Source: Blasia pusilla | Lineage: Eukaryota | Direction of reading: 5' to 3' | Assembly (NCBI GenBank): GCA_050084515.1 | Contig: CM114271.1 | Span: forward strand, 6,138,001-6,202,000 | DNA length: 64,000 nt | Shown here: positions 1 through 64,000 of the stretch, piece after piece | Position numbering within the stretch: the first letter of the stretch is position 1 | Layout: every line of letters starts with the position of its first letter | Notes under the pieces: generated by a model | What the model was told of the DNA's origin: nothing | The model's database searches: none | What the model saw: only the letters and a program-made list of their open reading frames with translations | Position numbers and translations under genes: made by a program

Positions 1-329
1 GCACTACTGTACTCTACCATCCTCCCACATGCGGAGAATATGTGTTCCCTCCAATCAATACCTCTTAGCACGTTGAAGAACACGGTCTCGCTCCTTGGCA
101 CTCACTATGCCTGGCACCCTACTGGTCCGTAGGAACTCCAACACTTACGCATCATCATGAATATCACGCTGATCCGTACCACCATCTCCAACCTTAGGAT
201 CTAAAGGTGGCCATCTACCCTCGACTAGAGTAAGATATCATGTGGTCCTCCATACTAGAGTCCACCCTAACCAACATAAAAGGCGGATGCATGCCAACCT
301 GGCACCATCTCCTCATCAACCTCGCCATG

Positions 330-1590
330 CCATCTAGCCCCGCTTGTATCCTCTTGGCTAGTACATGGGTTCCTACTCAACCCATCAAGATCAAGGTTGG
401 CAACCTGTGTCTATGTATCACCCGGAAGTCATACTCTGTAAGATAAGAGCCCACCGTGCAAGCTTCCCCGTAAGCTTGTCCGACTCCATCAACCACTTGA
501 GCGTGTGGTGATCGAGAATAACAAGGGTAAAGCGTGTGTGCCAAACAAGTAACACCTAAAGTGTGCCCACACCACACACCGCCAAGCACTCTCCCTCATA
601 TGAACTATAGCGCGACTCTGCATTATTCGAACGACTTGCATAGGCCACCACAAACTCCATGTGCTCATCATCATGTTGTGTCAACACCGCTCCAAGTCCC
701 AACCTAATCCAATCAGTGTGTAACTGAAATGGGCGCCCTTTGATAGGTCTCCTCAAGATAGGCGCCGCCACCAACTGGGCCTTAAGCTCCCCAAAAGCTC
801 TCTCTTGATCATCTCCCCAGTGCCACTCTTGATCTGATTTCAGCAATTGGTTTAAAGGCTTTGCCATAGCACTAAATCCCTTCACATACCTCCGATAGTA
901 GTTCGCCAACCCCATGAATGCTCGAACTCTACTCACATATACCGGACGTGGAATAAGTGCAATAGCCTCCACCTTTGCTTGCTGAACTCCCAAACCACCT
1001 GGATAGATCACATGACCCAAGTACTCAACATCCTCATGGAAGAACTTACACTTTCCTTGGATGCAACGTAGACCATGAGCTTTCAACCGCTCAAACACCA
1101 TCTGCAAATGTATCTGATGCTCCTCCACCGTGTTACTGAACACCAAGATATCATCAATGTAACACCGAACAAAATCCAACCCTGCTAGGATCCTGTCCAT
1201 CACTCTTTGAAACTCGGCAGGTGCATTCTTCAACCCAAAGGGTAAGAATTTCCACTGGTACAAACAATCCTTGCCATGAGAGTTGACACCCCAAAATGCT
1301 GTCTTGGCCTTGTCACTCTCCCGAATTGGCAATTGATGGTATCCTGCTCGAAGATCCAAAGTACTGAAAATCTTTGCCTGTCCCACCACATCAAAGATCT
1401 CCTCAAGTGTAGGCATGGCATACCTATCGGCCTTGGTTTGCCGATTGATAGGACGGTAATCTCCACACATCCGCCTATCCGTGTAGTTGCCATGCATATC
1501 CTTTTTAGCATGCATGACAGTGGCTGATGCATACTCTCAGCGACAACTCCACTAATCCAGCCTCCAAAAGGTCCAACGCCCCTACTCGAA
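330..1590 (-). pseudogene. Reverse transcriptase and RNase H of copy 1 (frameshifted)
   Basis: ORF 556..1515 contains DLRAGYHQ, LPFGLKNAPAEFQR, CYIDDILVFS, then LHTDW...LGAVL...VAYASR...RYSSYEGECLAV (RNase H). Confidence 0.95.
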
Positions 1591-2069
1591 TCAGGTCCCT
1601 CTCCATATCACTATATCGGTAGGGACGACGGAAGATTGGCGTATCACTAGCCAAATCAATCCGTATACCGGGTCCAACCTAAAACCCAACTCCTTCATGC
1701 TAAAGGCAAAACAACTCCTATAAGCACGTAGGAACCTGTGTCAGCGTCGTTTCTCACCTCACCTAAGCTTGGGCCCAAGTAATGGCTCCCAAGTCTCTCC
1801 CTTTGGCATACTAGAGGGAGAGGACGATGCCATTGGTCGCTACACAACCCCCTCACAAGATGATACACCCTTAGCTACACCATCATCGAGCAAATAACTC
1901 CTCCACCAAAGATGAGCAACCAACTCCACATGCCCAACCATTACATCCCATTTACTCCAAGGATGCAAAATACTACTCTCCTTGCCCTGACCGATGCCTC
2001 TACCGTCCCGGTAGCCATCGAGCTCATTACAGGGGTGGAAGACCCTGACATAGTCCAAGTCGACGCCGC

Positions 2070-2990
2070 TCGGCCATACCAAGACTCAAAATCCAAGTCA
2101 AACAATTCAGGTCCATGGCCTGACCCAACACATGACGCCGTGAAGCCTCGTAAATAGAAGCAACCGCCACGCTGAAGAGTAAATCCCATCGCACGCTCTC
2201 TCTCATCGCCGTTAGGCTCCACCAATCGCCGCACATGAGAATCCCATACAAGCCCGGACCACCTTCCTGTAGGCATGTGACGCGGGAAAACTCACAAATG
2301 TGGATAGTGCCATCCTAGGTCTGGCCCACACGATTCACCAACGCCATGGGTGACCGATCAATAACCCTCACCACTTGAGAAAGTCGCCCAAGATTCAAGA
2401 TACTATCCACGGTAAGGCGAGGATCGCCAGACCGCATCATATGCTCGACGTAGAACCTCCCCTAGGCAACAAGTTTGTCCACCACAAGCGTGGACGATGT
2501 GCACGTGAGCCAACTTCTTCGGCACGCATCCAACAACACCGCTAGTCCAATCCAAGACCGCACCTCATGAACACTCGCCATCATCCGGGTCCGAGTGTCA
2601 CCCAACAATGGAACATTCTCCGAATGTAAGCTAGAGCACGTGCTCGATGAACTGAAGATGTCGTAACACCCGTAACATCTCCCAAAACAATCGAGACCTA
2701 GGGTCATGTAATCCCTCACCACGACCAAAGACGTGTATGACCCACGACATGGCCATCCCTGCAATCACCAAATCCACAGGACCAACCCTCTCAAGGTCCT
2801 GCACCCCAACAATGCAATGTGTGATGGTAAAGCACTGGTACCCACGAATAGCGATGGCGGCAACAACTCGGATATCTCCGCATCAATCGACCAATATGTC
2901 GGGATGAGACTCTCTAGGCGTCTCATCTCGCTCCCACATACACGTATCTCCAAGACAGAATACCGCCTGCAACATCGCCGCCAAACCTGG
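2070..2990 (-). pseudogene. DNA cytosine-5 methyltransferase domain of copy 1 (motif I deleted, frameshifted)
   Basis: Frame-hopping translation of the minus strand gives DLERVGPVDLVIAGWPC (motif IV), GEGLHDPRSRLFWEM, ENVPLLGDT (motif VI), EPNGDERERAMGF (motif IX) and RRHVLGQAMDLNCLTWIL (motif X). Confidence 0.85.
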
Positions 2991-3959
2991 TCTATAAGAC
3001 GTCTCGATCCAATAATCCATATGAAAAACCCATCGGTACAATATCGCTCCTCCAACTAGTACATCATACGACTCGGCTGATGTGACTACGCAGATACTCC
3101 CAACCGGGAGCTATCGTCGCATGATCCTGGTCTCAAATCAGACAGAAAACTTCCCGTGTCATGAATTGAGACCTATCATTGGCTCCTCCAAGTGATGTTT
3201 GAATCGGAATGGGCAAGGCTCAAGCTCGACCTCCGAATACCCAAACCAATACATGCCGCCTTTCCCAACATCAAAGGTGGGCACCGAGTCTAACAAGACT
3301 CTATCTGGTCTATACACTGTCATGTAGGACTCACCAATCGGAAGATCCCCTCCGGTTGTCCAACATACATACACCAGGTGTAAGCCTCTCACGATTAATG
3401 GTGGCCGGTGGTAATGCATCCATCTTCGCCGCCTTTGCGCTAAGTAGCACGGGTACTCAATGCTACTCTCGACATAGAGGGTCGCTCCACCGCAACATCC
3501 TCATCCACCTCAACACGTGTAGCAAGAATAACACCCCACGTTCACACAATGTGGTCGCTAGCTGAAATCTGAAGCTAAGTCAACTCCTAAAGCCATCGCT
3601 CGTGGCAAAACGATGGGGATCCCAACACCGAAGTTGCCATCCGCATCATCTTGCCTTTGGATGCCGCATCCGTGTCTACTACACGCGATGTAGATGCCTC
3701 GATCCCCCTTTGTAGGCTCAATAGGCTCGCGAGGAACCATGGATGGAGTCCTAAGCACCTCAGACAAGAAGAATGACTGGGAAGCCTAGCTCGCCTCCCG
3801 GCCTCACCCCTCTGTGGGTCCAACTCACAAAGTAGCACCACGTGGCTCTGACGCTCGAGTGGCTCCTCTCGTAACTGCAGCTGATGCCTCAACCTAAGCT
3901 GCACTCGCCATATAAGAGAGATCATCCCCTCCATAAGAGGTTGAAGCCCCTGCTCCCGA

Positions 3960-5230
3960 ACCTGATCTATCTTTGGATACCACCATAGTAGCCAACTCTC
4001 GCTCCAATGCTCAATCCTGGCGACCATAGCGACTCTGTCGTAGTGGTAGGGGTAGCCACCGTAGGCTCTCCAACCACTCGTCCACCTCTACCACACCTAG
4101 CACCTCTACCACCTCGGCCTCTCGAAGCTACTCCATCACGGCCACGGTCTGATCTCAACTCTGGATGAAGATCAAAGCAACACTCTCGAGGATGACCTAG
4201 TCTCCCGCAATGATCACACTGAGTTGGGGCCGACTGAGGCCCATCCTCCAAATTCCGTCTCCCATCCTCTTGGGGAAAAAAATTCCTAACATGATCACCT
4301 CCACATGTCCAACATGACTGTCCTTGCTGCGGGGCTGCAAATGAAGGCAATGGTCTCTGCACAAATGTCCCTCTAGGACTTGATCGAGGTCGCGTGTACC
4401 CCCACGACTCCCCACTACTACTACCACCACCACCACTACGAGGCTGTGAGGTGGGCGGTGAACACGAAGTAGTAGTTGTATCCCCTCTTGAATGCGGATG
4501 TCACCACTCTCTCCTTCACCATGTTAAGCTCAATCTTCTCAGATAGAGCAAACACATGGGTCAATGTGGGTGAATCATCACTCATAAGAGTAGCATCACG
4601 TACTCTACGGCGCAAATCTCTGTCCAAGATCCCATACCAAAATTGACCGCTGATCCTCAGTCACACCCAGGTAATTGAAATCAAGCGTCGATACGCGCGT
4701 GTATGCCTCACGAAGACTCTCACCAGTCTTTCGCTCAAAGTCGTGAAGATTCCTCAACTTCTCCGTCTTCACTCCTTGATAGTTCTTCTTCAACCTCTTG
4801 AAGAACTGCAATCGGGCTAAACGATGGTGGGGCACTAGTACCTCCACTAGTACCCCCACTAGTACCTCCACTCCGGCTCGCACTGCACCACTCGCGTCAT
4901 TTGGGTGGCATAGTAGGAGCACTACTACCAATACCACCATGGGTGATAGACACATAGCCTGGAGACCAATATTGTCTCCATGCCTCAATCTCAACAACAT
5001 GGTCCTTCCTTAACTCATGGTAATCATCCATGGGTGGTCCTTCCAAGTCTTTGAAACAACCCCTTCCAAGCCAAGAAGGGTGTAAACAACGTGCGTTCGC
5101 AACATCTACATATCACACCACGTATCAAACTCTGTATGAAGTCCTCCAACTCAATGGTACCCATTTGCACCGAGTATTGTCGTGGGCCCTTCATGGCCCC
5201 ATATCCACCGTCCATGTCCCTAATCAATGG
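3960..5230 (-). pseudogene. gag of copy 1 with two CCHC-type zinc knuckles and an RGG tract
   Basis: CWTCGGDHVRNF and CDHCGRLGHPRECC followed by RGRGGRGARCGRGG; upstream gag-like text EKLRNLHDFERKTGESLREAYTR. Confidence 0.85.
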
Positions 5231-6895
5231 AGCCGCAACACTCGATAACAACGTAGAAGACTCGGTGTTTGGAACACCTCGTCCTCCTCTTCATCAACCG
5301 TCGGAAGTGGAAAAGGTAGCGATACCTAAATCCACTCCGTGTGAAACCACCACCATCCCGCACCACGGTCCCCAACCAGACCACCCGACTGACTCGTGAT
5401 GACCAACGCCGATGCCGCACCACCACCAAATTACCCAAGTGACGTCGATGTCGCTCTACTATTGTAGCTCTACTAGCTATGGGTGTAGGCAACCTAACCT
5501 CTCATCACCACAAGAAGACTCCCACGGTCTACTGGTCATCATTCCAGCCTCACTATCAGTAGCACACAGGAGTAACACTACTATGGAAATCAGCGTCAAC
5601 CCTAACAATGGGCGCGCAAGCAAGAAGCACAATGGAGGGGATCCAAACACAGGAAATCCAACGACAACCCTCCAATCTCAAATGGAAATCAAGGTAACAC
5701 AATCCACCAAACGTGGTGCCCTCTGAATCCACAAAACCCACCACACAATTCTAACGCAATAGCTACTCCGCCGCGGGTCGATGACGTGCTAGTCGAACTC
5801 GCAGCACCTGAAAATATCACCTGCATGGAGAGGCTACACCGTACTATGCGCTAGAGGTACATCAACCAAAAACCTGAGATGCATAAAGTGCCTAACACCT
5901 CTCCGAACAGCACCAAATGAGCTACAACGACAGACCTTTGGCATAGTTAAGAACTCAGCAGTTAAGCGTCCTCCAGGCAGAATAGCCCAAAGATGGGTGA
6001 CCAGTTATGCAAAACTCAAATCCTAAATCCTGCAAAAATTTCCTCACACCCAAGCAAGCAAGCTTGCTTGCTTGCTCCTTGCTCCTTACTCCGCCTCTCA
6101 CGCCCACTCGCCCCGAGTTGCCTCGAAGCCTCAAAACGCCGAGACATGCCCCGTTCGCCACGCTTCACGATGCTTCGCTATGGAGAGAGGTCCAACCAGG
6201 GCGCCCCCAATGGGATAGGCATCTCCAAAAATGAACGAGTCACCAACCAACCAGCCCCTCCGATCCGCTGTCCACCATAGCCAGACCTTGAGCTAGTCCG
6301 CAAAATTTCGATATGAAATTACTTCACAAATACGTGACCAAAATCAAATCTGTTTCGATCAGAATTCAATTGACCACCATAGCTATCTCCCCACAAAAAC
6401 TCAGCTACAACCGAGCTCCGTACTCCGAGCTAAAGATCAGACAAACTTGCTGTCCATACACCTCTAGAACCGCAAATCCGACAGCGCTTCCGCCAAGTTT
6501 CATGCACGCAGAAATCCGCAACGCTCCACGCACTCGAGCAGATAGCTTCACATGAGATCACAATACAAGTAGCAATAGGAACCTCTCACCCGATCTGGAT
6601 GAACTTCACAGAGCTTCCGCACTCCAAGCTCTCCACATCGTAAAACCGTCGAACACGAACAGAATCTTCAATGCTTGATAACTTCCAACTCCCTTGACGA
6701 AATCCGGCGATCTCGGTAGCGTTGGAAAGCTCTCGCAAGAAGGCGCTTCTTTCCTAACCAACCAGGTACCTGATTCACACCTCCAACATAGGCAACAAGC
6801 CGCGAACATCCACGGCTGAGTACACAATCGGCCCCTAACTGGATCCCTCTTGATCTACAATCGAAGCTACCATCGATCTACTCCAGTTCTTTGAG

Positions 6896-7261
6896 TGAAA
6901 TCCGTGAAAGACCTACTGTCATAAAACACGTTTACAATCACATACAGTCGAGCCAAACCCACTCCACGATGGGAGAATCTAGGTCGAAGCTTGCGGGAAA
7001 CACCATAGCCAAGAGCTCTACTCACTACCAAAGCTAACTCCCAACGCAACAGGCTCAACTCAAAGAACTGATTGTTCTTTGAGGGCAAGCCACCTTATAT
7101 CCTCCAACCTAAGAGCGGGCTCTCTTTGGGAAAGTCACCCCAAGTGAGTAACCCCCAACCCTATGTATGGAACCGCATCTCTACCAAGCCACTACGGTCC
7201 TACATAAGGAATGGCCTCTACCAGCACTATACTCTACGACATAATCCGTATGGTCATGACA
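6896..7261 (-). repeat. Terminal repeat A (LTR-like, ~366 bp) of copy 1
   Basis: Homologous to 25317-25684 and 33860-34225; reads TGTCATGACC...GGATTTCA on the minus strand. Confidence 0.9.
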
Positions 7262-9403
7262 AACATGTAATATATAAAAGTAGATATTGAAATGTGAATT
7301 TATGTGCTTTTGTGAATAGCTAAGTCCTAGATGCACATGCTAGCGGGGACCCAATACGTGATCGAGCATGCGCATTGGTAAAAGGAGGATCTATCTTTGC
7401 TAGAACACTAAGACAAAATCTAGATTAGCTATGTGTGAGTAAATTTTGTTGTGGGAATTAGCCTCTAGTGATATTGATGGACTTGTCAATACTTTTGGAA
7501 TATCCTTATTACAAGCTAGGCGTATTTGAACCCTCCTCCATTTTCTACTAATTCCTTCATGATCATAGGAGAAGCTAAGGCCACATGCACTAGACCAAGA
7601 TCTGTCAATCATTCTAAGGAGCAAAATTTTCCAACGATTTTTTTGGTAAGATATCATAGTAATTCTTTATATGATTGTGTGGTTAGGCCACTCATCTTAA
7701 AATGAGTATGAATTATATAAGTTACTGGTCTAAAAATTCTTAAATCATAACTAGACTTAGCTCTGGATAGTACCATATAGGTTTGTAAAACATGAAAGCA
7801 AATTTTAATGCAACAAGATATCTACCTCCTATCGTACAATCTTATTATTTTTGTGTTTTCATTGCATAACTTATCATGATGGAAAATGTGAGTTTAGCAT
7901 ATTCCCTACTCCTTTTGGTATGCAATACATCATACATAGATCTCTTGACCTCTGTCGTGCGCATACACATTACTACACAACATACATTGTTGTCAGCGAA
8001 CACACACACAAACACTCGGGATCTCATGATAACTCATGGCATGTAACCATCGAGACGAGAAGTGTGAAAATATCTCCAATTCGCGAACATGAGGTCGAAA
8101 TCCAATACCTAAAGCGGAACGGAGGAATGTGCGGGCGCCTCCTCACAATTGCCACAACCAAAATCGTGTCTATTTGCGGGTAGTAATGGCAGGAACACAG
8201 TAGCTACGGCAAACCGCGTCGAGAAATCATGGACGCCCTTGGCTCAACCTTTGGTAGCAATAGAAACAACCGTTGGGGGGGGGGGAGGCATTGTGAGAAG
8301 TTGCGTAATCCCTAAGGAGGCGCAAATAGTTCAAGCAGGTGACCTAAGGTTGAGGTTGTGGTAGTCGGTCGCGGCGGCAATGGCAGTCAGTAGCTATAGT
8401 TGTGGCAGCACGGCTTTCACTTACTAACTCAGTTGAGAGCGAAGTGGCAACGAGGCGTCTACGACAGCAACAAACACGCGTGTGGCAGAATGCCAATAAT
8501 TGGGGACGCAGTCGATAAGGGAAATGTAGTAGTAGCGAGGCTAATGGTGTTGGAAGCAAGTCTAGCATAGCTAAGGTCGGCGGCTGCAAGTGGCCATAAT
8601 TGGATGCAAAGTGGGCGGCATCAAAGCGGACCCCAACGCCCCCTCTCCTTTTCTCTTATTTTATCTTAAATAAAAATTTCCGTCCGGAGACTAGGTCTGT
8701 TCTATTTTGCTAAACTTGACTGCCCCTCTTTCTAAAATTATCCATGATTTGGATTTTTGCCCCAATAATCCTTGAATTCTAGGGTCAACATCCCGAAAGA
8801 AAAAATTTTAACTTCAATAGAAAATTTCCTTTGTCCGATTCCCTTAGATAAAATGATTTTCTACCTCTTACACAAGGAGTTACCAAAGGCAATTGGAAAT
8901 TTCACTCACACGGTGGCACGGTGGCTATGGCAGCCAACAACATTGGTCACAACTTCGTGCTTAGATGTTCAAATCATGCACCGTTTTCTAGCAATGTGCA
9001 CAACTTCCTGATCTACGACGACGTTCAATTGGTTTCTCCACTAGACCTTAAAAAAAACTGACAAGGAATGTCATGCAACCCTTCAATTTTCATTCCTACA
9101 TAAATTTTGACAACACTTCCGCGATGATGACTCCGAACGACAATTGCAAACCTATGAAAACTCAAAACTAGAGAGCTCTATGGTGCCCTTGAGAACACCA
9201 TTATGGAGCAGCCCACCCCCATACTCAATTCATACCAAAAAATTGGCAACGCTTCCTTGCACCACTCTCATGTACAAAAATACTGCAAAGAAATGACACC
9301 AAACGGATGGCTCTTGCTCCCTAAGCAGTCTCGTGAGCCATGAAGCGGGGAACACGGTCCCAACTTGCAAACACAGCGAGAAACCAACGAGGTCCTCTAT
9401 TGT

Positions 9404-9691
<288 letters not shown>

Positions 9692-9693
<2 letters not shown>

Positions 9694-10100
9694 GAGAGGC
9701 TTGGATTGCTCACAAAAGGCAAGGAGGACCATAGCTCTTCCGCCTCATGCCAACAGGTTAAAAAAAGAGAGAATGAGCTCCCAAACTCTCTCTCTTGGAG
9801 GTATATTCCCTTCCCTCTCCCTTCCCTCTCTCCACAATAACCTATGCTCGCACGTCACCTCCTTGGATTTTAATATGCTGTAGCGGATAAAGGGCTACTT
9901 CCAAAAGTGGAAAGTCAACTATACTCAAAATGAGAACTTACGAGAAATAATAAGTTTCTCTATATGGCTCCAAATCAGCCGAAATGAAAAGGAACATGTT
10001 CTCTCAAGTTACCCGGGGCCTCAAGACCCTCAACAGGTCATCCTCGACCTCTTGAGGTTGTTCTCCACTACCCGAGAAGGCTCTCATATAGATCTTGTTG
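9692..10100 (+). repeat. Dispersed repeat of unknown class; homologs at ~12050-12200 (-) and ~45930-46350 (-)
   Basis: Shared blocks in all three copies: atgagaggctt..ttgctc(a)caaaaggcaaggaggaccatag, cgcctcatgccaa.aggtt, and aggtatat. The block atatggctccaaat.agcc is shared with the 46 kb copy only. Confidence 0.7.
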
Positions 10101-11896
10101 ATCTATGGTAAAAGACGTGACACCTAATTACATGTCCATTTATTATAAATATGATTTTTTTAATTTCATAAAAATATCTTCATATATAAAATTAAAACCT
10201 ATTATACCAAAACTAATGTATGATATCTATAGATAGGTCACACACATACTCTATGTTTTAATCTAAAAGATGTGACAGATGAGAGTGCATTGAGATATAC
10301 GAAAGGATATTATACCGAAATTGGTGAGATGAAAGAGATTGCAGATTTGTGAAGTTTCCCTTAAGTGCTTGATGATCATGAGGTGGTCCGACTCTAAATG
10401 ACTTGAGACAAGTTATAAGTAAAACGTTAATCAAAACTTCTCCACACACATCCAAAAATAAAGATTGAGTTAAAAAAAACTAATTTATGTTTCATTAAAG
10501 TACCAAAAATAATGATTGCAACATAATTTGGATTCCCAAAATTGAAGGCAATCACGAGATAACCCACCAAACTTTAAAATTTGCAATTGAAGACATGGCT
10601 TTAAAAGAGTTTTTGGGACATTCGAGAAAAAAAAAAGTGAAATGGGTAGGAAATAAAATACTAAAGATATCATCGTTAAAGTACCCACAAAGGATAGATT
10701 TAGTGTATTTAGGGCTCCCACATACGCTCCCCAATTTTTTCCTCTATGTAGGTAGGCTATCTATGTGTCCTCCACACTTGTTCACTAATTACTTCTCTCC
10801 TACCACTCTCAAAGCGACGCATACTAGTTTCTACAATAGTGATGTCTTCTAAGAATTCATGGTAATATATGGGGTAATCCCACAAACTTCAAAATTCCCG
10901 ATTAAAAAACATCAATTTAAAGGAGATTTTTGAGAAAAAAAGAGTGTGAAATGGGTAGTAGATAAAACACCAAAAATATCATCAAGAGAAAAAGATAAGG
11001 AAATTGCTACTTGAATGGAGGTGGAAAAGAAATGTCATCATTCATATGTTGTCAAAAAATTATGTAGCATAGGCTAAGTTCTGAATGTATGTTAGTGATG
11101 GTTGATGGCTTAATCTAAATTGCATGGAATTATTTTTTTGTTGATTTGAATGTTGGACTTGGAATGTAACTCATGAGGGAAAAAACTCACATGCACATTT
11201 CAAACCCGACGCTCAAGTTTCTCACTTAAACACACGTTTGTCGCATTCTAAATTTGGATTATCCACACTACAATGCACAAGGAACACTGCAAGAACACAT
11301 TACTTACAAATTACTTGGCCATTTTTGGATACATTGAGCGTAAACATGCACTTACGTCTACAATTTGGTGTGTCTATCATGGCCGTTTACACATAAAATC
11401 CCTAGGATCATTCTACAATCTCCATATAGCCAACGATTATAATAGAATACGTGAATTCCTTTTTGTGAGGTAGACATCCTAGACACTATGTCAAAACACA
11501 TTGTGTGCATCATCATATTATAAGCCTTATACACGAAAACATGGCAAATAGTTGGTGTTCATAAGGAAAATTTTAAAAGAAATTAAAAGATGATTAACAA
11601 CACAAAATTACTATCTTTCCATAAATTATCCATGACATGAGCATGCAACGTCATGCAAGTCTTCATCCGTCGTGACTTTTCTTTCCGCCCTGTGCGCCGA
11701 GCGTGGAAAACTCATCACTATCTTGAAAACTAGTAAAGTGTTCGTGCGATGCACGATAAATAAAATATTGGTTGAAGAACTTTTGTTAGTGTATAGCTCG
11801 TGAAAGAGAAGGGACAAAAATTCAATTTTTTTCTTGTTTCTCGTTCTATGTGAAACAAGGTTTGGGTAGTTTTTTGGCAAGAACCGATACATTTCC

Positions 11897-11955
11897 GGTC
11901 TCTACAGACGAGAATGGTAAAATTTGAAATTTTACCATTCTCGTCTGTAGAGACC
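11897..11955. repeat. Perfect 29-bp inverted repeat with a 1-nt spacer
   Basis: ggtctctacagacgagaatggtaaaattt-g-aaattttaccattctcgtctgtagagacc. Confidence 0.95.
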
Positions 11956-12196
11956 AATTCCCCAATTATGTGAGCTTTAACTCTCTATTTGTGGAAATTG
12001 AATCTTGACCAACTATTGTAGGATAGAATCAAGTGATAACCTTGGTCCTTAATTCAAAGGGAAGGGCTTGAGGGGAGAGGATATACCTCAAGGAAAGTGA
12101 ACTTGGAGAGCTCATTATCTCCTTGTTGAACCTCTTTAACATGAGGCGAAAAAATGATGAAGTTTCTCTCCTTTTGAGTAACCCTATCCTCTCACC

Positions 12197-12198
<2 letters not shown>

Positions 12199-12241
<43 letters not shown>
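12199..12241. repeat. (GA)n microsatellite
   Basis: Read directly from the sequence. Confidence 0.98.
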
Positions 12242-12243
<2 letters not shown>

Positions 12244-12899
12244 TGCGTGCGTGCGTGCATGCATAAGAGCCATGGAACTCTTTGTGTGTTGTGAGATTAG
12301 TATAATCTATTTTACAAGGAGAAAATGAGTGAGCTCCACAATATGAAAATTGTGGAGAGAGAGTGGCTAGTTGTTTCCCTTGATTATATATTAGGACTTT
12401 GTTTCTCGCTCGATCAAGAGCTTGCATGTGAGAGTGCTCTCAAGAGCACCAAATCATGGTATGTGTGTTTTGATGGAGGAACGACGTGAAGTAGTAAGAT
12501 GCATGAGAGTGCTGCCAAAATTTTGGTGGGAATTTGAGTGGGAGAGCGTAGCTACCATGGAAGCGCCCCCGAGAGCAAGTTGTGACACTCTCAATTTTCT
12601 ATCGTTGGATTTTGTGTGGAAGAAATTGGCGGTGAATCGTTGCCGACAGGCCAAAGAGAAATAAATGCGAAGGAGAACTCCTATCTTCCACTGGTTTTTG
12701 GCCGATGACTTAAAAATTGAATCGGAACTCTAAAATTTCTTCTTTGATGTTGATATGAAATATTTTTTGCCACCCATTTATAATTTGTTAGACAGATAAA
12801 TATTTGCATATCAAGAAAATATTCTCCCATAATTATACAGATGATTAGACCCAAAAACAATCCCATAATAACACTATCATGAAAATGGCTTGTCAAGGC

Positions 12900-13116
12900 C
12901 AATGCTCGGCAAGAACCGGCATTCTTTGTTAAAGAAGCCGGTTGAGAACGTGCGATTTCCGGTTCAAATCTGAAAGTTTTGGAAAATTTCCGAAAAGAAA
13001 AGTGAGTTTTTTTTGTTAAATTAAAAAAAAACCGGCTAGAGTGGAGAAATTGCCGACTACCTTGAGAGTTCTCTCGGAAAGCTACCGGTATGCATAAAAA
13101 TCCTTGCCGAGCACTG
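12900..13116. mobile_element. hAT-type MITE (217 bp)
   Basis: TIRs caatgctcggcaag / cttgccgagcactg and a perfect 8-bp TSD GTCAAGGC (12892-12899, 13117-13124). Confidence 0.85.
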
Positions 13117-16100
13117 GTCAAGGCAGTGCGCCAGAGGCCATTAGTGACCCAAATTCTATTTATATTTGTAAGATCCATATGACTGTAGTGTAGATACGAA
13201 ACACCCGTGAACATGGAGAGTAAGTAGCTACGTACTTAAATATTTGTTGGATTGGATTAGGGACGCGGACGGACAATCTACTAATTGGCCTACGGTCTTA
13301 ATGACCGACCTACGAAGGAAGGGAAAATCCTACTTGCCTAAGTTGCCTGCCCGCCCTCATTAAAAAATAATTAATTAACAAACTACGCACCGCTCTATAA
13401 AGCGCCACCTTCATTCATTGAAGCGTCCAACTCCAGACCGCGGAAGGACTTCTGGACACGTGTCGGCTCCCACCGATTACGTTTTCACGATCTCGTTGTT
13501 TACGGGAGCAGCGGGGATGCCCGTGGGGCCTCGGCCTGTTTGCCTCGTGGGTTTTCAGCGGGGAGCGCAGCCGGTGGGCGTGCTACCACGGTCGCGGGGA
13601 TGACCGGCGATTAAAGCAGTGTCTTGGCTTTTCGTGTCGTATCTCGGAGCCACCGTTATGTTCTTATATCGTGGGGACAGAGGAAGAAAATGTCGGAGGC
13701 GTACTGTTCCGTATATTTAGAGGCGAATGTGGCATGGTAAGAAGTACGCCGCGAAGTTAGGGACGCTTATAATAGAGAGTCTAGCGACACAAGTAACTTG
13801 AAGTGAGGGGGCTTAGCTTATGAGTGGCGGAACGTTCGGTCAGGGAATCCGAGTCTCAGAGTCCGTGGCACCCCCCCCTCCACTCGACTTAGACTTAGAG
13901 CAACGTTCAGCTCGGTTATCGAGGTGAGCTGGAATAAGTGGATTTTTATTTACTCGCCTCTAAGTTATCAGTAAGACTTAAGGAGAATATACGATCTTCC
14001 GATGAGATATAAACAACAAACAAACATTCGAGTTTGTGAGAGGAGATTCGCGGATCATGGAGCAAGAGAATTAATTTTGTCTTGCTGGTCTAATAGTCCA
14101 CTTTTCCCCACTTCTAAGTTGATTCTCTTAGTTCTGACTGTTTGTCCATTTATTTTATCTACTCTAAACCATTATTGAACGAGAGATGTAACTCTTATCC
14201 TCACGTTGGAAATTAAAGTCGACCACAAGTTCCGGATGTCACCGATTGTGAAATCATTTGGTTGAAACTTCCAAGTGTTGTTAGAATAGGAGTGAGATTT
14301 TCCATTTTATTTAGTAGTTGGGATTCCACCTAAATTTATATTATTATTATTGGAGATTGCCTTTTCATTTCGCAGTTTTTTCCCATCTATGTTTGAGGTT
14401 GAGATTTCCTGTCAATGTGATAATTCACATTTTGAACAATAAGATCTTTCAAAATTACTTGAAGATATCACTTAAAAAATTTTCGGGTTAATCACGGGAA
14501 GCAATTAAAATCAGTGTATGATGCAAGTGATGGTAAAAGGGGAGTCCGAAATGAGACAACACTTCATAACTTTCGTATGAAATGCTCTAGGAATGAGACA
14601 CCCTACCTATATACTTGATATGAATGTTTGTTTACTTGAAAGTGAGATGCTCAAAGAGAAGAAGGACTTGATTGTAGATATTAAAATATCCACCATGGAC
14701 ACCCTAACTCAATTCTCCTCTTCTACCATGCAGCCCCACTTATGGAACATTTTGTATTGGGATCATAACCACAAAGATATGCCACCCCAATTACCCCCAT
14801 CTTCCCATATCGGAGCCCACTACACACCACCCGCTGCCCGCTTCCCTTGCATCTTAGCATCCCCATACCCCAAGAAAGAAAGAAAAAATATCTCCTTTGG
14901 GTGATGCAGCGATTCTCATGGTGACACCAACGCCACAAAGGCACGTACTAACTACTTCTTGCATATAACATCTTCCGGATACCAACCATTCCTTTCGTAA
15001 TTTTCCCCTCACTACCACTTCAACATCGGCCTTTATCTCGTTGATGTAGACCTTCTTGAGTTTGAATAGGTCTGCACCTTCCGGCGATGAGTCATGGAGT
15101 GCAAGTGAATCTTCAAGTGTAGGATCATGGGATTCCTTTCTAGGGAAAGAACGGAAACGAGGAGCCTTGAAAGGAGTGAAAATTACTCGTTGGATGGAGA
15201 AATTAAAAGTGCCTAAGATAATTACTCGTTTACTAGTTGGATGGAAAAACGCCGATCTTAGGAGACAGCGAGGAAGATAATTACGAGTGCATAAGGGATA
15301 CTAATAAAAAAGTAAAAAAAATGCTAAGATGGAGACAAAAAAGAATCTTAAAGTTGAAAAAAAACCCTAAGGTTCAGGAAATGAAAGCATCTCCTTAGGG
15401 GTTGCGTAAAGTGATTGGCAAGGACGCTTGAAAAATGCCGACTTTTTTTCATGCACAAATGTTGCAAAACCAAAGGCGTGACAAGGTCCATTATTTGTGA
15501 CGCGTAAGTAATAAAACCAAAACAAGTGTCGAATAAAATGGAAACACTTGGTAGCCCCTCTGAGCTAGGCATGCCATTTGACGTCGAAATGACAATTTTC
15601 CACATGCGACAATAAAGCTGCCTTTTCCTAGCGCCACTCCACGCTCGCTAAAGGAACGTGTTTTCCGAGAGGGAAACTCAGTTCATTTCGAGATGTTCTT
15701 GTTATTATTTTAATTTTTTTTTACATAGGACAAAGAGAAATAGAAAAATAGAACCCGACTAAGGTAGTGGAGGAGATGCTCTTATGAAAAAGGATGTAAA
15801 AATTCAGATATATTTGGAAAGAAAACCAACATGTCCTAGTAGGCAGGAAATCTGCGAGGAAATCTGCAAGGGCCTGTCTGGAGATAAGATAGTTGCAACG
15901 ACGTGGATTGAATGAATCGAACGGTTTTCGAAATTCGTCTTCCCCACGGGACCGCGAGTGAGATTCTTCTCTCTCTCTCTCTCTATTTTTTTACGAGTGG
16001 TAAAGGGAAAAATTCGCGCTGTGGCTTATCTTTCATCACGAAGGGGATAGATACCCTATGGGCTATGATTGATGTCACGCTTCGGCATATAAAGTGCAGT

Positions 16101-16720
16101 ACTGCCTGTGAGACCATGAGACAATGACAGCGCACATCGGAAACCTCGGAGGCTAGGCGATGGGTGATCCAACGGCCCAATTTGAAAGATCGATGGATCG
16201 CGGTTGGCGGAGAGAGGTCTGGTTGGGTTAGTAGCCGGTGACAGCGACGGGCAGAATCAGGTGCTAGACTCCAGGTTCCTGACGGTTCCCCCACGGCCCC
16301 AACCCGCACGCATCGGGTGGCTGGGCCGGGCGGAGCGGGCAGGGGCAGGAAAGGAAAGGAAATGAAGCGCAGCTGGAGCGGGCGGCGCATGCACAAGAGA
16401 GGGGAGCGGGGAGTCACTGTGAGGGATGAGCGAACGAAGCTCTTCACTGTGCGCCGAAGAAGAAGGAGCCCCGGTGTGGGGAGGGGTAGGGGATAGCGCC
16501 GAGGAAATAGACGTGACCGTCGAGTGGCATTTGCGATGAGCGAGCGGAGCAGAGCGTAGCATAAGTGCTACTTCACTTGCCTGCGATTGTGCTTTCGACG
16601 TTTGCAGAAGCAGATTTGGCGACGCAGGTGGGAGCAAGAGGAGAATCAATCACAAGGGTTCGGAGCCGGGATTGGCGAACTTGGCACTGTCTGCGAGGGG
16701 GAGGGAAGCAAGGAGCAGCT

Positions 16721-19018
16721 ATGCCTTCCGGCCCGAAGAAACGCATGAGAGCCAGGAGGAAGAAGCAAGGCTCTCCCACGACAGATGGTAATTCAGGTGC
16801 GCGTGGCCTTCTGACTTGAACGTGATTTTTTGAAAATGGATTGTGCAGAGCGGGAAGGATGCGTTGTACAGCTAGACAGGAGGAAGAAAGATGGTGCGGG
16901 GTTGCATGCTTAGAAAGTCTGGCGTGTGTGCAGCTACCTTCGTGAGTCGGATCGGTGTCATGCTATTCTTGGTCGTTCGTAAGTTGGTAGCATCGTTTAG
17001 TTTCAATTGGCTGAAGTGAGCGAGGTTTTTATTGTCGAATGTAACAGACAGGGAGACGGAAGGTCTTTCCATCGCTGGATCGATGGACGTAGACGAACTT
17101 GAACAAGAAGATGTAGATACTCCTACTCCGACTAAACCTGGTAATCGTCCAATACTTCCTAACTTCGGCGACAAAGATGCGGTTTCCTCCCAAACTGAGG
17201 AATGGGTGCGAGTTTCCGATTTTGAAGTGGGAACTCCAACTTCACAGACAGGGGAGAATGAGCCATTATCTGAAGACACAGATATTAGTAGTGTCAGAAG
17301 ATCGTTGGATAAATTGGCAGAATGGGAGACAGTATCAGGGCACAATCTTCCTGATAGAAAAGCTGGCTCGATTAACAGCTTAGAGGAGGAGCCTTCCGAA
17401 GTTGAGATCGAGGAGAGTGTTCTCGAGGGAGCTTCAGGTCACTCCAGCGAAAGCTTTACTCATTTGCCGTCTCCACACCCGGTGGGAGGGAAGGAGCGTG
17501 AGAGCGATACGAGAAGCTTTGGAAGTGATAGCTCAAGCAATAGCAGCAGTAGCAGCAGTTCCGATGCGCATTCGAAGCCCCCTACTTCCAAGGTTCCACG
17601 TCCGTCAAGTGCTGGTCCTGCCAACGGTGGAGGCAAGGTGTCGTCTCTGAGTTTCGAGTCCGTGGTTGCTATGGACGATGGGGATGAGAAGCAGATAATA
17701 AGATCCAATGGAGATCCTGTGGAGAAAGAAGTGGTGCATGAAGGTGATGAATCCGCCTCGATAGCCAATGTGAGCGTGCTGGAGGAGGGGGAGATGGAGG
17801 TTGACGAAGGCGCGGAGCTAGAGGGTACACATCCGCAGTCTGTGAATTCAGTCGCCGAGGATAGATCGGAGCCATCTGCGGCTGGACGCGAAGTTGATGA
17901 AGTTGCAGTAAGCCCCGTGGAAACAATCACAGTTTCCGAACTCTCTGATGTAAAAGACATCAATGAAGCGGACTCTTGTTCGGACACTCCGATAGAGATT
18001 CCTGTCTTGAAGACGGACGATCGTCTTCAAGACAGCAGTTCGGGTCAGGAAAAGCAAATAGCAGTTGTGCGTGAAGATTCAGTAGTCGACGATGAAGCAG
18101 TTTCTGCTTCGTGTGTTGCTGAATCACTGGATGTAGACCAGGGACTTACTGAGAGCTCGGTCGAACCGATCGCAGCCCTCACACCTGCCGACGAGAAAGA
18201 GATATCTGCATCTGGTGCCAAAGACATCAGCGAAGTGGACACACCTTTAGGGCTTCCGATGGAGTATTCCGGTACCATTGTGGAAACCCCTGATGAGGAT
18301 AAGGAGGTTCTTTCTTTAACAGAAGAAAGTGGAGCTGCCAGCGATCAAGTTAACGGTACTCGAGAAGATGAGAAGATACTTGTATCCTTCATTGAGGAAT
18401 CCAGCAGACTTGTGGGTGCTTTGACTGCTGGAGAGAATGTACGTAGCGAAGATAAAGAGGTGTCTTCTCACCTCAGTGAAGAGAGACTCGAAGAAAACAG
18501 GAGTATCACCTCTTCAAACTCCATTATTACATTTGAAGAAAAGGAAGCTGCCTCATCGAGTGTGGACCCCAGAGATGAAGGAGTAGGTGGAAATGTCCCC
18601 GAATTTGAGTTTGCATCGGCAATCCATGAGAAGCCTCGAATTCCTGGGGATCCAGTAGAACTAACTCTCGACACCGTTTCATCGAAACCCTTAGCCCCGT
18701 TGGATGGGCTTCCTGACCCCACCTCCCTTGTGGAGGAGAGGTGCAACACAGTTGAATCATCTCAACCTGCCAAGAATGGGGTGAGTTGACATTTACTGGC
18801 TGTCTTTATTTCAAGGCTTCAGCCACTTTTTTAACTCAATGCGTATGAATTCCTTACTTTTACCTGAATGACGAAGTGCTTGTACAGGATGCAATCTAAT
18901 GTCTGAACACTGTCTGCGTGTGCAGATTTTGACTGACAACATGAGACCTCACTTGGAACCAAAGTCACTGTCAGGATGCTGCGGTGTAATTTACTGGTTG
19001 CTTGGAAAGGACCAATGA
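16721..19018 (+). CDS. Uncharacterised acidic, probably disordered plant protein of the 'MPSGxKKR...GCCG' type; 3 exons 16721-16796, 17048-18780, 18926-19018
   Basis: The N-terminus MPSGPKKRMRARRKKQ and the C-terminus KSLSGCCGVIYWLLGKDQ* resemble a plant family with MPSGAKKRK and SCCG ends. GT-AG introns keep the frame (phases 1 and 0), and the 585-aa E/S/D-rich ORF corresponds to exon 2. Confidence 0.8.
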
Positions 19019-20552
19019 GTTTTCAATGGATTGTTAGGTATGGTAAATTTAGAAGAGCTCTGTCTGTCTCCGTGCCCGTCTTCCTGTCTACTACTACGGA
19101 AGTTGTTCAGTATGGTAGTCCTTTTTTCGCTTCGACTCTTCAAAGATACGAGTCCCAGAAAGATGGAAGCAATCATATATGCAGAAGGCCAGGCCCTACA
19201 CTTGCTGCTATTATGGGCATGGAGTGCTGTGTATTCTTTTGGATATGAGGGTGAATTAGGGATGAAAATTTTGCACAGGTGGCATGTCCAATGATATGGT
19301 TTTTTCCTTGTTTCTAGAGTTGTTACAGTGAGGGTTGGAGAAGTTTTCTTTCCTTCAGGAGGCTTACATAGCTGCTGTGTACAGTTGTTAGAGCTTCAAT
19401 TCTCCACCTAAAGTGGACGAGTCTTCATCTTGCCGAATTTCCCTTCTCTATTATTCCCGGAAGTGCTGAAGCTGCACATGCCGGGCCTTGAGTTCATTTA
19501 CCCTCTTTTTTGCTTTACCATATTGGTAGCAGATCTGCTGTCGAGTAGATGAGGAGTTAATATATTATAGGAACATTTGTAGGGGGGAGCACCTTTCTCA
19601 CAATACTGTACACCAAGCGCCTCAGGTAGCTCGTTTCGTATTAAATATGTAAATGTTGTCGACCTTCCTTCTGTGTGTACATATTTTCAAATAAATTTTT
19701 CTATGGCTTCTGGCTGGATGCATATGACAACTCAGGGGTTATGTGGTGTTGGTCATGATGGTCCCTCTCTCTGTCTCTGTCTCTTTCTCTTTCTCTAGAA
19801 ACTCTGTTCTTCTTGCTCGTTTGTGCTCAAAAGAGAGTATGGCTTCACCTTGGAGGCAGGATTTTTGGCTGTCCTGCATGCCCTAGGGTTCAGAGTTGAG
19901 TTGTTTAATAGATTTTGATCATGTATTGATCATAGTTCGAGTATCTTCAATGTCCAAAATCTATTTGCACCGGCAGCCTGAAGATTAATATGCGTATTGA
20001 CTAATGATTATAAAAATTTATCTTGAAGTTTTTGTGTCACCTGATTGAGGGATTCAAGGGCGTCTTTTGTTTTCCCCTGTGCCTATGTGTATCTGGTGTC
20101 CCGTGGTCTGCATTTCATTTTGTCTGGATGTCGCTCAGCTCTTAAATTATGTGGGGAAAGATTCTGTTAACCTCATTATCTCTGTTTCAGTTTTTGGGTG
20201 GCACTATTTCTGCTTGGACATCTGTCATTGTTTTACCTCAGGTTTCGATGTGGTTAATCTCATCGAACAGGTGATGCAAGATGATGGGTCTTCATTCCAA
20301 ATTTTCCCCTATTTGAGTGGTCGCCGTATGATACTACGTCTCCTTAGTATCACATCACACGGTGGCCCTGGTATGTTTGCGATCCTTGATTGTCTGGAAA
20401 TGGATTGGGTTGGAGGACCCTGAAACGATGACACGGCAGAGCCACCTCACCTTAGACAAACACACATCCTGGAACTTGAGTACTAGGGGGTGTCATAATA
20501 CCCCCTGTCCGGGGTTTTAGGGGCCCCCGGATCTCTCTATCCGTATTCCGGA

Positions 20553-20612
20553 GGACTCGCAGGATCCCAAACGGGTAGCTTCCGATCTACCCTTTTGGGA
20601 TCCTGCGAGTCC
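20553..20612. repeat. 26-bp inverted repeat (1 mismatch) with an 8-nt loop
   Basis: ggactcgcaggatcccaaacgggtag-cttccgat-ctacccttttgggatcctgcgagtcc. Confidence 0.9.
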
Positions 20613-21797
20613 CAGAACCGCGTCTGGAAATGGTTTTGAAGCAACCAGATAAAAGCTGCCTGTGGTGTTATCTAATTCAGCGTAAAGCGATACGGATGAA
20701 CCTTCGCGTGTTGAATTCTTGGCGCTGTGATGAAATTCCTCCTAAATTTGAAAAGATGCCCAAACGCAGGATGTCCAAAACGAATTAGCGAGGCATGACT
20801 ATGGATTGGGTGTTGTAATTGCAGACTGATAAATATGGCTGGGCCTAAACGAAAATACCGGGATTACAGCCACTCGTGCGAAGTCCGATCGCTACCTGTG
20901 TTACGGGTATAGGCGTATTGATCATAACTTTGAACGTGGCGTTGGGGTAATGACCGGACGTGGTTTGACAAACGACAGTCATTCCCGCAACATGCTCCAG
21001 TACTGTCGACCCATCTGAAGGGTAATGTGAAACTTACGGATACTCCTCTAGAATCGTAATTCAGTCGAATATAAATCGACAACCTTAACGGTCCATACAT
21101 CTTAGGTGTCATCGCATGCTTGCATGGTAAGTGACGCCAAACGCTTGTATTTTGTAGTACCGAAAACCTTACATGACATCAAAGTCCAATCACATAAAAT
21201 ATAATGAATGGGTCATCGAGTGAAAATTTAATGAATTTGTCATCCACCATGATATATAGTATAAATTGAAGCTCTTGAAAGCCCATGTTCCAAGTTGTCA
21301 TCTCACGTTCTCGGGCATTGCTTGCATGGTAAGCGACGGGGAGAGCTTGTAATTTGTAGTATGATCTTATATGATGTCAAAATCCAATCACTTAAAATAT
21401 ATTGGCCCATGAAATACTAATGAAATTTTCATCTACCATGAAAATATAGTATACTTGCATGTAAGTCAATCTCTACATTGTTAAAACAAAGTGTGAAGTT
21501 GAAAGTGAATGAAGGAGAACTTCTGCATTCCAACATTCTTGATTTATGTCAAAATTACGAGTGAAAGTTTGAGATTCTAAGTGGGTTTGATGATGTTAGG
21601 ACAATCAATGTCAAAATTGCGAGTTAAAGTTTGAGATTCTCAGAGGGTTGGAGGATGTCAGGACAATCATGCAGAAGAAAGGTCTCTACTCAGTTGGGCT
21701 TTAATTAAAGCCCTCTTCAAGTTTACAGTTGTAGAAGTTCATATATGTTTATTGGATCAATGGGTGGGAAATATGTCCGGCGGACACTCTACGTTAG

Positions 21798-22799
21798 TGT
21801 CGCGACCCTCATGAACAAACAAGTGCCAAGCGGAACATCGGAACATTAGCGGACTCACGCTAAGATGGTTTGCGCGTTGGAGTTGTCTCAAAGAGGAGAC
21901 AAGAGACGAGACGCGAGCGAGGAGTTGTGTTTCAGATGTTATGGTCGCGATTCAGAAACCTGGACCAAACGCGGAATGAGACTTGAAAGAAGTCGAGTCT
22001 AGGAAGTGGGTTGCCAAAGGAAAGATCCGGATTTGGAACGCCACTAGCGTTTGAGAGTTTCCGACTGTATTTATGGCCATAACTTTTAGCGCCAAGATGC
22101 GTTTGAAACGAATAAGGGTGCATTGGAAAGCTTATGGAGAGCCGGTTCAAACGCATCAAAGATCGCTGCAAACGCACAAGCAGCGGCCGAGATACAACCC
22201 GAAAACGATTGTAAGTGGAGTCGGGTTGAGGGCCACAATGAAGGGCCCGACCCTCTTTTCCCAAAGGGGAGGGGTTATTGGAGAACCCCAGAAGTACTAG
22301 TAAGGGGGTAGGTCTCCGAGAATGCTTGGAACCCAAACCCCACTTTGGGCGCTGCGGGGCGGCTCAAGGGTATGGAACGGAACGCGAGTTTGGACGTTGG
22401 GTTAGAAAACCTGCACCAAGTCCATTGAGGCGATTTTAGACATCCCTCTTGGATTTCACACCGCGACTCAATTACTTGGGTCTCGGTTCGGAACTCACCC
22501 GAGGACCGTTGAACAGTTGGGATCGCTAGGCGCGCAAGTGCCGTTTCAAATCCCTGGACTAACTAGGAAGTCTGTTCCAAGTCTTGAAGGACTTGCCATG
22601 TTATGGAAGCTAGGAACTAAGGAAGGTTAAGCTTGATGAGACGCCGAGTTGAGGACTCGGTGGGTTGGAACGCTGGTTGGCCAGACCCGACTAACGAGAG
22701 TGCGTGTTTGGGTGCAGATCGACGATGAGTTCGTGACCTACTGAACGTACGCTTCCGTAACACTAAAGATTGACGTTCAAGGAGAGTAGGGGCGCGACA
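21798..22799 (-). mobile_element. Solo LTR (~1 kb), family X, inverted relative to the other two copies
   Basis: TGTCGCGA...GCGCGACA termini; near-TSD gttag/gtttg; reverse-complement homology to 23716-24734 and 43802-44831. Confidence 0.8.
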
Positions 22800-23705
22800 G
22801 TTTGGGTATTGTTTAACCTTAAGAAGTGTAGTTATAAGTTGGGGTTTCAATTTAGGAACCTATAGTTTTCTTTTTCATTACTAGAGTTTGAACACAAAGG
22901 AGTGACCAATAAAGCATATGAGCTTGGTAAGCGTTCATCAATTATTTGTTGAGAGTGGTGGTAGTAAGATATTATTGTAATAGGATGATTCAACACTAGA
23001 ACATTACGTGAGCGTACTTACTAGTGAATATAGTAAACCAACGTAGAGGAATAGGATGACACGAATTTGATATAAGAATGTGGGAGACTATTTATAAGAA
23101 GCAACTCCAAGCAAGGGACATCAAACAATCAGCCCAATCTAAAGTTATGATGGGCCATATTGAAAAGAAAAGATAAATTCTTTCATGAATTAACTTTACC
23201 AACCTTCCATATAATGTTCATTACAAGAATCAAAATTGAACTCTAAAAAAGAAGAGTTCTTGTAATAACCATATACAATTGATTTGACCATTGATTAACT
23301 AAACCACATTGCAATGCAACGAAGATATGTTTTAATATAATAAACGAACTTCTAAATCCTGAATTCAAAATTTCAACTCCAAACCCATTTCTCAAAGAGA
23401 AGAATTGAGTAGACAATTGATTCATGAAACCATATTGCAATGCAGTGAAGATATATTTTAGTATAATAATTTTTTTTCTAAATCATAAATTTAAAGTCCA
23501 ATTCTTAAAGAGAAGAATTGAGAATACTCAATGAGGAACGCTTAAAACCTCTCAACCATCACACTAAAAATCATTATATAAGAACAATTAATAGGCACCA
23601 CCCCTTGTTTAACATAATAACATTACTTTTAGCAAAGATGTAATTAATGAAAATCTATGCTATTAAGAGCAAATATTTACGACCCCTATCACTAAGCCTT
23701 ATTAT

Positions 23706-25058
23706 CAAGGTTGCATGTTGCGCGCCTACTCTCCTTGAACGTAAATATTTAGTGTTTTGGAAGCGTGCGTTCAGTAGGACACGCTCCCAATCCTGATCTA
23801 CACCCAAACACGCACTCTCCTTGGTCGGATTTGGGTCAATCAACGTTCTAACTTTCTGAGTTCTCGACTCCGCCTCTCATCAAGCTCAACTTTTCTAGTT
23901 TCGCGGTTTACAACATAGGCAAGTCTTTCAAGACTAGGGATAGACTTTCTGGTTGGTTCCGGAACCTTGAAGGGCGTTTGTATGCCTGGCAGTCCCAATT
24001 GTCCTATGTACATCCAATGAGTTCCTAATCGCGACTCACAAAAATGAGGCGCGCGTTGGAATCCAAGAGTGGCTTAAGAAATCCACTCCCTTGGATTAGG
24101 TTCGGGTTTCGAGTTCCCACGCCAAACTCTCCTTCCATCCCGTGCCCTTGAGACGCCGTTTGGCGCTCAAAATGGGGTTCGGGTTCCAAGAATCCTTGGA
24201 GACTCTTCCCCTTTACTAGTACTTCTGGGGATCTCTGCCATCCCCCTAACTTTGGGGAAACACAATCAAGCCTCTCATTTTGGCCCTCAACCCGACTCCT
24301 CATACAGTCATTTTCGGCAAATATCTCAAGCTTTTCTTGAGCGTTTTCTGAGATTTTTGGTGCGTTGTAATTTTCTTTGCATTAGCTTTCCAACGCCACC
24401 TTATTTGTTCCAAACTCATCTTAGGAATAAACGTTATGGTCCAAAACACAATCAAAATCCCCAAACGCCAGTCGTGTTCCAAATCTGGTTCTCACATCTT
24501 TGGCAACCAACCTTCCTAGACTCAACTCATCTCAAGTCTTGGTTCACGTTCGATCCAGGTTTCTTGGCCTCGACCATAAAGGCATGAAACGTACAAACTC
24601 TATTGCATGTTTCGTCTCTTGGAATTTTCCAAGAGATCTCTCCACAACGCAATCATCGTAGCGTGAACTCACTAAAGGTCTGATGTTTTGCTTGGCATCT
24701 ATTTGGTGTTCGTTTGGTTATGAGGGTCGTGACATTGCATATGGATAAAATCCGTATTTGTGGATATGTCCATGTCCGTGGACTTACGTCCGTTCTATAG
24801 AAGGATTTGCCCATGTGGGCCCCATCTCCCCATTCTTTCTCATTCCTCCATTTACCTTTGTGATCCACACTTTCTCATTTCTTCTTTCTTCTATTACTAC
24901 TCCCTCCCCCCATATTGCCCCGCACGTCCTTGCCTTGCCTTCCACCGTGAACTATAAGTATGGGTCCCACCTTTTGCAATCCATGCTAGTAGACATGTCC
25001 AAACTTGTCCTTCCATGTCCGTCCTAGGGAGGAGCTTGTCCGTTTTTGTGCAACCATG
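23706..25058 (+). mobile_element. hAT-type MITE interrupted at its left TIR by a solo LTR
   Basis: TIRs caaggttgca / tgcaaccatg and a perfect 8-bp TSD CTTATTAT (23698-23705, 25059-25066). The body (24740-25058) is homologous to 47423-47735. Confidence 0.88.
23716..24734 (+). mobile_element. Solo LTR (~1 kb), family X
   Basis: TGTTGCGCG...GTCGTGACA with a perfect 5-bp TSD TTGCA (23711-23715, 24735-24739). Confidence 0.9.
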
Positions 25059-25316
25059 CTTATTATGTGGATCTCTTTCTCCTCTTGCTACTTTTCTAGT
25101 CAAATCAGGGTGCAATTTGATTTTGATTGAAAAGGTTGTAGAATGCAACTTGTTCTCTTGGACTTGCTTCACCATGAGATTGACTAGAGATGTAAACCAA
25201 ATTTCATGTCATCCTCAATCTCTCCACTTTGTGATAGTATTTTCTATTTTTCCCTCCCCAGGAAACGAATATCTAAAAAAATTGGATTGCATAGTGGTTT
25301 CTTGCTTTGTGAAGAG

Positions 25317-25684
25317 TGTCATGACCATACGGATTATGTCGTAGAGTATAGTGTGCTAGTAGAGGCCATTCCTTATGAAGGACCGTAGTGGCTTTGTAGA
25401 GATGCGGTTCCATACATAGAGTTGGGGGTTACTCAGTTGGGGGTGAGTTTCCCAGTAGGGCCCGCTCTTAGGTTGGAGGATATAAAGTGGAGTGCACTCA
25501 AAGAACAATCAGTTCTTTGAGTTGAGCCTGTTGCGTTGGGAGTTAGCCTTGGTAGTGAGTAGAGCTCTTGGCTATGGTGTTTCCCGCAAGCTTCGACCTA
25601 GATTCTCCCATCGTGGAGTGGGTTTGGCTCGATTGTATGTGATTGTATACGTGTTTTATGACAGTAGGTCTTTCACGGATTTCA
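25317..25684 (+). repeat. Terminal repeat A1
   Basis: Near-identical to 33860-34225. Confidence 0.93.
25481..25521 (+). promoter_or_regulatory. Putative TATA box and transcription start inside repeat A
   Basis: TATAAA at 25481 and a pyrimidine-purine start (TC|A) at 25511, 30 nt downstream. The spacing is the same in copy 1. Confidence 0.55.
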
Positions 25685-26619
25685 CTCGTGGTAACTCGAG
25701 GTAGCTCGGGGCGAGTGGGCGTGAGAGGCGGAGTAAGGAGCAAGGAGCAAGCAAGCAAGCTTGCTTACTTGGGCGTGAGGCAATTTTTGCAGGATTTGGG
25801 ATTTGAGTTTTGCATAATTGGTCACCCATCTTTGGGCTATTCTGCCTGGAGGACGCTTAACTGCTGAGTTCTTAACTATGCCAGTGTACACACTATTGTA
25901 GCTCATTTGGTGCTATTCGGAGATGTGTTAGGCACTTTATGCATCTCAGGTTTTTGGTTGATGTACCTCTAGCGCATAGTACGGTGTAGCCTCTCCATGC
26001 AGGTGATCTTTTCAGGTGCTGCGAGTTCGACTAGTACGTCATCGACCCGCGGCGGAGTAGCTATTGCGTTAGAATTATGTGGTGGGTTTTGTGGATTCAA
26101 GGGGCACCACGTTTGGTGGATTGTGTTACCTTGATTTCCATTTGCGATTGGAGGGTTGTCGTTGGACTTCCTGTGTTTGGATCCCCTCCATCGTGCTTCT
26201 TGCTTGCGCGGCCATTGTTAGGGTTGACGCTGATTTCCAGAGTAGTGTTACTCCTGTGTGCTACCGGTAGTGAGGCTGGAGGGATGACGAGTAGACCGTG
26301 GGAGACTTCTTGTGGTGATGACCAGTTAGGTTGCCTACACCCATAGCTAGTAGAGCTAGAATAGTATAGCGACATCGACGTCACTTGGTTATTTGGTGGT
26401 GGTAATTTGGTGGTGGTGCGGCATCGGCGTTGGTCATCACGGAGCTGTCGGGTGGTCTGGTTGGGGACCGTGGTGCGGACAATGGTGGTTTCACACGGAG
26501 TGGATTTAGGTATCGGCTACTTTTTCCACTTCCGACCGTTGATGAAGAGGAGGACGAGGGTGTTCCAAACACCGAGTCTTCTACGTTGTTATCGAGTGTT
26601 GCAGCTCCATTGATTTGGG

Positions 26620-27900
26620 ACATGGACGGTGGATATGGGGCCATGAAGGGCCCACGACGATACTCGAGTCAAAGTGGGCACCATTGAGTTGGAGGACTTC
26701 ATGCGGGAGTTTGATACGTGGTGTGATATGCGGATGTTATGAACGCCACGTTGTTTACACCCTTCTTGGCTTGGAAGGGTTGTTTCAAAGACTTGGAAGG
26801 ACCACCCATGGATGATTACCATGAGTTTAGGAAAGACCATGTTCTTTGAGATTGAGGCGTGGAGACAATATTGGTCTCGGGCTATGTATCTATCACCCAT
26901 GGTGGTATTGGTAGTAGTGCTCCTACTATGCCCGGCCCGGCCCGAGCGTTGAGTGGTACAGTACGAGCCGAGTGGGGGTACGGTGGAGGTACTAGTGGGG
27001 GTACTAGTGGAGGTACTAGTGCCCCACCATCGTTCAGCCCAGTTGCAGAGTTCTTCAAGAGGTTGAAGAAGAACTATCAAGGAGTGAAGACGGAGAAGTT
27101 GGGGAATCTTCAAGACTTTGAGCGAAAAGGCGGTGAGAGTCTTCGTGAGGCATACACGCAGCGTATGCACGCTTGATTTCAGTTACCCAGGGTGTGAGTG
27201 AGGATCAGGCAGTCCAGTTTTGGTATGGGATCTTGGACAGAGATTTGCGCCGTAGGGTACGTGATGCTACTCTTATGAGTGATGATTCATCCACATTGAC
27301 CCATGTGTTTGCTCTATCTGAGAAGATTGAGCTTAACATGGTGAAGGAGAGAGTGGTGACATCCGCATTCAGTAGGGATACAACTACTACTTCTCGTGTT
27401 CAGCTGCCCACCTCACAGTCTTGTAGTAGTGGTGGTGGTAGTAGTAGTGGGAGTCGTGGGGGGTACACACGACCTCAGTCAAGTCCTAGAGGGATATTTG
27501 CACAGAGACCATTGCCTTCATTTGCTGCCCCGCAGCAAGGACTGTCATGTTGGACATGTGGAGGTGATCATGTTAGGAATTTTTGTCCCCAAGAGGATGG
27601 GAGACGGACTTTGGAGGATGGGCCTCAGTCGGCCCCAACTCAGTGTGATCATTGCGGGAGACTAGGTCATCCTTGAGAGCGTTGCTTTGATCTTCATCCA
27701 GAGTTGAGATCAGGCCGTGGCCGTGGTGGAGTAGCTCCGAGAGGCCGAGGTGGTAGAGGTGGTAGGGGTGGTAGAGGGGGACTAGTGGTTGGAGAGCCTA
27801 CGGTGGCTACCCCTACCACTACGACAGAGTCGACTATGGTCGCCGAGGATTGAGCAGATTGGAGCGAAGTTGGCTACTATGGTGGTATCCAACATAGATC
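26620..27900 (+). pseudogene. gag of copy 2 (two zinc knuckles, RGG tract; frameshifted)
   Basis: CWTCGGDHVRNFCP, CDHCGRLGHP*ERCF, then GRGRGGVAPRGRGGRGGRGGRGG. Confidence 0.85.
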
Positions 27901-28479
27901 AGTTCGGGAGCAGGGCTTCCACCTCTTATGGAGGGATGATCTCTCTTATATGGCGAGTGCAAAGACAAAAGTTAAGGCATCACAGGTGCGATTCTGAGAG
28001 GAGCCACTCGAGCGTCGAGCCACGTGGTGCTCTTGTGGAGTTGGACCCACAGAGGGGTGAGGCCGGGAGGCGTGCTAGGCTTCCCTGGGTCATTCTTGTT
28101 GTCTGAGGAGTCGAGGACTCCATCCATGGTTCCCGCAGCCTATTGAGCCGCGGTGGGGATCGAGGCATCTACATCGGCGTATAGTAGACACGGATGCAAA
28201 GCATCCAATGCGATTGTGCGGATGGCAACTTCGGTGTTGGGATCCCCATTATTTTCGCCACGGAGCGATGGCTTTAGGAGTTGACTTAGCTCTGTATTTG
28301 ATTTAGCGACCACGTTGTGTGAACGTGGGGTATTTATTGCTACACGTGTTGAGGTGGATGAGGGTGTTGCGGTGGAGCGACCCTCTATGTAAGGTGTAGC
28401 ATTGAGTACCAGTGCTACTTGGCGGCAAAGAACGGCGAAGATGGATGCATTACCGGCCCGGCCAGCCATTGATCGTGAG

Positions 28480-28900
28480 AGGCTTACACTGGTGTATGTA
28501 TGTTGGACAACCGGAGTGGGATCTTCCGATTGGTGAGCCCTACAGACAGTGTATAGACCGGATAGAGTCTTGTTAGACTCTAGTGCCCAACCTTTGATGT
28601 TGGGAAAGGCTGCATGTATTGGTTTGGGTATTCGGAGGTCAGAGCTTGAGCCTTGCCCATTCCAGATTCAAACATCACTTGGAGGAGCCAATGATAGGTC
28701 TCAATTCATGACACGGGAGAAGTTTTTCATGAGTTAAGACCAGATCATGCGATTGATAGCTCCCGGTTGGGAGTATCTGCGGTAGTCACATCGGCCGAGT
28801 CGTATGATGTACTAGTTGGAGGAGCAAAGATGTGTACCCGATGGGTTTTCAGATGGATTCTTGGGTGAGACAACGTCTTATAGACCTGGTTGGAAGTCGG
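28480..28900 (+). pseudogene. Retropepsin-type aspartic protease
   Basis: RVLLDSSAQPLMLG (D-S/T-G-like active site) and downstream YDVLVGG. Confidence 0.75.
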
Positions 28901-29289
28901 GGATGGACGTATGAGCCAAGTTCCTGTGAGATTTATTTTTGGGGCTCGACCAGGAGGGTCTTCCCCAACAATGTTAGCATCTGTGGCTGGTTTTAGTGGA
29001 GTAGTCACTTGGCCAGGAGACTTTTGGAGGGTAATGTTTTCGCTATGGATTCTCCTGCATGCATGAGGAGGTAGAGGAGGTCCCTATTTTTGCAGCAGTG
29101 GCATCCTCATCGTTGGATGTGCCACTTTGGAGTTTAGGCGGTGCACTACGGCAGAGGCGTCGCCTAGTGCAGAGAGGAGGCTTGGTGTGAGGTTATACCT
29201 CACGAGGAAGAGGAGGCCCCACGGCGGACTCCTACTTCTGGTCGATTAGGTTATCCCCTTTGGATACTACACCCATTGTATGGTAGTAT

Positions 29290-30240
29290 CCGCCGGAGGG
29301 CATTTGTCTCATTAGATCTCTTTGGTGGGATTAGCTGGTTTGGCTGCAGTGTTGCAGCCGATATTCTGTCTTGGAGATACGTGTATGTGGAGCGAGATGA
29401 GACGGCCCAGAGTCTCATCCCGACATATTGGTCGATTGATGCGGAGATATCTGAGTTGTTGTCGCCATCGGCTATTCGTGGGTACCAGCGTGTTTTTACC
29501 ATCACACATTGCATTGTTGGGCGCGGGACCTTGAGAGGTTGGTCTGTGGATTTGGTGATTCTTTGGATGGCCATGTCGGGTCATACACGTCTTTGGTCGT
29601 GGTGAGGGATTACATGACCCTAGGTCTCGATTGTTTTGGGAGATGTTACGGATGTTACGACATCTTTAGGTTCATCAGCACGTGCTCTAGCTTACATTCG
29701 AGAATGTTCCATTGTTGGGTGACACTCGGACCGGATGATGGCGAGTGTTCATGAGGTGCGGTCTTGGATTGGACCAGCGGTGTTGTTGGATGCTGGCGCG
29801 AGTTGGCTCGCGTGCACATCGCCCACGCTTGTGGTGGACAAACTTGTTGCCTAGGGAGGTTCTCGTCGAGCATATGATGCAAGGCGGGATCCTCGCTTAC
29901 ACGGTGGATAGTATCTTGATCTTTGGCGACTTTCTCAAGTGGTGAGGGTTATTGATCGGTCACCCATGGCGTGGTGAACCGTGTGGGCCAGACCTAGGAT
30001 GGGACTACCCACATTTGTGAGTTTTCCTCGTCACATGCCTACTGTGAGGAAGGTGGTCCGGGGCTTGTATGGGATTCTCATGTGCGGCAGTTGGTGGAGC
30101 CTAACGCTGATGAGAGAGCGCGTGCGATGGGATTTGCTCTTCGTGTGACGGTTGCTTCTATTTTCTGAGGCTTCACGACGTCATGTGTTGGGTCGGGCCA
30201 TGGACCTGAATTGTTTGACTTGGATTTTGAGTCTTGGTAT
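29290..30240 (+). pseudogene. DNA cytosine-5 methyltransferase domain (DNMT3-like) inside pol, frameshifted
   Basis: Motifs in canonical order: DLFGGIS (29315, I), YVYVERDE (II), VDLVI-GWPC (29546-29576, IV), GEGLHDPRSRLFWEM (V), ENVP (29700, VI), LLDAxRVGSRAHRPRLWWTNL (VII-VIII, ~29790-29846), EPNADERARAMGF (IX), RRHVLGRAMD (X). Confidence 0.9.
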
Positions 30241-30689
30241 GGCCGAGCTGCGTCGACTTCGGACTATGTCTGTGGGTCTTCCACCCCTTGTAATGAGCTC
30301 GATGGCTACCGGGACGGTAGAGGCATCGGCTGGGGGCGAGGAGAGTAGTATTTTGCATCCTTGGAGTAAATGGGATGTAATGGGTGGACATGTGGAGTTG
30401 GTTGCTCATCTTTGGTGGAGGAGTTATTTGCTCGGATGATGGTGTAGCTAAGGGTGTACCATCTTGTGAGGGGGTTGCGTAGTGACCAATGGCATAAATC
30501 CTCTCCCTCTAGTGTGCAAGTGGAGGAGACTTGGGAGCCATTACTTGGGCCCAAGCTTACGGGAGGTGAGAAATGACGCTTGACATAGTTCCTACGTGCT
30601 TATAGGAGTTGTTTTGCCTTTAGCATGAAGGAGTTGGGTTTTCTGGTTGGACCCGGTATACGGATTGATTTGGCTAGTGATACGCCAAT

Positions 30690-31960
30690 CTTCCGTCGTC
30701 CCTACCGATATAGTGATATGGAGAGGGACCTGATTGAGTAGGACGTTGGACCTTTTGGAGGCTGGATTAGTGGAGTTGTCGCATGGAGAGTATGCATCGC
30801 CCATCTGTCATGCTGCTAAAAGGATATGCATGGCAACTACACGGATAGGCGGATGTGTGGAGATTACCGCCCTATCAATCGGCAAACCAAGTCCGATATG
30901 TATGCCATGCCTACACGAGAGATCTTTGATGTGGTGGGGACAGGCAAAGATTTTCAGTTTTTGATCTTGGCGGGATACCATCAATTGCCGATTCGGGAGA
31001 GTGACAAGGCCAAGACAAAGCATTTTCGGTGTCAACTCTCATGGCAAGGATTGTTTGTACCGGTGGAAATTCTTACCCTTTGGGTTGAAGAATGCACTGC
31101 CGAGTTTCAAAGAGTGATGGGCGGGATCCTAGCAGGGTTGGATTTTGTTCGGTGTTACATTGATGATATCTTGGTGTTCAGTAACACGGTGGAGGAGCAT
31201 CAAATACATTTGCAGATGGTGTTTGAGCGGTTGAAAGCTCATGGTCTACGTTTGCATCCAGGAAAGTGTAAGTTCTTCCATGAGGATGTTGAGTACTTGG
31301 GTCATGTGATCTATCCAGGTGGTTTGGGAGTTCAGCAAGCAAAGGTGGAGGCTATTGCACTTATTCCACGTTCGGTATATGTGAGTAGAGTTCGAGCATT
31401 CATGGGATTGGCGAACTACTATCGGAGGTATGCGAAGGGATTTAGTGCTATGGCAAAGCCTTTGAACCAATTGCTGAAATCAGATCAAGAGTGGCACTGG
31501 GGAGATGATCAGGAGAGAGCTTTTGGGGAGCTTAAGGCCCAGTTGGTGGCGGTGCCTATCTTGAGGAGACCTATCGAGGCGCCCATTTCATTACACACTC
31601 GATTGGAGTAGGTTGGGACTTGGAGCGGTGTTGACACAACATGATGATGAGCACATGGAGTTTGTGGTGGCCTATGCAAGTCGTTCGAATAATGCAAATG
31701 AGTCGCGCTATAGTTCATATGAGGGAGAGTGCTTGGCAAGAGTGTGGGTGTGGCATACTTTAGGTGTTACTTGTTTGGCACCCAGTTTACCCTTGTTACT
31801 GATCACCAACCGCTCAAGTGGTTGATGGAGTCTGACAAGCTTATAGGGAAGCTTGCACGGTGGGCTCTTATCTTACATGAGTATGACTTCCAGGTGGTAC
31901 ATAGACCTGGAGTTGCCAACCTTGATGCTGATGGGTTGAGTAGGAACCCATGTACTAGCC
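30690..31960 (+). pseudogene. Reverse transcriptase and RNase H of copy 2
   Basis: DRRMCGDYRPIN, CYIDDILVFS, GKCKFF...VEYLGH, LGAVL...VAYASR, FTLVTDHQPLKWL, ARWAL...ANLDADGLSR. Confidence 0.95.
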
Positions 31961-32339
31961 AAGAGGATACAACTGGGGCTAGATGGCATGGCGAGGTTGA
32001 TGAGGAGATGGTGCCAGGTTGGCATGCATCCGCCTTTTTATGTTGGTTAGGGATGGACTCTAGTATGGAGGACCACATGATATCTTACTCTAGTCAGAGG
32101 GTAGATGGCCAGCCTTCAGATCCTAAGGTTGGAGATGGTGGTACGGATCAGCGTGATATTCATGATGATGCGTTGGTGTTGGAGTTCCTACGGACCAGTA
32201 GGGTGCCAGGCATAGTGAGTGCCAAGGAGCGAGACCGTGTTCTTCAACGTGCTAAGAGGTATCGATTGGAGGGAACACATATTCTCTGCGTGTGGGAGGA
32301 TGGTAGAGTACGAGTAGTGCCACATTTGGCTCGAGAGAG

Positions 32340-33200
32340 GCGCATTGTGCGACATGCCCATGAGGAGTTGGGACATTTTGGGGTAAAGCGACGTATAGCT
32401 TACTCCTTGGCGATATTGGTGGCGTGGCATGCATACTCAGGTGCAGCAATTGGTGTCACGTTGTATGGTTTGTGATCGGGTGAGGGCATCATTTAATGCC
32501 CCTACACCACAATTACACCCCTTGCCTATTATGGGGTTGGGTTACCGTTGGAGTGTGGACTTTGCGGGACCGTTACCTGGTTGGTATGCGACATCATCGA
32601 TATGTGTTGGTGATGGTGGAGCACTTCTCCAAGTGGATTGAGTTGGTGGCATTACCGGACAAGGCAAGTGAGGAACGGCGTATGCGTTTGGATAGAGTGC
32701 TTAGTCATTTTGGTGCATCGGTGAAGTCTTGACCGACCAGGGTCTGAGTTTGTGGTGAGTTTGGTCTTGTGTGACAAGGCGTTGATTGATCATCGGACCA
32801 CATCTCGAGATCATCCAGAGGCGGATGGTTTGGCTGAGCGTGTGGTTCAGGACGGTGAAGAGGGCATTGCGCAAGTATGGCCTCTGAAGGCATCTTGGAG
32901 ACGGGATGTTCGGTTGCCATGGTTAGCCATGGGGTATAGGTTGATCGCCAAGCATCCTTGGCTTCCTTCTCACCTTATTTTTTGTTATATGGCGAGATCC
33001 GGACTTTTGCAAAGCAATTGTCGGGAGTCTAGTGAGGTGGTGAACCTTGATGACCTAGAGATGTGGATGAGGGTGTGTTCTCAGCGGGCGGAGCTCTTTC
33101 GGAGAGTTATGCCAACAACCTTTGAGAATCTTGCCATTGCTCAACACAGGGATACGTTGCGGTATGCAACCATTCGAGGTGGAGGTTATTGACCATCGAT
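32340..33200 (+). pseudogene. DDE integrase (HHCC plus core)
   Basis: HAHEELGHFG...CMVC (HHCC), RWSVDFAGP, VEHFSKWIE, LTDQG, TTSRDHPEADGLAER. Confidence 0.9.
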
Positions 33201-33439
33201 TCGTAGGTTCCATGTGGGGGACTATGTCTATTTGCAGCAGATTGCACCGACAACGTTGGATGTGACGGCAGGCCGCACTATTTTACGAGTGCGCGAGGTG
33301 TTAGCTTCTGGAGTTCTCTTGTTGGAGGGTCGTGATGGAGTTGTTTGGAAGGACCATGTGCGTAATTGTGCGCCATGTCATCTTCCAAATGTGGATGGTA
33401 GTGTTGACCCAAGCTTAGCCATGATACGTGCTAGCTTGA

Positions 33440-33582
33440 GGTGCATGTTGTGTGGGTCTACTGGTAACGCAGCCCGTATGTTGGTGTGTGATGGGTGTTC
33501 TAGGGGTTGGCACATGATGTGTTTGACTCCACGTTTGGATGTTGTTCCTACTGGAAGGTGGGTTTGTCTTCGATGTACTTAG
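33440..33582 (+). other. PHD finger (C4HC3) at the integrase C-terminus
   Basis: CMLCGSTGNAARMLVCDGCSRGWHMMCLTPRLDVVPTGRWVCLRC* matches canonical PHD spacing, including the W-x-C-x-x-C end. Confidence 0.92.
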
Positions 33583-33748
33583 GAGAGGTAGATGACTTGA
33601 TCTTTGCATGATATGGATTACAGATGTGCGACTAACGATGGGGCAACCTATCACCCGACCTTTTCGATTCGGGCACCCAAGAAGGTGTATAGCATGTAGT
33701 AGATGTATAGGGCTACCGGGAGTTAGAGGACCTAACCGCCGCTTGATT

Positions 33749-33758
33749 AGGGGGCGAG
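33749..33758 (+). promoter_or_regulatory. Putative polypurine tract
   Basis: AGGGGGCGAG immediately before repeat B1 (TTGTGGTACAC). Confidence 0.6.
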
Positions 33759-33857
33759 TTGTGGTACACTTGCGTTTGTGGATACTCGTCTATGTTATGT
33801 ACGTATGTGAGTATGGTATGTCGATGTATGTTGTATGACGACGTGGATTCGCACGAC
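33758..33857 (+). repeat. Repeat B1 (~100 bp)
   Basis: Near-identical to 34226-34331. Confidence 0.92.
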
Positions 33858-33859
33858 GG

Positions 33860-34225
33860 TATCATGACCATACGGATTATGTCGTAGAGTATAGTGTGCT
33901 AGTAGAGGCCATTCCTTATGTAGGACCGTAGTGGCTTTGTAGAGATGCGGTTCCATACATAGGATTGGGGGTTACTCAGTTGGGGGTGAGTTTCCCAGTA
34001 GGGCCCGCTCTTAGGTTGGAGGATATAAGGTGGAGTGCACTCAAAGAAACGATCAGTTCTTTGAGTTGAGCCTGTTATGCGTTGGGAGTTAGCCTTGGTA
34101 GTGAGTAGAGCTCTTGGCTATGGTGTTTCCAAGCCGACCTAGATTCTCCCATCGTGGAGTGGGTTTGGCTCGATTGTATGTGATTGTATACGTGTTTTAT
34201 GACAGTAGGTCTTTCACGGATTTCA
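33860..34225 (+). repeat. Repeat A2
   Basis: Near-identical to 25317-25684. Confidence 0.93.
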
Positions 34226-34331
34226 GTTGTGGTACACTTGCGTTTGTGGATACTCTCGTCTATGTTATGTACATATGTGAGTATGGTATGTCAGCGATGT
34301 ATGTTGTATGACGATGTGGATTCGCACGACA
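34226..34331 (+). repeat. Repeat B2 (right terminus of the element)
   Basis: gttgtggtacacttgcgtttgtgga...gattcgcacgaca followed by agag. Confidence 0.92.
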
Positions 34332-34914
34332 AGAGCTTCTATATTTAATATGCATTTTTTCGAAAGTTAGAAAAAAATTAACCAAAGGAGCAATGTAAAA
34401 AATTGAACTATTACTATGAATTGAGTTTTCAAAATTCCCAATAAGTAATACTACGTGGATGACACGAGTTTTGTACTAGTTTTTATTTATGTCAATAAGA
34501 ACATGTAAGGGAAATTAAGAATAATTAAATTATTTATTTACTTTTATTAAAAACTTATCTTAGTAATACTATTATTTTTTAATGTAGAATTTAAAAGAAC
34601 CTCTTGTAAACAAGTTCCCTTGCTCTAATTTTAGAAGAATAAAACCATTGACTTGCCTTATCAAAAGATCGAAAATAAAAATAGGACCATAATCCATTTG
34701 GCCGCCGTTTAAAATCCTAATGAGCTGAAATAAGCACGAAAGACTCATGTATTCAGAGTATAGTATTCCGTCTAATGTTTACAACTTCAGTTATTTCCGG
34801 GCCCATCGGAGGCTAGGAGCGTCCACTCCCGACACACTAGTATAAAACCATAAACTAAGCGCAGAAATAAGTCTTCGCGGAGTACATATACTCTGAGCTG
34901 TTGAGGGGTTTCGT

Positions 34915-35032
34915 ATCTCTGCCGTGTGTTCAGCACAACGCGAACTATTCTTTCGCCTTTTACTAAAGAATACCGTGCGCGGGACACAGAAGCGGCATAT
35001 TTCAATCTTTGGAATGCTCCTTAACTGGGGCA
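34915..35032 (+). ncRNA. U5: U5 spliceosomal snRNA
   Basis: Plant U5 core GCGAACTATTCTTTCGCCTTTTACTAAAGAATACCGTG with invariant loop I GCCTTTTAC. The outer stem gccg/cggc, an Sm-like site AATCTTTGG and a 3' hairpin tgctc..gggca are also present. Ends are approximate. Confidence 0.92.
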
Positions 35033-36962
35033 CCACCATCTAACGCAAAAAGGACATTCTCTTCCTCTCGCAGGATAAATCTCTAGCTCCCTACATCTGT
35101 AGGCATGAGATGTGTGGAATAGAAGATCCGTGTTGCAGTCAAAGTGACTGAGAACTCGACATACGTGCAGATGGCGTAAGTGTTTCACTGTGTTGGATGG
35201 CGGGATCCTTCGGAGCGGCAGGACGCCGTCACGTCTGCGAGAGTTCTTCCTCATCCGTTTAACTTTTTCTTTCCACAGGACTTGCTTTCTTGGCTATGGG
35301 GCTGCTCATGCTGTAGGCTTAGGGAATGGGATGATCTTGGTGAGCGGCCACTTTTGAGTGCTAACTTTTGTAGGTTTATTGAGCTTCTGATGCAGTTGAA
35401 GACTTCTGTTGATTTTGTCGCTGGCCATGTTTCAGTGTGGGCAGGGTGAATTGAAATTCAATACTATTTGTCGTTTTTTTTTTCATTTTATGGATCTTGT
35501 TTATAATCTCTATGGTGTGGAGTACGAGCGGCGTCACGTCCTGTTCCTGGCGTGCCAAAGACATGTGGCTCGCAGTCATCAGCGTTTCGAGTTATGTGAT
35601 GGAAAGCAATAGTACTGCAGTAGAACTCTTCTTCCGAGAAGTCTTTCGTTAAGGTGCCACACATAGTTGAGATGGGTGGTACCTAAATCTGATCGCTGCT
35701 AGCCTGCCAAATGCTGCTGGCTCATTCTCTCTACCGAATTTCTATACCCTGGATTTGGTACACCCTGAAATACTGTGCAGAGAATGTTTGATTGTGTCGA
35801 GGAGTGTCGACTCCGGAAGTGCGAGTGAGTAGATAGTGATTCGGGTCGAGGGGACGAGAGAGATCCGGTCGTGGATGGGATGGAACGAGTGATACGATTT
35901 CGGAATCCACGCGTGTCGCGGATATCTTATGAATTAATTGACTGCAACGCCCGTTAAATTCTCTGCTGTGGCCGTGGCACCATGACTAGCACATTGGAGG
36001 CCGTACCTCGGAAATGTAGGAGTATAGTCTTTGGGAACTCCATCTTTTCTATAATGAACCTCACAACAAATAAGAAGGAACTTTTACTTTTCTAAGCAAT
36101 GTCAACAAATAAGAGGCAACTCTTATTTTTCTAGAATCGATCTGTCAGCAAGTAAGAGGGAACAGGAAGGATTTGGGGCCGGTGAACTCCCGCGAAGCGA
36201 CTTCGGACAGCACTTGCCTGATCAAATGCTCCCATGTATTATGTACAAATTGATGTTCTCTGGTGCTTATCTCATGATGCGCTGCGCATTGTGTCAAATC
36301 TCTCCCGTTGTTGTGATCTGATCACCTTGACCTGAACTCTGGGTCCTCCCTCCAATCGGCAGATAGAATGCGTGGCAGAAAGAAACAGTTGAATACGAAA
36401 GGACGGCAGTGAAGCCTCTCGATGGCTGGCTACGTGTATTCTAACATGGAGAAGCCCACGATCGTGAACGCTTTGGAGGCAAGGAACGTACATTATTTGC
36501 GGAGCGAACTCACGGATAGCAGGGGATGGATGGTTTACTCGAGTACACATTCTTGAGGTTCGTAAAGTGCATGCTCTTAAATTGTACAAGCGTCGATATT
36601 CATAATGGGAAGCCACGTAACGCAAGATCAATGGTGCATTCTGATGATTCAAACTTTCATGTGACAGTCCAACGAAGTGCATTCCATCCTCAACGAAGTG
36701 CATTCCATCGGACGGCACTCGTAGAGATTTCATAAATGCTCCAGGTTGTATAAAATCTCTAGATGCATAAAATCATGTTTTAAATGCTGTAAATGCTCGA
36801 GGCCGCATTCCATCCTGGATGAAATCCTGAAGCATTTCTAAACCCTTCTGCGAATTCACAGCAAGATTTTATACAAAGTCAAGAGATGCGGTACGAAAAG
36901 GCTATGTTCGATTTCTTGAAAAGATACATGATCGAAGACAGATGGCTGTTTCCACCGCTAGA

Positions 36963-38751
36963 TCATGTAGTGGAGAATCTGTGGATCATGATGTGTTTGT
37001 AAACCTGTCCCGGTTCCACAATCATGGTCGGAAATTTGGGCTCATTCACTGCATTGGGGAAGCCTTGAGTTTCCAAGCAGAAGGCACCATGCTTCTTATA
37101 CTCCTTGCCTTCTTTCCCCACGATGACAGAATCAGCGTTGCTGGTGTAAAACTGCATCCCCGCTGCATTCGTCAACAATTCCATCACCCGTCCAGAAGAA
37201 GGATCCACAACTCGCGCTGCTGTTCTCACACCATCAGCGTCTTCCTCATCATTGGCATCCAGCGCGTAGTTGTGGTCATAACCGATGCCTGGAACCTGCG
37301 CCATTCGAGATCCGATCGGAGATTCTTGAAGGAAGTCGAAGGGGGTACCTCGAACTGAGAGGATCTCCCCAGTTGGGATGCAGGCGGCATCGACAGGAGT
37401 GTAGGCAGAAGCCCGGATTTGGATGAGGTGTCCGAGAATGTCACCACTTCCATGGCCACCCAGGTTCCAATAAGCGTGGTTTGCGAGGCTGACTGGTGTG
37501 GCTTTTCTTCCTGGCTTCGTCACCATTTCCGTCCTCAGCTCAAGATCGTCCGTCAGCGTGTATGTGACAATTACTTCCAGATCTCCAGGAAATCCTGCCA
37601 ACAGACGAAGACAATGAGAAGATTAATCTCTCCCTCCAGTCGCACCAACTCCCCTGGAAAACACGCTCAAATCCGAATTACAGCATCGAAAAGACCACCA
37701 CATGATTCCCTAAGACTCTCTTCAAGACTCGGTAAGTAGATATGGTTCCCAGCCTTCTCGGATGCAAGAGTGAGGTTTTGAGAGCGATGTAAAGGGTACG
37801 ATCTCGTCAAAACCGACCTTCTTCACCATCGTAGCTGTTGTAGGTGAACTGTACAGAAGGTCCTTTCTCGTTGTTCAACTCCTGGGATTGCCAAAGGACC
37901 TTATCGAACCCAACCAACCCTCCTGTCAATCATTCGCAAACGTCCACTGACATGCATGAGACGCGGGACAGGGCTGTAGCAGAGGACTGGCAGATGATCA
38001 AGAGCAGGTAAAATGATAGGGTAGTTTTCTGTGAGAGAACGAGCGCTCATACCATGAAGAGTGTTGGGTCCATCGTTAGCAGCTAGCTTGTAGACTTTGC
38101 CATTCAAGGAGAATGAGGCACCTGCAATTCGGTTGGCCACTCGCCCTACAATGGCCCCGTAGTATGCGAAATGGCCATGCTGCGTCGACCGTGTAGAAGC
38201 ACGCAGTCAGTCAGTCTTGCATATCGCAGGTCGTTCGGCTCCACAAATTTAGCGCCTACTGCTTATTTGAAAGTCTCACTCTTGGAAACTTCTCATCAAC
38301 ACTCCTACAAATCCATGTCAGGAAACGACGAGACATCTATCAAGAGTTTCAAAATGCCCCGTGCGAAATCGAGAGCTTTGTCCCTGGCTACCGAGTGAGC
38401 AGCGTGGTGTTTACCATGTAGGAGGCGGGGCTTTCAAAACCGAGCAGAACGTCCTCAACCTTCCCTGCAGAGATTGGCACCCATGACTCCTCAGAAACAA
38501 CAGCAACAGGATTGCTATAATTACGTGCAGTGAAATCCTCACTCTACTCGATCGAACCTCAAGGTACTCTGTGCTTGCAATTGATTGCTGATCGGAGGAA
38601 GTAAACGAGAGCTACCTCTGGAGTCCGGGACCTTCAACGACATTATAGTCGCCCCCCATTCCGTGATCTTTGCCTCAATCTGACCTCGCTTCAAAGTGTA
38701 CACCTTCGGGCCATCCGCTCCCTCCACTCTCACGTGCCTACTCTCGTCCAT
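36963..38751 (-). CDS. GALM: Aldose 1-epimerase (galactose mutarotase); 5 exons approx. 38751-38616, 38464-38415, 38179-38053, 37923-37818, 37594-36963
   Basis: [90 protein letters not shown] boundaries keep the frame. Confidence 0.96.
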
Positions 38752-39952
38752 CTTCACCGCCGCCGACGGACTCAGCACCAATCCTGCGCAACAGATCGGT
38801 GATAGGTTTCACAGCCGTCAGTCTCCCCTTTGCCTCACCTTCGCTTCCGCAGAGACGAGTGAGACGAGTGCGCAGAGCGATGGAGAAGAGGAAATTGGCA
38901 GACTGATCAAAGAATCTATTCTCAACTCTGGCCGTCCGTAGCCGTCCTACGAGCTCCGCGGTGAGTGATAATGCCACCCTCTCTCCAGACTGCAGTTCGT
39001 TTTTTGCGATTAATAGTACTCACTCTCATGGCCCGAACGAGCGTCTCGTCCTGATGCCAGACTACTTTAAGACGCCGAGCGAATGCGGCATCGACACTCG
39101 GCCCAAATCTGACCTTCCCGATGGCAGATCTAAAATTGCCCTGTGCTTTTGGATGCAGATAACGTGTGAAATTTCTCGAGATGTGGAGCGCACATACAGT
39201 AGACACACAATTTTCAAGGCGCCGGTCTTGACGTTTGCGTCTCGGAATTGGGCTTGAGCTAAGGAGTGAGGTCACGAGAAGAAATTCTCATGTACGCTGT
39301 CCTCAATCTACGGGAAGTCGGTGGAGGACAGAGAACGAGGACGCTTGTTCCACCGATTCCGACTCGGGCGGCTGTTGCGGATCGGCATGCCCTCCGCGTA
39401 GAGAGCAAGCGCTTTGGGTTTCTTTCTCTGCAAATTTTCCAGCAGTGCCGCGACTCCACCGTCTCTCCTCTTCGGCTGTGGAGCGTACTGGAGAGCGCGT
39501 ACTGCGGGGGAAAGATGCGAAGGATGCTAACATTGTACAGATCGTCTCGCTGTTCTCCCCGCGGATGATGTGCGAAGACAAAGCCGGCGCAGCGCGCAAG
39601 AATTTCGAAATGGAAATCACGTGTCCGATGGACCCTCAACTGCTGAGACCTGTAGCAATCCTGACGAGCTTCTCGACGCGCATTGTCATCAGAATTCCGC
39701 GCAGCTCTTCCGGACACTGCGGTCATGCGTTTCCTCATCTCCGATTACTGCGGCTCCCGTGCGTCCCTGAAAAATGCGACCGCCACCGGGAGCGACGAAT
39801 CTATCGCTCTTTCAGAAATTGCACTTTCCGATGTAACGGGGGGAGATGACCAGAGGCTCGACCGCCAAGCGCTACCAGAGCTTCGCAGCGAGAGCATTTC
39901 CAATTGCTTGCGAGATCGTGGTGCAACCAGCCCTCATGCACTTAGTCGGTTA

Positions 39953-39955
<3 letters not shown>

Positions 39956-39990
<35 letters not shown>
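39956..39990. repeat. (CT)n microsatellite
   Basis: Read directly from the sequence. Confidence 0.97.
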
Positions 39991-39994
<4 letters not shown>

Positions 39995-42526
39995 CCAGTC
40001 TTGGATCTACAACTTCGTCGTCAGACACAAGCTTTGCAGTGGGAGCATTGTTCGTTGCTTCCGAGATTGTACAGCAAACCCAGTATGCAACAGCGAGCCT
40101 TGATGCACCGGCACTAGACCCTACATGTTTTACTCATTCATAATCCTGTCTCTTGAAATGTGAGGCATTCAACAAAGGTCGGTCGTCGTGAGCGTTCGTC
40201 GCCTTCGCCTTCCCTTCGTTTCCGATGAGCAAAATCCTCATCTGATCTTCACCATCTCCGAGAGCTCGACCTTTCCCGAGCTTAAATGACTTCCAAGAGA
40301 CATCCAGTGTGCGAGCTTAGTCAAAATCTTCACTCACTCTCGAAACACAGAGCCTTCCAACGCCTGATCGATCGCCAGTTGGAACCGAAACAAGGAGAGA
40401 AGCCTTTCTTTGACTAGCACTGACGGAGATTTGATTCAGCAACTTTCTGATCCTGAGACGGCACCGACTCCAAGAAGACTCCTGCACAGATCACATTGTC
40501 CAGGCCCATCAACAAAACGTTAACGGATCTCATCCACCTCTCCCTTACGCCAGTCAGTCCTCAACGCCAACGCTGCTAGACGAGAATCGCAACACGCTTT
40601 TCATCAGTTTGCGCGCATCTAATTCGGGATACCGAACGCGGCCTTTCACCAAACAAAGACGAATTTCAACGACAGCTCTGCTCATCGGCAAGGAAAGAAA
40701 GACCCCTCCACAACAGGCTCTTCAGGAAGTTTCCGCCACCGCTTCACTCGCTCGATGAGCACGGCGAGCTGCCGCACATACCATCCTCGAGAAATTGACA
40801 GGCTCATTTCCTTCCCATCCTCACCTCGCGTCCTGAAACCGACCGTTCCCAAGAGCGCCTCCGATCGCACCGATTCTCGATCATCCTCAAAACGTGGGTC
40901 GCCGAGAACACGACTGGCAAACTGTAGGAGCTCATCGTGTGATGAGAGCCGAGCGTCGTCTCCGGCACTCCTCACTCCATCGCCTGCAGCTCTGGAGTCT
41001 GGAGTCCTATCCGTCACAAGTTCTCACAACACGTCCCTTTCCCACGGTTCCGTCACTGGTCCGGGCCCCAGGGAGCTGACAAGTGTGGTCTTCCCTGCTG
41101 TGTAGGGGTACTAGGGGCTCACCGCTGCCTTGCTTGCTTTCGTGTCCTGCGGCCCCTGCCTAACCCCAGCCTCATTAAGGCCGGGGTTAGGCCTTAATTA
41201 ATGAGGCGATCAGGGCCGGGTTTCTGGCTCTCTATGCCCTCCTCTTTTGCATTAAGCGTTTTTATTGAAGTTCATTATTACTGTATTAATGACCCGATGC
41301 CCTAGAAAGAATACCGTGGTCGTCTACTCGCAGGACTCGCTTAGGGTCCTCTAGGAATGCCAACGTGTCTGATGGGATGGGGCCACGGTTTTAAAACAAG
41401 TAGCTACTTTACTATAGGGAGGAATTTTTTTTGGAAGTGCTTCCATAAGAAGTGAAGGCAATGTTTGGCAATAGGTTTGTATGGGAGTTACTTTAAGTAG
41501 GGAAATACCTCTATAAATATTAGGTGCCTTCAATTTTTGTGGCCAAAGTGGGACCTGAGTAAGTGGCGATGCAAGTGTAACATTGGAGGTTATCCACCTT
41601 CATGTGGTGAGATAAGGCGAATCTGGCATGTTCTGGTGAGATAAGGCGAATCTGGCATGTAGTAGGAAAATTGGTAGTAAATATGCTAGTGAAACTCCGG
41701 GCTTTACACTCCGATCGAGATCTGGAAGTGACTTACTGAATTGCTAGGAGGAGCTAGAGGCGGTTGGAGGTGTGAACGGGAGGTTGCTGCTATAAATCAC
41801 GTTGGAGTTGTTGGTGGGTAAATCTCGTATGAAGATTTGATGTCCTCCGGGTACTCTCGAATTACTTGATCCGAGTCTTTTTGTGCGAGCTTGGAAACAG
41901 ATGCATAGTGTTGAGAGGCAAGGCTTTCCATCACTCGGAGAACCCATCTTGCAACAAGTTCATAGCAGTTCATTAGATGAGTTTTTATGCCCTTCACTTG
42001 CGTGAGTATCAAGGCTTATGTAAGGTCAATGATGTAGCCGATGGAATGTCCTAAATCAGCAGGATCGCATTGGAATTCACCTGCTCCACAGTGTCCGCCT
42101 GATGCATCTTCATTGCACACACTGCATTCTACGTGTCCATTTCTACTCACTTTGCACCTTCAATTCCTCCTCCGAGGCCCTCCCTCTTCTCCATCTCAAC
42201 CTTGGGCACGGGCACAGTTCGTGCGTTTTAATACCTAGAGAAGATATGTATTTCCTTTCGCTTTCGCTTCTCACAATCTCGTTGATGGCGATGAATAAGC
42301 CAATTTCATCCGGTATCCATATGTGGATCACTCGGTCTTCAAATAGGAAGGTCAATTCTCCAAGGTTTCTCAAGTCCAATGGAGTTAGGGTTCAATGGCG
42401 ATGAAGATGCTAGAAGTTGCACAGGGATTTCAACTTGCTTCATGCACAACAAGGTTGACATATAACACCAAGATTAGTAGTCCAAAGATGTGAGTCTATA
42501 GGAATCCCTCCAAACTTCACCTCCCA

Positions 42527-42568
42527 GCCCGTGCTATGCCTCTGCATAGCACGGGCGTTCTTACTAGT
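42527..42568 (+). mobile_element. Helitron 3' terminus (5' end not located)
   Basis: Perfect 13-bp stem gcccgtgctatgc-ctct-gcatagcacgggc, then 7 nt, then CTAG followed by T. Confidence 0.75.
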
Positions 42569-43665
42569 ATGTATATAATGAAAATTTCCTTTCATCTTGA
42601 AAATTTTTTTTCCAAAATGAAAGGATTTTTTTTAAAATCGTTGATATTACTATATATTAATTTAAAATGATAATTTTATATCATATATTTTAATTCTGAT
42701 AGATAATTTTAAATTCGTATATTGCTTGGATTAACATCACACTAGTTTTTTTATATGCTAGGCATGCATAGTTGGACATTTTTTTCAAAATCTAACATTT
42801 AAATGCAATGACTATATAAGTCAAATAGGAGGCTGAAAATTTCTTTCATAAATTTTATTGATTAGATGCGTACAAATTCAAAGAAAAATATAGCACAAGT
42901 AAGTAATTTTATGCCCATACTAAGAGTTGGATTGGAGTTTTTTTTACCTTAAAAAGATATATGGTGCTCATAAAATTTTGAAATTAATAAAAAATATACG
43001 TAAATTTAATTTTTAAGTAAATAAGTTTTAAAATAAATTAATTAATATGATGAGTTACCATAAAAAAATAAGAAATATTTAATGACAAACTTACATTCAT
43101 TAAGTTTGAATACAAATCATAAAATTTGACTGAAGGTTGAGTCTCTTAATGATAGCATCTAACACTAACTAATGTCAAATTTGAAAGATATATGCAACAT
43201 TTCTAATTTTGCAAGGGAAAGATGTTACTCATAGAGAGTTTTATGTTTCTTAAACCCTAATTCAAATAATAGTATAAATAATTTTAGTAAATGGTGACAG
43301 GCCAGAAATTTTTTTTTGGAATGTTTGCATAGCATGATTGGCTACTTCTATGAATGGTACGGATTGTACACTAGTTATAACAAATTGAGACCTAAAAAAT
43401 CTAAGCATGAGGGTGTAAAATTATAAACTAATCCATGATCGTGGTGAAGATGGTTTCTCATGGAAGCGAGCCTTAAAGGGATTGATTAGAAAATACAACC
43501 AATTTAAATGTGTGTAGCAGTGGATTGTGCAGCAAAAATACCAAGATTTGTATGGATAGGCGTGAAGATGGCCGTTTGTGGGACAGAGTCCTAAATGTAT
43601 GTGCTTAACTACTTAGGCGGTCAATGAGGGTTTGGTGCACTTATTAAGGAGAGGAAATGGATGAC

Positions 43666-45090
43666 TAGGGTGTGTCACAAGGGGTACCATTCGTGACACA
43701 CCCTCGTTATCCATCTCAAGCTTGAGTGTGCCACTAAGGGTGAACTAGCCATTTAGTGGAACTCCTACTCCTTCTTGATAGTGTGCTACTGGCACACTCC
43801 TTGTCGTGCGCCTACTCTCCTTGAACGTTAATCTTTGTTGTTGCGGAAGCATGGGTTCAATAGGTCACGCTCTCAACGCTGATCTGCATCCAAACACGCA
43901 CTCTGGTTAGTCGGGTCTGGATCAATCAGCGGGCTAACTTTCCGAGTTCTTGTCTCGGTCTCTCATCAAGCTCAACCTTCCTTGTTTTGCAGTTTATAAC
44001 ACAGGCAAGTCTCGAAAGACTTGGGACAGACTTTCCGGTCGGTTCAGGAACCTCAAACAACATTTCGTGTCTGGCGGTTCCAACTGTCCGATGGACATTC
44101 AATGTGTCCCTAACCGAGACTCACACAAAATGAATCACGGGTCGCAATCCAAGTCTGGCGTACAAAGTCCACTCCCTTGGATCAAGTTTGGGTTTCGAGT
44201 TCCAACGCCAAACTCCCGTTCCATCCCGTGCCCTTGAGACGCCGTTTGGTGCTCAAAGTGGGGATGGGTGTTCCAAGACTTCTTGGAGAGACTCCTCCCT
44301 TACTAGTACTTCTGGGGATCTCAGGGGTTCCCTTCTTTTAGGGAAAGACACCCGAGCCTCTCCAATTGGCCCTCAATCCGATTGCTCTCACAATTGTTTT
44401 CGGCCAATATCTCAGTCTGTATTTATGCATTTTCTGAGATATTTAGTGCATTGGAAGCGTCTCAAGATAAGATTTCCAACGCACCCTTATTTGTCCTAAA
44501 TGCATCTTGAGGCTAAACGTTATGGTCCAAAACATAGTCAAATTCCCCAAACGCTAGTCATGTTCCAAAACTGGTTCTCACCTCTTTGGCAACCAACCTT
44601 CCAAGACTGAACTCATCTCAAGTCTTGGCTCGCGTTTGGTCTAGGTTTCCTAATCGCGACCACCAAGGCATGAAACACACAACTATGTTCCGTGTTTCGT
44701 CTCTTGGACTTTTCCAAGAGACCTTTCCAAAAGCCTCTCCAAAGCGCGATCATCGCAACGCAAGTCCACTTGAGTTTTGATGTTCCATTTGGCGCCTTTT
44801 TGGTATTTGTTTGGTTGTGAGGGTCGCGAAAATCCTAGAGTGTCAAGAAGAAGTAGGAGTTCCATAGCAAAATCCCATGCTTTCTTTAGATCAAGGAGGC
44901 TAGGTTCAACAAAACTAGTAGCTTGGGTCTTTCACACCCATTTCCTTATTTCAAACATGCACATGATTTCCTTACAAAGCTTGTAGCACCTTGATAGGTA
45001 CCTCTGCTGTTATCCTATCGGGCCATACCCCATTTTGATGACTATACGCCTACTTGGAGCACCAATAGGCTCCCCATGTGACACACCCTA
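43666..45090. mobile_element. TIR element (MITE-like, TAGGG ends) carrying a nested solo LTR
   Basis: TIRs tagggtgtgtcacaagggg / ccccatgtgacacacccta (18 of 19 match); no TSD recognised. Confidence 0.6.
43802..44831 (+). mobile_element. Solo LTR (~1 kb), family X
   Basis: TGTCGTGCGCC...GGTCGCGAAA, near-TSD ctcct/atcct, and full-length homology to 23716-24734. Confidence 0.82.
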
Positions 45091-47422
45091 ATCTATATTA
45101 CTATGGGAGACGAAATTCTTGATTTGCAAACACCTCTTTGATTGACGCATACAAGGGGGGCAACAAAAGTTTTACTTGGTAATAAGAGCAACAAGATCTT
45201 TTTGCAATTTTTAATCACAATCACTCTTGTACATAGCATGATCTATACACCAGTACATACTAGGATGAAGTTTGGTATGCATAATAAAGAGAGGAGATAG
45301 ATTAGTATATATTAACAATGCCCACTAAGAGTTTGATGTCAGGATTAGGAAGATGAGATGGATTGATATATACCAGTAAGAAATATTTTCACGTGCACCA
45401 ATGTCCCTTTAATACACTTGTTTGTTGCATTGTTGTTCCATTAGAACATGTTAGTTAAGTTTTTAGAATGGCATGTGTTTTCTATTTTAAGGATAATTTA
45501 AGAAGTTTTATTCTATTTTTTCCATTTAAGGAATTAATCTAGAGGCTAGGAAAGACAAGAGACAAGATTAGACTTAAGAGATTTACTTATTTTACAATGT
45601 TCTTTCCATAATATGTAACCTTCTTTCTATCAAATTTAAAATAGACGAGACAATCACATGTAACTTAAGAATCCGCCTTATTTCCTTTCCATAATTTATG
45701 ATATAACACGTCATGTTCCTGAAGAATTATTCTAAAAAATGTTAGCTTTGTAAAAAATAAGAGATATCTCATCAATCAATTGTGAAGCTTCACTTGTTTT
45801 AGAATGTTCTTTCAAGATTAAATAATCTAATTTCATTCATCGATATGATAAAATATAGTTGGCATTATTAAGTGCTCCATTCATCGATGCTAAGCACTTA
45901 TTGATTTTTCAAGTCTTTTATAACAAATCGACAAGTATGTGTAGGGTGGCTTCAAGGAGAGCGGAGGATATCCTCAAGATGTTGAAGATGACATGTTGAT
46001 GCATGGGGTAACCTAAGAGAAAGCAAGTTTTCTCTTTGTTTTGGCTCATTTGGAGCCATATAGAGGAACGTGCTATTTCAGATAAGTTCCAAATTTGATG
46101 ATAATTGACTTTGCATTTGGGGAGTGGCCCTTGAATCCTTAATCCCCTATTGCACGTCAAAAGCCAAGGACGTAACTTATGAGCACATGTTACCATGGAG
46201 AGAGTTTGGGGAGAGGGCTCAGATGGACGAGATATACCTAAGGGAGAGACCTTTGGAACTTATTCTCTTTTTGTTGAACCTCTTGGCATGAGGCGATGGG
46301 GCTATCATCTATGGTCCTCCTTGCCTTTTGAGTAATTGAAGCCTCTCATTATGAGGGTGGATTTTGTTTGACAGTGAGATAGAGAGATGGAGATTGAGTG
46401 CTCTTGATTGGAGATATTTTGGTATATCATCGTCTTAGTGTTCAGATGCCATGAATGAGTATGGTTTCTTGTGTTTATGTGCTTGTACTTAGTTATAAAA
46501 ATGTATATTACACACTACATGTGACAAGAGAATTATCATGATTGCATCATTCCTTGGAGATGAGGTAAATAGGGATCAAGTGAGCAAGGTCACCATTTAG
46601 TTGACAAGCATTTCTTGATGGCATGGAGTGTGGCCACATTGAGACATGTCAAAGTAGGCCAAGGTAGCCACATTTTCATCCTTCTACACCATACTGATTG
46701 GATGGTGCATTCTAGAAGAGGTTGTGATAGTGTTGGACATCTTCCATGCCACTTGAAGATTCTCGAGTGGCATGGAGTATTGCATCTCTTCTAAGAAATC
46801 AAAATTCGTTTGGCATATTCTAGATATTATGTATTATGCCTATAGTATACTATAGGCAAGTCTTTGTGTTCAAGATTTATCATACAAGGAGCATAATGGG
46901 ACTGTGTGAAAAGTCCCAATTCAACGTAAAGCACAGTTCAGGCTATAATATCGTGATCTCTTACCGACATCAATCATATAGGACTACCAAAGTTTCTTGG
47001 TGAAGGGCTTCTTATTGTTGGGGATATAGGAATTAAATCAAATGGATGTCATTTACTTGGTCTTTGGAGGTTGGCCTTGTAAAGGACAGTCAAGTGCTAA
47101 GACAAGGAGAGATTGTGAGGATCTTACGATATATGTAAGAGCACAACTCTTGTTCTCCAATGAAAAATTTGGTGAATGTGCCATTTTTGGATGACTCTTG
47201 GGCACAAGTGATGACAAACTTATACTAGGTTTGTGCATGGATCGAATTGGGAGTGTTCTTGGATGTGGTAAGTATAGGTTCATGTGTATAATGTCAACAC
47301 GTCTTGTGGATGAACTTGATGCCACACAAGGCGTTGAGAAGGGCATATGTTAGAGTAGAGTGACCTTCCTAGCTGTAGATGGATTCTTTTTTTGGTTGTG
47401 GATATCGATCATAGGCAGTGAG

Positions 47423-47735
47423 CAAGGCTGCATATGGATAAAGTCCAAGTCCATGGACTTACATCCGTCTTATGGAAGGACTTTTCCATGTAGGCCTCAC
47501 CTTCCCCTTCTTTCTCATTCTCCCCACTTGCATTTGTCTTCCATATTCACCCGTTTTTTCCTCCCTCCACCTCCACTCCATCCTCCCTTATTGCCCCACT
47601 TGCCCTTGCCCTACCTTCCATCATGAACTATTTAGTGTGGTTCCCACCTTTTGCAATTCATGTCGATGGATATATCCAAACTTGTCCGTCCATGTCCGTC
47701 CTAGGGAAGGACTTGTCTATATTTGTGCAACCATG
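47423..47735 (+). mobile_element. hAT-type MITE, same family as 23706-25058
   Basis: TIRs caaggctgca / tgcaaccatg; flanks gcagtgag / gcactgag. Confidence 0.82.
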
Positions 47736-47743
47736 GCACTGAG

Positions 47744-48228
47744 CAAGGTTGCACACGGACAAAGTCCGCGTCCACGGACTTATGTCTGTCCTATGGACAA
47801 GCATGTTAGTGCAAGCTTAGGTACCCGAGGCTCACACCCTAGCCCGTATCTAAGCCCATACCCGAGCCTGCCCGGAGCCCGCATAGGACCCGCACGAGGC
47901 CCGCAAGGCGGGCTTTGGGATTGCAAATTTTGGTTTGGTGGACCATAGTTTGGTTAGCTGGACCAAAAGCTTGTCCGCTGGACCAAATTTTGCGGCCCAA
48001 ATCCGGCCTTGCAAGCCTGGTGCAGGCCTTGAGTTCGTCATGCAAGCTACGGGCGGGCCTAGAGCCCGCACCTAGCTCATCGTGCGGGCCTCGAGCCTGC
48101 CCCATGCCCCAAAGCGGCACCGCAACTGGGCTGCGGGCCATGCAACAGGTGTGGGCTCTAGGTGGGTTCGGGTGGGGGCGGGCATATCCGTCGATATATC
48201 TGTACTTGTCCGTTTCCGTGCAACCTTG
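47744..48228 (+). mobile_element. Second hAT-type MITE with a GC-rich interior and the same TIRs
   Basis: TIRs caaggttgcac / gtgcaaccttg; flanks gcactgag / gtagtgag. Confidence 0.82.
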
Positions 48229-51079
48229 GTAGTGAGGCATGATAATTGACCTCCATTCTTGATGGTCAACAAGTTTGGCATGGCACAAGTAACACTATGG
48301 ATGTGGATGAGTTTTCTTGCTTCCTATGCATACAAGGATGACAATCTTAGCTTGGTTTGCGATGATCAAGCACCGTTGTTGGTAAAACCCAATGCTTATG
48401 AGTGTGAGTGGGCTATAAGATTTCCCAAAAATGTGATGACAATATCATCATTTTTAGAGACATCTCAACGCAATGTTCTAGGTCACGTAATGCACATTAA
48501 CTTCTTGACATGGATTTTGAACTTAGGAGTAGTTGAGGAGCCTCAGATTTGGTTGAGACTCAATCAACTCTTAGGCACTTGCCTTTGCAGGTAGTACATG
48601 CAATGGCTGGGGGTGAGGCTTGAGGAGATTCGGAGTGACATCCATGAACTTCTTGGGATGTGATGTATATACATTTAGAGGTGGCAACCACTAGAATTGG
48701 CATGGTGCACGGCTCTATGCATCAAGACAAGTGCAAACTCTTCTATGATCAGATTGAGTACTTGAATCTCATAATATATCCGGATTGACTTGATATCCAA
48801 TAGAAGAATGTAGAGGTTACCTCACTTATTCCATGCCTTAGAGATTTTATTCTAGTTTGCATATTTATTGGATTGGCGAGCTTCCATTGACAAAAGGACA
48901 AGGGATTCAGTCCTCTAAACTTTCCGATAAAGGTGGATCATAAGTGGAATCGAGCATGAGAGAGCATTTCAATTTCTTGGGGCTTTATTGATGTTCATGC
49001 CTTTCTTGAAAAGACCAATTAGGGGGCGTTCTTTAGGGTACAAAATCCATAGGGATTGAAGTATGTTGGGACTTGAAGTGGTGTTCATCCAAAATAATGA
49101 TAAGGGTAGAGAGTTTATACCCTTATCATATATAACTCATATGAGGACGAGTGCTTAGTTCTTCTATGGGTTGCTGCATATTTCATGTGTTCCTAGTTTA
49201 GTAGCCCTATTAGTGTTATCAGTTATAAACAACCATTGAAATGGTTGATGGAGTTGGACAAGCTAATATGGAAACATGCTAAATAGGATCTTTTATTGTA
49301 CGAGTATGATTTTCAAGTGGTGCATGAACTTTGGAGACTTAACTATGATGCACATGGATAAAGTGGTAACCCATGCGTATCATATGCATACACATACCCA
49401 AGTTTGTGTATGCACACTCCATGCCCAAGTTAGCAAGATGGAATTAAAACTCGTTGGCTTCGCGAGATTGATAAAGAGATGGTGCTTGTATGGCACACAA
49501 CCATCGATTTGAGTTTTTTGGCCATGGAGGGCCATGTAACATTAACTTCAATGATAGGATCATATGGAAAGTCCTTAGATATGAAGTGTAGTGAGGAGAT
49601 GATATATGGCCAAGATATCGTGGAGGATGCCGATAGTCTTCGACTACATACACACTAGAAGCATAACAAGCATAATCAGTGAGAGCGGGATAAGATCCTA
49701 CGATGAGCTGGACATTTCAAATTTGAGGGGTTTGGAAAGAAGTAGAATACAAGTGATGGCTCATCCTTTACAAAGAGCAAGATTGGTGCTTTATGCCCAC
49801 AAGGAATCAAGGAGTTGGTTTGTAATTGGGTTTGAACATTGTTCGATGCAATTGCATCCACTAGCAATCATGGGTTAGGCTATTGATGGAATTCATATTT
49901 CTTACGGCCTTTACCATTGATGAAGCATCATAGTCGATATGTGTCGGTGATGGTCAAGAACTTCTAGATGTCAAAGTGATAGATTTGGTTATATTTCCAA
50001 ATAAAATAAAAGGAGAGAGAGAAGCATATACATTCCTAGATCGAGTGTTAAGTCAGTTTATGCACTCGTGGAGGTATTGACATACCAAGGTACCAAGTTT
50101 TGCGAGTTTTAGGCCTTGTATGATCTCTAATCGAGCGTTGATCAATCATTACATCACTTCTTGAGATCATCACGAGACAAATGGGCTAGCGTAGCGAGTT
50201 TTCTAGATCATAAGGAGGGGTTCGCACAAGTGTGGCTTATAGATAGGTCTCTAGAGGATTGGTACCTACCATTTCTGTGGTGGGTGATGGGTTACAATTC
50301 TAGTAGGAAAAAATTCTTGACATCCTTTTCACCTTATTTTTTGCTTATGGATAAGAGCCCAATTTAGCTGCGGCCACTCATCATGATGTTGGTGATGTAT
50401 TGAAACTTCATGATCCTTGTGTATGGATACAAGCATACTTTCAACGGACTAAGAAATTTCACAGAGTTCCGCCTATGATATTCGAGAACTTGGAAGTAAC
50501 ACAACATTGGGACACGTTGAGGTATGTGACTATTAAGGAAGGAGGCTATCAACCGATAATCTTGAGGTTTCATCAAGGATAATATCTCTACTTGTAGCAC
50601 ATGTCACCCACAACCTTGGATGTTCTAATAGAATGCACTATTTTGAGAATGCATCAGGTGATGTCATCTTATATCTTCTTGTAAGAGGGATGTGATAGTA
50701 TGATATTAAAGGACCATGCGGGTAATTATGTGTCATACCACCTTTCTAAACATTGATAAGATAGTTCACCCAAGTTTGGTAGTAGTACTTGCACGATTGC
50801 GATACATATTACGTGGATTTGCTAGAGGTGCAACCACCATGCTCGTCTATGATGAATATTGGAGAGGGTCACATAAGGTATGTGTGATGCCACCTCTTGC
50901 TAGGATTCCTGATGGACGATGGATGTGTTAGACATGTATATAGGGTAGGTATCCACTATCATTAAAACTAGCTCTCTCATGTTACCATAAGCCTCAACAC
51001 ATCATCTTCAACCTTATGAAGATATCCTCCGATCTCCTTGAAGACATCCTAATGATATTCTTCAAATTTTTGTAAAAAA

Positions 51080-52100
51080 CGTGACACACGCAGTAGACAT
51101 GTTGATACGAGGAAATGGAATGCCTACTTGATCAAGAAAGGATCCCAAAGTAACAATGCAAATTAATGGGTGTATTCCTTAAATTCCACAATATATATAC
51201 CATTATATATTGATGATCTTCAAGTGCTCGGAGGGAGCTTACACATTTTAAGGAGTGTGAAGAAAATTATGTGTCACAATTTTTAGATGGTCGATATGGG
51301 TCCAACAAAGTGGCTATCAGGGATTCAAAATTCAGAAAGACAGTTGAATACGTTTGAGTCAAATAAATTATATATGGAATATCCATGTGAGGTACAATAT
51401 GCAAGATTGTAAGCATTTATCAACACTTGTTGATCCTAGCTGCAAACTCAACAACGATATGGGAGCCCTATGTCAAAGTGTTGGAGGGAGAGTCATTGAT
51501 CTTTCCCATGGTTCATACGATTGTAGATTTAGCTTATCCAATTGGTGCCTCGGCCAAGTATACCAACAAACCTACAATAGAACATTGGAGATGTTCGAAG
51601 AGAATATTCAACTATTTGCATGGCACAATAAGTACATACTTGGAATACATGCATAAAGACAAACTATCACTCTTGAAAGGATACTCATATACAAGTTGGG
51701 GGGACGGTTTAGATGAAAGAAAATAAACAAGTGGATTATCTTTTTATTAAGTGACGGATGGTTTATTGGTGCAACAAGAAGCATAGTGATAGGGACTGCA
51801 AAGATTGTTGCAAACTCTACTACTATGGCCGAATATATGGCAAGTTCTCATGCTGCCTATGAGGTGCTCTGGTTGAGGTGCCTTTAGAATGACCTTGGAT
51901 ATGTATAAGACTCCTACAACCCTATAGGTTCATAACGAAGGAAGTACTATCCTGGCAATAACCATGTCCATCATCCTAGAACAATATATATTGACATCGT
52001 GATTTCTATGATGTCCAACACAACACACAACATAGCAGTTGATGTCCCAACCAAATCTCTATCTAACAACAAGCATAGAAAGCTCATTAAGTGGGATTGT
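51080..52100 (+). pseudogene. Ty1/Copia RT and RNase H remnant
   Basis: YIDDL, DMGPTKWLSGIQ, DLAYPIG...HWRCSKRIFNYL, KGYSYTSWGDGLDERK*TSG, STTMAEYMASSHAAYEVLWL; many stop codons. Confidence 0.85.
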
Positions 52101-52679
52101 TGAAAGATGTTATAGTTTATTTAGTCGTGCCCTAAATCTAGGTAGCTAGTTACTAACTTAGAGCTCTGCCATCTTTTAGAATAATCTCAAGTAGCGGTTA
52201 TCCTCCATCATCTACTTAGGGTTAGCATCGATTAAGAAGATTTAAGGGTCATATATGCCCTCCCCAATATTCAAAATCTATGCTAAGAGTTTAATAATTA
52301 TGTTGTAACTTTTGATGAGAACTCCAAGGGCTCTGGGTGTGTAAGGGCTATGTTGAAATTTGTTAATATCTAGTTTAGTCATGCCCTAAAAGTAGTTAGT
52401 CAAATACTAACTTAGTTGGATACTGATTTAGTTGGCTAGAGATAACTTAGTGTTCCTCTATCTTTTTAGGGTGACCTTGATTTAGGACAATTCTCGAGTT
52501 AGGGCTGACCACCATCTGATATTTAGGGTATGGGTCTGTTCAAGAAATTCTAAGGGCTAGAAGTGCTCAACCTCATGTATATAATGTCTCTCTTTAGAGA
52601 GCAAAAGCTAATTCTACAGTATGCACAGTATTGATAAGGACTCGTGAGACTGTTGATGTGTAGGGCAACATTGGCCCAA

Positions 52680-53450
52680 CTGCAGTGTGATCTGAGAGTA
52701 GGAAGAGGAGATTGAGACTAAGTTCTGTGTTTACTAGTGCCTCATTGGAAGGCAGGTCGTTTAGTTTAGATAGCTGATGAAGACTATTTGTGCTCAAGTG
52801 TTGTGAGCCATGTGTGACCTTTGAACTGGTGACTTATGAAGATCTATGTTGTGAGTGCAAGGTGTGACTATGTAGAATCCTTCTTAGTATCTGTTAGATA
52901 ATAAGAAGAGTCACATCATGGTAAGGCTCTGATTTGGCAGATGAGTTAGGAACTGATTTGTTAATTGTATACAAGCTGAAAGCATGGATGGTTTAGCTGA
53001 TGCCACTTCTGACTTTGTGAAAGGAGATACTTCTGCTGGTCAATCTTTTTCTCAGGCTGCATTGGCCTTGTGATCTGAGAGAAAGAAAGAAGAGATTGAG
53101 ACTAGGTTCTATGTATGCTAAAGGTGCACTGCTCCATGATCTGAGAGAAAGGAAAGGAGGCTGAGACTGAGTTCTATGTATGCTAGAGGTTCACTGGAAG
53201 GCAAGTCATTTTGTCCAAATAGCTAATGGAGATTGTTCGGGATGTGGTGAGAGCCATTTGAGGGATGTGTATTGTGAGTGCAAGGTGTGACTATGTAAAA
53301 TCCTCTAGAGAATTTGATAGTCACACTAAGATAGGGACCAAGCTAGTAAAGAGAACTCGGAACTGATTTGCTGATTGTGCACACTGAAATCTTGGATGGG
53401 TTAGCTGACACTAGTTTTGATTTTACACAAGAAGATAGGTCTGCTGATCT
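52680..53450 (+). repeat. Local diverged duplication (~350-450 bp period) with a ~50-bp unit occurring three times
   Basis: gatctgagag...agactaagttct recurs near 52689, 53072 and 53138; ttgtgagtgcaaggtgtgactatgta occurs near 52849 and 53272. Confidence 0.75.
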
Positions 53451-53955
53451 ACCTTTTCATCATTTTCAAGAGTCAAAATTTGCTCTTTGTATCTCCAAAT
53501 GTGATAGGCCACACATACATGAATCTGGTCAGCCCCTCAAGATTGTACCCTCTCTACAGAATACAGATGAGGACAAAAACGTTATAAGCTTCTTTTCAAT
53601 TCTATGGATCTTAGTACACCCATGAAAGTGCTTTTTTATATCATCATTTCACTAAAAATTTTCAAGACAGTAGGCTACTCCTTCACTAAAACTCTTGATG
53701 AGCATCCCACCTGGTAGAGAAATAGGTGTTGCACGGCTCTCAGGACTGGTCTTTGTCAATGCTTCTGGCGAGTCATCAATTGACGATTGATTTTTCATTT
53801 GCTGAGGCGTTCTCTGCAGTTACTGTACATACTTTTTGCACCAGCTAGAGAAATTTTCCTGAAAGCTCTTGCATGTAGGCAGTTGGGATTCATCATTGGA
53901 TTTCCCACAGAGGAGGAAAAGTCCCAATTTAAACTTCCACTGAAGAAGAAAAACT

Positions 53956-56900
53956 TTACAATAAACCACCTGAAAGTGGGGTCACAAAGAAGTGCTTCAT
54001 GAGAGAACTCTGACTACTAAGCTTCTTTCTTGGTAACCCAGTTTTCAGAAGTCTAGGACCTACCGACTTAGGCTGCTCAACGAACCTGACCACCAAATGG
54101 CCATCAAGTTCTAGGCTGTGTAACAGCTCTCGTGCACTCTGGAATCATCCACCACAATTCATATGTCAGACTAAAGAAGACATTTCCAACATCTGAAGAG
54201 AAAATCTCAATACAATACAGTTTCTTTCACTAAATTGGAGACTTCAAATAACATTACTTCTTCAATGATAGCCAGCAGAAGGGTCTCAGACCTTTCAGCA
54301 TCTGAAGAGAAAATATCAGTACAATACAGTTTCTTTCACTAAACGAGAGACTTCAAATAACATTGCTTCTTCAATGACAGCCAGCTGAAGGGTCTCAGAC
54401 CCCGCAGTTTCTCAAGCATCCCAACCAGCAATATTATCCACCCATTACACTTGCATAGGGCATATAAGAAAGACACGTACCTCAGGGTTCAGAACATTTA
54501 ACTGCTCTATAAGCATGTCCTGGAAGTCCCACGAGAAGTACAGTGTAAGTAAAGTTTACAGTCATGCCACACTTACCTCCACTCATTTACAACTTTTAGG
54601 TGGCTCAGGTACTCTGAGTATTTCACAGTTACAAAGTTATTCATTTACGGGGAGCATAAGGCCAGAACCAAGGGATTTTCATTGAGACATATGCACTGCA
54701 TTCTGTACAGAAATCAGCTAGAAACTATTTTGAATTAGAATTAATAGTATTTGCTCCTCCCTGATCCAGTATAGTGAGGAAGATAGGTGAGAATAGATAG
54801 TTATAACTACAGTACAGACAGCCGTTTTTGGGGAATAAGTTATTCAGCTCCCTATTCTAGCTATATCTTAGGGTTTCTTTTAGGGCAGTCTCCATCTAGC
54901 TGCGCACCCTTTGGCTGCCCCCTTTCCCATCTCTCTTCAGCTCTTCCAAGCCTCTAGAGTATATCTTCCGAGCTTATTGCCTTGTTCAGCTAGTGCTAAT
55001 CCACTCTATGGTAAAGCACTCACTTGCCACTGGCATGCTGCTGCAGAAGGGTACTGAATCAAAATTGAGTGTTCATCTCGTTTTTTGGCCGAGTCTCCTG
55101 TGTATGAGCTTGTTATTGGTTGTATTCCAACTACTCTTTGTCCCAAGGTTAGATGAAGTATCTATTTTCTGTCTGCTGAAAGGTTGAGGGTGGAGTCGTG
55201 CAGGGAAGTAGCCTAAACGTGGCCTTGAGCCTCCTATTATCGGTGTATTACTTACAATGTGTTTTTTAGCCTTTTGACCCTTTGGGTCCCATGGGCTTGA
55301 TTCATTTACCATTTACCATTAGTTGCTGTGAGATTCCATAGTTGGGACCCATCCAGGCTGAAGTTTAATTGGTCTCAACAGTATTTTGATCCCTCAACTA
55401 TCTAGATTCCCAACACACTGCACCAAATTCAACGGTCAATTGAACAGGAAATACATAATAGTACTGAAATCACTGCATCACCCTGAGGACTCTTGTCTGG
55501 CCCACTCTCTCCCAGACCCTGACTGTCCCAACATATATGAAACTGAAACCCAAAACATACTATTCTGGAAAGGAGCCACTGTTTCTTCCTTGTAACTCAA
55601 TAGGTTCCCTCAAGTAAGAATTATGGTACCTCGGGAATACCAGGATGAAGTGTAACAATTCCCATTACCCGCCGAGTAAGGCCCCTCATCATAGACACAT
55701 GTATTTTGCCATATCGATTCAGCCAGGGAACAATTGGAACCTGTTCGTTCAGACTGTTAACATCTCCCTCACGGCGCAATGGGATCACCCGATGTTCATC
55801 ACTCCCTGCAGTGGTAGATGCAGCGGCAGTTGCAGACAAGGGCTGATCTACTCTTGAGATTTTACCATGATCTCCACCAGCACCTTTAAATCTTCTAGAC
55901 TTTTTCACCACCTGAGTTTTTTGGCTTCTCTCATTAGCATCTGAAGTACACAAGGGACTGCTGTAACTTCGTTGACTTTCCTTGTGACCTTCAGGTAGTA
56001 TGTTGAGGTGGAATCGTACACTGCGTGTAAACTCAATTATACGAACATGGTCAAAGGCCTTTACCTGCAAAAAGAACACAACAAAGTTAACAACGCCTGT
56101 ACATGAAGGAAACATGAAGTGCAGAATGAGAAAATACAGGGGACTGGCGGTAACATTTCAGCATTCCACTTGAACAAAATGGAACCAACCCACCAATATA
56201 AGAACAAAGAAGTAACAACCCATAGTTTACCTTTTTCACCAGGTCAAAAGACTCCATGGTCTGTACAGAGTCCTCCAATTTTACCAGATCTTTCTCCCCA
56301 ATGAGTCCTGTGGACACACACACTGTCTCATTTTTCTCTTACCAGCCAAAAAAAGACGTAAGGGTGAATTGGCTACAAAGCAACTATTCTCATTTCTAAG
56401 CGAGCCTTAGCCCTAATTATGATGTCTACAAAACTCTGACAAAGGGTAACCTAAACCAGCAGAAATCAAGAAGGTGATGGATAGTAAAATTTAGTGGAAC
56501 TGGTACCACTTGTCTTCAGAACTTTGGCTAGAGCCTCAAAAGTCAGCCCTTCTTCACCAGCTTGCTCCACAGCATGATAAGCTTCTTTTAGAACCTCAGA
56601 ACTTAGATGAGTGGGCGGCTTATTCTCATCTACACCAGATTTCAGAGACTTGGAATGCCAGTAAGTTAAACAGTCATCCAAGTTTGACCTGGTAGATGCA
56701 CCACATGTGGCCGTGCATGCAACTCCCAAAATTCCTTCAGACAAGGCTGGAATGCTTTCATCAGCAACTGAAATCTTGCTTACACTGTGTTTCCCATATG
56801 AAGACAGGGCAGGAATTCCAGCATCCTCTACAGTAGTTGCATTGACGGGATCAATCATGGTCCGATCCAGAGTAGGTGTCTGCTTTTGAATGTTGTCTCC

Positions 56901-59900
56901 ATTAAACCCTTTGTCCGTACTCATCAACGTGTTTGTAGAGAAAGACATGCAAGCTCTTTCGGATCCACTCACATAAGTATCTAAGATAGCTGCTACTGAT
57001 CTACCTGAGCGAGTCAAAGATACCTCTATGCCTGGAAAGCCCCTTTCCCTTCTCTCGCACACCCAGTTGGTGGAATATGGTGACTCTGTTCTGGATTTGA
57101 CATTCCGAAAATCCTCGCCTATTCTTTGTGCAGCTGCCTTTCGCTTGCCCTTCTCCTCAACTTCACCAATGTCATTAGATGGTAAAGAAGGGTTTAGACA
57201 AAACTCTTCCGTGGAAACTAAGGCCAGCAAATGTGAGAGTTGACCAGACTGCTGTTGAGGAGGCAAAGGCACCCAGCCCTTGTCAATCTCTTCCATATGC
57301 ACGTATAGCCATTTCTGGGATGATAGCCACTCATCACCAGTTCCAACAGGAAAACGAGAAGCTGAACAGTCATGGAAGAATTTCGGAGAAAGTACGAAAG
57401 TGTGTCCAACTTGAGCTGCCACCTGACACAGAAAATCTTCATCAGAATGACAACTGTGCAAGTAAACCAGCATGAGTCACTAACATTGATTCATTGAAAG
57501 ACATGCTGTCACTAACATTGTCCATGTGAAAGAGCTGAGTCCAATTTCCACTATAGCTAACCATGTCTCTTGGTATCATAGGATCTATGCATAGACATTT
57601 CAGGTACAAGCAGGATAGCGACAGACCAGTAATCCTTGTTCACGAAGAAACTTGACAGCAGTGAACACCTCAGCCTCTTTCAACCGTTGGACTGCATCAA
57701 CTAATGGGCCAGATAACTCCGTCTCTTCTATGCTGTTCAGCAACACCAGTTTCACTAGCTCAACAGCATTCGATATACCAACAGAGTTTCGTACCAGCTG
57801 TTCACTGGTCATTTCATGTACAGCCAATGACTTTCGCAAAATATTAGGGACTTGTTTGCGGACCCTACGTGTTGGACCTGCTGCAGTAAGTAAACGAGCA
57901 GGGATTAACCCACTTCCATGAGGATTCATCTCTTCGTCAGAAGTTGTGGAATCCTTGGTAGCCGTAACATTGAAGCTAGTACCTGAATCTGTAGTAGAGT
58001 ACATCTGTGGGTATGTCATCAAAGATGCAGCCCTAGCTGCTGCAACAGCTTGGAGGCTTCTGCTTAGATTACTGGAGAACGACGATGGTATAGCCGGGTA
58101 TCCACTTCTTAAATCTTCCACAACCACAGGGTCACCATCACAACTAGATGCTGAAATAGGTGTTCTACGTGAAGTCTTTGTTGTCTTCATCACCCCAGAA
58201 TTACCACGTTTGCTTACAGTTGATTTGGCAACATTCTTGCAACGTATAACCTCATCAAGTGCTGCTGCAAGGAATGGTTCACTCATATCTGCCCAATCCC
58301 CATCGTCTGTCCCAGTATCATGTCTGTCTAAGCCACTCGGAACATTTCCACACATGTCTTCAATTTTACTTTCCTTCCGTCTTTCGGTCAGAGAATGGTG
58401 AGAGTCGGCAGTTGCCAATCCAGAGTCTGAAACAGATCCAGCTGGAGGAGAAATACAAGAGGGTTTACCTCCAGCGTCCAAAGATTTCGTAGTCTGCAAC
58501 TCGCATCTTCTAAGATAACGGGCTGCAACTAGAGAGCACAAGCTCATTACTGCTTTTCGTACACCAAGGTCTTGTCTTAGCTGGGCCATCCTCCGCCGAC
58601 ATGCTACTGCCGTTGCAGGAAGATTTTCCATTGTACTCCAATCAACTCGTGGATACATGACGCCTAGCATGGCTCGTTGCCTTGCATACGCAGTGATCAA
58701 AAGCCTGTAAGACCACCAGTAACCTCCATCAATGCCCCAATTCCACCCATGCATGCTAAACTTGGATGCATCAGCCCACATTTAGTCCTATACATTTCTG
58801 CCAAACCTCAATATCCAGATGCTTCCCCACTCCCACATACCAGTATCATACACTCAAGTACACAATAGTAGCCTAAATTTCAAGCCTAATAAGCCAGCAT
58901 ATGTCAACGATCCTTGCTATTACCGGTCTAATTTCTCCGACCACAAGAATCTTCTTGAACGTAGTCGAGAGGGCTTCAAATTGGCTACAAAACTGAAATC
59001 ATTCATCGGCTGTTGATTACTGCCTTCATTCTCTTCTTCATCATCATCATCTTCCACATCATGATCTGCTTGGCCACCTTCCTCAACTCCTGTATGAGAC
59101 TTGTCACGCTTCTCCTCTGTTACTGACTCCAAGGCTAGAACATCATCTAGTTGTAATCGTCGTTGCTTCTTGTAAGCCTTTACATGAGAAGGCTCAGCAA
59201 GGTCATCTGAAGCAACAGTGCGCTTCCTCAAAGTTTGGCCTGTTTTTTGCAATGTCTGAAGACGGAATACTCTATTCTTTTCATAAGAAACTCGGAGGAC
59301 CTGTGCTACAAACCAAAACAAGAGAATGAATTCCTCTCTGAACTCCACAAAAAGAATGGTCTCAAATAAAAGTAAACCAATGAAAAAATGGAGATTTGGC
59401 AGCTTTCCTGTAACAATATAGAAACAAGAAGGCATCTCAATTAACAAGAAATGCCTACTTAATCCTGTTGACAAGGATACCCAGAAGTGTAAGAGGGGAA
59501 TTATGTACATCAATATCAATTCCAAATCTTGAGACCTGGCAGGAAACATCCATAGCCAAAAATTTCCACCCTGACAAGTGATTTACATTAAATTACAACC
59601 ACTAGACCTCATCTTCTTGCAGGCTCCTGTAACTTCAGGTGAACCATACAGCAACTCAAACACAACTACTACACTTTCAAAGGTACATGGCAATTACAAG
59701 GCATCCATGATAAAGAATTTGAGTTTCAGTTCCAGACTGAGTAGTGAAGTAAGAGAGAAGACCTGCTCCAAACTCAAATTCAGCTCCTTTGCAATCTTAA
59801 CACATTCCTGCGCAGATTTTCGTGTCTCCATGCCTCCTGCACCTACCCGTTTGAGCAGCTCCGAGCGCTGATCAACACTCATAATACGGAGAGAAGTCCA

Positions 59901-62900
59901 TGACCGCAGCCCAAACAACTGTGGGAGCCAAACAAGAAGATGATCTATGATTTAAGTGACAATGTAACCTCAATACCCAGCATCATCTTCAGTTCTAAAG
60001 GCATCATTGTATTCAGTGAAAGTTAATTTCTAGTCTAAAGAGTAGTTACTATCGATATTGCCCATTCACTTGACACTCCACAGCCTTGGACAGTTCTCCA
60101 ACTTCCCATGAGGATAAATCTGGTACAAAATGAATTCAGTTTACAGGTCATCCACAGCTAATATCTGATAGCCAGATACCAGCATTTCCAGCTTGGGCCC
60201 ACGATTCCACTTGAGAACGTAAGCAAAATTACCTCTGGTACATTAGAACCTGGAAAAGCAAGCCGGGCAATTGCTGTTTGTGCTCCTGAGTAGAAGTACT
60301 CGAGAGTTTGCCAATATGCATCCAATCCATCCCTGTTGACAATATTAAATTCATGCCTTGCCCGTGGGGAAAGGTCGTAAGTATCAAGACTGAAAGATGG
60401 AAGAGGATTGGGTGCTGGTTCTTCAATATAAGGTTCCCTTTCCATGGCATAAGTGAGGATAGCTGAGAGTGAGAACTTCCCAAGGTCTTCAGTATCTTGT
60501 GCTCCAGGTCCACAACCCATCACAAGCCTGACCAACTTTCCACCGACACGTACAAGTTATTTTTAAAACAAGACTCCAATTGCATTGGTGATTCTAGGAT
60601 ATGCCCAACTCAATCAGTTGACAAAACATCTAAAGCTCATGGTCACTCACCACATGCAATTGCAAACCTCAAATGTGCACTCTGTACATCTCCCCATCAC
60701 CTCTGGTAGGAAGGAGCATGATCATGAAGAGCTAAAATGAGAGAGTTTTGTTTCTATATACTTTCACAGTTTCAAATAGCTTCTCAGGTTAAAACTTCAT
60801 ACCTTCAACCTACGAAGGACATCAACGAGCCAAGAAAGTCTTCCTGTGGCATTGGAATCAAGAATTATTTTAACATCTTCCTTTGGCAAGTCACAAAGAC
60901 GTAGTCCTTGCTTACACCACTCCTTTGTATGCTCGAGTCTATACGTCGAACCAATAATTTGCAGAAATAGCTCTAGCGGCATTGTCTGTACAGCATTAGC
61001 TAGGCCAAAAATTCTGCAGCTGCCCACCATCTCCCCAGATGATTCAGAGCCATCAAGGACCCGCATCTGTGAATCAGGAAGACTGTTCACATATCCCCAC
61101 AAAAAGTAGTGCAGCATGCTTACGCGGACCATCTTAGCAGGGATGAACCCATTAGCTTGCATTGACCAACCACCATCATTTGGGGCCTCAAACTTTGATG
61201 TGGTTTGTTTTGCATGCACTGGTTTTTGCATTCTTTTCACACCTGTAAGGACAGGAACATCATCTTTTCTCCTCACTCGAGAAATACCATGTCCCCTGGA
61301 CTCCATATCAAACTTCCTCACACGATCATGAACTTTACTTAGCAACTCTGGATCCACATCGATAGACGGAAGAAGCACAACCTCGGTGTTGCGCTGTCGA
61401 CCACAATTTGTGAGACCAGGCATGCTTAGCAGGACACATTTGCAAAGTCCCTCGCGCTGAAACGCCTGAAGGATACGAGATAGTGTTTTTCGGTCCATCA
61501 CTGTGTCTTTCCGATTTTCCACCCCCTCCAACCACTTGTGGAGCTCCACCCGCAAGACAAACTTCTCTGCCTGTGAACAGATAATTATTCAGTGAATATT
61601 TATAAATGTATGCATACTCGATGCAGGAGGAGGGCTAAACAAAGATTGGATTGAGTTCACTTTCTCTAATAAAGTAAGTGAAATCTGTGGCTTACAACCA
61701 TGAAATCCTGAAATTCTATTTCAATGCCACTTTCACAGTAATCCAAAAGTGGTGCTCTAATGTTTCTCTTCACAAACATTCTAGCACTCCTAATAGAGAG
61801 ATGTGAGTGGCTTTGGACTCTTGGAGGCGGAGTGAAAGCCGATGGCTGAAGGCGAATTGTGAGTCTTGCGGTGCGAGCGTGGGCACCGAAGACGGACGCA
61901 GACAGAAGGACGGAGAGGGTGAAAGAGGAGACTTTAGTAGGCACAATTTTCCTAGAGACTCACCTGAAGCTTCTCCAATATACGCTGCTCTCTTTGAGCC
62001 CGTGTAGTTGTAGTTGACCCTGAACTACCAGAGAAATGTTGGCCTGTTCTGGTGGTTGAAACAGGTGAAGGCGACAAGTTCGGTGGCACTACACAGTCTA
62101 CTTGAAGACCATGGCTCCCACTACCAAGATCATGACTAGGTCCTGCAACATTCGGACCCGTTAAAAATAAAACCTGCCCACCTTTGTCTGTCTCACTTTG
62201 GTCACAATTTCCGAGTCCAATCTCATCTTGCACAGATTCCAAGTTCTTTTCTTTCCTCATTGACTTACTCCCTGATTGTGAAGTCCCATGAGCAGTTTCC
62301 TTAATTACCTTTGGCACAACTTCAAAAGGAAACTCCACACTAACCGAGACGCTTTTGGGGTCTTTGATTAAATCTGAAGTCAGAGGACTGGCAGTTTCTG
62401 CTGGAGGTGCAAATTGATGATCTTCAGCCAATACAATCGCTGATTTCTGTGTAGAGCCACTGGCATTCTCGGCTGTTTTTAGGCGATATAAAGTTGACCT
62501 CTTATGATTTTCAGCCTCAGAAACCAGACACTGCCTTCCTAGCATGGTTGTAACACGTGAGTAGTTGCGTTTGTTCTGTAGACCCAGCCGATTGAACACC
62601 TGCATTCAGCATGGCACAAAAATGATCACTACAATGAAAATCAAATGGCCATAAAGAACATAAAGGGGTGTTTGAGTCTCTTCGACAAAATCCTTCTCAT
62701 CTAGCTGACAAACCTGTTGAAAGTATGTCTGAAAGATGAACAAATGAGATCGGACTCTTCAGTTCTGAGAATTTGAAACAAAAAATGAGCTTTGCAGCCC
62801 CCAAAAGAATACTTTTTAAGGGACAAAAGACATACCTACACTACCAGTAAATGAATGACCCATATTATTATGAATGGTACTAAGTCTGAGGAATAATGCT

Positions 62901-64000
62901 CTAAACATCACCAGAACACATCAGCGATATACATGTGACAATCACTAAGCAAGACTTCAATGACGAGCAAAGAAGCGGAGAGCAATTGGAAGCAAATTCT
63001 AGTCTTCTCCTTGGAAAAACCTTGAGATGGACTGCACAGTTAGCATAAATACCCAACGTCTACGTAGACTACAGCCCACAACATCGGATAAGGTTGGAAG
63101 CATAAGAGTATTATGTGAATCTGCACTCACCTCCATCATCTGGACACCATCTGAACCTGACTGAGAGACAAGATCATAGATTTGCTGATCAATAGGAAGC
63201 TCCATTACCATTTCTGTAACCTTCTCATGTTTAAGACAATTCAAAGAATGCTCATTCTCAATCTCCTCATTTGTACTGCTGAGTGCCTTCATATCAAAGG
63301 ATTTCAGCAACCGAATACAAGTTTGAACCTGCAAGACCATGTATTTGCTTCAAATTTTTTTAATTCGAAAACAATTCCATCCCTGAAACTTTGATGACTG
63401 TGCCAGCTCTTCCACTTTCAAATACTTCTTTCTCCATAATTCACATGCAACAAGTGAAACGACCATGATCGCGGTTTTCATTTATCGCGGTTCCATATCA
63501 CCAAGCAGTGTTTTGACCTCCAGACTACCGGTAATATCAGCAGATCAGACTTTCACATGGTGGACAGTGTCTTTCAAGAGTGGGCCTGGCACAATTCTTC
63601 CAATTGAGCTCTCTAACCCCAAAATTTACCACCTACCATGCTGGCCTCAAAAAATCATTATGAGTAATTCCTACTGCATTTACAGAGCCCTCTCATCCAG
63701 TCACCAATTGCCTATCCAGTGAGAGGAGATGACCTTGCGTTCGACCTGCGCACTGAACACTTCCACGACTCCAGCATCTTCCAGTCTCTTTACTAACTGC
63801 ACAGAGCACAGATGAATTCAATATACAGTTAAAAAACTTACACCCCTGAAATTCCTTTTTCTTGGCTTTGTAAGAACTCTTAAAACTTTCAGTGGATACT
63901 CCTCGGAGAATTGTAAAGCCAACTCAACCTGTTAACACAAGTGGACACTCTCCTCCTGGTAGATCCTTTGCAACTAGCACTTCACTTAAATCCAGGCACT
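53956..64000 (-). CDS. GTF3C1: RNA polymerase III transcription factor TFIIIC B-block-binding (largest) subunit; 3' portion with at least 12 exons, 5' end outside the window
   Basis: Exonic ORFs include MELPIDQQIYDLV, LHKWLE...MDRKTLSRIL, NGFIPAKMVRVSMLHYFLWGY, YWQTLEYFY...AFPGSNVPE, RRFLWSEKLDR-LLITAYARQRAMLG, VKAFDHVRII and RRVMGIVTLHPGIPE. The last exon 54138-53956 reads SARELLHSLELDGHLVVR...KHFFVTPLSGGLL*. These segments resemble plant TFIIIC subunit 1 as I recall it. Confidence 0.85.
54190..54401. repeat. Intronic tandem duplication (~109-bp unit x2)
   Basis: catctgaagagaaaat...gaagggtctcagacc occurs twice. Confidence 0.9.

Follow-up and report, generated by a model that had tools for sequence, protein, structure and literature searches.

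A family of Ty3/Gypsy-type retrotransposons, two copies of which reside in the window (the whole stretch of 64,000 nucleotides analysed in this work), is likely to start reverse transcription by Tf1-style self-priming, with a piece of its own RNA serving as primer. The evidence, all of it read from DNA, consists in the complementarity of two short sequences, their position, the conservation of the pairing in two clades with different sequences, and a junction, A2|B2, which plausibly marks a cDNA end. In copy 1, on the minus strand, repeat A terminates with ...CACGGATTTCA at 6896, and is followed without a gap by CTCAAAGAACT (6895-6885). The latter is the perfect complement, at 11 of 11 positions, of AGTTCTTTGAG, a sequence found inside repeat A at 7069-7059 on the minus strand, and at 25511-25521 and 34055-34065 on the plus strand, that is in all three copies of A. 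From the start of the TATAAG box (7099-7094) to the A at 7069 there are 30 nt in copy 1, and the spacing in copy 2 is identical. A preliminary description of this DNA had placed an 11-mer, rather than a TGG-starting tRNA primer binding site (PBS), directly behind A, and its complement in A 30 nt after a TATA box. The 11-mer is indeed seen at 6895-6885 (minus strand), and the arrangement inside A is the same in all three A copies. The features of copy 1 are as follows.

1..6126, minus strand: internal part of copy 1, with decayed open reading frames; it extends beyond the window
2987-1912 and 1536-556, minus strand: DNMT-like stretch and RT-RNase H region of copy 1, respectively
6127..6884, minus strand: untranslated leader, found in copy 1 and across the family, but missing from copy 2 through a deletion
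6885..6895, minus strand: CTCAAAGAACT, the putative PBS, immediately adjoining the end of A
6896..7261, minus strand: repeat A of copy 1 (A1), from TGTCATGACC at 7261 to GGATTTCA at 6896
7261-7070 and 7069-6896, minus strand: predicted U3 and predicted R-U5, respectively
7059..7069, minus strand: AGTTCTTTGAG, predicted first 11 nt of the transcript and proposed self-primer
7074..7083, minus strand: upstream arm CTCAAAGAAC in U3, able to form a 10-bp hairpin with the 11-mer (loop AATCA)
7094..7099, minus strand: TATA box TATAAG, 30 nt ahead of the 11-mer

The self-primer of Tf1 is 11 nt long. Self-priming is established for Tf1 of Schizosaccharomyces pombe, and proposed for Tj1 of S. japonicus and for other fungal and vertebrate elements (PMC4600332); in Tf1 the PBS adjoins the 5' LTR and can pair with the 5' end of the element's own mRNA, and no tRNA primer is used. 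In the window, too, the site immediately follows the 5' repeat, and can pair with the predicted start of the RNA of the same element. Transcription start, RNase H cut and priming are modelled here on Tf1 as presented in PMC4600332. Transcription would start about 30 nt past the TATA box, at the A of AGTTCTTTGAG (7069), and the first 11 nt of the RNA would fold back on CTCAAAGAACT (6895-6885), about 175 nt downstream. RNase H would cleave after nucleotide 11, and the freed 3' end would prime the copying of U5-R. Plus-strand synthesis starting from the polypurine tract would later recopy the primer, and it is proposed that the site is thereby renewed, and the two sequences stay complementary. 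The parallel with Tf1 has limits. The mRNA start is predicted here, the integrase ends in a PHD finger and lacks a chromodomain, genomic copies are permuted (A1...B1-A2-B2, not LTR...LTR), and the host is a liverwort-type land plant.

In plants, self-priming has been predicted from sequence for 12% of the LTR elements surveyed by Neumann et al. in 2019, and the predicted self-primers include Tcn1 chromoviruses of mosses and clubmosses and the TAR lineage of Ty1/copia elements, as reported in PMC6317226. Tcn1 and TAR elements resemble the window family in being plant LTR retrotransposons devoid of a tRNA-type site (PMC6317226). Liverworts, Marchantia and PHD have zero occurrences each in the main text of that article (PMC6317226).

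The match is hardly expected by chance. AGTTCTTTGAG and its complement at 6885-6895 make 4 matches in the window against 0.05 expected, and 4 matches were reached in none of 100 shuffles. Three of the 4 matches simply reflect the repetition of A, and the site behind A is thus the one independent event. When the 11-mer CTCAAAGAACT was shuffled, a perfect complement anywhere in the 366-nt repeat A was obtained in 2 of 2000 shuffles. A further sequence, overlooked in the preliminary description, has to be taken into account. CTCAAAGAAC is found in A at 7083-7074, five bases upstream of the 11-mer, and a local 10-bp hairpin is therefore also present in A. This arm repeats, in direct orientation, the initial 10 bases of the priming site (7083-7074 / 6895-6886), and duplication could thus have produced the site in clade I. 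One may accordingly imagine that the 10 bases behind A are a stray and functionless copy of the U3 arm CTCAAAGAAC, or the product of chance. The direct repeat exists, and speaks for such a relic. The comparison of relatives described below speaks against it, as the site is at the same place in 10 of 11 5' ends, and clade II elements have no U3 arm yet retain a complement of 13-15 nt; so does the low yield of the shuffles (2/2000). Clade II data and shuffles largely refute the relic reading, which we regard as very improbable.

Relatives were retrieved by scanning metagenome contigs, and 80 loci were fetched. The 5' ends of eleven elements could be delimited. Five belong to clade I, with an RT 76-87% identical to that of the window and an R-U5 alignable at 74-79%, and six to clade II, in which RT identity to the window is 43-48%. 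The bases behind the repeat were compared, 11 in clade I and 13 in clade II. In 10 of the 11 5' ends the best complement of these bases is the homologous site located 30-33 nt past a TATA-like box, and the pairings include 9-12 Watson-Crick pairs. In one of these elements, L002, the TATA box is mutated, and the best complement is at the homologous LTR position. The sole exception is L012, in which the homologous stretch of the repeat is deleted. The TATA-to-site spacing of 30-33 nt was found in 9 further elements besides the window family. The complement measures 11 nt in the window element (12 counting the last base of A), and 13-15 nt in clade II, where the core TTCTAGAA is a palindrome and the complementarity therefore inflated. 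The duplex is made of AGTTCTTTGAG/CTCAAAGAACT in clade I, and of AGTTTTTCTAGAA/TTCTAGAAAAACT in clade II. Within clade I, the 3' repeat of L002 (AGTTCTTCGAA) pairs with the site TTCGAAGAACT at 11 of 11 positions, two positions being altered on both sides relative to the window family; both are CpG to TpG/CpA changes, and may thus have arisen in parallel. All copies are decayed, and pairing is imperfect in some of them: the 5' repeat of L002 itself pairs at 9/11 positions, L017 at 10 of 13 plus 2 G:U pairs, L025 and L043 at 11/13.

In the alignment of 10 leaders, 88.7% of 97 cells are paired; sliding the partner by 1-3 columns lowers this to 43-61%, the tested helix having an advantage over the slid controls because derived from the same sequences. 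Three pairs change on both sides. The covariation score of the 10 leaders is 0.251 against 0.170 in shuffled data, and was reached by 1 of 500 shuffles, figures to be read in the light of the few independent events offered by only two deep lineages. The preliminary description had indicated covariation as a check, and related families do keep the complementarity with changed sequences. The minimum-energy fold is closed by the helix between RNA start and site in 8 of the 10 leaders, and forms without the helix in the other 2. Clade I relatives retain the U3 arm CTCAAAGAAC, which clade II lacks.

A TGG within 9 nt of the repeat end was found in 0 of the 11 5' ends. TGG-type sites lie right at the LTR end in three more distant elements of the same contig set (L072, L073 and L079); we take TGGTATCAGAGC to be the initiator-tRNA-Met site. 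In a quick RT tree, built on the metagenome loci with 10 of the 80 dropped for want of a 250-aa HSP (L004, L012 and L026 included), window and both clades fall within one 34-row clade (SH-aLRT 99), and the three elements with TGG-type sites are in the other half. Clear repeats or junctions were not found in L005, L023 and L041, which show 56-58% RT identity, nor in L008. Priming by a host RNA, either a tRNA, a tRNA half or a small RNA, would make the match to the predicted 5' end of the element a secondary feature. Half-tRNA sites lacking TGG are indeed known in plant Ty1/copia lineages, according to PMC6317226. The two clades, however, differ in the site, and each site matches its own repeat 30-33 nt past the TATA box. 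A host primer would hence require two different host RNAs, both matching there by chance, and we deem this improbable. ARAGORN identified 1 tRNA gene in the window and the 80 loci together (840,615 bases), too few for a comparison with host tRNAs.

The organization of the complete elements provides independent information on the start of cDNA synthesis. The features of copy 2, which spans 25317-34331, are as follows.

25313..25316 and 34332-34335, plus strand: target-site duplication AGAG, left and right
25317..25684, plus strand: repeat A1 of copy 2, containing the 11-mer (25511-25521)
25685..25695, plus strand: deletion joint, CTC remnant of the priming site plus 8 bases (GTGGTAAC)
29177..33579, plus strand: decayed pol, with DNMT-like/protease stretch, RT, RNase H, DDE integrase and PHD finger
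33750..33758, plus strand: polypurine tract GGGGGCGAG, immediately ahead of B1
33759..33859, plus strand: repeat B1, ending ...CGCACGAC GG where A2 begins
33860..34225, plus strand: repeat A2 of copy 2, containing the 11-mer (34055-34065)
34226..34331, plus strand: repeat B2, continuing directly from the last base of A2 (junction J2: ATTTCA G TTGTGG); its end ...CGCACGACA is the 3' terminus of the element

The genomic layout is A1...B1-A2-B2, with A only at the left end, and B-A-B at the right end; two identical LTRs at the element ends are not the case. Copy 2 has the B-A-B right end, as have 12 loci from both clades, those in which that part is present. The 5' ends, six from clade I and five from clade II, all start with TGTCATG and have unrelated flanks, and six 5' ends share the start TGTCATGACCATA, again next to unrelated flanks. 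On the 3' side come, in this order, a G-rich polypurine tract, B1, A2 and B2, and B2 ends ...CACGACA beside an unrelated flank. The termini are thus TGTCATG...CACGACA, of the TG...CA type. Target duplications of 4 bp flank A1 and B2 in the four complete elements (AGAG in copy 2, TTTA in L019, ATAA in L043, CATT/CATC in L025), and are perfect in three, whereas in the fourth 3 of the 4 bases match. Because 5' ends start with TGTCATG next to unrelated flanks, and no B is found behind A, the notions that the LTR corresponds to A+B, or to A with B as flank, were both rejected.

The polypurine tract located ahead of B implies that the reverse-transcribed LTR should be B+A. Repeat A is not the whole LTR as reverse transcription defines it, since the polypurine tract precedes a second repeat, B. 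The order A1-site-internal-PPT-B1-A2-B2, as deduced from the sequences, is a circular permutation of the predicted [B+A]-site-internal-PPT-[B+A]. A genomic form made directly from a primer at the B|A junction was also considered and discarded, as neither a purine tract nor a primer site is found there.

Two junctions deserve attention. In relatives the B1|A2 junction (J1) reads ...CACGACA GC TGTCATG, a palindrome made of both element termini. In each of the 4 clade I 3' ends, the A2|B2 junction connects the last base of A with the base that comes first after the polypurine tract (TTTCA-G-TTGTGG in copy 2, L002 and L006, TTTCA-A-TTGTGG in L003). In clade II the join varies by 0-3 nt, inside the stretch complementary to the RNA start. 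Judged by its sequence, the A2|B2 junction looks like joined cDNA ends; if it is such, minus-strand synthesis would start at the first base of the proposed site. The conserved TGGAGTAG motif, located 10-22 nt further on, is ruled out as primer site by the A2|B2 junction. Self-priming, as first put forward in the preliminary description and as we infer it here, is thus supported by complementarity persisting in related families, by the lack of a TGG-type site at the repeat end, and by the position of the A2|B2 junction.

The helix may be real and have another role, as packaging, dimerisation, translation control or a DIRS-like template switching, priming taking place elsewhere or with another primer. 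The A1...B1-A2-B2 order is a split-direct-repeat layout, and replication of elements so organized does not follow the textbook LTR scheme; moreover, the helix closes a structured leader of 140-190 nt in 8 of 10 folds, and in clade I one strand has a second, local hairpin partner in U3. Yet, the site starts exactly at the cDNA end marked by A2|B2, which is predicted by a primer site and not by a structural helix. No alternative candidate primer site abuts the repeat, and the polypurine tract is in the textbook position ahead of B1. We consider such a different role unlikely, though less so than priming by a host RNA, and favor self-priming. Given the non-standard genomic layout, the textbook scheme of reverse transcription may not fully apply to these elements.

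How a permuted form could reach the genome may be tentatively sketched. Self-primed synthesis would yield a linear DNA with B+A LTRs, but the form that integrates would be circularly permuted, opened at a palindromic integrase site (GACAGCTGTC, the B|A junction) inside the LTR, and would carry the joined A|B cDNA ends near its right end. The permuted form would be accounted for by a circular or tandem-LTR intermediate that the integrase opens at this junction, and permuted integration would need such an intermediate to be cut by the integrase at every cycle. The other possible permutation was found in 0 of 11 5' ends, a fact that the model of a circular intermediate leaves unexplained. We hold this hybrid route for possible, though somewhat doubtful. 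If true, it would functionally link LTR elements with those of DIRS type, and would offer an instance in nature of a DNA that integrates from the junction of an LTR-LTR circle.

Both copies, by their sequence, are members of a Ty3/Gypsy-type family endowed with protease, RT, RNase H, DDE integrase-PHD finger and a DNMT-like stretch. Pfam searches on the decayed frames detected RT, RNase H and a PHD finger (1.4e-10). A related protein, P0005, aligns with residues 63-1081 to 30526-33579 of copy 2, and contains RT, RNase H, H2C2, rve integrase and PHD finger domains. The pol order PR-RT-RNase H-DDE integrase, expected of Ty3/Gypsy elements, is present, and relatives carry PF00078, PF17917/17919, PF17921 and PF00665. 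A chromodomain at the integrase C-terminus is absent, and a PHD finger is found instead; relatives similarly carry PF00628, not PF00385. The term Tf1-like used in the preliminary description is therefore suited to the mechanism, and not to the integrase end. The closest named RT relatives are from liverworts (80-82% identity), further ones from Klebsormidium, Closterium and Haematococcus, K. nitens proteins being 46-54% identical. Many protein relatives combine integrase and PHD finger, and some have a DNMT domain. A DNA_methylase Pfam match (7.1e-09) was obtained in L004:8345-9694, just upstream of RT, and a homologous stretch, 40% identical and decayed, is present in both window copies.

Gypsy elements with a DNMT domain have been described. 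The pol of KnitGypsy-Dnmt3 of Klebsormidium nitens is of the Gypsy type and includes a DNMT domain (de Mendoza et al. 2018, PMC5890265), and the legend to Fig. 4c of that paper assigns to this element repeats of the DIRS type and domains of the Gypsy type. The window family shares with KnitGypsy-Dnmt3, as described there, Gypsy domains, DNMT in pol and a DIRS-like layout, but occurs in hosts of another group and has a decayed DNMT stretch. Primer binding and PHD have zero occurrences each in the main text of PMC5890265. Elements with split direct repeats (PAT, TOC, Kangaroo and Ngaro, of the order DIRS) are organized as A1 ... B1-A2-B2, the internal repeats lying past the last gene (PMC4157794), and the window family has a matching layout. 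PAT and Ngaro, however, encode a tyrosine recombinase, whereas the window family has a DDE integrase, TG...CA ends and 4-bp duplications. No tyrosine recombinase family was hit in Pfam scans of window frames and relatives. The DIRS identity suggested by the layout was consequently rejected on the basis of integrase and target duplications.

Self-priming is a rare way to start reverse transcription, supported by experiments only in fission-yeast elements, and by sequence predictions in few plant lineages. The mechanism is already known, and what is new, judging from the sequences, is most likely its occurrence in a little-studied Gypsy group with odd end repeats. Its conservation in two deep clades of PHD-finger, DNMT-linked Gypsy elements widens the range of self-priming, and the elements supply a clean natural covariation series for the primer helix. 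In our literature search we found no account of self-priming in this lineage, and no paper dealing, in liverworts, with either self-priming or Gypsy elements with a PHD finger; PMC5890265 was the only paper encountered on split direct repeats in elements with an integrase. The permuted, integrase-inserted layout of the whole clade is plausibly the more unusual feature, and only a brief mention of it was found in print. As internal junctions record start and end of cDNA synthesis, and the layout is permuted, these elements are a good system to learn how a DDE integrase inserts a permuted genome. On practical grounds, the family will be missed or wrongly annotated by LTR finders that look for a tRNA site and a pair of equal LTRs.

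In copy 2 only CTC (25685-25687) is found behind A; 8 other bases follow, and copy 1 is then rejoined, 25696 corresponding to 6126. An empty site usable for copy 2 was not found, the flanks having a diverged paralogue at about 47.4-47.7 kb. The CTC remnant had been attributed to a deletion. The 766 bases found in copy 1 only (6892-6127) are covered at high depth in two host DNA runs; this shows the leader to be part of the family, and copy 2 to be a deleted form, which bears out the earlier reading. Depth in the DNA runs drops to zero beyond 7267, near the element end.

The end repeats of copy 2 (window 25317-34331, plus strand) are arranged in an unusual order, with one repeat A (A1) at the left end and, after the polypurine tract, B1, A2 and B2 at the right end. 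The same order has been identified in related loci from metagenome contigs (L002, L003, L006, L009, L010, L016, L019, L025, L042, L043 and L060). These elements have TG...CA termini (TGTCATG / CACGACA), and are flanked by 4-bp target duplications. Compared with a normal two-LTR element, this order of repeats is circularly permuted, in a family that encodes a DDE integrase. The B1|A2 junction forms a palindrome, GACAGCTGTC, which consists of the two element termini and 2 bases between them, is retained in both clade I (RT 76-87% identical to the window element) and clade II (43-48%), and looks like an LTR-LTR circle junction.

B1|A2 palindrome:
L004:13092-13115
L006:3317-3340
L019:12977-13000
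further loci
window 33850-33869, decayed form

The position of the A2|B2 join differs among clade II copies, with a spread of 0-3 nt, as would fit junctions formed afresh at each replication round, rather than inherited.

A2|B2 join sites, clade II:
L018:11290
L043:13270
L019:13298
L016:4899

At the U3/R border of repeat A, a local hairpin is formed by CTCAAAGAAC, a 5-base loop, and GTTCTTTGAG. The hairpin is present in clade I relatives, and is missing in clade II.

U3/R hairpin, window:
7059-7083, minus strand
25497-25521, plus strand
34040-34065, plus strand

The deletion joint of copy 2 (window 25685-25695, plus strand) carries 8 filler bases, GTGGTAAC, similar to the start of repeat B, GTGGTACAC; the filler may result from a template switch in reverse transcription.

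Within pol, a stretch similar to DNMT (C-5 cytosine methylase) resides upstream of RT.

DNMT-like stretch:
window 29177-30409, plus strand
window 2987-1912, minus strand
L004:8345-9694

Another DNMT-like match, found by tblastn at window 47049-48558, suggests a third retroelement, more distantly related. The coding strands of copies 1 and 2 exhibit a strong G > C skew, approximately 0.2-0.29 (window 1-10000 and 26000-34000). Copy 2 is surrounded by another repeat family (window 23716-25058), a diverged paralogue of which lies 20 kb downstream (43802-47735). At window 54184-54401, a 109-base unit is duplicated in tandem (91% identity).

Follow-up and report, generated by a model that had tools for sequence, protein, structure and literature searches.

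The 64,000-nucleotide stretch of Blasia pusilla DNA analyzed here (hereafter the window) contains a retroelement whose direct repeats are split, with repeat A alone at the 5' end and the series B-A-B at the 3' end, and this raises the question of how an element encoding a DDE integrase could come to be integrated in such a form. Our preferred answer, held with somewhat better than even confidence, is that the element is a decayed streptophyte Ty3/gypsy copy belonging to a clade whose integrase sites are out of register with the repeat that reverse transcription makes, and which would employ a joined intermediate.

Repeats, ends and coding content of the window element

The A...B-A-B layout described in the initial annotation was confirmed, and self-alignment of the window placed each of the four repeats where that annotation had put it. 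On the plus strand, which carries all features discussed below except those of copy 1, the element opens with A1 (25317-25684), which begins with the integrase end TGTCATG and whose last base is the U5 end, and closes with B1 (33758-33857), A2 (33860-34225) and B2 (34226-34331). B1, the first part of U3, finishes in the integrase end ...CACGAC(A), while B2 abuts the last base of A2 and finishes in the right integrase end ...CACGACA. The outer ends, which had been described as inverted and flanked by a duplication, could be read directly on both sides: the left flank runs ...gtgaAGAG|TGTCATGACC and the right end ...GCACGACA|AGAGcttc. Of the two lengths previously offered for the duplication, the 4-bp AGAG (25313-25316 and 34332-34335) stands, at the offsets seen in the clade, and the 5-bp AAGAG does not. 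A1 and A2 are identical in 357 of 371 alignment columns (97-100% by segment; boundaries 25316/7 and 33859/60) and B1 and B2 in 98 of 106 (97-100% by segment; boundaries 33757/8 and 34225/6). B2 is short, at 106 bp. Neither repeat comparison nor annotation revealed a B copy at the 5' end of the element.

A second member of the same family, copy 1, lies on the minus strand at 1-7263, is approximately 95% identical and is cut by the window start. Its A repeat (6896-7263) begins at the same base as A1 behind an unrelated flank (ttacatgtt|TGTCATGACC), and a B adjoining it, looked for within the window, is absent; flank and annotation thus agree with what had been claimed for this copy. Copy 1 has a full leader (6127-6892), of which approximately 760 bp are missing from the window copy. 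The latter is dead: it contains many stops, has lost most of its primer site by deletion and has a decayed internal site.

Despite this decay, the coding content of the window copy can be followed from gag to the C-terminus of pol. A broken gag-like open segment (27149-27676) contains zinc-knuckle-like motifs, with CDHCGRLGH seen by eye in the translation, and returned no Pfam match. Upstream of the reverse transcriptase lies a decayed, DNMT-related region (28204-30237; tblastn to P0001, P0009, P0026, P0037 and P0042) that is homologous to the N-terminal part of Marchantia proteins with a C5 DNA methyltransferase domain; PF00145 is present in the proteins matched (Marchantia, Closterium, metagenome), and the decayed window copy has no direct Pfam match there. 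Downstream follow a Ty3/gypsy-type reverse transcriptase and RNase H (30520-32050; RVT_1 2.7e-16, RT_RNaseH 2.9e-12, and tblastn), a frameshifted integrase with zinc-binding region and DDE core (32399-33192; rve weak at 0.0063, and tblastn to the integrase parts of P0006, P0008 and P0026) and a C-terminal PHD finger (33193-33582; 1.4e-10), a domain also present in many relatives. The order RT, RNase H, integrase is the same in five intact relatives, and intact relatives encode zf-CCHC, protease, DNA_methylase, RVT_1, RNase H, Integrase_H2C2, rve and PHD domains. The integrases of 14 relatives, when aligned, prove invariant at H1074, H1079, C1109, C1112, D1142 and D1202 and at least 90% conserved at E1237. 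A tyrosine recombinase (PF00589) is listed by none of 101 homologues, and is absent from the five intact relatives, from 10 selected window segments and from 10 of the 16 open segments (90 aa or longer) overlapping the L043 element. Taken together, these data bear out the initial assignment of a DDE integrase to this element.

Recurrence of the layout and its junctions among relatives

The layout was surveyed in 80 related metagenome loci, and wherever contigs shared an identical right flank they were merged and counted as one unique locus. Repeats may have been collapsed in these metagenome contigs, and those of L040 and L075/L076 overlap circularly. Eleven further independent B-A-B 3' ends were recovered, or 12 if L049 (equal to L051), which has only a B..B repeat pair and comes from another family, is counted. 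Four belong to complete A...B-A-B elements as judged by self-comparison and annotation (L015, L016, L043, L063) and seven are 3' ends only (L044, L047, L056, L058, L068, L072, L074), giving 12 unique B-A-B ends with that of the window. The 13 unique 5' ends, of which 11 are metagenomic and two lie in the window, include no case of B before A or of A-B-A, and the surveyed families yielded neither BA...BA nor plain A...A pairs. That the layout is programmed, as had been proposed for its left boundary, is supported by this recurrence. Across the five complete elements, identity ranges from 84 to 98% for A1/A2 and from 87 to 97% for B1/B2.

Just as common as A...B-A-B is another integrated form, A-internal-B, which lacks repeats altogether and is newly described here. 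It was found at 17 unique loci, four of them complete at both ends and three of these four with perfect duplications. The form was unforeseen by the earlier model. When the 4 bp beside TGTCATG were compared with the 4 bp beside ...ACA in the nine complete elements, all four positions matched in six, three in two and one in L002, and offsetting one duplication window against the other left at most one perfect match. The two integrated forms are interspersed on the tree (8 changes versus 7.2-7.3 in shuffles), and show no difference in the length of their terminal branches (medians 0.059 and 0.076; p=0.38).

The junctions between repeats are equally regular. Firstly, the B|A join has the head-to-head form CAYGAYA-NN-TGTCATG, with a spacer of exactly 2 nt at 15 of the 16 loci matching a pattern that permitted 1-3 nt between the halves (GC in seven, AT in three, GT in three, AC and CT), consistent with the earlier suggestion of an att site between B and A. 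The internal B1|A2 join matches the sequence obtained by placing the two termini side by side. At this position the window copy has an att-like join decayed to CACGAC-GG-TATCATG (33852-33866), and contigs of its family from three other runs (X3, X5, X6), which represent three organisms, read CACGACA-GC-TGTCATG, equivalent to passing from 34331 to 25317 with GC between. The series of polypurine tract, B, join and A is likewise present in three other families (L003, L011 and L038), and in the distant L040 a related palindrome, GCGACA-GC-TGTCGC, was seen at the join by eye, in a locus that the palindrome scan did not list. Secondly, the A2|B2 join consists of the last base before the primer site and the first base after the polypurine tract, and it is exact in 7 of the 12 unique B-A-B ends (window, L015, L043, L044, L068, L072, L074). 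One nucleotide is missing at the join of L047 and two are missing at those of L056 and L063, and the join of L016 is longer by 17 nt; that of L058 is too diverged for alignment. The initial annotation had likened the A2|B2 sequence CA-GT-TG to a circle junction. The meeting of U5 end and U3 start holds, while an inverted att-like site there does not, the palindrome being that of the B|A join.

Priming sites and possible routes of integration

The polypurine tract of the window element, AGGGGGCGA (33749-33757), lies immediately 5' of B1, and 28 of the 29 unique loci have a G-run polypurine tract no more than 3 nt from the first B. At the other end of the internal region, copy 1 retains an intact primer site on the minus strand (6895-6884): the 12 nt after its A (CTCAAAGAACTG) form a perfect complement to A positions 194-205, a stretch beginning 29 nt beyond the TATA box, and none of 500 shuffles did as well. 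In the window copy this site is reduced to the remnant CTC (25685-25687), and the partner sequence, CAGTTCTTTGAG, is preserved in A1 at 25510-25521, 29 nt past the TATA box at 25481-25487. Among the 12 copies having A1, the best complement falls 28-36 nt past the TATA box in seven, while the pairing is not significant in five (L007, L016, L019, L021, L051). The paired sequences are family-specific, CAGTTCTTTGAG/CTCAAAGAACTG in one case versus AGTTTTTCTAGAA/TTCTAGAAAAACT in another. These data point to a Tf1-like self-priming site after A, with the RNA 5' end presumed from the position of the TATA box. Because the polypurine tract abuts B and the primer site follows A, the repeat made by reverse transcription is B+A, as had been proposed.

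The occurrence of A...B-A-B in many related copies suggests that integrase cuts inside this repeat rather than at its ends. In the model that we favor, minus-strand synthesis would start at the self-priming site directly after A, plus-strand synthesis would begin with the first base of B, beyond the G-rich polypurine tract, and otherwise canonical reverse transcription would yield the B+A repeat, within which the TG...CA integrase ends stand head-to-head at the B|A join. Both processed ends could be produced together by a pair of integrase nicks set 2 bp apart in one such join. An A-internal-B-A-B product would require the U5 end to have been joined first to the U3 start, either within a two-LTR circle or through end joining with the same closed molecule as its outcome, and integration of the opened molecule would generate the 4-bp duplication. 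The proposed joined U5|U3 intermediate, a two-LTR circle or its equivalent opened by integrase at the internal site, fits all of the anatomy; the anatomy itself, its conservation, the duplications, the positions of polypurine tract and primer site and the absence of a tyrosine recombinase are the observed part of this explanation. Only A-internal-B-A-B has a promoter-bearing A on the left and a second A on the right, and only that form would give a terminally redundant RNA. The A-internal-B form may derive from one-LTR circles, from linear DNA whose internal half-sites are used by integrase, or from recombination between B1 and B2 at a later stage.

A stronger version of this model, to which we give somewhat less than an even chance, would make the two-LTR circle, opened at the palindromic att site inside the repeat, the obligatory substrate throughout this clade of streptophyte Ty3/gypsy elements, with A-internal-B arising from one-LTR circles. 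The contigs of the four runs covered contained no circle, free U5|U3 junction or RNA of the element. Also counting against a circle, in either version of the model, is the fact that two identical internal sites should give the mirror form A-B-A-internal-B equally often, whereas none was seen versus five complete A-internal-B-A-B elements. An imbalance of 0 versus 5 would arise by chance about 1 time in 32 at such small numbers, and is unexplained.

The same products and junctions would be expected without any circle, if integrase cut linear B-A-internal-B-A at the site inside its left repeat, held both new ends and integrated them, with host end joining then closing the two free blunt ends, U5 to U3, or if reverse transcriptase, on reaching the U5 end, passed on to the U3 start and created a tandem repeat on linear DNA. 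Such a route would simply explain A-internal-B by the internal half-sites of both repeats, and end joining suits the small length variation at A2|B2. A copy on the minus strand of L079, which ends B-A exactly at the U5 end without B2, resembles a linear cDNA end, although rearrangement is just as likely there. The symmetry problem recurs, however, since cutting of the right-hand site would give the unseen A-B-A-internal-B (0 observed), and each insertion would leave a chromosome break in need of repair. Sequence does not distinguish the linear from the circular route, and we consider the linear one improbable.

Slightly less probable again is replication in the style of DIRS, PAT and Ngaro elements, with a DDE integrase in place of the recombinase. 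Here an RNA running from inside A1 to inside or beyond B2 would be copied with B1|A2 as a template inside the element, comparable to the internal complementary region of DIRS, cDNA ends would be bridged into an A-internal-B-A-B circle, and integrase would open the restored B2|A1 join. The repeat layout is indeed that of PAT/Ngaro (Fig. 1 legend of PMC7192593; Fig. 4c legend of PMC5890265), and the identity of the B1|A2 join with the joined termini is what an internal template would show. Such replication would nevertheless have no use for a polypurine tract (28 of 29 loci) or a self-priming site, both of which canonical LTR-type reverse transcription needs. Moreover, the A2|B2 join, as the precise sum of the priming boundaries with variants of -1, -2 and +17 nt, looks joined anew rather than copied, and A1/A2 and B1/B2 diverge in step, as expected if both pairs were made identical in each cycle.

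Lastly, that an ordinary Gypsy element with A+B or B+A pairs was altered by a one-off rearrangement, autointegration or misassembly, as the single complete copy in the window, its decay and its short B2 (106 bp) might suggest, is highly improbable and refuted by the 11 (12 with L049) B-A-B ends in diverged relatives whose flanks differ and which have duplications of their own, by the start of copy 1 at the same base, by the B-end/A-start join in contigs of three other runs, by the absence of B before A at 13 unique 5' ends and by the layout reported in Klebsormidium (Fig. 4c legend of PMC5890265).

Relation to known elements and integrase substrates

The element and its clade share with Ty3/gypsy elements the pol order, the type of RNase H, an HHCC and DDE integrase (rve weak in the window, 0.0063), TG...CA termini (TGTCATG...CAYGAYA), a 4-bp duplication within the 4-5 bp typical of such elements, a primer site and a polypurine tract, and depart from them in lacking two identical LTRs each bounded by integrase ends. 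Split direct repeats are shared with the DIRS order, a tyrosine recombinase and duplication-free integration are not. PAT-like and Ngaro elements of that order are not known to make a target-site duplication on integration, and TOC1 of Chlamydomonas is similar to them. They encode a tyrosine recombinase, in contrast to the DDE integrase, TG...CA termini and 4-bp duplications of the window clade, yet have the same A1...B1-A2-B2 arrangement, with an internal B1|A2 that repeats the joined termini (Fig. 1 legend of PMC7192593).

The initial annotation had assigned this layout to PAT/Ngaro, which holds (PMC7192593, Fig. 1 legend), and had set it apart from standard Gypsy elements. A DIRS-like layout on a Gypsy-type element is already in print, for KnitGypsy-Dnmt3 of Klebsormidium nitens (de Mendoza et al., 2018; PMC5890265, Fig. 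4c legend, where no mechanism is given). As described there, KnitGypsy-Dnmt3 resembles the window element in this layout and combines a Gypsy-type pol with an internal cytosine DNA methyltransferase, to which the decayed DNMT-related region of the window element may correspond; the window element also ends in a PHD finger at its C-terminus. Neither termini, duplications, priming sites nor a mechanism are given for KnitGypsy-Dnmt3 in section 9 and the Fig. 4 legend of PMC5890265. The hosts differ, the best matches of the window element being from Marchantia and Calypogeia, and the Klebsormidium proteins P0033 and P0057 are 35-43% identical to the window RT.

Self-priming Ty3/gypsy elements of the Tf1/Sushi group and plant Tcn1 (PMC6317226) lack a tRNA-type primer site, as does the window clade, and have a post-repeat sequence complementary to the presumed transcript start, for which the complement seen in 7 of 12 copies here may be a parallel. 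Compared by features, they carry ordinary paired LTRs and chromodomains, whereas the window element has permuted repeats and a PHD finger.

A parallel to the proposed B|A site is the palindromic LTR-LTR junction of retroviral 2-LTR circles, a head-to-head CA...TG sequence that retroviral integrases can cleave internally, as reported for foamy virus (PMC1180852) and HIV-1 (PMC1905944). The retroviral palindrome exists only at the circle junction and serves a side route at most, whereas that of the window clade is present inside every repeat copy with a 2-nt spacer. In retroviruses 4 nt lie between CA and TG. The genomic layout implies that the B|A palindrome would be the normal integrase substrate in the window clade and, if the circle model is true, the two-LTR circle, a dead-end by-product in retroviruses, would stand on the main pathway in this Ty3/gypsy clade.

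Coding content and state of the window copies

By its sequence, copy 2, which spans 25317-34331 of the window, belongs to the Ty3/gypsy type and carries a DDE integrase; its host is probably a liverwort. In a Pfam search, the open segments of copy 2 gave RVT_1, RT_RNaseH, rve (weakly) and a PHD finger, in that order, and intact relatives showed a zinc knuckle, then an aspartic protease and a DNA methylase, followed by RT, RNase H, the zinc domain and core of the integrase and, in part of them, a PHD finger. The integrase residues H, H, C, C, D and D are the same in all 14 aligned relatives, and an E located 35 residues past the second D is nearly invariant; tyrosine recombinase (PF00589) was listed for none of 101 homologues. 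Proteins of two liverworts, Marchantia (73% identity) and Calypogeia (69%), lie closest to the RT segment, followed by matches in the charophytes Closterium, Klebsormidium and Chara and by many metagenome proteins. Several of these RT relatives carry PF00145, the cytosine-5 DNA methyltransferase domain, and many possess a C-terminal PHD finger. A decayed region preceding the RT (28204-30237, plus strand) yielded no direct Pfam match in copy 2, and shows homology to the N-terminal, methylase-bearing part of Marchantia proteins (Mp_2g26090, MARPO_0091s0058) as well as to Closterium and metagenome proteins. Because of this homology to DNMT-domain proteins, Gypsy-DNMT elements are assigned to liverworts as well as to charophytes.

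Copy 2 is dead, its three forward frames containing 173, 107 and 114 stops. It is also without a leader of approximately 760 bp that directly follows A (at 25685, compared with 6127-6892 of copy 1, a minus-strand relative extending from the window start to 7263), and its primer site is reduced to three bases; the leader break displays a short repeat, TCGTGGTAAC / TCGAGGTAGC.

Comparison of the window repeats bore out the positions proposed for the two direct repeat parts, A and B, in the initial annotation. A1 (25317-25684) matches A2 (33860-34225) at 97-100% by segment, with 357 of 371 alignment columns identical, and B1 (33758-33857) matches B2 (34226-34331) in 98 of 106 columns; no B was found at the 5' end of copy 2. 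The element starts with TGTCATG, ends with CACGACA and is flanked on either side by AGAG. In copy 1, A begins at the identical base, the flank is unrelated and B is again absent.

Several further features of the window were recorded. Direct repeats at 23716-24543 and 43802-44629, with another at 22063-22799, share 80-85% identity, lie 20,086 bp apart, bracket copy 2 and have inverted partners nearby; they may belong to a different and older repeat family or stem from a segmental duplication. A long dinucleotide microsatellite (THTH... when translated) occupies 9344-9883, and two 109-bp units in tandem, 91% identical, lie at 54184-54401. Long open segments at 36963-37622 (minus), 56466-62605 (minus) and 17020-18789 (plus) resemble host-gene exons, one long open segment showing by eye a likeness to aldose 1-epimerase.

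Two integrated forms among related loci

Eighty related loci were taken from metagenome contigs by pol alignment and compared both with themselves and with the A and B sequences taken from five reference elements, contigs sharing identical right flanks being merged into one locus. Complete A...B-A-B elements were found at four loci (L015, L016, L043, L063), together with seven further unique B-A-B 3' ends (L044, L047, L056, L058, L068, L072, L074) and a B..B pair in another family (L049, equivalent to L051). Neither B before A nor A-B-A occurred at any of 13 unique 5' ends, the two window copies included. For the window family itself, contigs of three other runs, representing three coded organisms, join the end of B to the start of A with GC between them. 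The ordinary BA...BA or A...A pairs that would speak against a programmed layout, as the initial annotation had proposed it, were not found among the related loci. Ordinary-looking repeat pairs at L053 and L057 involve neither A nor B and either lie too near pol or share 73-78% identity; both were left out of the counts. The window family is abundant in its host: in the two runs covering the right-hand flank bin, summed contig depth, a crude measure, exceeds the value of that bin by factors of tens to thousands. On the same crude scale, depth does not exceed 10 in the right-hand flank bin and reaches tens, thousands or tens of thousands inside the element; the left-hand flank bin is also high in two runs (581 in X1, 91 in X6).

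A second form was recognized as a result of a sensitive repeat search, which revealed no hidden terminal repeats in loci without a B..B pair. At 17 unique loci a single B is directly followed by flank; four are complete A-internal-B elements without repeats (L002, L021, L042, L048), and 13 are further unique loci with a single B. When L002 is aligned with the A...B-A-B element L043, the match begins at A1 and goes no further than the end of B, and three of the four complete A-internal-B elements possess perfect 4-bp duplications. Assembly collapse is a caveat for the single-B form, yet B-A-B is resolved elsewhere in the same assemblies. The two forms are intermixed on a tree built from the final 1.5 kb ahead of B (8 changes, versus a shuffle mean of 7.2-7.3), and their terminal branch lengths do not differ significantly (p=0.38); the single-B form therefore does not constitute its own lineage. 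It could arise through a post-insertion deletion between B1 and B2, through opening of a one-LTR circle, or through the action of integrase on the internal half-sites of both repeats of a linear DNA.

A distinct end was observed at L079 (8039-7572, minus strand), where a second element ends as PPT-B-join-A near the last base of A, without B2; beyond it lie 316 bp of unrelated DNA and then the truncated B of a tail-to-tail neighbour. The end represents either a rearrangement or the capture of a linear cDNA end.

Reverse-transcription frame, integrase frame and a candidate route

The boundaries of reverse transcription are marked at both ends of B+A. Firstly, in 28 of 29 unique loci a G-run is found no more than 3 nt from the base with which the first B starts (the twenty-ninth reads AAAGGGG), and plus-strand synthesis therefore begins at B. 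Secondly, in copy 1 the 12 nt directly following A, CTCAAAGAACTG, are the perfect complement of CAGTTCTTTGAG within A (0 of 500 shuffles were as good), and CAGTTCTTTGAG begins 29 nt after a TATA box, at the position expected for a transcript start. The best complement falls 28-36 nt after the TATA box in 7 of 12 copies with A1 (matched by no more than 6 of 300 shuffles); the other 5 do not show this. A second family pairs AGTTTTTCTAGAA with TTCTAGAAAAACT, such that both sides are altered and pairing is kept; by-eye inspection of the bases after A found no tRNA-type primer site. Given the polypurine tract (PPT) at B and the putative self-priming site after A, the reverse-transcribed repeat is B+A, as had been suggested from the sequence alone.

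The integrase ends define a different unit. The termini, TGTCATG... and ...CAYGAYA, form an inverted repeat of 7-9 bp. Among nine complete elements, the 4 bp outside the termini match perfectly in the window (AGAG), L016 (TCTC), L043 (CCAA), L021 (TGTG), L042 (TTTT) and L048 (CATC), at three of four positions in L063 and L015, and at one of four in L002; shifting one flanking window against the other gave at most one perfect match. Priming sites thus set the repeat B+A, and integrase ends with their duplications set A...B. Since the two frames differ, the integrated copy is a circular permutation of the reverse-transcription product. Together, the repeat, priming-site and duplication anatomy supports the structural parts of the interpretation first offered for this element.

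The B1|A2 join consists of both termini placed head-to-head inside the element. Of 16 loci that fit a head-to-head pattern allowing a spacer of 1-3 nt, 15 have the match at the join itself, with a spacer of exactly 2 nt, and in the sixteenth it lies 1.3 kb beyond B. PPT-B-join-A is also present in further families (L003, L011, L038). A stringent palindrome scan (8-nt arms, at most one mismatch) identified 3 sites in 46,586 nt of tails versus 1 in 195,682 nt of pol, and missed most true joins because the join arms differ at two positions. The GC-rich locus L040, whose pol is 36% identical, was not listed by the palindrome scan; a related palindrome, GCGACA-GC-TGTCGC, was spotted there by eye. 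Two integrase nicks after CA, one per strand and 2 bp apart, would release both processed ends from one such site, each bearing a 2-nt 5' overhang. Cleavage of palindromic circle junctions by retroviral integrases has been reported (PMC1905944, PMC1180852).

The A2|B2 join, in turn, unites the last base before the primer site with the first base after the PPT. Across 12 unique B-A-B ends it is exact in seven (window, L015, L043, L044, L068, L072, L074), 1 nt short in L047, 2 nt short in L056 and L063, extended by 17 nt in L016, and too diverged to align in L058. As no RNA or cDNA of the canonical scheme contains this join, the U5 end must be joined to the U3 start. Slight length variation precisely at this point fits fresh joining rather than copying, with inheritance within sublineages as an alternative. 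In four unique copies the terminal TG is changed from G to A (TATCATG), namely in A2 of the window (33860), L015 (14487) and L074 (2080) and in A1 of L016 (1766); because the changed G sits opposite a C in CAG context, deamination of a CHG-methylated cytosine is proposed as a possible cause.

A route consistent with this anatomy would start with self-primed canonical reverse transcription yielding B-A-internal-B-A. Closure into a two-LTR circle, or an equivalent step, would then bring the U5 end and the U3 start together, and integrase would open the 5' repeat at its internal site and insert A-internal-B-A-B with a 4-bp duplication. Only this product could yield a terminally redundant RNA, with A1 supplying the promoter and R and A2 a second R, and B2 would serve solely as carrier of the right-hand integrase end. 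The chain as a whole is given somewhat better than an even chance of being correct. A circle has two identical sites and should also give the mirror product, A-B-A-internal-B, yet this was never seen, against five complete A...B-A-B elements. Circularly overlapping contigs (L040, whose ends are identical over 127 bp, and L075 and L076, which are rotations of each other) were rejected as evidence of circles because assemblers collapse repeats into such shapes.

Alternatively, the A2|B2 join could be made without any circle, by end joining after integration or by template switching; this route, whose sequence outcome is indistinguishable from that of U5/U3 joining before integration, is regarded as unlikely. 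Slightly less likely again is a DIRS-like circle that an internal template would bridge, the positions of the PPT and primer site counting against it. A one-off rearrangement or artefact is refuted.

Comparison with known systems

In LTR retrotransposons and retroviruses, linear DNA is integrated and its ends are the LTR ends. With its reverse-transcription frame and integrase frame out of register, the window element is an exception to this taught scheme. Circles with two tandem LTRs were once proposed as retroviral integration precursors, a proposal later dropped; should the joined intermediate exist, this clade would follow a route abandoned for retroviruses. The same route may account for the convergence of Gypsy-type and tyrosine-recombinase elements on A...B-A-B. 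Software that expects paired LTRs would overlook or mis-bound such elements, and A-internal-B copies would be invisible to it altogether.

The layout is less novel than the initial annotation assumed, as a Gypsy-type case is already in print: the legend of Fig. 4c in de Mendoza et al. (2018; PMC5890265) describes KnitGypsy-Dnmt3 of Klebsormidium as combining DIRS-type repeats with Gypsy-type domains. Beyond this legend, no published termini, duplications, priming sites or mechanism were found, within a coverage that excludes most subscription journals. With the layout printed and no account of anatomy or mechanism found, the window element therefore represents a new, liverwort-type case of a barely described kind. 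The putative self-priming arrangement of the window family corresponds to that described for Tf1/Sushi and plant Tcn1 elements (PMC6317226). Ordinary Ty3/gypsy elements, in contrast, are defined by paired LTRs bounded by integrase ends, a feature the window element does not have, and the DIRS order is defined by a tyrosine recombinase, which it likewise lacks.

Follow-up and report, generated by a model that had tools for sequence, protein, structure and literature searches.

The closest described system is KnitGypsy-Dnmt3 of the charophyte alga Klebsormidium nitens, a Gypsy-type element that carries a Dnmt3-related, unpermuted DNA methyltransferase (DNMT) inside its Pol ORF (de Mendoza et al. 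2018, PMC5890265). As described in the text of that paper, the DNMT is under purifying selection, the small number of copies in K. nitens is stressed, and Gypsy domains are combined with the repeat structure of DIRS elements (Figure 4 legend). Expression of the K. nitens DNMT in yeast, the only published assay of a Gypsy-DNMT3 domain, yielded no detectable de novo methylation, which the authors regard as inconclusive, and RNA methylation (for a LINE-borne DNMT) and sparing of the host are among the options that they raise (PMC5890265).

The 64,000-nucleotide stretch of DNA analyzed here (the window) comes from a non-seed land plant, probably a liverwort, not a charophyte alga, and carries an element of similar design: the DNMT lies in Pol, the Gypsy domain order and split direct repeats are present, purifying selection is detected, and the DNMT is homologous to that of KnitGypsy-Dnmt3 end to end. 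The two are nevertheless only 33% identical in the DNMT (320 residues, E 2e-45, between K. nitens GAQ93235.1 and the related, annotated Marchantia polymorpha protein P0258, used as a proxy for the window element's family) and 54% identical in the reverse transcriptase (RT; window versus K. nitens KFL_013780010). Judging from their domains and a common 7497-bp contig, GAQ93235.1 and KFL_013780010 probably represent the published KnitGypsy-Dnmt3. The window element also ends in a PHD finger, which has 0 mentions in the main text of PMC5890265; the K. nitens gene model ends before that point. Copy number differs as well: at least one of the organisms sequenced (run X1) carries the family at very high copy number, as against the few copies that PMC5890265 describes for K. 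nitens. The window copies are dead. Our reading, to which we assign a probability of roughly 0.88, is that the window holds the pseudogenized DNMT3-like domain of a ~9-kb Ty3/Gypsy-type element of the Gypsy-DNMT3 lineage, whose intact relatives most likely make an enzyme that serves the element, while the window copies themselves are dead. The first of these copies, copy A, is built as follows.

25317..34330, + strand: copy A, the whole Gypsy-DNMT3 element, start TGTCATGACC, end GCACGAC (read from the sequence)
25317..25696, + strand: repeat A1, 5' terminal repeat (self-blastn of the region)
27149..27676, + strand: gag-like ORF whose translation contains a pair of CCHC-like knuckles, CWTCGGDHVRNFC and CDHCGRLGH
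28486..28900, + strand: aspartic protease (PR) remnant, aligned to P0258 residues about 100-259; ORF 28537-28737
28900..29292, + strand: poorly conserved linker from protease to methyltransferase (P0258 residues 301-400, 55/97 identical)
29293..30226, + strand: DNMT3-like C5 cytosine methyltransferase domain, pseudogene (motifs and P0258 alignment)
30592..31611, + strand: reverse transcriptase (PF00078, E 2.7e-16 on ORF 30820-31611)
31565..32100, + strand: RNase H (PF17917 and PF17919, E about 1e-13 on 31565-31825; PF17917, 2.9e-12 on 31723-32475)
32399..33192, + strand: integrase, H2C2 zinc domain plus DDE core, in pieces (sub-cutoff Pfam matches on fragments)
33442..33576, + strand: PHD finger, C-terminus of the pol product (PF00628, E 1.4e-10; C4HC3 pattern intact)
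33757..33857, + strand: repeat B1, adjoining A2 on its upstream side (blastn against 34225-34330, 93.4%)
33859..34238, + strand: repeat A2 (blastn of the region against itself)
34225..34330, + strand: repeat B2, the element's 3' end, its first ~14 nt overlapping the end of A2

The element is flanked by a 5-bp target site duplication (TSD), AAGAG, read from the sequence at 25312-25316 and 34331-34335. When the region is aligned to itself by blastn, 25316-25696 matches 33859-34238 at 95.6% identity (385 columns, 9 gaps). The repeats are thus arranged as A1...B1-A2-B2, not as simple LTRs, a layout known as split direct repeats. DIRS, Ngaro and PAT-like elements have this layout in common with the window element, the comparison with DIRS being the one drawn in the text of PMC5890265. 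What sets the window element apart from DIRS and Ngaro is its DDE integrase, which includes an H2C2 zinc domain, together with its TSD and Gypsy domain order. Membership of that group is rejected: the zinc and core domains of an integrase were found, and Pfam returned no match to a tyrosine recombinase in the element ORFs and frames scanned. Matches to RVT_1, RT_RNaseH, Integrase_H2C2 and rve follow one another in order and, with the 5-bp TSD, place the element with Ty3/Gypsy.

Preservation varies along the element. The gag-like ORF matches no Pfam family at E <= 0.01; zf-CCHC is found upstream of the protease in the relatives P0008, P0087 and P0034. Pfam likewise detects no protease family in three read-through frames of 28079-28902, and the active-site triplet of copy A reads D-S-S (28576-28584), versus D-S-G in the Marchantia relative; in K. 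nitens P0087, Asp_protease_2 is recognized at E 1.6e-4. The integrase fragments score just below the cutoff for PF17921 (E 1.8e-5, 25.2 bits, cutoff 25.5) and further below it for PF00665 (E 0.0063, 17.2 bits, cutoff 32.6), and full-length versions of both domains are present in relatives. The RT is 84% identical to that of P0258 over 332 columns. Overall, copy A is collinear with P0258 from 28139 to 32002 (PR-linker-DNMT-RT-RNase H), and its pol region is collinear with P0266 through the end of the PHD finger. The solved PHD fingers closest to that of copy A are those of DPF2/DPF3, KMT2C/D, CHD4, KDM5A/B and ATXR5. These are mostly readers of unmethylated H3K4.

The sequence-only reading had placed a C5 methyltransferase between the protease and RT of a Ty3/Gypsy element on the strength of eight motifs. 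A script search finds all eight on the + strand where that reading saw them and in the order it gave: motif I, DLFGG (DLFGGIS), at 29315 and motif II, YVERD, at 29384, both in frame 1; motif IV, GWPC, at 29565, LHDPRSRLF at 29610, motif VI, ENV, at 29700 and motif VIII, AHRPRLWWTNL, at 29814, all in frame 2; motif IX, RAMGF, at 30121 in frame 0; and motif X, RRHVLGRAM, at 30176, again in frame 1. Spread over three frames, they follow the canonical, unpermuted order I-II-IV-VI-VIII-IX-X. The position in Pol holds as well, given the collinearity with P0258 and the same order in the intact relative P0008. In a frame-aware alignment, the 934 bases of 29293-30226 match the DNMT domain of P0258 end to end (227/300 residues identical); per 100 residues, 64-76 are identical in the DNMT, versus 55/97 in the linker. 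A stop-read-through translation of 29535-29948 retrieves 108 proteins at E <= 1e-3 from 1.84 billion representatives, the best at 5.9e-23. The same 138-residue piece alone scores 20.2 bits against PF00145 (E 4.6e-4; gathering score 22), and the single-frame pieces 29168-29605, 30043-30168 and 30149-30439 show no match to that family. Relatives score above the cutoff of 22: P0258 with 35.1, P0004 with 38.6 and P0087 with 58.4 bits. Motif I and the acidic residue of motif II in copy A align with LFDGIATG and ...ASE of DNMT3A, and in a 15-sequence family alignment the motif IV Cys, the ENV Glu and the G/H/N columns of the GSRAHRxRxxWTNL block are >= 90% conserved. Such a signal of motifs and homology is far more than chance would produce, and 29293-30226 is, by homology, a DNMT3-like C5 methyltransferase domain related to the DNMT of P0258.

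Within the C5 methyltransferases, sequence, profile and fold rankings all point to DNMT3. A phmmer search of the PDB with the P0258 domain ranks DNMT3A (5.4e-8) and DNMT3B/3C (about 1e-6) above M.HaeIII (2e-3) and DNMT2 (0.25). A 15-sequence family profile widens the spread (DNMT3A/3C/3B, 2e-20 to 1e-19; plant DRM, 2e-12 to 1e-9; M.HhaI, 5e-8; DNMT2, 1.4e-4) and finds neither DNMT1 nor CMT in the PDB at E <= 0.1. Structurally, an AlphaFold model of the family member P0036 (mean pLDDT 74) matches only DNMT3A/B/C chains among the matches listed to rank 50, with E 5e-16 and a target-normalized TM of 0.75-0.80 for chains of the catalytic domain only and 0.39-0.53 for longer chains. The domain therewith meets its best sequence and fold matches in mammalian DNMT3A/3B/3C, with which it has in common the motif order and the LFDGIATG, PC, ENV and AHRARxFWGNL forms; it differs in its identity of about 20%, a longer motif VIII-IX segment (314 residues versus about 285), the lack of PWWP and ADD, and its setting in a retrotransposon polyprotein. 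DRM, itself DNMT3-related, is the second-best family. In DRM, motifs I-IV stand at the C-terminal end, whereas the element's order is linear, and DRM chains (352-357 residues) align only to family-profile positions 148-275, which map to chain residues 226-352. A DRM identity is rejected on the linear motif order, and a bacterial-type methyltransferase acquired by horizontal transfer is rejected on the PDB rankings. The domain thus appears closer to DNMT3 than to DNMT1, DNMT2, CMT, DRM or bacterial methyltransferases, in keeping with the earlier description of it as DNMT3-like and not permuted as in DRM; the label rests on PDB rankings, the trees being unrooted and built without host DNMT3 or DRM. 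Pfam finds neither PWWP nor ADD in the window ORFs or the relatives, and a protease stands upstream instead; the domain is therefore best described as a DNMT3-like catalytic domain, not as a cellular DNMT3 orthologue.

Intact relatives illustrate what the complete element would look like. P0008 encodes CCHC-gag, PR, DNA_methylase, RVT, RNase H and integrase in one ORF of 2188 residues, and P0266 and P0295 are further intact single-ORF relatives. Among named proteins, the nearest are M. polymorpha MARPO_0091s0058 and Mp_2g26090, annotated as 'hypothetical protein' and 'Reverse transcriptase', with the same PR-linker-DNMT-RT-RNase H order and identities of 76% (DNMT) and 82-84% (RT) to the window element. 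These Marchantia models, from a different genome, read through as ORFs, whereas the window copies do not. The RT of copy A is also 80-82% identical to proteins of Calypogeia fissa and M. polymorpha. The sequence-only reading knew of no description in a land-plant context, and this is borne out: no description of a land-plant Gypsy-DNMT3 and no paper naming MARPO_0091s0058 or Mp_2g26090 was found in the main text of the open literature searched, and the pertinent passages of PMC11982613, PMC8616336, PMC5784723 and PMC6453930 contain nothing on such an element. Public M. polymorpha gene models nevertheless include a PF00145 + RVT_1 fusion, and the land-plant fusion is therefore unreported rather than unseen. 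The same literature search returned nothing relevant on a PHD-finger integrase in LTR elements.

A second architecture, RT-RH-DNMT-INT-PHD, is found in metagenomes and in a Scenedesmus 'pol' (P0039, P0040, P0107 and others). It has the same DNMT family, a Gypsy RT and a PHD finger, but its DNMT follows RNase H, whereas that of the window element precedes RT. The DNMT and RT trees separate the two architectures by a single branch, with the window, Marchantia, K. nitens and five Closterium rows on the PR-DNMT-RT side and the 16 RT-RH-DNMT-INT-PHD rows on the other (SH-aLRT 93 in the DNMT tree, 100 in the RT tree). In both trees, the window clusters with the pair of Marchantia rows (SH-aLRT 100 for the DNMT, 99 for the RT). 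Because the two trees are congruent, they argue for long co-inheritance of DNMT and RT, not repeated capture. The charophyte precedent named in the sequence-only reading is correct, and by DNMT and RT homology and by the trees, the window element falls in the same lineage as the Gypsy-DNMT3 of K. nitens described in the text of PMC5890265.

For the DNMT, copy A gives dN/dS values of 0.24-0.32 against 9 metagenome copies (dS 0.65-0.80), the comparison that the sequence-only reading had proposed; a tenth pair, with locus L001, is saturated and gives no value, and L001 against other loci gives 0.19-0.24, all figures between sub-lineages including neutral terminal decay. Between copy A and three loci, dN/dS is 0.16 for RT-RH (0.06 on a 76-codon piece), 0.17-0.26 for PR and 0.32-0.44 for the linker, which places the constraint on the DNMT between that on RT-RH, the stronger, and that on the linker, the weaker. 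Within clades, values lie at 0.5-0.8 (0.53 between copies A and B), near neutrality and in line with what dead copies should show. By these estimates, the DNMT has evolved under purifying selection across the family.

Two further insertions of the family lie in the window.

1..7261, - strand: copy B of the family, truncated at the window start, with 91-93% identity to copy A
46844..50940, + strand: copy C, old and fragmentary, with DNMT-RT-integrase-PHD order (27-45% identity in tblastn with P0258, P0254 and others)

Copy B has the same TGTCATGACC start as copy A, but its flank differs. It carries 766 extra bases at 6127-6892 and a DNMT remnant at about 2050-2990. Motif I of that remnant has been lost to a deletion of about 445 bp, which corresponds to 28892-29336 of copy A and lies at the microhomology CTGGTT(T)GG. 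In copy C, an insertion of about 820 bp (47361-48183) interrupts the DNMT, of which only 109 codons are alignable, at 44% identity.

As the sequence-only reading had recognized, the domain is hidden by frameshifts: relative to P0258, the DNMT of copy A has 20 of them, a few adjacent +1/+2 pairs among which may be small in-frame indels, plus one in-frame stop (29667), and that of copy B has 16 and none. No open DNMT frame exists among copies A, B and C, nor among 12 metagenome loci (0-3 frameshifts and 2-10 stops each). All three window copies are pseudogenes, without the capacity to make an enzyme and without a function of their own. The DNMTs of copies A and B have five frameshifts in common, and the domain was therefore probably broken before either copy inserted; no common RT-RH frameshift was seen when the two event lists were compared by eye rather than by script. 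This pattern suggests that the progenitor of A and B had lost its methyltransferase while RT and RNase H were still whole. In the alignment to P0258, frameshift density per 100 residues is 5-7 in PR-linker-DNMT and 0-2 in RT-RH, and two adjacent +1/+2 pairs in the RT region are artefacts of the reference gene model.

The alternative with most weight attributes many of these frameshifts to faulty assembly or polishing of a very high-copy repeat, the true copy being far less broken, perhaps intact. At 20:1 (copy A) and 16:0 (copy B), frameshifts outnumber stops, in contrast to 0-3 : 2-10 in the 12 metagenome relatives, and 9 of the 385 columns that align the two A repeats of copy A are gaps. Run X1 shows massive repetition of the family (47,730 contigs), and such repeats are hard to polish. 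Against the window, contigs of runs X2, X3 and X12 show 18-36 gap letters per 0.5-1.1 kb, with an extra G behind 29917 in all three, beside the frameshift mapped at 29925. That G, however, occurs in only 2317/17,920 depth units of run X1, so most X1 copies have the state of the window. The five common DNMT frameshifts are identical between two independent insertions, and the greater density in PR-linker-DNMT than in RT-RH is not expected from uniform error. The host exons of GTF3C1 and aldose epimerase, about 4.5 kb in all, contain no frameshift, and their introns are clean. A homopolymer bias of the kind left by long-read error was not found, homopolymer extension accounting for only 35/89 small A-versus-B indels, roughly chance level. 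We therefore regard assembly error as an improbable account of the decay, though one that retains some weight, and keep to genuine pseudogenization.

The window element is organized as gag - protease - DNMT - RT - RNase H - integrase - PHD finger, within split direct repeats. In intact members, the DNMT is translated within the Pol polyprotein with all catalytic motifs kept, and is predicted to be, most likely, a SAM-dependent DNA C5-methyltransferase. Its predicted target is the element's own cDNA or insertion site, methylation of which would serve the element life cycle. The enzyme might be released by the protease and packaged, and the PHD finger may read histone tails, helping the choice of chromatin. 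It is somewhat less probable than assembly error, and unlikely in our view, that active members keep the DNMT for another job, namely RNA methylation, non-catalytic binding to DNA or chromatin, or a damping of transposition that spares the host. Consistent with this, the K. nitens domain did not methylate DNA in yeast, and RNA methylation and host-sparing are raised in the text of PMC5890265; moreover, copies A and B seem to descend from a progenitor that went on transposing, or being mobilized, after its DNMT was lost. Yet the >= 90% conservation of the catalytic Cys, the ENV Glu and the G/H/N of the motif VIII block in the 15-sequence alignment points to catalysis, not to a scaffold, and the fold matches extend over the whole of DNA-bound DNMT3 catalytic domains, the tRNA enzyme DNMT2 being a weak match (E 0.25; profile 1.4e-4). 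DNA methylation in the service of the element thus remains the favored function. That the methyltransferase is a piece of a host DNMT3 gene, brought in by a retrotransposon landing or misassembly, is rejected as having next to no probability: the domain is DNMT3-like and host DNMT3 genes exist in non-seed plants (text of PMC6453930), but the PR-DNMT-RT order is repeated in three insertions within the window and recurs in the two M. polymorpha proteins, 12 metagenome loci, Closterium and K. nitens proteins and intact single ORFs, the DNMT and RT trees split alike, and the DNMT sits within the element's terminal repeats and TSD.

The case for retrotransposon-borne methyltransferases rests so far on two algal groups, and the window, the Marchantia proteins and the metagenome copies extend the Gypsy-DNMT3 lineage to land plants. 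Plants silence transposons mainly by cytosine methylation, and a transposon with a de novo methyltransferase of its own is for that reason counter-intuitive. A broader picture is possible, and we put it forward tentatively: rather than a peculiarity of a single alga, Gypsy-DNMT3 may be a lineage of long standing across the streptophytes, represented in Klebsormidium, Closterium and liverworts and with a sister architecture in a chlorophyte, that entered land plants or persisted in them and became very high-copy in at least one, whose Pol unites a PHD 'reader' with a DNMT 'writer', and whose methyltransferase was lost here before the last insertions. If so, the PHD and DNMT pair would parallel the ADD-plus-catalytic-domain logic of cellular DNMT3, and the methyltransferase would be dispensable for transposition, or at least suppliable in trans. 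The common frameshifts hint that the DNMT can be lost without an end to propagation, which bears on whether it benefits the element or the host. The PHD finger, for its part, points to a targeting mechanism that can be tested, and the genetic and methylome tools of Marchantia could probe the role of the enzyme.

Outside the window, contigs of run X12, which is RNA only by guess, fall over 23/30 bins, and small shares are also found in four 'air metagenome' runs and several others. The host proteins of the window have no near-identical match in the databases searched. The aldose 1-epimerase reaches <= 62% BLASTP identity to anything found (64% over 184 tree columns), and its tree gives no single placement among bryophytes, lycophytes, ferns and a zygnematophyte. 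A protein atlas narrows the host no further than Streptophyta. Among the 120 matches listed for GTF3C1, the top ones are from Selaginella (56%) and Sphagnum (54%), and every named match is a land plant.

The element at 25317-34330 (+), hereafter copy A, is a Ty3/Gypsy retrotransposon of the Gypsy-DNMT3 kind. A blastn comparison of the region with itself and with the remaining window sequence shows repeats in the order A1 ... B1-A2-B2, a split direct repeat in which the last ~14 nt of A also form the beginning of B. It starts with TGTCATGACC at 25317 and ends with GCACGAC at 34330, flanked on both sides by AAGAG. Alongside its split direct repeats, copy A has an integrase of the DDE type and a target-site duplication of 5 bp.

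Repeats and Pfam domains of copy A
25316-25696 and 33859-34238 (+): repeats A1 and A2 (381 bp), 95.6% identical by blastn
33757-33857 and 34225-34330 (+): repeats B1 and B2 (~100 bp), 93.4% identical by blastn
30820-31611 (+): RVT_1, E 2.7e-16
31565-32475 (+): RNase H
3' of RNase H and before the PHD finger (+): Integrase_H2C2 and rve, each below threshold on the fragments
33442-33576 (+): PHD finger (PF00628) at the very end of pol, E 1.4e-10

The sequence-only reading placed a frameshift-hidden C5-methyltransferase between the protease and RT of this element, and this is borne out. Translation of the three forward frames of 29150-30300, followed by a script search for the proposed motifs, recovers all eight in canonical order, at positions ascending from 29315 to 30176.

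Methyltransferase motifs of copy A
29315 (+): DLFGG, frame 1
29384 (+): YVERD, frame 1
29565 (+): GWPC, frame 2
29610 (+): LHDPRSRLF, frame 2
29700 (+): ENV, frame 2
29814 (+): AHRPRLWWTNL, frame 2
30121 (+): RAMGF, frame 0
30176 (+): RRHVLGRAM, frame 1

The ORF listing contains no long ORF in 29150-30300, and frame-aware alignment to P0258 (the Marchantia polymorpha MARPO_0091s0058 protein) delimits the domain to 29293-30226, with 227 of 300 residues identical, 20 frameshifts and 1 stop. P0258 (1190 residues) has the order protease, linker, DNMT, RT, RNase H, and the window is collinear with it over 28139-32002. The same arrangement occurs in a single ORF of the metagenome protein P0008 (2188 residues; zf-CCHC, DNA_methylase at residues 978-1226, RVT_1, RNase H, integrase), where a protease motif precedes the methylase. 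A stop-read-through translation of 29535-29948 scores 20.2 bits against PF00145 (E 4.6e-4), just below the cutoff of 22, and Pfam finds no methylase match in three other single-frame pieces. Searched against 1.84 billion representative proteins, the same 138-residue piece yields 108 matches at E <= 1e-3 (best 5.9e-23). The motif set in 29293-30226 is real and goes beyond a chance pattern.

Among known methyltransferases, the domain most closely resembles DNMT3. In a phmmer search of the PDB with the P0258 domain, DNMT3A ranks first (5.4e-8), followed by DNMT3B/3C (about 1e-6), M.HaeIII (2e-3), DNMT2 (0.25) and M.HhaI (0.34), with no DRM chain at E <= 1. A 15-sequence family profile gives the same leader (DNMT3A/B/C, 2e-20 to 1e-19), ahead of DRM (2e-12 to 1e-9), M.HhaI (5e-8) and DNMT2 (1.4e-4); neither search of the PDB returns a DNMT1 or CMT chain. 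DRM chains align to the profile solely through their C-terminal part because their motif order is permuted. Structurally, the fold predicted by AlphaFold for P0036, a member of the family (mean pLDDT 74, pTM 0.72), matches DNMT3A/B/C chains alone among the matches listed to rank 50 (best E 5e-16), with a target-normalised TM of 0.75-0.80 to catalytic-domain-only chains and 0.39-0.53 to longer chains. The DNMT3 alignments pair LFDGIATG, the acidic residue of motif II, PC, ENV and AHRARxFWGNL with their family equivalents. Unlike cellular DNMT3, which has PWWP and ADD domains, neither the window ORFs nor the relatives contain a PWWP or ADD domain detectable by Pfam. The domain is therefore best classed, on rankings and a predicted fold, as a DNMT3-like catalytic domain with linear motif order within a transposon polyprotein, as first proposed, and not as a permuted DRM-type enzyme.

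When the best RT ORF from copy B (a second copy at the window edge) is used as query, the closest named relatives are M. polymorpha Mp_2g26090 (82% identity; PF00145 and RVT_1 among its precomputed domains), a Calypogeia fissa protein (80%), MARPO_0091s0058 (71%; PF00145 also present) and Klebsormidium nitens KFL_013780010 (54%). Further relatives include P0003, which is annotated in Closterium sp. NIES-54 and ordered DNMT-RT-RNaseH-rve, as well as additional Closterium proteins and one Mesostigma protein. KFL_013780010 (RT-RNaseH-integrase) shares a 7497-bp contig with KFL_013780020 (GAQ93235.1; zf-CCHC, Asp_protease_2, DNA_methylase), whose DNMT shows 33% identity to the P0258 domain across a 320-residue alignment (E 2e-45) that also covers the long stretch separating motifs VIII and IX. 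We infer that these two gene models together constitute a KnitGypsy-Dnmt3 element. DNMT-bearing Gypsy retrotransposons are, as a kind, already known (PMC5890265), and one passage of that group's 2026 preprint calls 'streptophytes (Gypsy-DNMT3)' previously described (10.64898/2026.05.21.726589). The freely accessible main texts searched contain no land-plant description of Gypsy-DNMT3, no description of the element's PHD finger or of a PHD-ended pol, and no mention of Mp_2g26090 or MARPO_0091s0058. Interest is moderate at the level of the family and nil for 29293-30226 as a functional gene.

Two architectures exist in this lineage. Both DNMT and RT are present in 38 of the database proteins examined. 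With six near-duplicates removed (P0115, P0116, P0128, P0493, P0123, P0125) and the K. nitens pair and copy A included, the trees have 34 rows. DNMT precedes RT in 18 rows (the window, Marchantia, five Closterium rows, K. nitens and metagenome ORFs) and follows RNase H in the other 16, including a Scenedesmus 'pol'. One branch separates the two on both trees (SH-aLRT 93 for DNMT, 100 for RT), so that each tree needs a single architecture change, versus a mean of 11.7 in shuffles (0 of 500 as low). The window row clusters with two Marchantia rows (support 100 and 99). These quick trees without an outgroup show that DNMT and RT co-diverged, and are compatible with one capture or two. The sister group, with the order RT-RH-DNMT-INT-PHD and the same DNMT family, comprises P0039, P0040, P0048, P0107 and others; the Scenedesmus protein, from the chlorophyte Scenedesmus sp. 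PABB004, belongs to it.

Scanning metagenome contigs with the P0258 domain yielded 12 loci (L001-L012), all in the order PR-DNMT-RT; none of the 12 has an open DNMT frame, each carrying 0-3 frameshifts and 2-10 stops. Evolutionary rates were computed by the Nei-Gojobori method on codons aligned via P0258.

dN/dS by region and comparison
DNMT, copy A versus 9 loci (dS 0.65-0.80): 0.24-0.32
DNMT, copy A versus L001: saturated, no value
DNMT, L001 versus other loci: 0.19-0.24
DNMT, within the metagenome clade: 0.5-0.8
DNMT, copy A versus copy B: 0.53
RT-RH, copy A versus three loci: 0.16; 0.06 on a 76-codon piece
PR, copy A versus three loci: 0.17-0.26
Linker, copy A versus three loci: 0.32-0.44

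From these values, constraint on the DNMT over the family's history approximates that on the protease. Between sub-lineages the DNMT values (0.24-0.32, and 0.19-0.24 for L001 against the other loci) reflect purifying selection and not the neutral evolution that the sequence-only reading had named as counter-evidence. Recent DNMT divergence is near neutral, as dead copies would show.

The window holds two further copies, B and the much older C.

Other copies in the window
1-7261 (-): copy B, truncated at the window edge; blastn identity to copy A 91-93%
46844-50940 (+): copy C, DNMT/RT/integrase/C-terminal fragments, 27-45% identical to relatives

Copy B opens with TGTCATGACC like copy A, beside a different flank, which marks it as an independent insertion. 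Its DNMT is 73% identical to P0258, with 16 frameshifts and 0 stops. It lacks the equivalent of copy A 28892-29336, and with it motif I, at a junction with CTGGTT(T)GG microhomology, and holds 766 bases at 6127-6892 (-), between the 5' repeat and the internal region, that are absent from copy A and have no other match within the window.

Frameshift density in copy A is 5-7 per 100 residues in the protease, linker and DNMT and 0-2 in RT-RNase H; PR-linker-DNMT is 3-4 times denser in frameshifts than RT-RH. Two frameshift pairs that seem to lie in the RT of copy A are spurious, since the reference gene model has a gap there. A rival explanation puts many of the indels down to misassembly of a repeat with a very high copy number: family copies are extremely abundant in sequencing run X1 (47,730 contigs, of which 12,932 match the window at 99% or more), frameshifts outnumber stops 20:1 in copy A and 16:0 in copy B whereas each metagenome copy has 0-3 frameshifts and 2-10 stops, and contigs of three other runs (X2, X3 and X12) show many gap letters against the window and an extra G behind 29917. 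However, that G has only about a 13% share in X1, the indels have no homopolymer bias (35 of 89), host exons are clean, and five DNMT frameshifts are common to the two independent copies, of the same type and at the same P0258 residue within 2. These lie near reference residues 400, 446, 471, 550 and 616 (copy A 29358, 29495, 29564, 29795 and 29992; copy B 2963, 2834, 2759, 2518 and 2320, respectively); at 471 and 616 the nucleotide alignment, inspected by eye, has no indel between the copies. Because these five are shared and none was seen in common in RT-RNase H when the event lists were compared by eye, our reading is that the methyltransferase was probably already broken in the progenitor of copies A and B, whose RT was still intact. 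The stop-rich decay of L001-L012 and the frameshift-rich decay of the window copies are opposite in style, which may reflect either real biology or repeat assembly quality. Parts of the window occur in runs X1-X18, among them runs of five coded organisms and four air-metagenome runs; the contig comparison covers X1, X2, X3 and X12.

Intact relatives encode the DNMT in frame with Pol; its catalytic residues are retained and it is under selection. The DNMT would be made as part of Gag-Pol and would methylate DNA. PMC5890265 puts forward methylation of newly synthesised cDNA, or an influence on chromatin where the element inserts; in that study the dinoflagellate DIRS enzymes gave CG methylation and the K. 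nitens domain gave none, the latter a result that its authors term inconclusive.

Whereas chromoviruses carry a chromodomain at the end of pol, the window element carries a PHD finger there. Its closest solved counterparts are DPF2/DPF3 PHD2, KMT2C/D, CHD4 PHD2, KDM5A/B PHD1 and ATXR5. Since most of those PHD fingers bind histone H3 tails with unmethylated K4, the PHD finger is, by analogy, a plausible targeting module. PHD fingers also occur in P0039, P0040, P0266 and P0295, and most RT-similar database relatives carry one.

Two host genes with ordinary introns are present in the window.

Host genes
36969-38718 (-): aldose 1-epimerase exons
about 53980-63331 (-): GTF3C1-like gene exons

The epimerase has at most 62% BLASTP identity, with liverwort, fern, lycophyte, gymnosperm and angiosperm matches all at 52-62%, and its tree places it outside seed plants with no finer placement. 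For GTF3C1, the top matches among those listed are Selaginella (56%), Sphagnum (54%) and Diphasiastrum (54%), all named ones being land plants. Taken with the element's closest relatives in Marchantia and Calypogeia, these matches suggest as the likeliest host a liverwort, or some other land plant without seeds, that is distinct from M. polymorpha. CpG observed/expected is 0.71-0.91 in the element copies versus 0.43 in the GTF3C1 region. The element coding strand is rich in G and T (GC skew +0.22 to +0.29, AT skew -0.11 to -0.17; regions 1-10000 and 26000-34000), copy B mirroring copy A. A similarly strong G-over-C skew marks the 16-18 kb stretch around a 589-residue open frame at 17020-18789 (+) with no Pfam family. 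A ~0.85 kb repeat, probably another transposable element, occurs at 23716-24587 and again 20,086 bp away at 43802-44629 (74-85% identity); partial copies in inverted orientation lie at 22063-22799. Copy C, an ancient DNMT-Gypsy-PHD fragment, has an insertion of ~820 bp within its DNMT (47361-48183), part of which (47634-47735) is similar to the sequence at 24957-25058, a short way upstream of copy A.
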